This document shows positions 1 to 64,000 of a DNA stretch of 64,000 bases, piece after piece. Under the pieces are notes generated by a model. The model was not told the DNA's origin, ran no database searches, and worked only from the letters and a program-made list of their open reading frames with translations. Source of the stretch: Macrostomum lignano (lineage: Eukaryota); NCBI GenBank assembly GCA_002269645.1, contig NIVC01002377.1, forward strand, positions 62,001 to 126,000, in the 5' to 3' direction. The position numbers and the translations under genes were made by a program. Each line of letters opens with the position of its first letter. The stretch's first letter is position 1.

Positions 1-3000
1 AGATCAAGCAGCAAGACGCCGCCAAGCTGCAGGAGGAGTACAACAGGCTTGTTAATAACCTGCGCGAGGCCCAGTCCGCTAGGGAGACTGACCTCATTCT
101 GGCTAATCCTGTGCTTCCGGATCAGGTAATTGTGGCTTATCAGTTTCTCATGATTCTCAGCCAGTTTCTCATGATTCTCAGCCAGGTTCTCACCCATGTC
201 CAACCAGTTTCTCGCCCATCTCTAACCAGTTTCTCACCCCCTCTAACCAGTTTCTCACCAGTTTCTCACCCATCTCTAACCAGTTTCTCACCCATCTCTA
301 ACCAGTTTCTCACCCATCTCTAACCAGTTTCTCACCCATCTCTAACCAGTTTCTCACCCATCTCTAACCAGTTTCTCACCCATCTCTAACCAGTTTCTCA
401 CCCATCTCTAACCAGTTTCTCACCCATCTCTAACCAGTTTCTCACCCATCTCTAACCAGTTTCTCACCCATCTCTAACCAGTTTCTCACCCATCTCTAAC
501 CAGTTTCTCACCCATCTCTAACCAGTTTCTCACCCATCTCTAACCAGTTTCTTATCCATGTCCAACCAGTTTCTTATCCATCTCTAACCAGTTTCTCACT
601 CATCTCTAACTAGTTTCTCACCCATCTCTAACCAGTTTCTCACCCATCTCTAATCAGTTTCTTACCCATGTCCAACCAGTTTCTCTCACCCATCTCTAAC
701 CACTTTCTCACCCATCTCTAACCTCTTTCTCACTCATCTCTAACCAGTTTCTCACCCCTCTCCAACCAGTTTCTCTCACCCATCTCCAACCAGTTTCTCA
801 CCCCTCTCTAACCAGTTTCTCACCCAGTTCCCAAGCCACCGCCACCCCCATTCCCGCCCGCAGGTGCTACGCGAAGCGGTGCCAGGCAACATTCGCACAG
901 CCGAGCATTTCCTAGCCTTCCTGCGCCGTTTCCTCGAATACTTGAAACTTCGACTTCGAGTTGTCCACGTCGTGTCGGAGAGTCCGGCCGCATTTCTGCG
1001 CGACTGCTCCGAACGGGTGTGCCTGGATCGGAAGCCGCTTCGGTTCTGTCACGAGCGCCTGCGCAGCCTCCTGGCCACGCTGGAGGTGGCCGAATCGCCA
1101 GAACTGGGCAGCCTGTTCCGCGTAGCCAACCTGGCCACCCTGCTAGCTACCTATCTGCGCGGATTCTGCTTCCTAGTTGAACCCTTCGACGATCGGGCAC
1201 CGACTGTGATCAATCCGATCATGCACCTGACTTGCATGGACGCCAGCATCGCTGTCAGGCCTGTGTTTGCCCGCTTCCAAACTGTATTGATCACCTCAGG
1301 CACTCTGTCACCGTTGGAAATGTATCCGCGTATATTGGACTTCCGGCCAGTTAATATGGTGTCATTCACTGTCACGCTGGCTAGGCAGTGTATCTGTCCT
1401 ATGATTGTTGCTAAGGGCAATGATCAGGTGAGAAAAAACTGTGGGTTTTGAATTTGCTTGTTTTTTTACGGTTTGTGCAGTTTGTCGATTGGGATCTTTA
1501 TTCTAATCTTTACTAGCTTCTTCTTCCCAGCTTCCTCAGTTGATGTAGCGGTATCCTGTAGGATGTTTATCCCTACTCCCAGCTTCCGAGTTGATGCGGT
1601 ATCTTGTAGGATATTTATCCCTACTCCCAGCCTCCCAAGTTGATGAAGCGATATCCTTTAGGACCTTTATTCCTACTCCCAGCTTCCCGAGTTGATGAAG
1701 CGATATCCTGTATGACTTTTATCCCTGCTCCCAGCTTCCCGAGTCGATGAAGCGTCACCTGTAAGATTTTTATCCCTAGTTCCTACTCCCAGCTTCCCAA
1801 ATTGATGAAGCGATATCCTTTGATGTATATTAAACCCAAGTATGCATTTTTATAGTTATATAAATGTTACAGTATGCAAAAATCGTTAATCCCCACCTGT
1901 CAGGTGACCATAACCTCTCGCTACGAGAGTCGCGAAGACCCAGCAGTGATGCGCAACTACGGCAGCCTGCTGCTAGAAATGGCCCGAGTTGTACCAGACG
2001 GCCTCGTCTGCTTCTTTCCCAGCTATCTGTACCTGGAGACCATATTCGCGGCCTGGTACGAGCAGAAGATTATAGATCAGGTGCAAAAGTACAAGCTAGT
2101 GTTCATCGAAACTCAGGACGCTCAAGAGACTAGCATCGCTCTCTATAACTATCAGCGAGCCTGCGAGAATGGACGCGGCGCTATACTACTATCAGTAGCT
2201 CGCGGCAAAGTGTCCGAGGGTATCGACTTCGATCATCATTTGGGCCGTTGCGTAATTATGTTTGGCGTTCCCTACGTCTATACCCAGAGCAGAATTCTGA
2301 AGACCCGTCTAGACTATCTGCGTGAACACTTTCACATCAGGGAGAACGACTTTCTCACGTTCGATGCGATGCGGCACGCGGCCCAGTGCGTTGGGCGGGC
2401 GCTGAGAGGCAAGACCGACTATGGCATCATGCTGTTCGCTGACAAACGGTTCGCCAGGGCCGACAAGCGAACAAAACTGCCCAGGTGGATTCAGGTATCT
2501 TTACAGTGCGGATGCATGTCTATGTGTACTTCAGTGTGTACTTTGAGCCAATTTGTATTCAATTGCCGATTTCTCTACCCCTCTGTACATTAAATCGCAG
2601 ATACATTTTTCTATTCACACTGTACATACGAGTATAAACCCGATGGATTTCCCTACCCCCTAGTGTACATGTAAACCCGATGGATTTCCCTACCCCAAAG
2701 TGTACATGTAAACCCGATGGATTTCCCTACCCCCAGTGTACATATAACCCCGATGGATTTCCCTACCCCCATTGTACATATAAACTCGATGGATTTCCCT
2801 ACCCCCATTGTACATATAAACCCGATGGATTTCCCTACCCCCATTGTACATATAAACTCGATGGATTTCCCTACCCCCAGTTGTACATATAAACCCGATG
2901 GATTTCCCTACCCCCATTGTACATATAAACTCGATGGATTTCCCTACCCCCAGTTGTACATATAAACCCGATGGATTTTCCTACCCCCAATTGTACATAT

Positions 3001-4607
3001 AAACTCGATGGATATCCCTACCCCCAATTGTACATATAAACTCGATGGATTTCCCTACCCCCAATTGTACATATAAACTCGATGGATTTCCCTACCCCCA
3101 ATTGTACATATACATGTAAACCCGATGGATTCCTTATTCCCTCAATGTACACATAAACCCGATGGTTGCAAAAACTACGTGTGATCTGAAATTAAAATAC
3201 GAGGGACTTCCAAAGTTGGCATCGAGTTTTCTCGGTCCAGTTCAATTATTGCTTTGAACTTTGTCCTTTACGCTCACACGCTATGTATGTGCCTTGAAAT
3301 TTATGAAAAATCATAACTGGAATATGAATTCTTAACTGTCGCTGTGCAGAAATTAAATGGGACCATGCTTAGCCAGTGCAGTACATATTTGACACACTCA
3401 AGGTAATTTTCAGATTAGATAATACGCATGCCCGCACAGACACCCTTGAGGAGTGAGTTTTTTAATGCGGTCATTTTTAAAAACTGTTTTAGACAGTAAA
3501 CTGGGTTTCATTTGCAACAAATAATTACCTATGTATGAAAAAGACATCAGAAAAATTATTTTCGGCTCACGAGACATTGCGGAAGTTTTGGAATTCTGAT
3601 AAACCCTGAAAAATATCTGGAATTCTATGGCTAAACTGCGCAGGTACTCCTGTAATTCCCCAGGGTTAATTTTCGCAGGCACACTGTAATTCCCCAGTGG
3701 CTAAATTGCGCAGGCCCACTGTAATTCCCCAGTGGCTAAATTGCTCAGGCACACTGTAATTCACCAGTGGCTAAAATATTTAGGCACACTGTAATTCCCC
3801 AGTAGCTAAATTGCTCAGGCACACTGTAATTCCCCAGTGGCTAAATGCACAGGCACAATGTAATTCCCCAGTGGCTAAATTGCGCAGGCCCACTGTAATT
3901 CCCCAGTGGCTAAATGCACAGGCACACTGTAATTCCCCAGTGGCCAAATTGCTCAGGCACAATGTAATTCCCCAGTGGCTAAATTGCGCAGGCCCACTGT
4001 AATTCCCCAGTGGCTAAATGCACAGGCACACTGTAATTCCCCAGTGGCTAAATTGCTCAGGCACACTGTAATTCCCCAGTGGCTAAAATGTTCAGGCACA
4101 CTGTAATTCCCCAGTAGCTAAATTGCTTAGGCACACTGTAATTCCCCAGGACTAAACTGCACAAGCACACTGTAATTCCCCCTAGGCTAAATTTCTCAGG
4201 CACACTGTAATTCCCCAGGACTAAACTGCACAAGCACACTGTAATTCCCCCTAGGCTAAATTTCTCAGGCACACTGTAATTCCCCAGGACTGAACTGCAC
4301 AAGCACACTGTAATTCCCCAGGACTAAACTGCACAAGCACACTGTAATTCCCCCTAGGCTAAATTTCTCAGGCACACTGTAATTCCCCAGGACTGAACTG
4401 CACAAGCACACTATAATTCCCCAGGAAAACCTAAGCGAGGCTGTACTCAATCTCTCAGTGGACGAAGCCGTGCAAATATCTCGCCGATTTCTCAAACAAA
4501 TGGCCCAGCCGTTCACCCGTCAGGATCAGCTGGGCGTGTCGCTGCTCACCCTGGAACAGCTGCGCGACATTGAAATGCAGCGCAGATACGCCAATGAAGC
4601 CGGCTAA
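1..4607 (+). CDS. ERCC2: TFIIH helicase XPD, 5'-partial; exons <1-125, 864-1427, 1904-2494, 4425-4607
   Basis: Spliced frame via GT-AG junctions matches XPD motifs: LANPVLPDQ|[64 protein letters not shown]|[14 protein letters not shown]. Stop TAA at 4605-4607. Confidence 0.97.
200..830 (+). repeat. 22-bp minisatellite (CCATCTCTAACCAGTTTCTCAC) in XPD intron 126-863
   Basis: Tandem units read directly. Confidence 0.95.
1505..1820 (+). repeat. Degenerate ~50-55-bp tandem repeat in XPD intron 1428-1903
   Basis: Recurring GTTGATGAAGCGATATCC...TTTATCCCTACTCCCAGCTTCC. Confidence 0.85.
2632..3160 (+). repeat. 36-37-bp minisatellite (TAAACCCGATGGATTTCCCTACCCCCATTGTACATA) in XPD intron
   Basis: Tandem units read directly. 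Confidence 0.95.
3630..4424 (+). repeat. ~34-bp minisatellite (CACTGTAATTCCCCAGTGGCTAAATTGCTCAGGC); last copy supplies the XPD 3' splice acceptor
   Basis: Tandem units; the final unit CTATAATTCCCCAG abuts exon 4425 (GAA AAC). Confidence 0.93.
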
Positions 4608-5239
4608 CTACTAACCGCTAGTAGTATGCTAGTAATATGTTTAATCTAATCTTAAACTGACTGTTCGTGTTTCTTACTAAGTACGCCTCCCCAACCTTTA
4701 ATTTCTATGCAAGATTAAAAAGTTGTTTGCGTTCGAAAGTCCCTGCAACTGCCTTTCTTTTCAGGCTTACAAAAATAGCTTACGCATTCTCTCTTACTAC
4801 TGAACAGACAGTAGAGAAACTGCTCTACCAAAAAAGTACGCCTGAGTGTCCCACCTAGTTATTATTGTATTTGTACTACATGTCTGTTAAATAACAAAAT
4901 AATTATGCATTTAATCATAACATGTAATTATTAACCGGTTCATCCTTTCCATATGAACGATTTGCTGGTATTTTTGTATTATTCTCCTTGCTAGAATTTA
5001 TTCCCTAACATTATCTGTTGACGTACAACCGGTTGCCATTATATTTTCTATTTGTCAACAAAGCGCTGTTTGTTAAGTATATAGCTCTTTGACTCTGATT
5101 TTTTGTTCTGCAACAATGCAAACTTCGTAACTTTGATTTAGTCTTGTAGTAAAACAGACAACATTGTTAAATAATTGCGTTTTTTTCTCCTTGCAGTATC
5201 TTCAAAAATAGTTATGAGCCTTAGCCTTAAGACAATAAC

Positions 5240-5885
5240 CCTCACTTCCATAGCTAAACTCATGTTCCAGTGTACACTCTCGTCCCTAGCCAAACTCTTG
5301 CCCCAATGTACACTCACTTCCCTAGCCAAACTCTTGCCCCAATGTACACTCACTTCCCTAGCCAAACTCTTGCCCCAATGTACACTCACTTCCCTAGCCA
5401 AACTCTTGCCCCAATGTACACTCACTTCCCTAGCCAAACTCTTGCCCCAATGTACACTCACTTCCCTAGCCAAACTCTTGCCCCAATGTACACTCACTTC
5501 CCTAGCCAAACTCTTGCCCCAATGTACACTCACTTCCCTAGCCAAACTTTTGCCCCAATGTACACTCACTTCCATAGCCAAACTCTTGCCCCAATGTACA
5601 CCCACTTCCATAGCCAAACTCTTGCCCCAATGTACACTCACTTCCCTAGCCAAACTTTTGCCCCAATGTACACTCACTTCCATAGCCAAACTCTTGCCCC
5701 AATGTACACCCACTTCCATAGCCAAACTCTTGCCCCAATGTACACTCACTTCCATAGCCAAACTCTTGCCCCAATGTACACCCACTTCCATAGCCAAACT
5801 CTTGCCCCAATGTACACCCACTTCCATAGCCAAACTCCTGCCCCAACGTACACTTAGTTCCCTAACCAAACTCTTGCCACAATAT
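5240..5885 (+). repeat. 36-bp minisatellite (CACTCACTTCCCTAGCCAAACTCTTGCCCCAATGTA) between XPD and SPTLC1
   Basis: Near-perfect tandem units. Confidence 0.96.
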
Positions 5886-6035
5886 ACAATCGCTTCACAG
5901 GCCAAAAAGACTGTACAATAAATGCAAATGCGTAAAAGTAAAAATATCTCTTCATTTACAATTAAATTGACGCGATAAAGTCTGCTATAGTTTCAGATTT
6001 ATTTTATTATCAGCGCCAATCTAATCCTATAAAAG

Positions 6036-8562
<2,527 letters not shown>

Positions 8563-8649
8563 TGGACTATCTGCATTTGGTGATGACATTAGGTTTCTGC
8601 TGGCTATCGCTTGTAGCGCTTGTTTTCAGGGGTTTGGTTTCAAGCCCCG

Positions 8650-8669
8650 ACAGGCAGGCAGACAGATAA

Positions 8670-8754
<85 letters not shown>

Positions 8755-8763
8755 TAGACAGAG

Positions 8764-8840
<77 letters not shown>

Positions 8841-8895
8841 GGCAGGCAGGCAGACAGACAGGCAGGCAGACAGGCAGGCAGACAGATAGACAGAG

Positions 8896-8929
<34 letters not shown>

Positions 8930-9050
8930 GCAGGCAGGCAGACAGACAGACAGACAGACAGACAGACAGGCAGACAGACAGACAGACAGGCAGGCAGGCA
9001 GACAGACAGACAGACAGACAGGCAGGCAGACATGCAGAGACAGGCAGACA
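8650..9050 (+). repeat. (GACA)n/(GGCA)n microsatellite downstream of SPTLC1
   Basis: Read directly. Confidence 0.97.
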
Positions 9051-9831
9051 ATTCAGGACACACTTTTCAGTCCCTATTCTCTGTTACACTTCTCCTGCAG
9101 CTAATTAGGATTGCGGCGTCATTTCTCGTTTGTCGTTTCCTGTATGCGATGCCACATTTTACTAGCGTGTGTTATTCTAGCAGTGATTAGTTGAATGACT
9201 TTGTTACAGTTTACAAATTGACTGACTACTATAAGTACGACGTAAGTAGCAATGTTTTTATGTAGAGAGCAATTTTACCTGATTGACCTTTGCTTTATGC
9301 TTTGCTTGCGCTTTGTTAATTTAGTTCATTTGATTCGGACAAAACTGTTGTGTCACTGCACTGTTTAATAAATCAGATATTTTGTATTAAAAAAGTTAAA
9401 CCGATAAAAATGCAGCATTGCCATCCTTTGGTTCCACAATTATTCTAGGTAACTGACTACTTATACATTTTACGAGTAGTACTATCTACTGAAATTTCTT
9501 ACTGACTTTTAATTTATCTTTCTAAATTATTATTTAATTCTTTAACAGTAACATAATTGATAAAGTCTGTTAAAGCCATTCCACTTGATCTGTTTTTTTA
9601 TGTATTTGTCGGTAATTTAGTACTACAAGTAGTTGATAAAGTAGTAGTAGATATAGAAAATTCATTCAATTTTTGGTGCTGTATTGGTTCAAAAAGATTT
9701 CTAGTGCAGACTTATAGAATTATTGAGAAAGTAAAATGTTGGAATGCCTATTCTTGGAAATTTATTTCCTAAAATTCAACACAGACTACTTATTTGTATC
9801 TACTTGTACTTTTACTTGCTCTGGTAGACTT

Positions 9832-9965
9832 CTGCTACTGATCCACCTGATCAGCTGACCCACCTGATCTACTGATCCACCTGATCTACTGATCCACCTG
9901 ATCTACTGACCCACCTGATCTACTGACCCACTAGATCTACTGACCAACTGACCCCCCTGATCTAC
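9832..9965 (+). repeat. 17-bp short tandem repeat (TCTACTGATCCACCTGA)
   Basis: Several tandem copies. Confidence 0.85.
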
Positions 9966-10449
9966 AAGTGACCAAAGTTGATCAGTTGCATTGCGTAAAT
10001 TTTGAGTCGCTTTCACTGGCACTTTGTATTTTGTCGATATTTGTGTAGTACCAACTTTTTGTTCGACTGCGACTTTCCTTCCTTACCTGCCTATCAGTGA
10101 GTTTCTGAGTTCAAATCTTTCTCGTGCCTAGAAATGCTTTATGTTGCTTCATTTTGTACTTTTTAATGATTTATTGCGCTCTAACTTCCACTGACTCGCA
10201 CTAAGTTGCACTGGTTTCTTACTCTACTTTTATATCGTATTATTTATGCTTGAACTTATTGGCGCGGGGCTCCCGTGCTGCCATTTGTGAAGGCGCTGAA
10301 CGGCTCAACTGTCTGCAGAAATAAATAAATTAAAACTATGTTGGAGTAATGTTTGTACTATTGATAGCAGGACACGTTTGGCTTTGATAGCTTAACTGCA
10401 TTATGCGATAACTGGCTTGCTGTTCTGCGAATTCCCCGTTGCTTCTTTT

Positions 10450-10569
10450 TTGCCATCTGTCTGTCTGTGTGTCTGTCTGCCTGTGTGTCTGCCTGTGTGT
10501 CTGTCTGTCTGTCTGTCTGCCTGTGTGTCTGTCTGCCTGTGTGTCTGTCTGTGTGTCTGTCTGCCTGTG

Positions 10570-10608
<39 letters not shown>

Positions 10609-10677
10609 GTGTCTGTCTGTCTGTCTGTCTGTGTGTCTGTCTGCCTGTGTGTCTGTCTGTGTGTCTGTCTGCCTGTG

Positions 10678-10752
<75 letters not shown>

Positions 10753-10781
10753 GTGTCTGTTTGTGTGTCTGTCTGCCTGTG

Positions 10782-10816
<35 letters not shown>

Positions 10817-10883
10817 GTGTCTGTCTGTCTGTCTGTCTGGCTGTCTGTCTGTCTGTGTGTGTGTCTGTGTCTGTCTGGCTGTG

Positions 10884-10914
<31 letters not shown>

Positions 10915-11065
10915 GTGTCTGTTTGTGTCTGTCTGCCTGTGTGTCTGTCTGTCTGTCTGTCTGTGTGTCTGTTTGTGTCTGTCTGCCTGTGTGTCTGTCT
11001 GTCTGTCTGTCTGTGTGTCTGTTTGTGTCTGTCTGCCTGTGTGTCTGTCTGTCTGTCTGTCTGTG

Positions 11066-11096
<31 letters not shown>

Positions 11097-11177
11097 GTGT
11101 CTGTGTGTCTGTTTGTGTGTCTGTCTGTCTGTCTGTCTGTCTGTGTGTCTGTCTGCCTGTGTGTCTGTCTGCCTGTG

Positions 11178-11212
<35 letters not shown>

Positions 11213-11549
11213 GTGTCTGTGTGTCTGGCTGACTGTCTGTCTGTCTGGCTGTCTGTGTGTGTGTCTGTGTCTGTCTGGCTGTGTGTCTGTCTGTCTGTCT
11301 GTCTGTCTGTGTGTCTGTTTGTGTCTGTCTGCCTGTCAGTCTGTCTGTCTGTCTGTGTGTCTGCCTGTGTGTCTGTCTGTGTGTCTGTCTGTCTGTCTGT
11401 GTGTCTGTCTGTCTGTCTGTGTGTGTGTCTGTGTGTCTGTCTGTCTGTGTGTCTGTCTGCCTGTGTGTCTGCCTGTGTGTCTGTCTGTGTGTCTGTCTGC
11501 CTGTGTGTCTGTCTGCCTGTGTGTCTGTCTGTGTGTCTGTCTGCCTGTG

Positions 11550-11588
<39 letters not shown>

Positions 11589-11653
11589 GTGTCTGTCTGT
11601 CTGTCTGTGTGTCTGTCTGCCTGTGTGTCTGTCTGTGTGTCTGTCTGCCTGTG

Positions 11654-11712
<59 letters not shown>

Positions 11713-11749
11713 GTGTCTGTGTGTCTGTTTGTGTGTCTGTCTGCCTGTG

Positions 11750-11784
<35 letters not shown>

Positions 11785-12095
11785 GTGTCTGTCTGTCTGT
11801 CTGTCTGGCTGTCTGTCTGTCTGTGTGTGTGTCTGTGTCTGTCTGGCTGTGTGTCTGTCTGTCTGTCTGCCTGTCTGTCTGTCTGTGTGTCTGTTTGTGT
11901 CTGTCTGCCTGTGTGTCTGTCTGTCTGTCTGTCTGTGTGTCTGTTTGTGTCTGTCTGCCTGTGTGTCTGTCTGTCTGTCTGTCTGTGTGTCTGTCTGTCT
12001 GTCTGTGTGTCTGTCTGTCTGTCTGTCTGTGTGTCTGTCTGTCTGTGTGTCTGTCTGTCTGTCTGTCTGTCTGTGTGTCTGTGTGTCTGTTTGTG

Positions 12096-12138
<43 letters not shown>

Positions 12139-12445
12139 GTGTCTGTCTGCCTGTGTGTCTGTCTGTCTTGTGTCTGTCTGTCTGTCTGTGTGTCTGTGTG
12201 TCTGGCTGACTGTCTGTCTGTCTGGCTGTCTGTGTGTGTGTCTGTGTCTGTCTGGCTGTGTGTCTGTCTGTCTGTCTGTCTGTCTGTGTGTCTGTTTGTG
12301 TCTGTCTGCCTGTCAGTCTGTCTGTCTGTCTGTGTGTCTGCCTGTGTGTCTGTCTGTGTGTCTGTCTGTCTGTCTGTGTGTCTGTCTGTCTGTCTGTGTG
12401 TGTGTCTGTGTGTCTGTCTGGCTGTGTGTCTGTCTGTCTGTTTCA
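10450..12445 (+). repeat. ~2-kb complex (GTCT)/(GT) microsatellite with a ~977-bp internal duplication
   Basis: Rare landmarks CTGGCTGACTG (11225, 12202) and CCTGTCAGTCTG (11332, 12309) recur at the same 977-bp offset. Confidence 0.93.
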
Positions 12446-12927
12446 TTCACCATATGGCCTGGACCTTCAGCATGCCTAGGTTACCTGGAACTTAGAGAGA
12501 AAGTCCAAAGCAATTAGGGAATTGAATCTCTGTGAAAAGTCGCAAAATTTATGACTTGGGACTGAATGGTCAATTAGTGAATCGTGACTCTGTAAAAAGA
12601 TTTGATAAATTAAATAAGTTGGCTCATTGAACACCTGACTTGGAACAAACAAGTGGCAAAATATAATCCTAAATTTCCTAGTTCAGTTTAATGCAATTCG
12701 AATCTTGGGGGGGGATGCGGAGAAAAGACTGGAGGACATCTTTGGGATTTTCTATCTGAACCATCTAATCTATCACAGGTGCTTCCAGCAGCTCAACATT
12801 TAGAGGAAAGTTAGGCCTTGGATTATTGTAAGAACTGCATGTATGATGCTCAGATTTTGGGGAAATTTGAGTAGCCATGGTCCTCAGATAATATGTCAAA
12901 TGTCAAGGACATGATATGGGACAAATG

Positions 12928-13805
12928 GACGTGAAGGACTCTGGTCCTCAGATAAGAGCCGTGAAGGACTCTGGTCCTCAGATAGGAGAGCCGTGAAGGA
13001 CTCTGGTCCTCAGATAAGAGAGCCGTGAAGGACTCTGGTCCCCAGATAAGAGAGCCGTGAAGAACTCTGGTCCTCAGATAAGAGAGCCGTGAAGGACTCT
13101 GGTCCTCAGATAAGACAGCCGTGAAGGACTCTGGTCCTCAGATAAGAGAGCCGTGAAGGACTCTGGTCCTCAGATAAGAGAGCCGTGAAGGACTCTGGTC
13201 CTCAGATAAGAGAGTCGTGAAGGACTCTGGTCCTCAGATAAGAGAGCCGTGAAGGACTCTGGTCCTCAGATAAGAGAGCCGTGAAGGACTCTGGTCCTCA
13301 GATAAGAGAGCCGTAAAGGACTCTGGTCCTCAGATAAGAGAGCCGTGAAGGACTCTGGTCCTCAGATAAGAGAGCCGTGAAGGACTCTGGTCCTCAGATA
13401 AGAGAGCCGTGAAAGACTGGTCCTGAGATAGGAGAGCCGTGAAGGACTCTGGTCCTCAGATAAGAGAGCTGTGAAGGACTCTGGTCCTCAGATAAGAGAG
13501 CCGTGAAGGACTCTGGTCCTCAGATAAGAGAGCCGTGAAGGACTCTGGTCCCCAGATAAGAGAGCCGTGAAGGACTCTGGTCCTCAGATAGGAGAGCCGT
13601 GAAGGACTCTGGTCCTCAGATAAGAGAGCCGTGAAGGACTCTGGTCCTCAGATAGGAGAGCCGTGAAGGACTCTGGTCCTCAGATAAGAGAGCCGTGAAG
13701 GACTCTGGTCCTCAGATAGGAGAGCCGTGAAGGACTCTGATCCTCAGATAAGAGAGCCGTGAAGGACTCTGGTCCTCAGAAAAGAGAGCCGTGAAGGACT
13801 CTGGG
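12928..13805 (+). repeat. 32-bp minisatellite (AGAGCCGTGAAGGACTCTGGTCCTCAGATAAG)
   Basis: Near-perfect tandem units. Confidence 0.96.
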
Positions 13806-14314
13806 TCTTTAATCCTCAGCTAGAATCGAGCTAAGAGCTAAAAAGTCCCTTTTAAAAGTACCGAGCATAAGCGAAGTCAGTGCAGTGCGTGAAATCGAGT
13901 TTTTTAGCCCTGAAAGCCGTTCCATTAAAGCGCCTTTACCTGCCTGCCGGGTTCCACCTCTGTCCGGCCGGTTCGTGAGTAAGAGCGAGGAGTCCAGCGG
14001 CTTGAGGGGGCATGCAGGAAGACTGAAGGGATAATTAATTAGAGCGGTTAGACAGGAGCAGCCGGAGGAAAGATCGGGATTATAAGTCAGGCTCTTGAAT
14101 ACGCCTTGAGACTCAGTGAGAAATCTTGAGCAGAGGGAGTAGCGGAAATCTGCCAACACCTCCCCCTCCAGGCTGAATGCAGGACGTTTCCGTGTGCAGT
14201 GTGATTATTCTTTGTTAATTGTCAGATAAACTGTTGCTTCATGCTGCGACTGTGAGACACAAATTCTATCAATAGTACTTCTGCAGTGAGCTCTGTTGGG
14301 CCTTGATCGCATTT

Positions 14315-15300
14315 TCTCCCTCTTCTTTTCTCCCTCTCTTTATCTACCTCTCCTTAACTCCCTCTCCTTATCTCCCTCTCCTTTTCTCCCTCTCTTTATC
14401 TCCCTCTCCTTATCTCCCTCTCCTTTTCTCCCTCTCCTTATCTCCCTCTCCTTATCTTCCTCTCCTTATCTCCCTCTCCTTATCTCCCTCTCCTTATCTC
14501 CCTCTCCTCATCTACCTCTCCTCATCTACCTCTCCTTATCTCCCTCTCCTTATCTCCCTCTCCTTATCTCCCTCTCCTTATCTCCCTCTCCTTATCTCCC
14601 TCTCCTTATCTACATCTCTACTTATCTCCCTCTCCTTATTTCCCTCTCCTTATCTACCTCTCCTTATCTCCCTTTCCTCATCTACCTCTCCTTATCTCCC
14701 TCTTCTTATCCCCCTCTCCTCATCTACCTCTCCTTATCTACCTCTCTACTTATCTATCTCTCCTCATGTACCTCTTCTTATCTCCCTCTCATTATCTACC
14801 TCTCCTTATCTCCCTCTCCTTATCTCCCTCTCCTTATCTCCCTCTCCTCATCTACCTCCCCTTATCTCCCTCTCCTTATTTAACCTCATTATCTCCTTCT
14901 CCTTATCTCCCTCTTCTTATCCCCCTCTCCTCATCTACCTCTCCTTATCTCCCTCTTCTTATCCCCCTCTCCTCATCTACCTCTCCTTATCTACCTCTCT
15001 ACTTATCTATCTCTCCTTATGTACCTCTTCTTATCTCCCTCTCATTATCTAACTCTCCTTATCTCCCTCTCCTTATCTCCCTCTCCTTATCTCCCTCTCC
15101 TCATCTACCTCTCCTTATCCCCCTCTTCTTATCTCCTTCTCCTCATCTACCTCTCCTTATCTACCTCTCTACTTATCTATCTCTCCTTATGTACCTCTTC
15201 TTATCTCCCTCTCATTATCTACCTCTCCTTATCTACCTCTCCTCATCTACCACTCCTTATCTCCCTCTCCTTATCTACCTCTTCTTATCTCCCTCTGAGT
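14315..15300 (+). repeat. Pyrimidine-rich repeat based on a 14-bp unit (TCCTTATCTCCCTC)
   Basis: Read directly. Confidence 0.93.
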
Positions 15301-16215
15301 CCACACTCTACCTATATTTTTTCTTTCCCTCGACTCCAAATCTCAATTATTTTCTTCTGTCGCTTCCAATCCCAAACGCCCCGTCTGCCTGTCTTCAAGA
15401 GTCAATCAAGTCGCCTCGCCACTTCAACTCAGACGCCATCCAGCCTTCTTCATCAATCTCTCTTTTTTTTGAAAAGTTTCCTTCCACTAAGACTCTACCG
15501 CAAGCTCTGCGCCCTGGCAGTGACAGAGTTAAGTTGAGCCTCGCTTAAGTTAAGACAAGTGTTTAAATTAGTGAGAGCAAAATTTAAATGACAGACAGAC
15601 GGACAAAAATCGGCAGAGTGCACTTTTATGTGTGTTTTTCATACCCAGTTGGAAAATTACACACAATCTTTAGTTGCTGGAGATAGCGAGTACAGTATAT
15701 TATAAAAAATGCCATAATCTCCAAGTGTTCCACCTTATTATAATTACTACTCACGTGGTCCTTGAGTGGAAGATCAGGAGCTCAGTGCATGGAAATCAAG
15801 GACCTATGGATAATTGGTCTGGAAGCCAGCCAGAGTCTACGATTTCTTTATCAGAATTCAATTTTGATTCGATGCGACGAATATCCGTTTCTTACCGACC
15901 TCAAGCTCATTTCTAAGAAAAACGTTGTCCATGGTTCTTGAAAAAATGGCTTCTAGTCCAAGTCTCTATAGAATTCTATGGTAAAAAGAATACAAGTATA
16001 AAGTATATTAAGCCTGGCTGACATCAGGCTTGTTGAAAAGGATAGAAAACATGTAGAAAAGGATACACTATAAGGATACGGACACTGCGTACGATTTTAA
16101 ATAAGCATCGCACAGTATTGAGAGGGCGTCGAACTTCAAATTTGTGAAAATTACAATTGAAGGCCTAATCTGCAGTCTAGCGAGATAAAAGAATTCCAGT
16201 TTTTTAAGCTAAAGC

Positions 16216-16749
16216 TCCGTGTCTCACTCCGTGTCTCACTCCGTGTCTCACTCCGTGTCTCACTCCGTGTCTCACTCCGTGTCTCACTCCGTGTCTCACT
16301 CCGTGTCTCACTCCGTGTCTCACTCCGTGTCTCACTCCGTGTCTCACTCCGTGTCTCACTCCGTGTCTCACTCCGTGTCTCACTCCGTGTCTCACTCCGT
16401 GTCTCACTCCGTGTCTCACTCCGTGTCTCACTCCGTGTCTCACTCCGTGTCTCACTCCGTGTCTCACTCCGTGTCTCACTCCGTGTCTCACTCCGTGTCT
16501 CACTCCGTGTCTCACTCCGTGTCTCACTCCGTGTCTCACTCCGTGTCTCACTCCGTGTCTCACTCCGTGTCTCACTCCGTGTCTCACTCCGTGTCTCACT
16601 CCGTGTCTCACTCCGTGTCTCACTCCGTGTCTCACTCCGTGTCTCACTCCGTGTCTCACTCCGTGTCTCACTCCGTGTCTCACTCCGTGTCTCACTCCGT
16701 GTCTCACTCCGTGTCTCACTCCGTGTCTCACTCCGTGTCTCACTCCGTG
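16216..16749 (+). repeat. Perfect 12-bp repeat (CTCCGTGTCTCA), ~44 copies
   Basis: No variant units seen. Confidence 0.97.
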
Positions 16750-16754
16750 CGCAG

Positions 16755-17630
16755 TCACTTGCACCAAACGCAGGCGCCCAGGCCGCCTCCGTTGCTGCCG
16801 CCGCCTCCGTTCGCCCGACTAAACCGCCTCGAATCTCTCCGCCCCGACGCCGATCCCGCCGGCGCTGTTCGATCCTCGTCACCGCCATCATCGTCGCCAT
16901 CGTCGAGACCATCGGCAGACAGCGAGTCCAGTTCCAGACTATGCTGCACCGTCCAGTGCGCCACGCTGACAGCCGACTGCAGCTGCTCAACAAGCCCACG
17001 AGCCGAAGCGGTCTCGCGACGGAGCTCCGCCAGAGCCTCCTCAACGTTGGTCGATGCAGCTTCCTCGACGGACGCTGCAGCGGTTGTCGAAGCGGCCGCC
17101 GACGAGGGACCCGAAGCGTCGGCGTCCGGATTGGCTAGCGACGCCCGCGACACGGAGCCGCGGCGTGACGATCTGAGGGAGCTGGCCCGGCTGCCGCCGC
17201 CAACGCTGCCGCCGCCGCCCAGCCCGAAGATGGACCTGCGGCCGGTGCGGAAGGCCTCGGTGACGCCTGTCAGCACCGGCGGCTGACCCGGCCGAGCTCT
17301 GGCCACCAGAGCGGCTGTCCGGTCGGCATTGTCTATGGCGGACTCGGCCGTCTGCACCAGGGTGGCGTAGCGGGCCTCCCAGTCCCGCCTGGCTGGGCTG
17401 CCATCGTCCGCAGTGTGCAGCATGACGGGCAGGATGGCATCGCGGGCGGTGTACAGCCCAGCTAGCAGGCGGTCCAGCAGCACCGATTGAAGCTCGTCGC
17501 GAAGTCGCCGACCGTCCACCTGGGTGCCGAGCTGGCGAAGCAGCAGTTTGCACTGGGCGAGGCAGCGGTTCAACGAGCGGAGATCTGCGCTGAACTGCTC
17601 GACGGTGGCGATGGGGCTGACGGAGGCCAT
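16755..17630 (-). CDS. R9AP/R7BP (RGS9BP/RGS7BP)-family membrane anchor-like protein, single coding exon, 291 aa from ATG 17630; acceptor TTGCAG ends at 17655
   Basis: Syntaxin-Habc-like N-terminus (LRQLGTQVDGRRLRDELQ). PPVLTGV and AVSVAHWTVQ resemble R9AP as recalled (PLVRTGV, KVNVPRWTVQ). Basic then Cys C-terminus (RRDSRRFSR...GACVWCK*). The ORF-track start at 17660 is a TTG inside the acceptor. Confidence 0.68.
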   Translation of the reverse strand: MASVSPIATVEQFSADLRSLNRCLAQCKLLLRQLGTQVDGRRLRDELQSVLLDRLLAGLYTARDAILPVMLHTADDGSPARRDWEARYATLVQTAESAIDNADRTAALVARARPGQPPVLTGVTEAFRTGRRSIFGLGGGGSVGGGSRASSLRSSRRGSVSRASLANPDADASGPSSAAASTTAAASVEEAASTNVEEALAELRRETASARGLVEQLQSAVSVAHWTVQHSLELDSLSADGLDDGDDDGGDEDRTAPAGSASGRRDSRRFSRANGGGGSNGGGLGACVWCK

Positions 17631-17849
17631 GGGAGCGGCTCCGGCTGACTCTGGCTGCAATATCGTTAATTATTGTTAATTAAGCTTAAAATCAACATTG
17701 AGTGCGAAAAAAGCAACGCGTTTCAACTCACTAGGGCCGTCGTCAGGGTATACGAGCTATTCTATCGATCAGACACAAAACAGTCCAATGTGTCAAATAC
17801 AAAGAGGGGAAGGAACGAAAGTATGGAAGAGCATTAAAAGTGAGGGAGC

Positions 17850-18240
17850 ATGAAGGAGGGAAATCTAAAATGTACACACAACAAAAGGCCCGATCCGATG
17901 TATGCCTGTGTAGTTCCTGGGCCGCGTTTGATGAAGAGATGAGCAGCTTGACTAGGATTTTCAGCATGAACGGATGCCCTAAAGATCTCATTAGTCGTTT
18001 GATTAGCAAGTTTGTTACTGATAGTCACTGGCAGGGTGCATAAGAATCATGGCGAAAGGCCGAATGACCCTGTGATGGTCTTGCCTTTCTACGGTGTCCC
18101 TCCTAACCTGTTGAAAAAGAAACTTTGGAGATCTTTTCGAAAATGGTGCAACACTGCGATTAGGATTTGTTTTCACACAGTCAAGGTTGGTCAATTTGTC
18201 AGCAAACTCGCCGCTTTTAATGCTCTGGTCTTTAAGCTAT
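17850..18240 (+). mobile_element. Degenerate Penelope-like retroelement fragment (RT thumb/linker region)
   Basis: Broken frames give LCSSWAAFDEEMSSLTRIFSMNGCPKDLISRLI and VMVLPFYGVPPNLLKKKLWRSFRKWCNTAIRICF. These resemble PLE motifs (CS..F..E...L..NGYP, LPY.G...L.K) from memory. Confidence 0.55.
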
Positions 18241-18324
18241 GTTCACCTAGTGGGTTTTTTCGCTGTCAATGTTGACTTTAAGCTTGTCCTCACTTTGGCG
18301 ACAAATACAGAATCTGGATGTTTG

Positions 18325-20090
18325 TCTCCATGGCAACAACAATCTCAATATGCTTGTCTACATGGAAACAAGATTTTCAATATGCTTGTCTCCATGGCAT
18401 AAACAATCCCAATATGCTTGTCTCCATGGCAAAAACAATCTCATTATGCTTGTCTCCATGGCAAAAACAATCTCATTATGCCTGTCTCCATGGCAACAAC
18501 AATCTCAATATGCTTGTCTCCATGGCAAAAACAATCTCATTATGCTTGTTTCTATGGCAACAACAATCTCATTATGCTTGTCTCCATGGCAAAAACAATC
18601 TCATTATGCTTGTCTCCATGGCAAAAACAATCTCATTATGCCTGTCTCCATGGCAACAACAATCTCAATATGCTTGTCTCCATGGCAAAAACAATCTCAT
18701 TATGCTTGTCTCCATGGCAAAAACAATCTCATTATGCCTGTCTCCATGGCAACAACAATCTCAATATGCTTGTCTCCATGGCAAAAACAATCTCATTATG
18801 CTTGTTTCTATGGCAACAACAATCTCATTATGCTTGTCTCCATGGCATAAACAATCCCAATATGCTTGTCTCCATGGCAAAAACAATCTCATTATGCTTG
18901 TTTCTATGGCAACAACAATCTCATTATGCTTGTCTCCATGGCATAAACAATCCCAATATGCTTGTCTCCATGGCAAAAACAATCTCATTATGCTTGTTTC
19001 TATGGCAACAACAATCTCATTATGCTTGTCTCCATGGCATAAACAATCCCAATATGCTTGTCTCCATGGCATAAACAATCCCAATATGCTTGTTTCCATG
19101 GCAAAAACAATCTCATTATGCTTGTTTCTATGGCAACAACAATCTCATTATGCTTGTCTCCATGGCAAAAACAATCTCATTATGCTTGTCTCCATGGCAA
19201 AAACAATCTCATTATGCTTGTTTCTATGGCAACAACAATCTCATTATGCTTGTCTCCATGGCAAAAACAATCTCATTATGCTTGTCTCCATGGCAACAAC
19301 AATCTCAATATGCTTGTCTCCATGGCAAAAACAATCTCATTATGCTTGTTTCTATGGCAACAACAATCTCATTATGCTTGTCTCCATGGCAAAAACAATC
19401 TCATTATGCTTGTCTCCATGGCAAAAACAATCTCATTATGCCTGTCTCCATGGCAACAACAATCTCAATATGCTTGTCTCCATGGCAAAAACAATCTCAT
19501 TATGCTTGTCTCCATGGCAAAAACAATCTCATTATGCCTGTCTCCATGGCAACAACAATCTCAATATGCTTGTCTCCATGGCAAAAACAATCTCATTATG
19601 CTTGTTTCTATGGCAACAACAATCTCATTATGCTTGTCTCCATGGCATAAACAATCCCAATATGCTTGTCTCCATGGCAAAAACAATCTCATTATGCTTG
19701 TTTCTATGGCAACAACAATCTCATTATGCTTGTCTCCATGGCATAAACAATCCCAATATGCTTGTCTCCATGGCAAAAACAATCTCATTATGCTTGTTTC
19801 TATGGCAACAACAATCTCATTATGCTTGTCTCCATGGCATAAACAATCCCAATATGCTTGTCTCCATGGCAAAAACAATCTCATTATGCCTGTTTCTATG
19901 GCAACAACAATCTCAATATGCTTGTCTCCATGGCAAAAACAATCTCATTATGCTTGTTTCTATGGCAACAACAATCTCATTATGCTTGTCTCCATGGCAT
20001 AAACAATCCCAATATGCTTGTCTCCATGGCAAAAACAATCTCATTATGCCTGTTTCTATGGCAACAACAATCTCAATATGCTTGTAGCAA
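18325..20090 (+). repeat. 32-bp minisatellite (TGCTTGTCTCCATGGCAA(A/C)AACAATCTCATTA), ~55 copies, carrying X-box-like 14-mers
   Basis: Tandem units; many contain GTCTCCATGGCAAC or GTTTCTATGGCAAC. Confidence 0.96.
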
Positions 20091-20364
20091 TGGCAATAAC
20101 TGTCTTAAAGTTTCCATGCAAACTAAATGTTTTTGTTCACACGCATGCAAACAATTATTAATATTGTGTTTATGCTACTAAAAAAATTATCTAAGTAAAC
20201 TTACGCTGCCGCTTTTTAACTGAAAATTCAACTTGTCAGGTCACGCAGACCAAAGCCCAGTTGGGATTTGGCTGGCTTCGGGTCTGAGAGAAATCGGGGA
20301 AGAAAGCCAAGCGCCGTCTCGTAGATAAAGTAAAGCGCCTTAGTCTGCTCCCCAAGCTCTGCTA

Positions 20365-20378
20365 GTTGCCATGACAAC
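20365..20378. promoter_or_regulatory. Stand-alone RFX X-box-like motif GTTGCCATGACAAC
   Basis: 13/14 match to the palindromic X-box GTTGCCATGGCAAC, in unique sequence upstream of the R9AP/R7BP-like gene. Confidence 0.5.
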
Positions 20379-20771
20379 GCTTTCCCCTCGCCCTATTCGA
20401 AGGCCGAATGGCCAAATCGCCTGCGGGGAGAAAAAAGGGGAGAGGGGAAACAGCAGCGCCAGGCAGGCAGGTGAGAGAAAGTGCATCCTGCGTGGTATTT
20501 GATTAGCAGCACAGATATTCTGCGGCTGACTGACTCTCCGTCTCTTCGCACTTCCTCAGCCCAGCTTCCCCTGTGGAATTGGCTTGTCATCGCTCAGAGT
20601 CGAAATTTGAGGAACTTCTGTCTTAAAAAAACTGACATTTGTCTGAACTCTTGAGATCAAGGATGGAGCAATGTAGTGTTGCAAGCACTTTGGAAACTGT
20701 TCATTCCTGTTGATTGATTTTTAGTCAGGCCGAAAAACTAGACAGGGGAAATCAGTCAATAACCAGGAAGG

Positions 20772-21047
<276 letters not shown>

Positions 21048-21349
21048 TTCTACCGTGGCGCACAATGAATTAAGAACACCAAGTAAAATTATTATGTTTG
21101 CCATACTGGTCTTTAAGCTAAATTCAAGAACTACATTTAAAGTAAAACTTATTTGATTTATCTGAATATTGCTTTATGTTATTTGTATAGCATTTTGGTT
21201 CAATGTCCAGCAGTTTTTAATAAAAAAACTGATGCGAGTATTTGAATGGGAAGTATAGCTTTAGGTCTAACATTGAAATAAGACCATAGATAAATACTAG
21301 GGAAATAAGTAGAGCAGTAGGCACTGATATCCAACGAACTACTCTAATA

Positions 21350-23275
21350 TAGCTTTTTGCAGCCCATTTGGGCTTACACGCATTGAATTTAATCCAAGAT
21401 ATATTTGCTAAAGCAATTGAGCTGTTGTCTATGGTCGCAAGGTCTGACACTGCAGCATTTAATTTGGTCTAATAAGCATCAATTTGGGCTATAGCGGCTG
21501 TGAAACCCAATAACGAGTTACAGCTGTGTAATGCAATTTATTTGAGGAAACGTCACTGTACCAACACCAGGAAACGTAAAAAATGGAAATATGATCAGCT
21601 CTAACAAGAACAAAAAGAGCATTTTAGCATGGTCAAGACTCCGCTGAGGAAGATGAAAAAAACGTGTTCAATTGAAATTTTCTCCTGCAATGCAAGCTGG
21701 CACGAAGCGCAGCATCTGCCGGTACCAACCTGCACACTTTAAAGGTGTGATAGCGGCTGTAGCGGCCTCGGCAATGCGGTGAAGTACCAGTACTCTCCAT
21801 TGACCAAGGGTGGTGTCAGGAGGCGGCTGATCAAGCTCTCGTTGGGTGGCCGGGTCACTGAGCTCCCGGTGGCAGTGGAGAGTGGAGAGAGTGGATAGTG
21901 GAGAGTATGGTGGCAACTGGATGAGTTGGATCCTGTCCTGATATACTTCCGGAATCCGGGCTCCATTATGAAACCGCGCACCATCCATAATGATGCGAAC
22001 CTGTTGTTGGGCATCCAGTCCATGAACTTCGAGTAGAGACTGCACCAGTTCATTGATGCACTGCTGAAACAGATCTCCGGTCATAGTCTGGCTCACAACT
22101 TTGTGGCAGACAAGTCCAATGGATGGTGAAATCGCTTGCAGTACATTCACTTGATGGCCTCGCTGAGAATGAACGGTGCGCCGTACACGCTGACCGCGGC
22201 GACCACAACCTTGCGTCCTCCGAGTCCAAATGTTGAATCCAGTCTCGTCCAGATACATTAGATGAACCTCAAGAGCCGTTAGCCATTCGGCAAACTCCCG
22301 CCTTCTCGCAACCGTCTGCGGGCTGTTGCGTACCACTGGAATGTCTGCGTCTCTACCAAGAATTTTCAGTGTTATCAGTCGCTTTTCCAGAGCTCTGCTG
22401 ATAGTCGAAATGCTGACAACCAAGTGAAACTGTTCGTCCAACTTCTGCTTCATTTGCTGCAACGTCAACAGAGGGTTTGTCTCAATTGCATCAAGTAGCA
22501 GTTGGACCTGAGGCTCTTGCAACTTGCTTTGGCGATTGCCGCCCCTTCGTAGACGATCTCTTCTGCCAGTGGTTTCTACGCGCTGACGGATGCTGTACAC
22601 TGTCTTTTCTTTGACGTTCAGCATCCTATCAATGTCCTTTGGGTGCTCACCTCTGTCGAGTGCTTCGATCACAAGCCCATGGCGTTCGTTCGACAGTCTA
22701 GCATACGGTCCACGATTCTGAGGCAGATCTTGCTCCTCCTCCGCAGTAACAAATGAAGCATTGTATAGCAATTTGACGATCATTATTTGTAGTTTTTATG
22801 CGTTACAATTCATTGTTTGTTTGCCATTCGGCATTGAACCTAGTCTTGTCTATGGTAATCCTCAATGCTAATGTCGTCAAATAGACTAGAGAGAAGGGTA
22901 TGAATACACTCTACCATAGCATACGATTTGATCGTCCAATAGCGATACAATGAAAAGAATCAGCGGTCCCAGTGCGTGACAACGATTTGTCTATGGCTTG
23001 CGCCTACCGGCGCTCGCCAGACAATCGTTGTCACGCACTGGGACCGCTGATTATTTATCCATTGCTTCCATCATCACTGCTTGTATCGGTCATGGCTAAA
23101 TTAAAATCTAGGGTTGAAACTATAGAGCCGCTATGGACCAAATTGATGCTTATTAGACCAAATTAAATGCTGCAGTGTCAGTCCTTGCGACCATAGACAA
23201 CAGCTCAATTGCTTTAGCAAATATATCTTGGATTAAATTCTATGCGTGTAAGCCCAAATGGGCTGCAAAAAGCTA
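21350..23275 (-). mobile_element. IS630/Tc1/mariner-superfamily element with 150-bp TIRs and TA target-site duplication
   Basis: TIRs 21350-21499 and 23126-23275 (TAGCTTTTTGCAGCCCATTTGGG...) differ at only a few positions. TA at 21348-21349 and 23276-23277. Confidence 0.92.
21668..22783 (-). CDS. IS630-like DDE transposase ORF (371 aa); third catalytic residue apparently lost
   Basis: HTH N-terminus; YLDETGFN; IIMDGARFH; LPPYSP followed by LSTLSTLHCH instead of the expected xLNPIE. Confidence 0.85.
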   Translation of the reverse strand: MIVKLLYNASFVTAEEEQDLPQNRGPYARLSNERHGLVIEALDRGEHPKDIDRMLNVKEKTVYSIRQRVETTGRRDRLRRGGNRQSKLQEPQVQLLLDAIETNPLLTLQQMKQKLDEQFHLVVSISTISRALEKRLITLKILGRDADIPVVRNSPQTVARRREFAEWLTALEVHLMYLDETGFNIWTRRTQGCGRRGQRVRRTVHSQRGHQVNVLQAISPSIGLVCHKVVSQTMTGDLFQQCINELVQSLLEVHGLDAQQQVRIIMDGARFHNGARIPEVYQDRIQLIQLPPYSPLSTLSTLHCHRELSDPATQRELDQPPPDTTLGQWRVLVLHRIAEAATAAITPLKCAGWYRQMLRFVPACIAGENFN

Positions 23276-24305
23276 TACTTCGTAGCATGGTCTTTTGACT
23301 TAACCACAGCATTGCACCGCCTAGGCATGCTGTCCACCAGCTTCTGGCACACTTCTGCCAGCTCACGAGTCCTCAATGATACATTGATACAGTACAGCTG
23401 ATCAAGGGAAGCTGGCTGCTGCTTCTGGATGTCTCACTCGACCCAGTTCCACAGATTCTCGATCGTATTGAGGTCTGGTGACTGTGCTGACCAGTCCATG
23501 GTACGGATGTTGTTCTCAGCAAGACATGCCTTCACAAACTTGGAGATGTGCTTCGGGATCGTTGTCCTGCTGAAACTGGCAGCTGTGCACTGCACCCAGT
23601 GGCAGCGCATCTGCTGCCTCTGGTAGGTGGCTGCTGAGGATGTCACGGTACTTCTGACTGTCCATGATGCCCTCAATGCGAGTTATTGGCCCAGGTCCAG
23701 CACTGGAGAATGCAGCCCACACCATGACATTGCCACCTCCATGCTTCATGGTACCAAAGGTGCACCTGGGATCGAATTCCTCACCAGCTCGGCGGCGCAC
23801 ATACTGGCGGCCATCAGAATCAGTGCGGGAAAATTTGCTCTCGTCACTCCAGATGACCTTGGCCCAGTCCTGGGGGTGTCCAGCTTGCATGCTGCTTCGC
23901 CCAGTTCAAGCGCTGCTTCCGGTTTTTGTCGGAGATAAATGGCTTCTTCCTAGCAATGCGGCCGTGCAGTCCGGCAGCTACCAAACCGTGGCGGAAAGTC
24001 ATGGGGTGCAGCTGGACACCACTGGACACCAAAAGTTCACGGCTGATGTCCACAGCGGTGAGCCGACGGTTGGACTCGGGCATTCGCACGATGCGGCGAT
24101 CCAGTCGGAGGTCAGCTTTCGGTGCCCTGCCAGGTCTTGGGGCACAGCCTGTGCTGCCAGTGCTGCTGAAACGCCTGTGTGCTTGCTGGACGCAGTTTTT
24201 CAACTTCCTCAGCTGCGTGGCTATGGCACGCTGGGAAACTCCTTGGTCGAACAGGGCCTTGATTTTCCTACACGACTCAGGCGATAGAGCTCTGCCTTTC
24301 CCTAT
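23276..24305 (-). pseudogene. Tc1 transposase pseudogene
   Basis: Start ATA GGG AAA (ATG lost) GKGRALSPE; HTH; VIWSDESKF; KHGGGNVMVW; QQDNDPKH...WSAQSPDLNTIE (34 residues between D and E); LVDSMPRRC...TKY. Contains frameshifts and an in-frame stop. Confidence 0.9.
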
Positions 24306-24867
24306 TCTAGGAGAGTTCGAGATAATTTTTCTTTGAGTAATATTGAATTAGATGTTTTGGACTAACAGAATCAGCAGGGCCACTTTTAAGGCACCTTTTA
24401 GACCAATTAATTAAGTGGTCTTATTACTGTGTGACTTATTAAATTCGAAAGTGAGACAAGGGACTACAATTAAACACACTCAATTGCGAGTAATTATCCA
24501 ACACATCACTGATTTAATTAATTGATAACAGGGTTATCTATAGCTGAATAGATAAAAATGCTCCCACAATCTGTGTAGGATATGCAATCAAAATTTCGAA
24601 TTAATTTTAGGTGGTCTTAATTCATTGTGCGCCACTGTGTCTAAACATATTCCGCGGTAAAAAATTTTCAGGACCGCCGCTTACCTACCTACTGAAAGTA
24701 ATATTTCTAAGGACTTGACTCGCAAAGCCATCAGTGGTTTTTCATGTTCCCTATGATAAATGTTGATGAAAGTATCACAAGAATGTTATTTGCTTTCCTC
24801 AGGGCGTTACACTCGCTACTTATAGGAATCAGGTTACAGAAGACAAAAAAGGAGACAAAAGTCATTC

Positions 24868-25202
<335 letters not shown>

Positions 25203-25738
25203 CAGTTCAGCAGGACAATGTGGCACATGCAGTTCCGCTATCCAGTCAGGTTCCAGTGCTACGAAAGCGGTTACTGAGATTCCAAACCAGCGCAACTGGC
25301 AGCCCAGGTGAAGAGCATCCTCTCTGTAATTGCGTCTCTAACTGATCCACCCCCGTGTCTCTCAGGTGCATTTTCCTCGCTTTGAGTGCGTATTGGTGCT
25401 TCAGCTGCCACCTGAGTGCCCAGGTGGTATTGCTGCTATTCGTCGGTGAAAAAGATTTCAAAGGAAACCGCGTAGGCAGATGAAAAGAGAACTACAGAAA
25501 AAAAATTCCAGCATCGTTTACATTTTGCACGCCACCTGAGACACCGCAAAATTTCTTTGATTTCTATAATACAGAACCGATACTAACAGAGCTGTGGTTC
25601 TAGGCCCTTTGATCTGCTTGTCTATAAAGGCAACAACTCGGAGCGAGAATTTCATTCGCCCAGACTCCCTACTCTCTCTTGTTGTCTTCTCAATAACTGG
25701 ACAGAGTTTTTCTGTATCAACTGCAAATAGCACTCGAG

Positions 25739-26674
25739 ATGAGCAGCATTGGCTGGGCGTTCGCTCTGCTCTGTCTGGCAACGGTGCTTTCGGCTCTGCC
25801 AGCTGGCCGCTATGAGAATCTGGAACTGACGGTGAGAGGTCCAAGATTAGTTTAACAATCGCCAAGATCAGTTTAACAATCGCCAAGATTAGTTTAACAA
25901 TCGCGAAGATTGGTTTAACAATCGCCTAGATTAGTTTAACAATCGTGAAGATTAGTTTAACAATCGCCAAGATTAGTTTAACAATCGCCTAGATCAGTTT
26001 AACAATCTCCAAGATTGGCTTGACAATCTCCAAGATTAGTTTAACAATCGCCTAGATTAGTTTAACAATCGCCTAGATTAGTTTAACAATCGCCTAGATT
26101 AGTTTAACAATCGCCTAGATTAGTTTAACAATCGTGAAGATTGGTTTAACAATCGCCAAGATTAGTTTAACAATCACCAAGATTAGTTTAACAATCGCCT
26201 AGATTGAGTTTAACAATCACCAAGATTAGTTTAACAATCGCCTAGATTGAGTTTAACAATCGCCTAGATTGAGTTTAACAATCTCCAAGATTAGTTTAAC
26301 AATCGCCTGGATTGAGTTTAACAATCTCCAAGATTAGTTTAACAATCGCCAAGAGTAGTTTAACAATCGCCTAGATTGAGTTTAACAATCGCCAAGATTA
26401 GTTTAACAGTCGTCAAGATTGGTTTAACAGTCTTTAAAACTAGTTTTGCAATGGTTTAGCAATTCTGTGATATTTTTTGCACTAATTTCAGCTGACCGAC
26501 GTGAAGCACGAGCTGAAGTATGCCGAGGCTACTCATAACCTGCCAAAAGGAATCCTGCAGAAGTTGATCCCGTCAGTCGTGCTGACATCGACTGGCCTCG
26601 ACAAGAGAGGCGGGCGTCGGTACAGCCTTTGCTGGGGGGTGTACCACCCGGTGGCCTGCATCGGTGTACAGTAA
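25739..26674 (+). CDS. Putative secreted neuropeptide precursor (91 aa); exons 25739-25831 and 26492-26674
   Basis: Exon 1 MSSIGWAFALLCLATVLSALPAGRYENLELT looks like a signal peptide, with donor ACG|GTGAGA. Acceptor ACTAATTTCAG|CTG is phase 0. Exon 2 ...GLDKRGGRRYSLCWGVYHPVACIGVQ* has dibasic sites and a Cys pair. Confidence 0.72.
25843..26440 (+). repeat. 21-bp minisatellite (CCAAGATTAGTTTAACAATCG) filling the neuropeptide intron
   Basis: Tandem units read directly. Confidence 0.94.
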
Positions 26675-26776
26675 GCTGTACACTCATTTCGTCAAAAGAC
26701 AATCGACAGCAGTTTAAGCTGTCTCGATTTAAAAAGAAACACTTTAACCCTTAAAATCCACAGGTATTTTAATATT

Positions 26777-26995
26777 GTGACCATGGACAACTGACGTACA
26801 AAGGACGCTTTACTAGGTTTTAGAAATGAGGTGGAGCCAGTAAGGAACATATGTTTATCGTATCGCCATTGAATTCAGCAGTTTTACCATAGACTAAATC
26901 GGTTTGAGAAAAAGCAGATTCGTAATGCCCTACCATTTATGCCTCCAAAATGTAGTTTTAGAGTCCTTCCTTTTACTGCAGTTGTCCATGGTCGC
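26777..26995. mobile_element. Possible MITE, ~220 bp with imperfect ~28-bp inverted ends
   Basis: GACCATGGACAACTG near 26779 and CAGTTGTCCATGGTC near 26979; no clear TSD. Confidence 0.4.
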
Positions 26996-27734
26996 GACCG
27001 GCTATTTTTTAGTACTATTTAGAATAGAAAGCACTTTGGTCTCTGTCAGCCCAATACACGAGCTAATAAATATATAATTTTATATTAACACCGCCCAGCA
27101 TAAACTGTATTCCAATCTATATTTGATTACCTGATTAATATAACCAAGAACAAAGTTCAGAGAAACTATGATAAGCTATCCTATACTATACCTGCACACA
27201 GAACTCGTAAAATATAAATATATATACTGAAGCAGTAGGTTCTCCTATAACTGTTGTGATTTAGCAGTCCAGGCATTCATAAATCAAAAAGCATCGTAAC
27301 TGAGTTGAGTTCGTTATTTCTGGCAGTTGATTAAATTATTGTTTTGTTTTATTCTCACCCTTGACACCAAGGTCAAATCCGGTGGCAATCATGGCAGTGA
27401 CAGGCCAGATACGAAGCAAACGCATGCCATCGGTCTGACTGGAACTACATGTAGTAGCAATCTGTGCCCCCCGTCCTCGAGGCAGCGAAAAAGTAATAAA
27501 TTTCTTTTTGGATAAACTAAAAGCAGCTTTCGACCTTGTACAGTCTCTATTGCCAGTTTTTTTAGAAAAATTATGCTTAAAACAAAACAGCACCAAGCGC
27601 TGGAAGCAAGCTGTCTAGCCTAACAAATCAGCACCCCCTGAGAGCATTGGCATCAAAGCCTCCCTTTAAGGCTAAGCCATGGCTTAATACTAGCTTTTCC
27701 TTTGATGCTGGGCCTACCAGCAACTCCCAATCCA

Positions 27735-28255
27735 GCCTTGGCATCTCAGCAATTCCCCCGTGAGCATTGGCATCTCAGCAATTCCCCCCGTGAGCATTGG
27801 CATCTCAGCAATTCCCCCCGTGAGCCTTGGCATCTCAGCAATTCCCCCCGTGAGCCTTGGCATCTCAGCAATTCCCCCCGTGAGCCTTGGCATCTCAGCA
27901 ATTCCCCGAGTGAGCCTTGACATCTCAGCAATTCCCCGTGAGCCTTGGCATCTCAGCAATTCCCCCCGTGAGCCTTGGCATCTCAGCAATTCCCCGAGTG
28001 AGCCTTGATATCTCAGCAATTCCCCCGGTGAGCCTTGGCATCTCAGCAATTCCCGCCGTGAGCCTTGGCATCTCAGCAATTCCCCCCGTGAGCCTTGGCA
28101 TCTCAGCAATTCCCCGAGTGAGCCTTGATATCTCAGAAATTCCCCCGTGAGCCTTGGCATCTCAGCAATTCCCCCCGTGAGCCTTGACATCTCAGCAATT
28201 CCCCCGTGAGCCTTGACATCTCAGCAATTCCCCCGTGAGCCTTGACATCTCAGAA
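27735..28255 (+). repeat. 29-30-bp minisatellite (GAGCCTTGGCATCTCAGCAATTCCCCCCGT)
   Basis: Tandem units read directly. Confidence 0.95.
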
Positions 28256-29307
28256 ATTCGATCCCGCCGTGAACCTTGGCAACTCAGCAAGTCAAGATCG
28301 GCGACGAGTGAGTCAAGATTAGTTTGCAAATCGACTACGAAGTCGGCGACTTCAACTGGCAGGCACTGCCCACACAAGGTGCTGCTGCTGGCACTGCAGA
28401 CACGACGTTTGCGGCGTTTTGTCGACAGCCTGCTGAACAAATGTGACGCCACTCTCTTTAGATGGGTTTTTCACATACCGATCATGTCCTTGACTGCCAC
28501 TCTCCCTGGCTGTCACATGTACATGCATCTGATAGCTGCCCTCGCATTTAAGAAACGAAATCGCTTACAAGATTCTAGAAAAGTATTTCTGTACAAATTT
28601 TGCTTTTAGGAGAGCATGCACTGGGCATCCATGCAGACGGAGGACAAAGAGTACTTATGGGGTACTGGTCTGGAACGGATATTGGGACGGTTCTTTTTAG
28701 AACAGTGCTCTCCTCGCCATGCGCCTCCTATCAATATGGGTAGTTTTACGGACTTGCTGTTTGACGGCAAATAAGCCTTCTTTATTATTCCCAAAGGAAT
28801 TGCAGAGACGCTCAGTGAAAAATTAATTTGCTGCTTTTGACTTTTTTTTCAAGTAAAAAATTCACGAATCATGCTTTCATTGCCGAATTTGTGACAATAT
28901 GAAATAACCCGATTTTTATGTAGGATGACATCAAGAGAATATAAGATATATTGTTCTGACTGCTGAAGTAGGGCATAAAATAAACGCGCATTATTACTAA
29001 CAGTAGTAAAAAACCATACAGCCAATAAGAAAATTACCGTATTTCTTGTTTAACTATATAATTCTTGTTTGAATACTACGAGCTATATTGTTTTAAACCA
29101 GCGTTTTTTGTTTTAATTTACACCAACCAATGGCAGCTAAATACAATTTCGTACATATAAGCCCACACTTGGGCACTAAAATACACCAACTTTTTGAAGT
29201 TCGAAGACTTTTCTGCAAGTCCTATTTCTAACTAGCTCGTAGCTTTTAGCTATCAGAAAATTTTTGCTTACCTTCGTTGGTTTTCTAGGGAGAAACGGAG
29301 GTCGTAC

Positions 29308-29520
29308 AGACTCAAGGGGAAGTCATAAATTAAAAGACTCAGAGAGAAGTCATTAAGACTCAAGGAGAAGTCATAAAGACTCAGGGAGAAGTCATAAAGA
29401 CTCGGGGAGAATTGTCGTAAAGACTCAGGCAGAATTCGTAAAGACTCAGGGAGAAGTCGTAAAGACTCAGGGAGAAGTCGTAAGACTCAGGGAGAAGTCA
29501 TAAAGACTCAGGGAGAAGTC
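29308..29520 (+). repeat. 21-bp tandem repeat (AAAGACTCAGGGAGAAGTCAT)
   Basis: Tandem units read directly. Confidence 0.88.
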
Positions 29521-30076
29521 GTGTGCCCCTCTGATTTTTACAATGTTAATGCTCTAACACTCTTACTGCTCATAAGTCACAGCCATCCTCGATTCCAATA
29601 AATAGAAAAGCAGCAAATTAATTAGCCTTTTTTGACACGACGTAAGCAATATTTTAAAGCTCCTATTTCCCGGCGATTCCTACTCGTATATGTGCTGCAT
29701 AATAAAATCTTTTTCAAATATTCAAGAAAGTTTTTCTCAAGTTTATCGTTAAAGTAATTAACAAATGTTTAAAAGAACAACAATAGATTAATTAAGTTGT
29801 TTTAAAAGATTTTTCACAATTTCAATTTTCTATTTTCAATGAAACGAGACTTTGAGAAAGCAGTTAATCTTTCAGAAAAAACATTAGGATTGATTGTGAC
29901 TGTGTTAGTGATTACACTGTGTGTTACATTTCCATTTCATAAAATAGTTGAATCTAATCAATTATATTTATCTCGTGGTTGCTAGATTCCCTTTTACAGA
30001 CTAATTGGACTTAGAGAAAGTTTCTAATCACTATTCTTTGATTGTTTTAAAACGTTTCTGGTGACTGTCTGATATA

Positions 30077-33000
30077 ATGTCGTATTCACAGCTGAGCCAG
30101 GATGTTAGTGAACGCTATTCGAATGTCTCCAATTTTTTTCGCAGTGGTCACATTGAAGACATTGACAAAATTGGTAAGCAGGAAAGCTAAAAGCTTTAAA
30201 CTATTGCTATTTTCACCAAGAATTTTAAGTGGCTAAATAAATAACAAAGCAATTCAGTCTCGAGACTAGGCCTAACCAAACATTTTTATAGGATTTGAAT
30301 TTTCATTTTTAGTATATAGGATTGTTAAATGTTTTTGACTGATTTTTTTGCAGTTAATTCGTCAATAATAGGATTTATAGAATGATAATATAAATCCAAA
30401 GCTATGCTATGGCTATGGTTTATATTTTGGCAATTGTTATTGTTAGAGCCTGCAGTGAGGTTTTTCAATTTGAAAAATATGGAAATATTTGAATCTCATC
30501 ATCTAGATCTTGTTGGAAGGTTTCAAAAACATTTAGTTCATAAAAATAGGTCTAGAAACAAAAAAGTTATATCTATTTTTAGTAATTTCTTTTCTTTGTT
30601 TATAGTATCTTTCCTTAATAGACCCTAGCCTAACTTAATTCATTGTGATCTGTTGATGCTCACAATACTTAGATAAATTGTTGGAAAAATACAAGTAAAA
30701 AATAGAAAAACTTTCGTTAAAAATAAATGAATAAATAAAATAAAAACATTTGTATATAATATGAATATATTTTTGACAATACTTGTTTGTATATAATCCC
30801 TATAAGAAAAAGTTGTAAAACTGTGGACAGTATCTGGTGCACTTTCAAAGTTTTCCTAAAGCACAGTGCGCACAAAGGCATGCAGCGCCTGCATACATGC
30901 TGCCCTTTCCTGCTGGCTGCTGCTCCAGCAAATAAATATACATGGAAAAGGATCTAATATCTTTGTGGAAGGGGCCTATACACTCATAATTTCTCGTATA
31001 ATGCTTAGCTTAGAGATGTTCCAAAATTTCAATTTTGATTTTCCAAAATTTTGGAAGCATGTAAAGGAGTGTCTAAAAATAAACTAATTTGTGTTATATA
31101 TACATGTATTTTGTTTTGCATAAGCAGTAAATCAAGAGTAAAAAAGTGAGTTTTGGTCATAGTAAACTGTTTTTCTTGATTTTGATTTCAGAAAATTTTA
31201 ATTACAATTTTGGAAAGTTAGCAAATTTTGATTTCAATAGAAAAATATTTCTAATAATCCTAAAGTGCGGTAAAATAATTTGACCCTTTTTCTAAAGTGT
31301 ACATCCGCGAGTTTTCAACATTTATTCCAGTAAGGGATATTATATATTATATATTTATAGCACAGAATTTTCTCTAATCCTTTTCATACTTTGACAATAT
31401 TAAACTTTATTTAAATAAATTAAAACTTTCTAATGATTCATTGCTTTTACAATTACATGTATATTATTCATTTTGAGAGTAAAAACTTTTGTATCTTGAT
31501 TTGGTAGAAATACTTATATAGATGTTATAGGGAGATTCTTGAACTTTTATATGGGTAAAAATGTAGGAGAGGGGGGCAAAAGTAAAAATAAATCTTTGCA
31601 ACAAATTCTACATATTGATGCTAGCAATGTGGTGCATCAGACAATTGGTAGAAAAAGCATTTGGAATACTTAAATACAACATTTGTTGCAAAAAATTATT
31701 GAAAAAAGATAGTTATAATGAAGTATATAATGAATAGTGATTTGTAATGAAGTCATTTGTATAGGAATTATATTTAGCACATTTTTGCTCACTTCTATCT
31801 ATTATTTATCATACAGGTATGTATGCAGCTACCAGTCAGCTACAGCAAAGGGCCAATGAAGTTCGGGCTAACAGGGTGAATTGGCAATCATATTTGCAGT
31901 AAGTGAATTTCAATGACATTTTTTGTATGGTTTAATTTTTTTTTAATTTAACATATTGAGAGCAAGAAAGTTTGAATTAGATATGCAGTAATTGCAATGG
32001 GGGTCATCTTACTTGTAGTATAGTTTATATTTAAACAGTTTTTTATTAATGAAGGAGACATGCTGAGATGTATAGAAAGATATAGGACATAAGGTAGGGA
32101 GAGATAAATGCAAATTAATCAGATTCAGTAAGATGAAGGGAGAGTCAATAAGATGCAGGAAAGTCAAATGAGATGCAGGGAGCGTCGATAAAAGCAGGGA
32201 GAGTCAATGAAAAACAGAGCGTCGATGAGATTTGAGAAACAGATAGAGTCAATGAGATTTTGACAAAGTCAAATGAGATGTAGGGAGAGTCAATGAGATG
32301 CAGAAGTGTCAATGAGATGCAGGAGAGTCAATGAGATGCAGGGAGAGTCAATGAGATGCAGGGAGAGTCAATGATATGCAGGGAGAGTCAATGATATGCA
32401 GGGAGAGTCAATGAGATGCAGGGAGAGTCAATGAGATGCAGGGAGAGTCAATGAGTTGCAGTGAGAGTCAATGATATGCAGGGAGAGTCAATGATATGCA
32501 GGGAGAGTCAATGAGATGCAGGGAGAGTCAATGAGATGCAGGGAGAGTCAATGAGATGCAGGGAGAGTCAATGAGATGCAGGGAGAGTCAATGATATGCA
32601 GGGAGAGTCAATGAGATGCAGGGAGAGTCAATGAGATGCAGGGAGAGTCAATGAGATGCAGGGAGAGTCAATGAGATGCAGGGAGAGTCAATGAGATGCA
32701 GGGAGAGTCAATGATATGCAGGGAGAGTCAATGAGATGCAGTGAGAGTCAATGATATGCAGGGAGAGTCAATGAGATGCAGGGAGAGTCAATGAGATGCA
32801 GGGAGAGTCAATGAGATGCAGGCAGTCAATGAGATGCAGGGAGACACAGCCAGAGTGACTCAACCCCACCCGCGCAGAGGCCAGATGATAGACCAGGCTG
32901 ACTATGACTTCATCGTGAAGCTGGAGTCCCGGGCCAGTCAACCGGAGCAGCGCAAGGCTCTGATAGACGAGAATTCCAATCAGTTTGTTCGAACGATACT

Positions 33001-36000
33001 CGCCCTGCTGGCTAGAATCTCCAAGGAGCAGACTGTGCAGTACATCCTAACTCTGCTCGACGACCTGCTGCAGGAGGAGAAGCAACGCGTCGAACTGTTC
33101 AAAGCTTATTCCCAGCGACGCAGAGAGAGCGTATGGGCGCCGTTCTTTAGCATGCTGCACAGGCAGGATGGCTTCATTGTCAATCAGGCATCGAGAATCA
33201 TCGCCAAAATTGCCTGCTGGGGTAACCAGCTGATGGAGCACACTGAGCTGCTGCATTACCTGTCCTGGCTCAGGGAGCAGCTGCGACTGCCTGTAGGATT
33301 TTTAATTGTCTTCTCCGATGCTGTGATCCCAGTGTCTTCTTTATGATCCCAATGTTTTCCCTATGATCCCAGTGTCTTCTTTATGATCCCAATGTTTTCC
33401 ATATGATCCCAGTGTCTTCTTTATGATCCCAGTGTCTTCTTTATGATCCCAGTGTCTTCCTTATGATCCCAGTGTCTTCCTTATGATCCCAGTGTCTTCC
33501 CTATGATCCCAGTGTCTTCCCTATGATCCCAGTGTCTTCTTATGATCCCAATATCTTCCCTATGATCTCAGTGTCTTCCTTATGATCCCAATGTCTTCTT
33601 CCCTATGATCCCAGTGTCTTCTTATGATCCCAGTGTCTTCCTTATGATCCCAGCGTCTTCCCTATGATTCCAGTGTCTTCCTTATAATTCCAGTGTCTTC
33701 CTTATGATCCCAGCGTCTTCCTTATGATCCCAATATTTTCCCTATGATCCCAGTGTCTTCCCTATGATCCCAGTGTCTTCTTATGATCCCAATATCTTCC
33801 CTATGATCTCAGTGTCTTCCTTATGATCCCAATGTCTTCTTCCCTATGATCCCAGTGTCTTCTTAAGATCCCAGTGTCTTCTTATGATCCCAGTGTCTTC
33901 CTTATGATCCCAGTGTCTTCCTTATGATCCCAGTGTCTTCCTTATGATCCCAGTGTCTTCCCTATGATCCCAGTGTCTTCCTTATAATCCCAGTGTCTTC
34001 CTTATGATCCCAGCGTCTTCCTTATGATCCCAATATTTTCCCTATCATCCCAGTGTCTTCTTCCTTATGATTCCAGTGTCTTTCATACGAGTATCATGCA
34101 AGGACTACTAGACTTAAAGGACGCAACACTCGCAAATCTTGCAAAAATTTGAAGGCCGATTATTAAAATGTCTGTATCTCCGAATCGGTTGTATGTAGAA
34201 GGTTAATTTTTTCGCCAGATTGTTCAGATTTTTGTCATCTACCAAGTAAGTCAGCTAGTTCAGCTTCCCACTAGATGTAGATGCAAGAAAATCCTGTACA
34301 ATGGAGTCACCCTATTTTTGGGCGTATGGTAGCTATTCAAATCTTCAAGTCTAGTAAGGAAAATTATTAATAAAGTAGCTGAAAATCTTGACCGCATTCT
34401 TTGTGAATACGCTCGTAGTTTCATTACCTGTGACAATTGTTTCAGAAATTATATCGGATCATGGAGATCATATACAGAACCCGAAAACATTGGCCTACGA
34501 GCGTATGTCTTAAATACTCTTACAACAAACCCAATTATAATAAAAATGAGTGAGTAGAAAGTAAGCCAATAAACATCAAGAAACAGGCTCTTCTGATATT
34601 CTGTTCTGCATAATCTGTAAATTAAGTAAGTGCGATTAATTACTCGTACATGTATATTGAGCAGCTTAAATTATCTGGCGAACAGTGTTGCAAACTGATT
34701 AAAAATATAGAACAAGTGGGATGACGGAAAAAAGTTAATCATAAAACACCGAAAACGCTTTTATAAATGCACCAAAATTCTGAACATATTTCAACATTAG
34801 TAGAGGGGTTCATAAGTACAGAACTAGAAAACGCAAAACAGCCTCCTCTTTTAAGAACTATAAAACGCAAAATCAGTCGTGTGTATACCCAAAACAGTCT
34901 CCTCTTTTAAGCATAGTAGACATGGATTCACAATTACACAGAACTAGAAAACGCACAAACGGTACGTGTATATGCTGACAAACCCTGTCACTCTACACAC
35001 CGATATCAAGTGTTGGAAGCACTAGAGTAGCACAAATTCTTGTAGCTAGGCACATATTTTTGGCAAATTTTTTTCACTGATGGAGTTCTGAAGCTATCTT
35101 GATGAGAGTGATGGTAAATTTCATGTAGCAGTACCTAGTATGATTTTAAGTGCGATTGTAAGAGTAAAGTGTGGTTAAATAGCTGAGCAAATAATTTGAA
35201 TAAAAATGTATACTAAGTTAGCAATTAAAGGACATTAAACGTCACTCTGGATGTAGCTTTCGCAGTCGCCGAGGTGTAACACCTAAAGGTCTTGAGGGTT
35301 CTGACTCTCGGCGAACCAACCCTTTAAAGAATATATTGACCAGACGTCTTGAAATTCGCTTCAATTGCGACGAATCTATTGCTTCATTGGTGTCGATAAA
35401 CGAGTCGAAAACGATAAAAAATACAGAAACGGTACTGTTGACGCAGCGCGATTTTGTTAAACAGAAGAAAACGTAACAATCCAGCGAACTGTACTAGCCA
35501 TTCTTGAGGGTGGCGAAGCTTTCCGCGTGACAACAGTGTGGTGAACTCACTTTCTTCAGGTTGGTAAGCCTCACCTGAATAAGGCAGACATTCTCTCGCT
35601 GAAACGTAGCCAGATAAAGCGCTGCTTGCTCTTCTTTCTGCAGGCTTTCCGCAGTCTCGAGGCAGCTGGTCAAGAGCGTCCAGATCGGCTTCCGACATGC
35701 CAGACAAACAGCATTCCGCGTTTCGATGCTCTTTGTCAGTGCTCATCAGTAGCGTGTAAATTTTCATTTGACGCAAACGAGCGCTTGCCAAAATTTGGTC
35801 TACGCCAATGTAGTAGCAGCCTCCATGTCCTTGCCGATAAATACCGAACTCGCCCTCCAACCGATCAGATTGAAACTCACCTGCAAAAAGGGAAACATTG
35901 GCATGCTTCGTATGCTTCGTAATAAAGTATGACATGAAAGTCATTAAATAAATAAGTAAAGTTTTAAATTTAACGTTAAAAACGTTAAAATTTACCCAAC

Positions 36001-39000
36001 AGCACATAAGAAAAGCCGAGCTTGGTTAGCAGGTGCCTACACAGGCTGCCAAGACCTTTAGTTGTTTGCACCAGTGCTTTGCGCGTCTCCGTAGTCAAAG
36101 ACCGAGCACGAGTAGCGCCTCTTCCACCAGGCATGCGTTCCACAATGGCTGAAAACTCCAGCAAATATGTGAGGTTCATCGAGTCAGGTGAATTTATAGG
36201 TGATCGTTTCACCTCGTTAAGTCGAATACATGATTTAGGCGACTTGACGTTTACAATCTTCCAGAAGTTTGTAACTAGCTCAACGAAATCAGCAGTGCCT
36301 GTGTAACCTTTCATACGTAGTGCAGCTATAGTCTTCTCATGAAATACATCCAAAACCAGCTTCACCTTTTGGCGCTCTAAAGGAGAAGGATTGCACGAAA
36401 CTGGGCTTAGTGATGTCGGTCTAATAATGTTTTGACGCGAACTCTCTTCAATGTCCACAAGATCGTTCCATTTGGCACATGCTGACGAGCCACCCTCGGT
36501 AAGCACAAACTCAATCTCTTTGTAGCCTTGCGTCAACCATTTATTCCTTACGTTTTTTAACAGGTGCACTGTGTTGTAAAGCAGAAATAGTGGACGGCTG
36601 TCGTCTGCGGGATTTATTGCTCTCCATGGTTCATTCGGATCTTCCCGCGTAAATAAGTCGAAACAGTTTCTGTTCGTAAAATGGTTATCGCAGATTAATG
36701 CGATTACAGTACCGTCACATTCGTGAATAATTCTGATAAGCTTTACAATTTGATGGTGTAGGAACCGTGGCGATAAACTGAAAATAGGAACAAGTCGGGT
36801 CACAAAAGCTTCAGCGCCCATCAAATGCTTCACCATAATGGCTAGAACAGTCCGTGTCAACATATCTGGGGCATCTTCTGCAAATCCAACTGCATGACCG
36901 CCAGTAAATCGCAAGGATGGCTGCACATACACTTCGTCAAAAATCAGACAACAGCAGCGTTGTAAAGGCGAGCTTCGAGTCATTTGCGACGCTACAATTT
37001 GCCGGCACTCTGCGTCTGTTCCTACTGTTCCAAGTCCGCCCAGATGTCGTTTCAACGTGACTGGATGTGGTAGGCACGCGAGGCTCCTTAGTGCACGGTA
37101 TCCACTTCGGCCAGAGAAATACAGTTTTGCAGCTGTCAAAATGTCCTGCGAGTTGTATCGGACTCCTTGTGTTTGCGTAGTGCTAAGCTCTAACTGACGT
37201 AGTAAGAAGGACTGCCGAAAATCACCGGAGCACAATTCCCGCAGGGATTGAACGTGTGCAGCGAGCTCGCTACTCGTAGTCTGTTTAGCTTGCCGAACGT
37301 GGTTAGCCACGGCCTCTAGCTGGCTGAATCGCTCTACACGATGCTGGAAACCTAAAAGGTGCGACACTGCAACTGAAGTATTTAAACGGTAAACACTCAA
37401 CGTGAAGTCTGATTAAACAGATAGAGAAACTTTAACGGTTCTATCTTTAACGATAATAAATTGCACAGCAGATGCACTTCTCTGAACCAGCCAGCCATCC
37501 ACCACTAGTGACAAAACTAAGCTTGTCAGACTGCTCAGCAAAGCTGGACCATGACTGGATTTTATCGACTAAATTGAAGGACTCCATTTCATCCGGTAAA
37601 TGTCCTCGGTGATCAAGAAGAACACCTCGTCGATTGACTTGTCTAGACTGCTCTGAAACATGAATGAAATGCATAACTTGATATCTACTTGGATTTTATC
37701 TGAGCCAAACAGACTATCGTTGGAGCAGCACTTTCCGTTAATTCAAAGAGTAATAACAAATTCACTGCTTATTACACTCACTTGATCCAGTAAGGCGCAT
37801 TGATGACTTTGCAGTTGAAAATACGCTTGGTGGATAGACAGGCCTCGAGTATCGATACAGTTTTATCATGGGTGCATCAGCTGGCCAATGCTTTCTGCAT
37901 ACGCCCATGAACTTTGTGACTTTCTAAAAAGGGAATAGATAAAAAGAAGACCTTGGCTGAAATATACACATTTCTAGTATAGCAAATACTATTGAGAAAT
38001 TCTAGTATAAGCTTAGTAAAAACTCAAAAAACATACATAAATAAACTTACTAATAGAAGCAAGCAGACAATCAAACGAATTCACAAGTTGGTACATGAAA
38101 AGTATATTAGTTAATATTATATTTACCTTTATTTTAGAAGGCAAACATTCCAGCCAGAGTCTAGTAGTAGCTTCATCTTTTGGGAAGCTATATACTGTGA
38201 CCTTATCACCAGTAGAATAGTTGCTGGTGCATCTTGGTACACAGCATTTCATTGGCATGACAGCTGTTAGTCTGCAGTTACATAGAGGTAGAAAGGAAAA
38301 ATTGACTATTTGATATTAATGTAAGCTATACTCCTTCTTTACATTATTATTCATTGTCTTAAAAAGGGTAGAATAATTTAATCCTTTTTCCAATAATACA
38401 TAATGGATTTATTAATAAATTTTGATTTCTGAAATATAGTAAAACTCTTAAGCCTAACCATAATTTATATCATTCTAATTTGATTTACCTTACTTAGTGA
38501 TATTTCTATAATAAGGATTTCAATAAGTCAATGTGTATTAAAAAATAGGCCTAGTCATAGATACCAGTATACAGGGCTTCCATTGGCATCAAGTAAAGCT
38601 AATCAAGTAGACAAACATGTACAAATGAAATATAGTAGGCCTAAATAAGCAAGGTATCAGATAGACTTTAAACAAACCGAAAATCTTTCTAAAAAGAATA
38701 CTTAGTAACAGGCAAAATCAACTAGACATTATAGAATATGCAAAGCATTGGCCTATAAATTAATAACCATTACAACAAAACATGCTAGGTTTCTTTCGTC
38801 CCTATTAATTCAAGGGAAGACCTAGTTGCAATTAGTAGGCCTATATACTTTGCAAAAGAAATCAATGAAAAATCAAGTTACTTATGGCCAAGGGCAAGGG
38901 TTTATGCCTAGTTAGGAATAAAATTGGCATATAGGCCTACTACAATATGCTCGATCCTAATCAATAAGTATATAATGTAAAAACTCTAATAACTAAATAG

Positions 39001-42000
39001 TACAAACAAACCACAAAAAATGCAATAGAACTAAGTGTTTCTGTTTACATACTCCAAAATTTCAGAAAGAAATAGCCTTCAGCTACTGCAAACAGCACAT
39101 ATGTTGAAAATCATGCGATTCGTCTATCTCACTAATGTATACGAGAACGAAAATCGGCCTTCAACTATTTTTACACGAATCGAGAGTGTTACGTCCTTAT
39201 ATAACGAAGTGTTCCTAGTGGTCCTTGGTATCATGAAGTCCATATGCAATCCATATGATTCCAATGTCTCCCCTGACCTCACAGTGCTCTCTCTTGCTAA
39301 CAACACCTTTCCGCTTTGAAATCCCCTCCGTAGTCGAACGAGTACGTCCAAACAGTGGTCCGCTGCCTGCAAATGATGCTCAGAGTTGGGCCCTACAGAC
39401 AGGCATTCTGCGACATTGACGGCATTGCCACCTTGGCCAGCGTTCTGTCAACTAAGGTCAACTATCAGATCCAGTACCAGCTGGTGTTCTGCCTGTGGTG
39501 CCTCAGCTTCGATGCTGATATTGTTATGCGAATGAAGAAGTGAGTTTAATTTATTCTGCAGTTTGCGGAAGACTAGCGTTAGTTCAATTGGCGCTAAAGT
39601 CACGTATACTCAAAACTTGGCGCCAAGATCTGTGTCTGCCAGTGGCACCGAATTTCGTGTGTCGATGGCGCCAAATTCGGTATGTTGATGGCGCCAAATT
39701 TAGTATGTTGATGGTGCCAAATTCAGTATGTTGATGGCGCCAAATTCGGTATTTTAATAGCGCCAAATTCGGTATGTTGATGTGGCCAAATTCAGTTTTT
39801 TGATGGCGCCAAATTCAATATGTTGATGGCGCCAAATTCAATATGTTGATGGCGCCAAATTCAGTATTTTGATGGCGCCAAAGTCAGTATTTTGATAGCG
39901 CAAAATTTGGTATTTTGATGGCGCCAAATTCAGTATTTTGATGACGCCAAATTCGGTATGTTGATAGCTCCAAATTCAGTATGTTGATGGCGCCAAATTC
40001 GGTTTTTTGATGGCGCCAAATTCTGTATGTCATGGCGCCAAATTCGGTATGTTGATGGCGCTAAATTCGGTGTGTTGATGGCGCCAAATTCAGTATTTTG
40101 ATGGCGCCAAATTCAGTATTTTGATGGCGCCAAATTCAGTATTTTGATGGCGCCAAATTCAGTATTTTGATGGCGCCAAATTCAGTACTTTGATGGCGCT
40201 AAATTCAGTATTTTGATGGCGCCAAATTCAGTATTTTGATGGCGCCAAATTCAGTACTTTGATGGCGCCAAATTCAGTATTTTGATGGCGCCAAATTCAG
40301 TATTTGATGGCGCTAAATTCGGTATAATAACTTTTACATTGATAAGACGTCTATATCAACGTTTCCAATATATTTTAGTTAAAATATAAACAAAATGAAT
40401 AAATATTCCTGTCGCCTACTGTTAGTAGCTGATAGCTCTCGCATATCAAGAGTAGCCGCTCTCTCTCCCGCGCAGGTACAATCTGATCCCAATCTGCGCG
40501 GACGTTCTATGCGAATCTGAGAAAGAGAAAGTTAATCGCATTGTGTGCGCCTTCTTTCGGCACCTGCTTGAGAAGCCAACTGACTCAATGATGGTTAGGG
40601 AGAGCGCGCTGTCCATGGTGCACTGCAAAGTGCTTAAACAGGTGCGAATGAGTATGATTTATTGCTTATCAGCTGAGTGCTGGCATGTCAATTTTTTGCT
40701 AGAAAGTTACCCCCCATCCTGTAAGCTGTCAGTTCAGACTGTCACCCTCCATCCTGTAAGCTGTCAGTTCAGACTGTCACCCTCCATCCTGTAAGCTGTC
40801 AGTTCAGACTGTCACCCTCCATTCTGTAAGCTGTCAGTTCAGACTGTCACCCTCCATCCTGTAAGCTGTCAGTTCAGACTGTCACCCTCCATCCTGTAAG
40901 CTGTCAGTTCAGACTGTCACCCTCCATCCTATCCGCTGTCAGTTCAGGCTGTCACCCTCCATCCTGTAAGCTGTCAGTTCAGACTGTCACCCTCCATTCT
41001 GTAAGCTGTCAGTTCAGACTGTCACCCTCCATCCTATCCGCTGTCAGTTCAGGCTGTCACCCTCCATTCTGTAAGCTGTCAGTTCAGACTGTCACCCTCC
41101 ATCCTGTAAGCTGTTAGTTCAGACTGTCACCCTCCATTCTGTAAGCTGTCAGTTCAGACTGTCACCCTCCATCCTGTAAGCTGTCAGTTCAGACTGTCAC
41201 CCTCCATCCTGTAAGCTGTCAGTTCAGACTGTCACCCTCCATCCTGTAAGCTGTTAGTTCAGACTGTCACCCTCCATCATATAAGCTGTCACCCTCCATT
41301 CTGTAAGCTGTCAGTTCAGACTGTCACCCTCCATTCTTTAAGCTGTCAGTTCAGACTGTCACCCTCCATCCTGTAAGCTGTCAGTTCAGACTGTCACCCT
41401 CCATCCTGTAAGCTGTCAGTTCAGACTGTCACCCTCCATCCTATCCGCTGTCAGTTCAGGCTGTCACCCTCCATCCTATCCGCTGTCAGTTCAGGCTATC
41501 ACCCTCCATCCTGTAAGCTGTCAGTTCAGACTGTCACCCTCCATCCTATCCGCTGTCAGTTCAGGCTGTCACCCTCCATCCTGTAAGCTGTCAGTTCAGA
41601 CTGTCACCCTCCATCCTGTAAGCTGTTAGTTCAGACTGTCACCCTCCATTCTGTAAGCTGTCAGTTCAGACTGTCACCCTCCATCCTGTAAGCTGTCAGT
41701 TCAGACTGTCACCCTCCATCCTGTAAGCTGTCAGTTCAGACTGTCACCCTCCATCCTGTAAGCTGTTAGTTCAGACTGTCACCCTCCATCATATAAGCTG
41801 TCACCCTCCATTCTGTAAGCTGTCAGTTCAGACTGTCACCCTCCATTCTGTAAGCTGTCAGTTCAGACTGTCACCCTCCATCCTGTAAGCTGTCAGTTCA
41901 GACTGTCACCCTCCATCCTGTAAGCTGTCAGTTCAGACTGTCACCCTCCATCCTGTAAGCTGTCAGTTCAAACTGTCACCCTCCATCATATAAGCTGTCA

Positions 42001-44069
42001 GTTCAGACTGTCACCCTCCATCATATCCGCTGTTAGTTCAGACTGTAACCCTGCTCCCTGCTCCACTCACTCGCCTCCAGGTAGAGCTGCTCGTGCAGAA
42101 AAAATACGACGATCCTGAGCACGAAGACGATCTACAGTTCCTATTCGAACGGCTGAGCACTTCAATCCAAGATCTGAGCTCATTCGATGAATACGCCAGC
42201 GAATTGAAGGCTGGCCGACTCGAGTGGAGTCCGGTGCACAAGTCCGAGCGCTTCTGGCGCGAGAATGCCAACAGGCTTAACGAGCGCAACTATGAACTGC
42301 TGAAGATCCTGGTTCGCCTGTTGGAGACTAGCAAAGACTCGCTCGTGCTCTGCGTTGCTGCTCACGATGTTGGAGAGTATGTTCGGCATTATCCCAGGGG
42401 AAAGACGTGAGTTATTGTACGCTTATGCTTTAGACATTTCATGTTCTCATCTCAACATGAGAAATCCCACACTTCTAATCCCAACATGAAAAATCTTAGA
42501 CTTTAATCCCAACATGAGAAATCCCAAAATAAGAAATCCCATACTCTCATCCCAACACGAGAAATCCCAAACTCTAATCCCAACATGAGAAATCCCACAC
42601 TCTAATCCCAACATGCGAAATCCCAAACTCTAATCCGAACATGAGAAATCCTAAACTCTAATCCCAGCATGAGAAATCCCAACATGAGAAATCCCACACT
42701 TCTAATCCCAACATGAGAAATCCCACACTTCTAATCCCAAAATGAGACATCTCAACTCTAATCCCAACATGAAAAATCCCACACTTCTAATCCCAACATG
42801 AGAAATCTCACACTTCTAATCCCAACATGAGAAATCCTAAACTCTAATACAAACACGAGAAATCCCAAACTCCAATCCCAACATGAGAAATCCTACACTC
42901 TAATACAAACACGAGAAATCCCACACTTCTAATCCCAACATGAAAAATCTCACACTTCTAATCCCAGCATGAGAAATCCCACACTTCTAATCCCAAAATG
43001 AGAAATCTCAACTCTAATCCCAACATGAAAAATCCCACACTTCTAATCCCAACATGAGAAATCCCACACTTCTAATCCCAAAATGAGAAATCTCAACTCT
43101 AATCCCAACATGAAAAATCCCAAACTCTAATCCCAACATGAGAAATCCCACACTTCTAATCCCAACATGAGTAATCTCAAACTCTAATCCCAACATGAGA
43201 AACCCCACGCTTCCAATCCCAACATGAGAAATCCTAAACTCTGATCCCAACATGAGAAATCCTAAACTCTAATCCCAGCATGAGAAATCCCAACATGAGA
43301 ATTCCTAAACTCTAATCTCAGCATGAGAAATCCCAACATGAGAAATCCCACACTTCTAATCCCAACATGAGAAATCCCATATTCTAATCCCAACATGAAA
43401 ACTTCTACATTCTCATCCCCACCTCGACATGAGAGATCTCACACATTTATCTCTCGCTAATTAAATGCTGTTTCAAACAACTGCGCAGGGTTATTGAGCA
43501 GCTGGGCGCTAAAGAGCTGGTGATGAGGATGCTGACAAGCGACGATCCCAATGTTCGGTACAACGCTCTCATTGCTGTGCAGAAGATCATGGTGCACAAC
43601 TGGTCTGTTTTGGCTTCATTTTGTCCTTGCTTGGTATAATTATTTTCATTCTTTCAAGGTCGTTTATCTTGTAGGTGGAGCTGTTAGCCTGTTACCCTCT
43701 TCTGACCTGCTGTAGATTAGACTGTCACCCTCTTCTGACCTGCTGTAGATTAAACTGTCTCCCTCTTCTGACCTGCTGTAGATTAGACTGTCACCCTCTT
43801 CTGACCTGCTGTAGATTAAACTGTCTCCCTCTTCTGACCTGCTGTAGATTAGACTGTCACCCTCTTCTGACCTGCTGTAGATTAGACTGTCACCCCACTC
43901 TGACCTGCTGTAGATTATAAATACAGAAACAGACCATCAACACTACATTTCATTTCACTACACGCGCAGGGAGTACCTGGGCAAGCAGATTGAGGACAAG
44001 GCCAAGGCTGAGACTGGCGGTGGCGGCAAATCGGGTGGATCGCAGAGCCAGCAGGCTGTGAAATCTTGA
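30077..44069 (+). CDS. ATP6V1H: V-type proton ATPase subunit H; exons 30077-30173 (less certain), 31817-31898, 32878-33292, 39334-39539, 40476-40641, 42081-42406, 43489-43602, 43970-44069
   Basis: [25 protein letters not shown]|[106 protein letters not shown]|EYLGKQ. All junctions GT-AG and in phase. Confidence 0.96.
32135..32845 (+). repeat. 20-bp minisatellite (GGGAGAGTCAATGAGATGCA), ATP6V1H intron 2
   Basis: Tandem units read directly. Confidence 0.95.
33325..34080 (+). repeat. ~20-bp minisatellite (ATGATCCCAGTGTCTTCCTT), ATP6V1H intron 3
   Basis: Tandem units read directly. Confidence 0.95.
35384..38258 (-). mobile_element. P-element/THAP9-type transposase gene (spliced, probably disrupted), antisense in ATP6V1H intron 3; exons ~38258-38127, 37923-37782, 37652-35996 (broken near 37410-37500), 35880-35384
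   Basis: THAP C2CH split by an intron (MKCCVPRC...W|...VCRKHW). Core motifs [33 protein letters not shown]|[17 protein letters not shown]. TIRs not located. Confidence 0.85.
39610..40322 (+). repeat. 23-bp minisatellite (GCGCCAAATTCAGTATTTTGATG), ATP6V1H intron 4
   Basis: Tandem units; TTTGGCGC present on the minus strand. Confidence 0.95.
40715..42050 (+). repeat. 35-bp minisatellite (CTGTCACCCTCCATCCTGTAAGCTGTCAGTTCAGA), ATP6V1H intron 5
   Basis: Tandem units read directly. Confidence 0.96.
42455..43420 (+). repeat. 28-29-bp minisatellite (AATCCCAACATGAGAAATCCCACACTTCT), ATP6V1H intron 6
   Basis: Tandem units read directly. Confidence 0.94.
43690..43915 (+). repeat. 33-bp minisatellite (CTGTCACCCTCTTCTGACCTGCTGTAGATTAGA), ATP6V1H intron 7
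   Basis: Tandem units read directly. Confidence 0.92.
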
Positions 44070-44344
44070 GTTGGAGAGTCGCAGCCGCAGTTCATTTTAA
44101 TTACAATTGGATAACTTCAATAGCAATGCTGACGTAGTTTCACATTTGTCTAGTATTATAGATATCTGTATCTGTTAGTGTAGGCTTTCTTCTGTGTTGT
44201 TAGTGTTGATGCGCAATTGAAATCATATATTCAGCTGCGGACATTTGTCCCCTTATATTGTATTACATGCTTGCGCTCGCTATACTGTAAGTAGTTGTCT
44301 TAGTCTTTTTCCTGTTTTTTGGCTTCTTTTCAGCTGTTTACGGT

Positions 44345-44351
44345 CCGTCTG

Positions 44352-44417
<66 letters not shown>

Positions 44418-44419
44418 CC

Positions 44420-44474
<55 letters not shown>

Positions 44475-44535
44475 GTGTCTGTCTGTCTGTCTGTTTGTCT
44501 GTCCGTCTGTCTGTCTGTCTGTCTGTCTGTCTTGG

Positions 44536-44596
<61 letters not shown>

Positions 44597-44645
44597 TGGT
44601 GTCTGTCTGTCTGTCTGTCTGTCTTGGTGTCTGTCTGTCTGTCTG
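44345..44645 (+). repeat. (GTCT)n microsatellite in the ATP6V1H 3' region
   Basis: Read directly. Confidence 0.96.
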
Positions 44646-45207
44646 CAGACATGCAACTCTTTAAGTTATCTCCAAATCCCATTTCTGTTTATTTTTGACA
44701 AACTACCAGCAGAAAAAAATAATGATTTTACTTTGCCTCGTTGATATTTTATTTTATTCCACAGCAAATTTTCTTGCTTCGAGTTGGCTTTTTATGCAGA
44801 AATAAATCATATTTTCAATGATATTCCATTTTTTGTTGTCCTTGACTAGCACAGCGTTTTCTCCATTCTCAAATACTTCAATGACTTTTTAAATTGTCGT
44901 GCGAGTCTTGGAGACAGACCACAGTTTTTAATTAACTCACAGAGCCTCAGTTTTCTCATTAGAACTTTTTAAGCTTTGCACTCATTTTAGTTCCTGTTTT
45001 ATGCTTTTGACGTTGTGTGTACATTGATTGATAGCCTACTGTTGTAACTATTGATAATTACATGACTATTCCCTAATTTGTTCCTTTATTAATTAATTGC
45101 ATTCACATAAAAATTGCATAATATTTTACAGTAAATGGGTTCCAATTCTAACTCTAGTTTTATTGTAGAATAAAATATATTTGCCTTATCCATTATCTTA
45201 TCGTAAG

Positions 45208-45592
45208 AAATTGAGTGAGTCACGGGGATTAAGCATCACAGCTTGAGTGAGTCACGGCGATTAAACATCAGAGGTTGAGTGAGTCACGGGGATTAAGCAT
45301 CACAGGTTGAGTGAGTCACGGGGATTAAGCATCACAGGTTGAGTGAGTCAGAGGGTTAAACATCAAAGGTTGAGTGAGTCACGGGGTTAAGCATCAAAGG
45401 TTGAGTGAGTCACGGGGATTAAACATCAAAGGTTGAGTGAGTCACGGGGATTAAGCATCACAGGTTGAGTGAGTCACGGTAATCAAGCATCACAGCTTGA
45501 GTGAGTCACGGGGATTAAGCATCACAGCTTGAGTGAGTCACGGGGATTAAGCATCACAGCTTGAGTGAGTCACGGGGATTAAGCATCAGAGG
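45208..45592 (+). repeat. 32-bp minisatellite (TTGAGTGAGTCACGGGGATTAAGCATCACAGG), ~12 copies, immediately upstream of WNK
   Basis: Tandem units, each containing TGAGTCA. Confidence 0.94.
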
Positions 45593-45701
45593 TTTAGTTC
45601 GTCAAAATGGCTGTCAATCACTTCTCAACCTTGCTGGCAATTTGCAGTCTTCAATTCGTCTCACGGTGGAAACCTCGGCTCCAGCCGACGATGGCAGCAA
45701 G

Positions 45702-48700
45702 ATGCCACCGCCGCCGCCGCAGTCTCTGCCAGAGATTCAAGAGCCCGTCCGACTGAGGCAATCGGCGGAGACGCCCACCGGTTCCACAGCTGCGGAAGTA
45801 CTCAGCGAAGTGCACCTGTGCTACGCCAGATCGATGGAGTCTCTTGGCGGCGGCGGCGGCGGCGCGTTGCCGGTGGGCGGCAAAACCGACAGCAGCGTCA
45901 GCAGTTTGAGCCCGCTAGGCGCGCCTTACAAAGGCGCCGCCCGTCCCGCAGTGACCCGGGCTAGAAAGATGCAACGCGTGCCGATTAGAGAAACTGTGCT
46001 CAGCCAATACGAACCGACTGAGGCCGCCCTAGATAGTGGCCTGCAACAGCGTTTATCCGTAGGGATTTCGGCTGCTAGCGAGTAAGTCTGAGGCTATGAA
46101 TCTGTGTAATGTGTTGCTTGACTTGACTTGACTCTGGGCTTGACCCAGGGCTTGACCCAGGGCTTGACCCAGGGCTTGACCCAGGGCTTGACCCAGGGCT
46201 TGACCCAGGGCTTGACCCAGGGCTTGACCCAGGGCTTGACCCAGGGCTTGACTCAGGGCTTGACCCAGGGCTTGACCCAGGGCTTGACTCATACTGACCC
46301 AGGGCTTGACCCAGGACTTGACCCAGGGCTGGACCCAGGACTTGACCCAGGGCTGGACCCAGGACTTGACCCAGGGCTGGACCCAGGACTTGACCCAGGG
46401 CTGGACCCAGGACTTGACCCAGGGCTGGACCCAGGACTTGACCCAGGGCTGGACCCAGGATTTTTCCCTTGTCTTAATGTTTACCTATTGTTCCCTTTGT
46501 TTTACCCTTAGGTTCACCTTAAACTTGACTATATTTTATCCCAGGCTTTGACCAAGGACTTACGCCAAGAACTAACTCACAGTTTTACTCATCATTATTT
46601 TCAGGCGTCGTCGCGTTCTTAGCGAGACAATCTCAAGCCGGTCCAAGCAGGATAAACAGAAAGAGAAGGAACTGCAGCAACAGGAACAACAACAGCAGCC
46701 TCAGCCATCGGAGCAGCAGCAGGCAGCTGAAGCAGACGAATCTCAGATTAGTCAGCAGAGACCAGATTCTGTTGCTATGCCGCCTCCGCCGCCTGCCGTC
46801 ACGACTTTCGCCGCCGCGGCGGGCAGTCACTCGCCTGTTGTAGTCGAGGCAGTCCTTGAGGAGCCTTCGCCAGCCGTGTCAGCAACAGACGCAGCCGATG
46901 TCCCGGCAACAATGAACGGACACGACGCCTCCGCTGCGCAGATCTCGACGGCTGCTTCCGTTGTAGTTTCGGCCACTTCTACTTCGGCCACTTCTACTTC
47001 GATAATAACAACGAATGCCACAACATCAACGACAGTTGCTTTCGCCGCTGCCGCCGTTGCCGCAGTCGCCACACCGCCCCATGCCGCCTCCGAGAAGGAG
47101 CGCGAAATCAACAACAAGAAGGCGGCGAAATCGCGGGAAGAGAAGGCCAAAGAGCGGGAGCGCAAACGGGAGGAGCAGATGTGGCGCCGGCACCAGATGG
47201 AGCTGCAGTTGAAACAGCGGGGCATTGCCGTCAGCCCCTGCGGTCGGTGGATTAAGCACAATATTAAATGCGGCGAAGGCGCCTACAAGCGAGTCTACAG
47301 GGGCTACGATCGGGAGCAGGGCCGGCCCATTGCCTGGTGCGAGCTCAAGTTTCACGTGGGCAAGGATAAGCCAGCTGAGAGGGAGCAGGTTCGCAAGGAG
47401 GTGAGCAGCAGCTGATGCCTGACCCACTGTAGCTAATGCCTGACCCACTGTAGCTGATGCCTGACCCACTGTAGCTGATGCCTGACCCACTGTAGCTGAT
47501 GCCTGACCCACTGTAGCTAATGCCTGACCCACTGTAGCTGATGCCTGACCCACTGTAGCTGATGCCTGACCCACTGTAGCTGATGCCTGACCCACTGTAG
47601 CTAATGCCTGACCCACTGTAGCTAACGATTGACCCATCCCAGCTATCATCGTGACCCATCTCAGCTATAATCCTGACCCATCTCAGCTATCATCCTGACC
47701 CATCCCAGCTATCATCCTGACCCATCTCAGCTATCATCCTGACCCATCTCAGCTATCATCCTGACCCATCCCAGCTATCATCCTGACCCATCTCAGCTAT
47801 CATCCTGACACCCATCCCAGCTATCATCCTGACCCATCTCAGCTATCATCCTGACCCATCTCAGCTATCATCCTGACCCATCTCAGCTATCATCCTGACC
47901 CATCTCAGCTATCATCCTGACACCCATCCCAGCTATCATCCTGACCCATCTCAGCTATCATCCTGACCCATCTCAGCTATCATCCTGACCCATCTCAGCT
48001 ATCAACCTGACCCATCTCAGCTTTCATCCTGAACCATCTCAGCTATCATCCTCAACCAGCGCTTGCCGAAGCACTTGACTGGCCAAATTCATCCCATTTC
48101 AATCCCCCAACGCAGGTGGAAATGATGATCAAGTGCGAGCACCCCAACATAGTCCGCTACTATGACCTACTGGACTGCTATTTCGAATTAGACGAAAACG
48201 GCGAGAAAGGCGAGAAAGTGAAAGCTACGGTCATTGTCACCGAGTTCATGAGCGAGGGCACTCTGCGTGAGAAGATGAAGACGTTCTATAATGAGAGGAC
48301 TCGCGAGGCTGTTGTCGATTTTAATGTTTTCCAGTCCTGGATGCAGCAGATTTTAGAGGGGCTGCGGCATATGCATCACAAGTGAGTATGCATTCTGAAT
48401 TAGTGAGATTTCGGGATGAGATCTCTCTGTTAAGAGTGAGATGTCGGGACGAGATCTCTCTATTAAGGGTGAGATTTCGGGATGAGATCTCTCTGTTAAG
48501 GGTGAGATTTCGGGATGAGATCTCTCTGTTAAGGGTGAGATTTCGGGATGAGATCTGTCTGTTAAGGGTTAGATTTCGGGATGAGATCTCTCTGTTAAGA
48601 GTGAGATTTCGGGATGAGATTAAGGGTTAGATTTCGGGATAAGATCTTTCTGTTAATGTTGAGATTTCAGGATGAGATCTCTCTGTTAAGGGTTTAGATT

Positions 48701-51700
48701 TCGGGATGAGATCTCTCTGTTAAGGGTTAGATTTCGGGATGAGATCTCTCTGTTAATGTTGAGATTTCAGGATGAGATCTCTCTGTTAATGTTGAGATTT
48801 CGGGATGAGATCTCTCTGTTAAGGGTGAGATTTCGGGATGAGATCTCTCTGTAAAGGGTTAGATTTCGGTTTAAGATCTTTCTGTTAATGTTGAGATTTC
48901 AGGATGAGATCTCTCTGTTAATGTTGAGATTTCAGGATGAGATCTCTCTGTTAATGTTGAGATTTCGGGATGAGATCTCTTTGTTAATGGTGAGATTTCA
49001 GGATGAGATCTCTCTGTTAAGGGTGAGATTTCGGGATGAGATCTCTCTATTAAGAGTGGTATTTCAGGATGATATCTCTCTGTTAAGGGTGGTATTTCAG
49101 GATGAGATCTCTCTGTTAAGGGTGGTATTTCAGGATGAGATCTCTCTGTTAAGGGTGAGACTTCAGGATGAGATCTCTATTAAGAGTGAGATTTCGGGAT
49201 GAGATCTCTCTGTGAGATTTCGAGTTACCAGCTCTCTTAATATCTCAATCATGAATGTGATAACTACCTATGCTATCCCCATATCGCAGGATGAACCCTC
49301 CAGTGATCCACCGCGACCTCAAGCCGGAGAACGTGTTCATAGCCGATGGCGAGAATCCTGACGAATATTACAATATCAAGCTGGGCGACTTCGGCCTGGC
49401 CACGGCCAAGACTCAGACCCGCAAGACCATGCTGGGCACTCTGGGCTACATGGCTCCGGAGATGCTGCAGGAGCGTTACGATGAGAAAGTTGACATATTC
49501 GCCTTTGGCATCCTCATTGTGGAGATGGTTACTAATAGTATTCCTTATCAGGAGTGCCAGAATTTTCTAGACGTCTGGCAGAGGATTGCCAGCAATACGC
49601 CGCCTAAGGTGCTCACTCGGTGAGTCGGTGCTAGATTAGAGCAGGGGAGAGAGGGAGACAGAGAATGGAGGATTGGAGGAGAGCATTGGAGGATAACTGG
49701 AGAAGTCGGCAATTCGCATCGAGATTTCCCACTAAATTTGCAGCATCGACAATCCGGAAATCCGGGACATATTTTTCACTTGTACAAATCCGTTGCCGGA
49801 TTTCCGGCCGACAGCCGAGGAGCTGCTGTCGCTGCAGATTTTCAATTTGAAACCGGTGCCAATTCAAGTGCAGCTGGTCCGACTGTCGCAGGCGCTTAAA
49901 TGGGAGGAGGCCGACAGCTCCGAGGCGAATCTGTCGGGGGTGCGTGACCGTGAAATGTACTTTTCAGTGTTTCGGCTATTTGTTTGCGTTAGTTGTCTCT
50001 TGTACATGTATCATCAGAAGAGTAGCTACCAGCCAATCAAAAATGAGTAGCTACCAGCCAATCAGAAATGAGTAGCTACCAGCCAATCAGAAATGAGTAG
50101 CTACCAGCCAATCAGAAATGAGTAGCTACCAGCCAATCAGAAATGAGTAGCTACCAGCCAATCAGAAATGAGTAGCTACCAGCCAATCAGAACAGAGTAG
50201 CTACCAGCCAATCAGAACAGAGTAGCTCAGCTACCAGCCATTTAGGCAGAGTAGCTTAGCTACCATCCAATCAGGGATGAGTAGCTACCAGCTAATCAGG
50301 GATTGAGTAACTACCAGCTAATCATGGATGAGTAGCTACCAGCTAAGCAAGGATGAGTAACTACCAGCTAAGCAGGGATGAGTAACTACCAGCTAATCAG
50401 GGATTGAGTAACTACCAGCTAAGCAAGGATGAGTAACTACCAGCCAATCAGGGATGAGTAGCTCAGCTACCAGCCAATCAGGGCAGAGTAGCTCAGCTAC
50501 CAGCCAATCAGGGCAGAGTAGCTCAGCTACCAGCCAATCAGGACAGAGTAGCTCAGCTACCAGCCAATCAGAACAGAGTAGCTCAGCTACCAGCCAATCA
50601 GGACAGAGTAGCTCAGCTACCAGCCAATCAGAACAGAGTAGCTCAGCTACCAGCCAATCAGGACAGAGTAGCTCAGCTACCAGCCAATCAAAGAAGAGCA
50701 GTCAGTGTTTTCATCCTTACCAATCCTCAGGAGCAGCCCAAGAAGGTGTCCCATCAGCAGCACGGCAGCCGTGACGAGTCCACAGCCGCCGCGGTCGCCG
50801 CCGCGGTCGCCGCCGCCCCGACCGTCGAGTACAACGGCGATCCAAGCAAATTCTTTCACGTCGCTGAGTTCCGCTTGGTAGTTAATGATCGTCAACTCCA
50901 ACAGCAGATGAAAATTCTACCAGGCGTCGGATTTGAATTCCAGCTGGACTGCTTCATCGACGAGGATCTGGAGAATGTTGTCAACTCGTTCGCCGAGTAC
51001 GCTGAGTCCGATGCCGTCGGCGCCGCGGCCGGCGGCAGCGCCAGCGACCATCAGCGCCGACTGCGTCAGAAGATTTCAGGCGTGCGGCATCAGCTCAACT
51101 ACTATAGGAAAAAGGTTTGCCGGTTTTAGTCAGATCATAACTAGCCAATCAGTGAGCTTCTACATCATAACTAGCCAATCAGAGATCTAGATCATAACTA
51201 GCCAATCAGAGATCTAGATCATAACTAGCCAATCAGAGATCTAGATCATAACTAGCCAATCAGAGATCTAGATCATAACTAGCCAATCAGAGATCTAGAT
51301 CATAACTAGCCAATCAGAGATCTAGATCATAACTAGCCAATCAGAGATCTAGATCATAACTAGCCAATCAGAGATCTAGATCATAACTAGCCAATCAGAG
51401 ATCTAGATCATAACTAGCCAATCAGAGATCTAGATCATAACTAGCCAATCAGAGATCTAGATCATAACTAGCCAATCAGAGATCTAGATCATAACTAGCC
51501 TATCAGAGATCTAGATCATAACTAGCCAATCAGAGATCTAGATCATAACTAGCCAATCAGTTGAGCTTCTAGATCATAACTAGCCAATCAGTGAGCTTCT
51601 AAATCATAACTAGCCAATCAGTGATCTAGATCATAACTAGCCAATCAGAGATCTAGATCATAACTAGCCAATCAGAGATCTAGATCATAACTAGCCAATC

Positions 51701-54700
51701 AGAGATCTAGATTATAACTAGCCAATCAGAGATCTAGATCATAACTAGCCAATCAGACATCTAGATCATAACTAGCCAATCAGTGATCTAGATCATAACT
51801 AGCCAATCAGAGATCTAGATCATAACTAGCCAATCAGACATCTAGATCATAACTAGCCAATCAGTGATCTAGATCATAACTAGCCAATCAGACATCTAGA
51901 TCATAACTAGCCAATCAGAGATCTAGATCATAACTAGCCAATCAGAGATCTAGATCATAACTAGCCAATCAGAGATCTAGATCATAACTAGCCAATCAGA
52001 GATCTAGATCATAACTAGCCAATCAGAGATCTAGATCATAACTAGCCAATCAGTGATCTAGATCATAACTAGCCAATCAGAGATCTAGATCATAACTAGC
52101 CAATCAGAGATCTAGATCATAACTAGCCAATCAGTGATCTAGATCATAACTAGCCAATCAGAGATCTAGATCATAACTAGCCAATCAGAGATCTAGATCA
52201 TAACTAGCCAATCAGTGAGCTTCTAAGTCGTCGTTGCCAGTCAGCGAGCTTCTAGATAACTGTTAGCCTATCAGAGATCTGCCAATCATGCCTGTCGCAT
52301 TTTTATTCCCGAAAGGTTCTAGCCGGCGTATGGAACTACTTTATGGAGAAGCTGCGCGAATCCGACCCGGAGCCGGACTCGGAGAACGACTCGTCCCCCA
52401 TAGTGAGGCTGGGCCTCCAGGCCAGACGCTGGGCCGAAGCGAAACGACGCGTATTAAAACAGCGTGACGACTATAACAGGTGCTGGGAGGAGAAGCTGGA
52501 GGCCCAGCAGCAGGCTCAAGATGAATCTTGCAACGTTGACGAGCCTGCGGCGACCGTTACACCTCTGGCGTCGGCTTCCGTGTCGCTATCGACTTCAGTG
52601 ACGCAGGCGTTAATCGTCTCTGCAGCCGACCAGCAGCAGCAGCCGCCGCCACCCGTCCAGCTTCCTCCTTCATCATCTTCCTCATCATCGCTATCCGAGC
52701 CGCATCCGCCAGGATCGGTCCGCCAGAATCTCGAGGCCGTTCAGAGCGTCCTGTCGAGCGCCGCTGCCGCACTCGACATTGAGCACGCCGTCACCGCCGC
52801 GTCGACTGCTGCTGCTGCCCAGTCTAGCCTGGTTGTCGGTTTGTCTCCGGCTGGCGTTGCCAGTCTGCCAGCCGTTGCCATAGCAACCATGCCGCCGTCG
52901 CTTCCCAATTCGATGGTGTCGCCGGAATTTAGCCAGCTGCCGGCTCTGGCCGCCTCCCCGGCCGCCGCTCTGACCATCGTTGTTGACGCGGCCACAGCAG
53001 CCGCGCTTAACGGCAGCGGCGGCACCAGCGGGGCCGGCGGCGGCAGCGGCGGCAGAGGCAACCTTAGCATCATTCAGGAGGTGGATAACGCGGTGAGTCA
53101 TCTTGGTGATTAACGCATGTTAATGGCCATGGACCGATTTCGATTGATCATGAGCCCATTCCTATTGGTCATGCACCGATTTCGATTGGTCATGAGCCCA
53201 TTCCTATTGGTCATGCACCGATTTCGATTGGTCATGAGCCCATTTCTATTGTTCATGCACCGATTTCGATTGGTCATGGAGCGATTTCAATTGGTCATGC
53301 ACCGATTTTGATTGGTGGTGGACCGATTTCAATTGGTCATGGACCGATTTCTATTGGTCATGAATTAATTTCGATTGGTCATGAAGTAAGTTCGATTGGT
53401 CATGGAGCGATTTAGATTGGTCATGGACCGATTTAGATTGGTCATGAATTAATTTCAATTGGTCATGAATTAAGTTCGATTGGTCATGGAGCGATTTCTA
53501 TTGGTCATGGACCGATTTCAATTGGTCATGGACCGATTTCTATTGGTCATGAATTAATTTCGATTGGTCATGAATTAAGTTCGATTGGTCATGGAGCGAT
53601 TTAGATTGGTCATGGACCGATTTAGATTGGTCATGAATTAATTTCGATTGGTCATGGAGCGATTTCAATTGGTCATAGATCGATTTCGATTGGTCATGGA
53701 TCGATTTCGATTGGTCATGGAGCGATTTCGATTGGTCATGGACCGATTTCGATTGGTCATGGAGCGATTTCGATTGGTCATGGACCGATTTCGATTGGTC
53801 ATGGACCGATTTCGATTGGTCATGGACTGGTCCATAGATGATTAATTTCGATCGATCATCATTAATCATAAAATATTGTTACACATACAGTGAATGGTGC
53901 CAACTCCAACCCCATCTACCGCTCCCCTCACCCCGCAGCCCAAGTCGCCAATGCAGGCCATCGTGGCCGCGCCGCCGCCGACTCCGCACAACAGCCTCGG
54001 TCGGCGGGACAAGCGGCCCAACGTTGAGGACGCCTCGGCCGAGATAGACGCCGCCGCCGACGCCGCCGCCGACGCTGAGGTGCTAGCGTCGTCGACAACC
54101 GCTGAGCTGCTTTTGCCTGCCGGCCGAAACGGCGAACGGCCTCTCCGCCTGCCGCTGCCCGACCTCGCCGCCGGCCGCTGCGTTCTCCTCTGCCCGTGCG
54201 GCGGCGATGGGCGCCGCGTCCTCGTGGCCAGCTGCCGCTCCGGGCCCGACGCCACGCTTGGCGAGGTGCTGGCGCTGTTGCAAACCGCTGCCGCGGCTGC
54301 CGCGTCTACCGGCACCGACGCCGCTGGGAACGGCGTTGCGGCTACGGCTACGGCTACTGGGCAGGCGATTCGAGCCCGGCACTACCTGGGCAGGTGTCAC
54401 ACGCCGCCCTCCAGTCCCACTAGTGAGTGAGAGAGAGATAGAGATTCATGCTTCAAATACAGGCCGCCTGATGTGCTTTTTAAGTCCTTGTCTACGTGCT
54501 TAGCTAACCGCGGTCAACTTCGCTTAACTTGTATGAAATAAAATCAGCAGTTTCTGAAGTAATCAAAATACAATAGTAATGTTGAGAGATGGTTTTGAAA
54601 GTAGTTTGAATAAGTTCAGGTGTTCCTTAGATTGTGTTAGCAGTAGTTTAGAATTTTAGGTGTACTTTAGATTACTTTAGAAGAAATTTAGATTATTTTA

Positions 54701-55310
54701 GGAGCAGTTTAAACTATCTTAAAAGTAGTTTAGATTTACTTAGGAGTAGTTTAATTTAATTTAGGAGTTTTAACTTAGTCTAGATCATTTCAGAATCTAA
54801 GTTAAGAATATTTTTAGAGTTTAGAATAATTTAGGAGTAGCTGAAAATATTTTAAAACTAGTTTAGACTATTTTAGGAACACTTTTAGATAATTTTAGGA
54901 GTAGTTTAGATAATTTTAGGAGTAGTTTAGATAATTTTAGGAGTAGTTTAGATAATTTTAGGAGTAGTTTAGATAATTTTAGGAGTAGTTTAGATAATTT
55001 TAGGAGTAGTTTAGATAATTTTAGGAGTAGTTTAGATAATTTTAGGAGTAGTTTAGATAATTTTAGGAGTAGTTTATACGCTCTTCTAATAGTAGTCTAG
55101 GCTAACATAGTCTAATGAGAAATGGGTTGAATAATGCAAGTACTTCTGTCCCGGTCTGCCGCAGGGTTCGATTTCGTCCAGCCACCCACGATAGCAGAAG
55201 CAGCAGAAGCAGCTTCAGGCGGCAAAAAAACGGTTGGCAGGGTTGCCGTGTCATCAACTCTGCTAAGCGACACACCGGCCACGCCAGACAGTTCAACAAA
55301 TGGACAGTGA
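45702..55310 (+). CDS. WNK: WNK-family Ser/Thr kinase; exons 45702(acceptor ends 45647)-46081, 46605-47400, 48116-48381, 49290-49619, 49744-49939, 50731-51114, 52316-53092, 53939-54422, 55165-55310
   Basis: GEGAYKRVY (Lys in subdomain I) and AWCEL (Cys replacing the subdomain-II Lys) are diagnostic of WNK. Also HPNIVRYYD, HRDLKPEN, GDFGLAT, YMAPE and a post-kinase PF2-like segment (FEFQLDCFIDEDLENVV). Junction phases are consistent; terminal exons are less certain. Confidence 0.9.
46130..46460 (+). repeat. 12-bp (TTGACCCAGGGC) and derived 24-bp repeat, WNK intron 1
   Basis: Read directly. Confidence 0.95.
47410..48055 (+). repeat. Two adjacent related arrays, 21-bp (TGATGCCTGACCCACTGTAGC) then 22-bp (CCTGACCCATCTCAGCTATCAT), WNK intron 2
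   Basis: Read directly; shared CCTGACCCA core. Confidence 0.94.
48400..49215 (+). repeat. 33-bp minisatellite (GTGAGATTTCGGGATGAGATCTCTCTGTTAAGG), WNK intron 3
   Basis: Read directly. Confidence 0.95.
50025..50695 (+). repeat. 25/30-bp minisatellite with AGCCAATCAG core, WNK intron 5
   Basis: Read directly. Confidence 0.94.
51130..52220 (+). repeat. 27-bp minisatellite (GATCATAACTAGCCAATCAGAGATCTA), ~40 copies, WNK intron 6
   Basis: Read directly. Confidence 0.96.
53120..53830 (+). repeat. 21-bp minisatellite (CCGATTTCGATTGGTCATGGA), WNK intron 7
   Basis: Read directly; CCAAT on the minus strand. Confidence 0.94.
54885..55075 (+). repeat. 21-bp repeat (GTAGTTTAGATAATTTTAGGA), WNK intron 8
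   Basis: Read directly. Confidence 0.92.
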
Positions 55311-55814
55311 AACTAAATATAATCTTATATTTGATTTGCATTGGGTTCGGTTCGTGATGTCATTCATCATTTATCTAATTTCATCATCAAAATGTTTTTG
55401 TCTTCTCTGAAATACTCGAATTCAATCGGTGAATCTTTCTTTACCCTTAGAATACTTGGTTTCTTTCCTGCATGGATACTACTACTGTTTACTAGTAGTA
55501 TTAGTGGTAGAAGTGGCTAGCGTGCACAATAATCCCCCCGCGTGTAAGGGGTCAGTGTAATGATTGTTAACTGCTGCTGCTGGTATCTCCTTTGCCTTCC
55601 TATATTGTATTTATCTTTTGTTCCCCAGTGAGTAGCGAGTAGCAAGTAGTGAGTAGCGAGTGTAACTTCAAGTTGTAATCTTATTTATTTGTTTATTCAT
55701 ATTTCAATGCAGAGTTGGTTTGACCTGTTTAAAATATTGATTTATAGAGTAATTTTTTACTAACCTCTAATTTAAAACTTATGTTGTCATTTGATGAAGA
55801 TTTTTAATGTCATT

Positions 55815-56420
55815 TATTGGATTTTAATGTAATTTAATGGGATTTCAATATATTTTAATGGGATTTCAATATAATTAAATGGGATTTTAAATGTATTTTA
55901 ATGGGATTTCAATATAATTTAACGGAATTTCAATATGCTTTAATGGGATTTCAATATAATTCCATAGGATTTTTGTAATTTATTGGGATTTCAATATAAT
56001 TTAATGGGATTTCAAATGTATTTTAATGGGATTTCAATATAATTTAATGGGATTTCAATATAATTTAACGGGATTTCAATATAATTTAATGGGATTTCAG
56101 TATAATTTAATGGGATTTCAATATAATTTAATGGGATTTCAATATAATTTAATGGGATTTCAGTATAATTTAATGGGATTTCAATATAATTTAACGGGAT
56201 TTCAATATAATTTAATGGGATTTCAGTATAATTTAATGGGATTTCAATATAATTTAACGGGATTTCAATATAATTTAATGGGATTTCAGTATAATTTAAT
56301 GGGATTTCAATATACTTTAACGGGATTTCAATATAATTCCATAGGATTTTTATGTAATTTATTGGGATTTCAATATAATTTAATGGGATTTCAATATAAT
56401 TTGATGGGATTTTAATGTAA
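55815..56420 (+). repeat. 21-bp minisatellite (AATTTAATGGGATTTCAATAT)
   Basis: Read directly. Confidence 0.94.
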
Positions 56421-57402
56421 TGTAGCGGGATTTGTGTAACTTTTTGGGATTATAATAATGCAATTATTACCAAAATTGGGTATTTTACACCAAAGTGTGT
56501 GTATTATGCAGTAAAAACAAATTTCCAACATGAGTAGATAAGTAGGATATAGTGCATATTAACGTCTAAATTTCGTTTTCGCACTCAACTTGGAATTTTA
56601 CAAGAGCAAGCAATTAAAATCACTTTATTATGTTGAAGTATGTTCTGCCAAATAAATTTTTGACCAATGTCTGCGCTTTATAACATAAGGTGCTTTTCCT
56701 TGATTGTGAACTCAAGCTACTACTCGTAAGTAGTTACTAAAAAGGTTTTCAGCCAATTAAGTTGTAATTGCTTGAATAATTCTACCGAGGCCTATTAAGC
56801 TTAGTTTGTTGCCTTTTATCATTTAATTAGTTTATGTTGTTATACTCGAGCTATACTACTCATGTGCTGATATCGATTCTCTGCCCTTTTTGCCTTTTTT
56901 CTTATTTTACCCCAACAATTTATTTCATCACGGGCTAGTTTATAATGCAAAGCTTGGTTTTTTGTGTCTATTATTTCAGTTTTGTGAACTAATAGCTTTT
57001 GTGTGCGATGACACTCCTAGTAGTAGTGGCTGTAGCAAATTTAGTTATTAATGCTCTTATTAACACTGGTTTTTCCTTTTCACTTATACTTTTTACTAAT
57101 AGTAATGCCTATATTTATGTATGCGTATATACGAGTACATGCGTGTACTTCAGACGACACAAGTAAAGTAATGTAAGAATACACCTTGAATGCATGGATA
57201 TTCCAGTTCAGGGCGGCGCCGCTATTAGTTGAATGCTGAATTTGTTTTTATTCTCCTGCAATTCGCTGCCGTAGCGGCGCCCTTCCGCGCACTTCTGTCC
57301 GTCACGCGTGACCTATTTTTTTACAGATCTTAATTGCCAGTTGCAACTCTCTGCTTCGTGTGTTATTGTTTTATGGGAAAATTAACCATGAATGTCATTG
57401 GC

Positions 57403-57885
57403 AGGGAGTGAGGTGGGTGCCGTTAGCAAGGAGTGAGGTGGGTGTCAGTCAGACAGGGAGTGAGGTGGGTGTCATAGACAGGGAGTGAGGTGGGTGTCAG
57501 TCTGAAAGGGAGTGAGGTGGGTGTCAGTCAGACAGGGAGTGAGGTGGGTGTCAGTCAGACAGGGAGTGAGGTGGGTGTCATAGACAGGGAGTGAGGTGGG
57601 TGTCAGTCAGACAGGGAGTGAGGTGGGTGTCATAGACAGGGAGTGAGGTGGGTGTCAGTCAGACAGGGAGTGAGGTGGGTGTCATAGACAGGGAGTGAGG
57701 TGGGTGTCAGTCAGACAGGGAGTGAGGTGGGTGTCAGTCAGACAGGGAGTGGGTGGGTGTCGTAAGGAGTGAGGTGGGTGTCGTAAGCAGTGAGGTGGGT
57801 GTCATAGGGAGTGAGGTGGGTGTCATAGACGGACTGGGTGGGTGTCGTAAGGAGTGAGGTGGGTGTCATAGGGAGTGAGGTGGGT
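57403..57885 (+). repeat. 24/27-bp G-rich minisatellite (GGGAGTGAGGTGGGTGTC...)
   Basis: Read directly. Confidence 0.93.
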
Positions 57886-59454
57886 GCACGCTTTTGTACA
57901 AGTTCGCTAATTCCCCCCAAGCGCCCCCCGAGCCATTTGGCAATCGTTGATCCCAACTAAGCAGAGCCAACTGCAGCTTAACGGAACCTCTCAGTCAAGC
58001 CTCAATCGCCTTTGTCCAAGCGAAGCCAGTAAGACAACACAGCATTTTGTGTCTGCGCTTTCGAGAAAATGTCACGAAACCGGACCGGCTGTCATTGTGT
58101 GTGCGCTCGCGCGCCATTGTGCGTCACGCAAGACTACGGCGGAGGTTTAAAAAGAGAAAATCCGGATCTCATCCTAAGCAGCGGGTGGAAAGCGTCATGT
58201 GTCAGTTGTGCTGACCATTTATGCCGAGTAGGAATGAATGAATGAATGAATGAGGGTTGTCATTAAGAGCAAGGATTTTTGTCTAACAAGAGTCAGCCAG
58301 CTCAGGGACCACTGCGGACATGGGAGTGACTACGAGTAGCCTGGGCCAGTTCTCTTTCAAATAATTGCATATTGCTAGTCGGCTTTTTACCATAGATATT
58401 TCCCGCTGCTGGGCGCGGGCAGAGCATATTTAACCATAGACAAAGTTTCAACTATTAGAGAAGAGAAGAGGAGGGAAGAGAGAGAGAGACATTATAGGAA
58501 CTCTGTTAGTAGCCAAGGATCTTGACAATTGTTGAAATCTAACTTGCATTGTATTTTATTAATTAGTTGATAGCTGTTTTCAACGATTCTCTCGAATCAA
58601 ACGGCCGGCCCACCCGCCGTGGGCAAGCGAGAGCAGTTTTTCAAAAGAAGAAAAATGCAATTTCAAGCCGCAAATTCAATTCAGTAATGAAAGAACGACG
58701 CGAAATGAATGCCAGAGGAAGACGGGACAGAAAAACAAATTAATTCTCTGCCAAAAAATGATTCAAGCTACCCCAGGTCCCGCCCGCCATGGACACAGAC
58801 AGAGACTCTCACCAGAGAGAGAGAGTCTCGTAGCTTTCTAATTTCTGCGGAAGCACTTCAAAAGGAAAAAGACAAAGGGCTGGCGGTGCGTTGCTGCTGG
58901 TGGAAGAGTCGGCCGTCGGCAGACTAGAAAGAAACTTTTAGGGAGCTGAGCCAGACCCGTTCCGCTCACTCTCTCCCCTTCCGTGAGCCCCGCCCTTGAC
59001 TGCAGCTGCCGCCAAGGGGGGGGGGGCGGCAGTGAAGGCCCAGCTGAAGTGAAGAGGAAAAACACAATTGAAAGCGAATTCACAAATACCGCATTTATAC
59101 CTCCCTAGCCTTGGCTCTCACTGACACCGCGCAGGCGTGACACTTCATTTGTGAATAGGAGGCCAGCCAGACCGGCTCACTGACTGCATACTCCTGTTTT
59201 TCTGTTGGAGCGGCGCACTGTTTGGCATGCGGTTTTTGTTCTCTTTTGTCTCTCAGTCAGTCCCCCGCACCGCCACGCCCCGTGCTCAGCCGCGTCTCAA
59301 CTAGTTTTGTCTCTTTCTCATTCCTCTCCCCTCTCACTGAGTTGCTGTTCCAACGAAATTTTCTGCAGACAGAACTCACTTAATTTTTCAGCTCACCGCT
59401 GATAGCTTGTAGTTTTAGCTGTGAGTTTCTTAATGCTGGATTATACACTGTGCG

Positions 59455-60145
59455 ACTGGGACTGACTGAGAGCTCTGCTTGTGACTGAGAGCTCGGATTG
59501 TGACTGAGAGCTCTGGGTTGTGACTGACTGAGAGCTCTGATTGTGACTGACTGAGAGCTCTGGGTTGTGACTGACTGACTGAGAGCTCTGATTGTGACTG
59601 ACTGAGAGCTCTGATTGTGACTGACTGACTGAGAGCTCTGATTGTGACTGACTGAGAGCTCTGATTGTGACTGACTGACTGAGAGCTCTGATTGTGACTG
59701 ACTGACTGAGAGCTCTGATTGTGACTGACTGACTGAGAGCTCTGATTGTGACTGACTGACTGAGAGCTCTGATTGTGACTGACTGAGAGCTCTGATTGTG
59801 ACTGGCTGAGAGCTCTGATTGTGACTGACTGACTGAGAGCTCTGATTGTGACTGACTGAGAGCTCTGGGTTGTGACTGACCGAGAGCTCTGATTGTGACT
59901 GACTGAGAGCTCTGATTGTGACTGACTGAGAGCTCTGATTGTGACTGACTGACTGAGAGCTCTGATTGTGACTGACTGAGAGCTCTGATTGTGACTGACT
60001 GACTGAGAGCTCTGATTGTGACTGACTGAGAGCTCTGATTGTGACTGACTGACTGAGAGCTCTGATTGTGACTGACTGAGAGCTCTGATTGTGACTGACT
60101 GACTGAGAGCTCGGATTGTGACTGACTGAGAGCTCTGGTTTGTGA
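59455..60145 (+). repeat. 23/27-bp minisatellite (GAGAGCTCTGATTGT(GACT)2-3)
   Basis: Read directly. Confidence 0.94.
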
Positions 60146-60589
60146 CTGATTTGGACTCGCATTACTTTAAAGTTCAACTAGCTGGACTGCTAAGTGACTC
60201 AGACTGCAGACACAGATTTCATATAAAGTTTACAAAGGCTTCAATTATACGGATATGGATTAAGACGAAGAGCCATGCAGGAACCGGAAGTCAAGGTCTG
60301 GGCCTTGGATCAAACTGATTACACGAGCATTGCAATAAGATGGCGTCTCCCATTACAGCTTTGCAAACACAGAGTGATCGTGTCTTTTCTCGGCTCATTC
60401 GTCTCGCTTAAAAAGCGGCCCGGACACTCCAGACTGCTGTTGGATGAGGCGGTCTGTTTGCTCACTAACTTTCTTTTTCGAAAAGCATATATAATGTATG
60501 GGCAATTTCTATACATATATAGGCCTGGGGTACAGACTAGTTCGTCTGCTGTACCATTGAAGACTTACTGTTGTCAGAACTACACACCA

Positions 60590-61150
60590 CTCTGCTCTTG
60601 GCGCCACTGCCTCCCTCTGCTCTTGGCGCCGCTGCTTCCCTCTGCTCTTGGCGCCGCTGCTTCCCATTTCTCTTGGCGCCACTGCCTCCCTCTACTCTTG
60701 GCGCCACTGCCTCCCTCTACTCTTGGCGCCACTGCCTCCCTCTACTCTTGGCGCCACTGCCTCCCTCTACTCTTGGCGCCACTGCCTCCCTCTACTCTTG
60801 GCGCCACTGCCTCCCTCTACTCTTGGCGCCACTGCCTCCCTCTACTCTTGGCGCCACTGCCTCCCTCTACTCTTGGCGCCACTACCTCCCTCTTTTCTTG
60901 GCGCCACTGCATCCCTCTTCTCTTGGCGCCACTGCCTCCCTCTACTCTTGGCGCCACTACCTCCCTCTTTTCTTGGCGCTACTGCCTCCCTCTTCTCTTG
61001 GCGCCACTGCCTCCCTCTACTCTTGGCGCCACTGCCTCCCATTTCTCTTGGCGCCACTGCCTCCCATTTCTCTTGGCGCCACTGCTTCCCATTTCTCTTG
61101 GCGCCACTGCCTCCCTCTTCTCTTGGCGCCACTGCCTCTCTCTTGGCGCC
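60590..61150 (+). repeat. 25-bp minisatellite (CTCTTGGCGCCACTGCCTCCCTCTA)
   Basis: Read directly. Confidence 0.95.
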
Positions 61151-61544
61151 CCTGCCTTCCTCAATCTATACTCGTAATTTAACTTAATTGCACCGCTACT
61201 CCTTAATGACTGTTAATTTCAGCTGTAATAATGAGAGCGACAGTCAGACAGATAAGGCACAGATAAACGAGAGATTAAAATGACAGGCTTTGCACAGCAA
61301 AGGGTCAGCGGCGGACACGCTCTCTTAGCCCTACTATACAGTTGTAAGAACTCAGCTGTTTCACTTTTGACCCGAGGATTTTTTGTCGGAACTTTCGCTG
61401 AGCTGTCAAGGATCAGCAGCTGCGCAAACTTGCTGTCAATCCTGGCTGTCTTTCCTATCTGGAAATATTGACTAAAATTTCAATGAGAGCATTGTGCTTC
61501 TATGCTGATCAATCGCTTACGAGAGGGGGGGATAAGAGGGATGA

Positions 61545-62550
61545 GATAGGAAAGGGAGAGATAGGAGAGGGAGAGATAGGAGAGGGAGAGATAGGAGAGG
61601 GAGAGATAGGAGAGGGAGAGATAGGAGAGGGAGAGATAGGAGAGGGTGAGATAGGAGAGGGAGAGATAGGAGAGGGAGAGATAGGAGAGGGTGAGATAGG
61701 AGAGGGTGAGATAGGAGAGAGAGAGATAGGAGAGGGAGAGATAGGAGAGGGTGAGATAGGAGAGGGAGAGATAGGAGAGGGTGAGATAGGAGAGAGAGAG
61801 ATAGGAGAGGGAGAGATAGGAGAGGGAGAGATAGGAGAGGGAGAGATAGGAGAGGGAGAGATAGAAGAGGGAGAGATAGGAGAGGGTGAGATAGGAGAGG
61901 GTGAGATAGGAGAGAGAGAGATAGGAGAGGGAGAGATAGGAGAGGGAGAGATAGGAGAGGGAGAGATAGGAGAGGGTGAGATAGGAGAGGGAGAGATAGG
62001 AGAGGGAGAGATAGGAGAGGGAGAGATAGGAGAGGGAGAGATAGGAGAGGGTGAGATAGGAGAGGGTGAGATAGGAGAGAGAGATAGGAGAGGGAGAGAT
62101 AGGAGAGGGAGAGATAGGAGAGGGAGAGATAGGAGAGGGTGAGATAGGAGAGAGAGAGATAGGAGAGGGAGAGATAGGAGAGGGAGAGATAGGAGAGGGA
62201 GAGATAGGAGAGGGAGAGATAGGAGAGGGAGAGATAGGAGAGGGAGAGATAGGAGAGGGAGAGATAGGAGAGGGTGAGATAGGAGAGGGTGAGATAGGAG
62301 AGAGAGAGAGATAGGAGAGAGAGAGAGATAGGAGAGGGAGAGATAGGAGAGGGTGAGATAGGAGAGGGTGAGATAGGAGAGAGAGAGATAGGAGAGGGAG
62401 AGATAGGAGAGGGAGAGATAGGAGAGGGAGAGATAGGAGAGGGAGAGATAGGAGAGGGAGAGATAGGAGAGGGTGAGATAGGAGAGGGTGAGATAGGAGA
62501 GAGAGAGATAGGAGAGGGAGAGATAGGAGAGGGAGAGATAGGAGAGGGTG
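61545..62550 (+). repeat. Purine-rich repeat based on a 15-bp unit (GAGATAGGAGAGGGA)
   Basis: Read directly. Confidence 0.96.
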
Positions 62551-63284
62551 AGGTAAGAGAGGAATGAGGCTGCTTTTTACATCTGTATATTCGTGATCCC
62601 AATCAAAGGTCACCGATATCAAATGTCAATATATAAAAATATAAATCCAGAACACTATATTTAACCTGTGGAGGGCAATACTTCAAGCCGAATATTTTAT
62701 CAATCCAGTCAAAACAATCTAGAAAACGCATCAAATCAAGATTGGCCCTATAGCCGCTTAAGCGGAATTCCTAAGGCCGTGAATCCGTGTGTTACGCAAT
62801 CACCAATTGCTGGCTTGTCGACATTCTAAAGGAAACACTGAATCGGGACATTGGGGGGTAGGGAATTGAGAGGCTTACGGAGCACACAGGTTTCATTATT
62901 CATAGATCAAAAACACTGTGATGCGCTTGCAAGCAATATGTCAGCTTTGAGTCAGTGTGGCACACGTGCCCCAATTTGAGCCTCTGGCTGATGATGTTTT
63001 GAGCTTTGAACAAACACAAATCTTGATGGCAAACACTAACGGAGCTGAGCACTGAATGGTGACCAATTGATACTGAGAAAGTTTGCCAATAACAGCTGTA
63101 AAGACTGGGAAATAGTTTGTCTGCAATTCAATGACAATACGGTGGACAACTCAAGTAAAGAGGACGCTACATCCGCAAAAATGGAACTTCCGAATTCCAA
63201 AAAAGCAGCTCTGCCCGAGGTGCACTCAAAAAGTTTATTAAGCAGTGTGTTTTCCTGAAATGCTACCGGAATCCGACAATTCTA

Positions 63285-64000
63285 GTGAGAGGGAGAGAGG
63301 GAGAGACGGAGAGAGGGAAAGAGGGAGAGAAGGAGAGAGGGAAAGAGGGAGAGAGGGAGAGAGGGAGAGAGGGAGAGAGGGAGAGAGAGAGAGAGGAGGA
63401 AAGAAAGAAAGGGAGGCAGAGGGGAGAGAGAAAGGAAAGAGAGGGAGAGAGAGGGAGAGAGAGAGTGAGAGAGGCAGAGAGGCAGAGAGGGAGAGGGAGG
63501 GTGGCAGAGAAAGATAGATGGAGAGAAGGAGAGAGGGAGAGAGGGAGAGAGGGAGAGAGGGAGAGAGGCAGAGAGGCAGAGAGGGAGAGAGACAGAGAGG
63601 CAGAGAGGCAGAGAGGCAGAGAGGGAGAGAGGCAGAGAGGCAGAGAGGGAGAGAGGCAGAGAGGCAGAGAGGCAGAGAGGCAGAGAGGCAGAGAGGCAGA
63701 GAGGCAGAGAGACAGAGAGGGAGAGAGGGAGAGATGGAGAGAGCAGAGAGGGAGAGAGGGAGAGAGGGAGAGAGGGAGAGAGAGAGAGAGGAGGAAAGAA
63801 AGAAAGGGAGGCAGAGGGGAGAGAGAAAGGAAAGAGAGGGAGAGAGAGGGAGAGAGAGAGAGAGGAGGAAAGAAAGAAAGGGAGGCAGAGGGGAGAGAGA
63901 AAGGAAAGAGAGGGAGAGAGAGGGAGAGAGAGAGTGAGAGAGGCAGAGAGGCAGAGAGGGAGAGGGAGGGTGGCAGAGAAAGATAGATGGAGAGAAGGAG
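63285..64000 (+). repeat. GA-rich low-complexity repeat with internal duplication, runs off the window
   Basis: The block at ~63380-63530 recurs at ~63850-64000. Confidence 0.93.

What the first reader, a model, noticed from the sequence alone, without database searches (positions are those of the whole stretch)
49290..49460. WNK kinase with natural DFG instead of DLG: predicted chloride-insensitive
Seen: WNK-diagnostic GEGAYK and AWCEL occur with KLGDFGLAT, HRDLKPEN and activation loop TQTRKTMLGTLGYMAPE. Established: canonical WNKs have DLG, whose Leu lines the inhibitory chloride site; the engineered Leu-to-Phe change (WNK1 L369F) reduces chloride inhibition. Inference: a naturally chloride-uncoupled WNK with Thr at the autophosphorylation position, possibly relevant to osmoregulation in seawater or brackish habitats.
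Basis: partly seen in the sequence, partly recalled or inferred. Interest (0 to 1): 0.7.

Follow-up and report, generated by a model that had tools for sequence, protein, structure and literature searches.

The report
Flatworm WNK kinase with natural DFG
This is a real WNK-family kinase gene of the flatworm Macrostomum lignano. Like every flatworm WNK I could find, it carries Phe instead of the chloride-pocket Leu (DFG, not DLG) and Gly instead of a second regulatory Glu, so it is probably poorly inhibited by chloride, but nobody has tested this.

Summary
Window 49290-49619 (+) is exon 3 of a nine-exon gene. Its spliced product is a WNK kinase: the catalytic Lys sits in the glycine loop (GEGAYK) and Cys replaces the usual beta3 Lys (AWCEL). 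Its best solved relatives are human WNK3 and WNK1 (E about 1e-60; the next family scores 1e-26).

The Phe of KLGDFGLAT is not a sequencing error. Three Macrostomum lignano paralogues and the WNKs of flukes, tapeworms and a monogenean all have DFG. All 139 DLG-type WNKs compared have Leu there, including marine animals, an annelid and a rotifer.

The flatworm clade also replaces:
- two more chloride-pocket residues (F283 to Y/C, L299 to I);
- E388 with Gly; engineered E388A is more active and less chloride- and potassium-sensitive;
- Y420;
- S382 with Thr.

In the Schistosoma haematobium kinome table, this DFG gene is the only WNK-family locus.

Reduced direct chloride inhibition is therefore a reasonable inference (about 0.55), but it is untested. 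I found no paper describing it.

The parts
45702..46081 (+). Likely first coding exon. Candidate start ATG at 45702; the open frame runs from 45561. Donor GT at 46082.
   Evidence: The frame is continuous with the next exon and resembles the N-terminal region of paralogue P0165. The start codon is not verified.
46605..47400 (+). Exon with a low-complexity N-terminal region, a Lys/Glu-rich stretch, and kinase strands beta1-beta3. GEGAYK at 47272-47289 carries the catalytic Lys (WNK1 K233). AWCEL at 47332-47346 has Cys at the usual beta3 Lys position (WNK1 C250).
   Evidence: AG/GT splice sites; alignment to WNK3.
48116..48381 (+). Exon with helix C through the hinge. HPNIVRYYD (48140-48166) has Tyr at WNK1 F283. 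ATVIVTEF (48224-48247) has Ile at WNK1 L299 and Thr at the gatekeeper position T301.
49290..49619 (+). Exon 3, the finding: catalytic loop HRDLKPEN, KLGDFGLAT, the activation loop and helix F.
49390..49392 (+). TTC codon for the Phe of DFG (WNK1 L369 position).
   Evidence: All 139 DLG-type WNKs compared have Leu here and all 10 flatworm sequences have Phe.
49426..49428 (+). Thr codon at the WNK1 Ser382 (activating autophosphorylation) position.
49444..49446 (+). Gly codon at the WNK1 Glu388 position (activation-loop member of the AL-CL cluster; potassium and water-network site).
   Evidence: Function of E388 from PMC11588334 and PMC13397483.
49744..49939 (+). Exon with the end of the kinase C-lobe.
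50731..51114 (+). Exon with a post-kinase domain conserved across flatworm WNKs (FHVAEFRLVV...GVGFEFQLD...). It is possibly the divergent counterpart of the WNK CCT-like autoinhibitory domain.
   Evidence: Homologous to the stretch just after the kinase domain in tapeworm and fluke WNKs. hhalign against the canonical WNK post-kinase domain gives 83.7% probability over 34 columns. Pfam OSR1_C gives no hit and Foldseek gives no hit.
52316..53092 (+). Exon with a conserved helix (VLAGVWNYFMEKL...RLGLQARRWAEAKRR), then an Ala/Ser/Pro/Gln-rich low-complexity region.
53939..54393 (+). Exon in the C-terminal region, similar to the C-terminus of paralogue P0165.
55165..55357 (+). Last coding exon as assembled (stop at 55355-55357). 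Reading one base later gives a tail like the paralogue's, ending at 55310.

Best explanation
The window holds one of at least three Macrostomum lignano copies of the flatworm WNK kinase gene.

Shown: the protein has every catalytic residue of an active WNK. These are the displaced catalytic Lys in the glycine loop, the helix-C Glu, HRD, the metal-binding Asp and APE.

Shown: the flatworm lineage has replaced residues that in mammalian and fly WNKs make the kinase a direct ion and water sensor.
- Three of the four side chains of the chloride pocket differ: L369F, F283Y/C and L299I. L371 is kept.
- Activation-loop Glu388 is Gly.
- Tyr420 is Ile, Val, Ser or Thr.

Inferred mechanism: the Phe restores the ordinary kinase DFG and fills the hydrophobic pocket that holds chloride under the 3/10 helix. 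Loss of Glu388 removes a pillar of the water-filled cage that stabilises the inactive dimer. Autophosphorylation of the activation-loop Thr should then be only weakly inhibited, or not inhibited, by chloride, and probably by potassium.

Regulation would then come from elsewhere: the conserved post-kinase domain, the long disordered C-terminus, partner proteins or phosphatases.

My confidence by part:
- WNK family member with a genuine, lineage-wide DFG: about 0.95.
- Markedly reduced direct chloride inhibition: about 0.55.

The overall figure given is for the whole statement, mechanism included.
For: - Family: the best solved relatives are WNK3 and WNK1 at 205-209 bits, against 94 bits for the next family, STK24. 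The Lys-in-glycine-loop and AW[C] signatures are present. WNK-type sequences, flatworm clade included, form a clade in 100% of NJ bootstraps.
- Species and copies: UniProt M. lignano fragments P0005 and P0006 reproduce the window exons. Paralogues P0001 and P0017/P0165 also read GDFGLAT.
- Lineage-wide: the Paragonimus, Dicrocoelium, Schistosoma japonicum, Echinococcus, Schistocephalus, Cichlidogyrus and Clonorchis proteins all have [IV]GDFGLAT and ...TMLGT.GFMAPE.
- Contrast: 139 of 139 DLG-type WNKs have L369, E388, Y420 and S382. In all 10 flatworm sequences these are F, G, I/V/S/T and T.
- Enrichment: 111 columns are at least 97% conserved in canonical WNKs, and 25 are replaced in every flatworm. 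That includes 5 of the 9 conserved chloride-pocket or AL-CL residues (Fisher p = 0.026).
- Only WNK locus in schistosomes: the S. haematobium kinome table lists one WNK-family entry plus one 338-aa unclassified fragment with the same N-terminus. It carries VGDFGLATH, and no GDLGLAT or VAWCEL string occurs in the table (PMC4669435 supplement).
- Function of the residues: L369F lowers chloride inhibition (PMC7606576). [quoted passage not shown] The E388/E314 mutants and WNK3 L295F are less potassium-sensitive (PMC13397483).
Against: - No assay exists for any flatworm WNK.
- Chloride is held by the backbone amides of G370 and L371, and both residues are kept.
- L369F alone reduces chloride inhibition of WNK1 but does not abolish it; the fully insensitive constructs carry L369F/L371F.
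- The smaller Ile at 299 and Tyr or Cys at 283 could re-make room for an ion beside the Phe.
[quoted passage not shown] The flatworm changes at D353 and Y420 could therefore pull the other way.
- I could not exclude a second, canonical DLG WNK in Macrostomum. One search listed only the top 120 of 3940 hits.
- In the NJ tree the flatworm clade is a long branch that does not join the other animal WNKs (10% support), so strict orthology is not proven.
Confidence: 0.55

Rival explanations
1. It is the flatworm WNK and still senses chloride normally. The ion is bound by main-chain amides, and co-variation at 283 and 299 accommodates the Phe, so DFG is a neutral or compensated change.
For: G370 and L371 are invariant in flatworms. 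The chloride ligands are backbone amides. L299I and F283Y/C always accompany L369F in flatworms, which looks like coupled change. Single L369F only reduces sensitivity.
Against: Phe at this position is the one substitution chosen experimentally to block the site in WNK1, WNK3 and WNK4. E388, whose loss also lowers chloride sensitivity, is gone as well.
Confidence: 0.3
2. It is an old, divergent WNK-like paralogue with a different job (not the SPAK/OSR1-SLC12 pathway). The loss of sensor residues would then reflect a change of function rather than a retuned sensor.
For: The flatworm clade does not group with other animal WNKs in the NJ tree (10% bootstrap). Pfam OSR1_C, present in nearly all canonical WNKs listed, is not detected. 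This copy has no RFx[VI] motif. Unnamed protist WNK-like proteins also have DFG.
Against: It is the only WNK-family locus in the schistosome kinome table, where it is paired with fly Wnk and worm wnk-1 as orthologues. An OSR1/SPAK/fray/gck-3 orthologue is listed in the same table. The post-kinase domain matches the canonical one weakly but at the right place. A 'VG(N)RFTV' motif sits near the C-terminus of paralogue P0165 and of the Echinococcus WNK. Long-branch attraction explains the tree position more simply than loss of the canonical gene plus retention of an ancient paralogue in one phylum only.
Confidence: 0.13
3. It is an artefact: a sequencing or assembly error at the Phe codon, or a decaying pseudogene copy.
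For: TTC is one base from CTC (Leu). The last exon is one base out of frame relative to the paralogue. The M. lignano assembly is highly duplicated (PMC5730564).
Against: The same Phe occurs in three M. lignano copies and nine other species. All eight introns have GT-AG ends and all kinase exons are open. Kinase exons are 88-96% identical to the paralogues, against about 70% in non-kinase exons, as expected under constraint.
Confidence: 0.02

Closest known systems
Mammalian WNK1 and WNK3 kinase domains (e.g. PDB 6CN9, 5O2C)
   Same: Kinase fold; catalytic Lys in the glycine loop and Cys at the beta3 Lys position; HRD, APE and L371 conserved. 42-45% identity, E about 1e-60.
   Different: DFG instead of DLG; Tyr for F283; Ile for L299; Gly for E388; Ile for Y420; Pro for C352; Thr for S382; activation loop one residue shorter.
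Engineered chloride-insensitive WNK mutants (WNK1 L369F and L369F/L371F, WNK3 L295F, WNK4 L322F/L324F) and the activating WNK1 E388A / WNK3 E314A
   Same: The window protein naturally carries the L369F-type change and lacks the E388 side chain. These are the two classes of substitution reported to lower chloride (and potassium) inhibition.
   Different: L371 is not changed. The substitutions sit in a background with 25 other lineage-fixed differences, so the net effect cannot be read off the mutants.
Parasitic flatworm 'WNK1'/'WNK4' proteins (Echinococcus CDS20373.1, S. japonicum KAH8853002.1, S. haematobium Sh_Smp_154440.1)
   Same: Same clade (99.5% bootstrap). Same GEG.YK, AWCE., GDFGLAT and TMLGT.G[FY]MAPE motifs, and the same post-kinase domain.
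   Different: The parasites have Cys at 283, Gln at the gatekeeper 301 and much longer C-termini (2000-2600 aa). They are 46-48% identical to the window protein.
Unnamed protist WNK-like kinases with DFG (P0007, P0008, P0180, P0183-P0185) and Creolimax WNK with DMG (P0066)
   Same: WNK-type lysine placement without the DLG Leu, showing that the Leu is not universal in the family.
   Different: Separate clades. Most keep E388 and F283 and have Phe at 299. Organisms are unknown except Creolimax.

Membership tests
WNK (with-no-lysine) protein kinase family | Catalytic Lys in the glycine-rich loop (strand beta2), and no Lys at the canonical beta3 VAIK position | tested here: met
   GEGAYK aligns with WNK1 K233 and AWCEL has Cys at C250. 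K233 is invariant in all WNK-type sequences compared.
WNK (with-no-lysine) protein kinase family | Closer in sequence to WNKs than to any other kinase family, and inside the WNK clade | tested here: met
   WNK3/WNK1 score 205-209 bits, the next family 94 bits. WNK-type monophyly is 100% in NJ bootstraps. Grouping with other animal WNKs is not recovered (10%).
WNK (with-no-lysine) protein kinase family | Intact catalytic machinery (helix-C Glu, HRD Asp, catalytic-loop Lys, metal-binding Asp, APE) | tested here: met
   The equivalents of E268, D349, K351, D368 and APE are all present.
WNK (with-no-lysine) protein kinase family | Activation-loop autophosphorylation site (WNK1 Ser382) | tested here: met
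   A phosphorylatable Thr sits at the aligned position in all flatworm sequences; it is Ser in 139 of 139 DLG-type WNKs. Phosphorylation itself was not tested.
WNK (with-no-lysine) protein kinase family | CCT-like / PF2-like (Pfam OSR1_C) autoinhibitory domain directly after the kinase domain | tested here: inconclusive
   No Pfam OSR1_C hit even at E = 10. hhalign against the canonical domain gives 83.7% probability over 34 columns at the right position. The AlphaFold model has pLDDT 70 and Foldseek finds no PDB match.
WNK (with-no-lysine) protein kinase family | RFx[V/I] motifs that dock SPAK/OSR1 | tested here: not met
   There is none in this copy in either reading of the last exon (RFDF at best). 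Paralogue P0165 (GRFTVLP) and Echinococcus (GNRFTVVS) have one near the C-terminus. A single motif is weak evidence either way, at about 0.5 expected by chance per 2000 aa.
Chloride-sensing WNKs (functional class defined on WNK1, WNK3, WNK4 and Drosophila WNK) | DLG motif with Leu369, plus the F283, L299 and L371 hydrophobic chloride pocket | tested here: not met
   The window protein has F369, Y283 and I299; only L371 is kept.
Chloride-sensing WNKs (functional class defined on WNK1, WNK3, WNK4 and Drosophila WNK) | AL-CL cluster around conserved water network 1 (E388, K381, K375, D353, K310, Y420) | tested here: not met
   E388 is Gly, Y420 is Ile, D353 is Glu and K310 is Arg. K381 and K375 are kept. 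Cluster definition from PMC11588334.
Chloride-sensing WNKs (functional class defined on WNK1, WNK3, WNK4 and Drosophila WNK) | Inhibition of autophosphorylation by chloride in vitro | not testable with these tools
   Needs recombinant protein.

The most novel reading that the evidence does not exclude
Flatworms as a phylum have dismantled the whole direct ion and water sensor of WNK: the chloride pocket, Glu388 (the potassium site) and the water-network cage. Their single WNK lineage would then run cell-volume and SLC12 control without direct chloride feedback. It would instead sense something else, such as crowding through the long disordered C-terminus, or be set by partners. That would be a natural, phylum-wide counterpart of the engineered 'chloride-blind' WNKs.
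Probability: 0.3. Interest if true: 0.65.

Novelty: new variant of a known kind. Interest (0 to 1): 0.5.

Why it matters
Leu369 and Glu388 are treated as conserved across all WNKs and as the basis of chloride, potassium and osmotic sensing.

- A whole animal phylum in which both are replaced, while the kinase stays otherwise intact, is a ready-made natural test of that model.
- M. lignano can be cultured, knocked down and made transgenic (PMC5730564), so the in vivo test is feasible.
- The same variant active site, plus a Gln gatekeeper, is present in the only WNK-family gene listed for schistosomes, and in the tapeworm WNKs. That is relevant to anyone considering WNK as an anthelmintic target.

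Tried and rejected
- Pfam scan for OSR1_C in the post-kinase region of the window protein and of three flatworm homologues: no hit.
- AlphaFold model of that region (pLDDT 70) and Foldseek against the PDB: nothing below E = 2.7. The CCT-like assignment therefore rests only on hhalign.
- Search for a canonical DLG WNK in flatworms, using the Helobdella WNK as query: 3940 hits but only the top 120 listed, none from flatworms. This is uninformative.
- NJ phylogeny: it settles family membership but not the position among animal WNKs, because of the long branch.
- Literature searches (WNK with DLG/DFG, Platyhelminthes, planarian, Schistosoma kinome, Smp_154440, chloride-insensitive with evolution): no paper describes the flatworm DFG.
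- Habitat adaptation idea: rejected, because parasites share DFG and marine invertebrates have DLG.
- Sequencing error and pseudogene: rejected.
- Not run: a kinase-domain structure prediction. The tools return no coordinates, so it could not show whether the Phe occupies the chloride site.
Full report
**What is in the window**

The region is eukaryotic. Short open exons with AG/GT borders are separated by introns made almost entirely of tandem repeats.

Joining the open stretches at canonical splice sites gives a + strand gene with these coding exons:
- 45702(?)-46081
- 46605-47400
- 48116-48381
- 49290-49619
- 49744-49939
- 50731-51114
- 52316-53092
- 53939-54393
- 55165-55357

It holds HRDLKPEN (49309-49332), KLGDFGLAT (49378-49404; Phe codon TTC at 49390-49392) and TQTRKTMLGTLGYMAPE (49411-49461).

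GEGAYK (47272-47289) and AWCEL (47332-47346) are real, but they lie two exons upstream.

**Whose gene it is**

The word-indexed protein search returned Macrostomum lignano entries.
- Two badly modelled UniProt fragments, P0005 and P0006, reproduce long runs of the window's exons letter for letter. The window is therefore M. lignano.
- P0001 (81% identical) and P0017/P0165 (88-93% in the kinase exons) are further copies. This fits the known large-scale duplication in this genome (PMC5730564).

**Is it a WNK?**

- Against all PDB sequences, the top 15 hits are WNK3 and WNK1 (199-209 bits, E down to 1e-60). The next family, STK24/MST3, scores 94 bits.
- The family's defining trait is present. The catalytic Lys is in the glycine loop and Cys occupies the beta3 Lys position. 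The helix-C Glu, HRD, the catalytic-loop Lys, the metal-binding Asp and APE are all kept.
- In an NJ tree of 39 kinase domains, all WNK-type sequences separate from the outgroup kinases in 100% of 200 bootstraps. The flatworm sequences form one clade in 99.5%.
- That clade is a long branch and joins the other animal WNKs in only 10% of replicates. Family membership is firm; exact orthology is not proven by the tree.

**How general is the DFG?**

An exhaustive HMMER search of 1.84 billion cluster representatives gave 950 proteins below 1e-30. I parsed the best 150, plus the word-search hits, for the relevant motifs.
- The nearest relatives all read G-E-G-G-Y-K, AWCEF, [IV]GDFGLAT and ...TMLGT.GFMAPE. 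They come from Paragonimus, Dicrocoelium, Schistosoma japonicum (annotated WNK4), Echinococcus granulosus and E. multilocularis (annotated WNK1), Schistocephalus, Cichlidogyrus and Clonorchis (names).
- All 139 other WNKs in the alignment read GDLGLAT. They include Anopheles, a tardigrade, a rotifer, the annelid Helobdella, the nematode Pristionchus, Limulus, a barnacle, a crinoid and many vertebrates.
- Outside flatworms, DFG appears in two small groups of unnamed protist WNK-like proteins. Creolimax has DMG.
- The published S. haematobium kinome table lists one WNK-family kinase, Sh_Smp_154440.1, plus a 338-aa fragment with the same N-terminus. Its sequence contains VGDFGLATH and VAWCEF. Neither GDLGLAT nor VAWCEL occurs anywhere in that table. 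The same table lists an OSR1/fray/gck-3 orthologue (PMC4669435 supplement).

In schistosomes, then, the DFG kinase is the only WNK-family gene listed. For Macrostomum I could not exclude an extra DLG copy, because one search listed too few hits to tell.

**The sensor residues**

The numbering is rat/human WNK1. I checked it against residue labels in three papers and mapped it through a WNK1-type sequence in a 163-sequence alignment.

| WNK1 residue | Role | DLG-type WNKs (n = 139) | Flatworm clade (10 sequences) |
|---|---|---|---|
| F283 | chloride pocket | 137 | Tyr (Macrostomum), Cys (parasites) |
| L299 | chloride pocket | 135 | Ile |
| L369 | chloride pocket | 139 | Phe |
| L371 | chloride pocket | 139 | Leu (kept) |
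| E388 | AL-CL cluster | 139 | Gly |
| Y420 | AL-CL cluster | 139 | Ile, Val, Ser or Thr |
| D353 | AL-CL cluster | 137 | Glu in Macrostomum and Cichlidogyrus; Asp kept in the other parasites |
| C352 | catalytic loop | 139 | Pro, Ala or Ser |
| S382 | activating phosphosite | 139 | Thr |

- Of 111 columns at least 97% conserved in canonical WNKs, 65 are kept in flatworms and 25 are replaced in every flatworm sequence.
- The replaced set includes 5 of the 9 conserved chloride-pocket or AL-CL positions (Fisher one-sided p = 0.026).
- Several replacements (F369, I299, P/A352) match what the outgroup kinases have. The lineage looks 'de-specialised' toward an ordinary kinase at these sites.

**What the residues do, from the literature**

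- Chloride binds the backbone amides of G370 and L371, with hydrophobic contacts to F283, L299, L369 and L371. L369F raises autophosphorylation. L369F/L371F and its WNK4 equivalent give chloride-insensitive kinases, also in mice (PMC7606576).
- E388, K381 and K375 form, with the catalytic loop, a cage around a conserved water network in the inactive dimer. [quoted passage not shown] - E388/E314 mutants and WNK3 L295F are also less potassium-sensitive (PMC13397483).

**Mechanism I consider most likely**

Shown: this is an intact, constrained WNK kinase in which Phe replaces the pocket Leu and Gly replaces Glu388, fixed from Macrostomorpha to Neodermata.

Inferred: the canonical chloride site and the water cage that hold mammalian WNKs in the inactive dimer are weakened or absent. 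The kinase would then autophosphorylate its activation-loop Thr with little direct inhibition by chloride, and probably by potassium. Control would shift to other parts of the protein or to partners.

Candidates for that control are:
- a post-kinase domain conserved across flatworms, which aligns weakly with the canonical autoinhibitory CCT-like domain (hhalign 83.7%, 34 columns) but is not recognised by Pfam or by fold search;
- the long Ala/Ser/Pro/Gln-rich C-terminus.

Caveats:
- The ion ligands are main-chain atoms that remain.
- Single L369F is only a partial loss.
- The accompanying changes at 283 and 299 might compensate.
- The changes at 353 and 420 resemble human mutants that went the opposite way.

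**What is not supported**

M. lignano is indeed an intertidal animal. But the same residues are fixed in parasites of blood, bile ducts, lung, gut and fish gills, while marine arthropods and an echinoderm keep DLG.

**Novelty**

The proteins are in public databases, and the parasite ones are already named WNK1 or WNK4. I found no paper in the searchable library that mentions the DFG, the missing Glu388, or their implication.

I rate it a new variant of a known kind. It is of moderate interest as a natural experiment on the WNK chloride-sensing model in a tractable animal.

Noticed in passing
window 46127-46459, 47410-48052, 48403-49213, 50013-50698, 51132-52215, 53124-53827, 54637-55076: Seven of the gene's eight introns each consist mostly of their own private tandem array (unit 12, 21/22, 33, 25, 27, 21 and 21/42 bp; up to 40 copies). 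Only the 124-bp intron at 49620-49743 has none. M. lignano is known to have 15% simple and tandem repeats (PMC5730564), but one array per intron is striking.
   Followed up: partly
window 54393 / 55165: As assembled, the last exon joins in a frame that gives a basic, odd tail (...RVRFRPATHDSRSS...). Reading one G later gives a tail like paralogue P0165 (GRFDFVQPPTIAEAAEAAS...). At the place where P0165 has the SPAK/OSR1-type motif GRFTV and Echinococcus has GNRFTV, this copy reads RFDF. This could be a real frameshift in this copy, an assembly indel in a G run, or another acceptor site.
   Followed up: partly
window 42081-49617 (UniProt models P0005, P0006, P0002): The public M. lignano protein models for this locus and a paralogue are mis-spliced. 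They read through intron repeats, skip the DFG exon, and appear to fuse an upstream gene (matches at 42081-43552).
   Followed up: partly
related proteins P0003, P0004, P0018-P0022 (parasitic flatworm WNKs): The parasite WNKs have Gln at the gatekeeper position (WNK1 T301) and Cys at F283. Macrostomum keeps Thr at 301, and 138 of 139 canonical WNKs have Thr. This may matter for inhibitor selectivity.
   Followed up: no
related proteins P0007, P0008, P0180, P0183-P0185, P0066: WNK-type kinases from unnamed microbial eukaryotes also carry DFG, in two separate clades. The ichthyosporean Creolimax has DMG. The pocket Leu is therefore not universal outside animals, fungi and plants.
   Followed up: partly
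window 864-2593 (+): Exons of an XPD/ERCC2-type helicase (Pfam HBB 1.5e-26; Helicase_C_2 6e-40).
   Followed up: partly
window 6800-8562 (+): Exons of a class I/II aminotransferase (Pfam Aminotran_1_2). By eye it looks like a serine palmitoyltransferase-like gene, with GT-rich microsatellite introns.
   Followed up: partly
window 21668-22783 (-) and 35985-37400 (-): Two intact transposase-like ORFs: a 371-aa DDE_3/HTH (Tc1/mariner-type) ORF and a 471-aa TNP-like RNase H (THAP9/P-element-type) ORF.
   Followed up: partly
window 32816-33346 (+): Exon encoding the N-terminal part of V-ATPase subunit H (Pfam 1.6e-32).
   Followed up: partly
window 10401-12517, 16150-16770, 18269-20087, 59380-63986: Kilobase-scale micro- and minisatellite arrays that give long spurious ORFs in several frames.
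   Followed up: no
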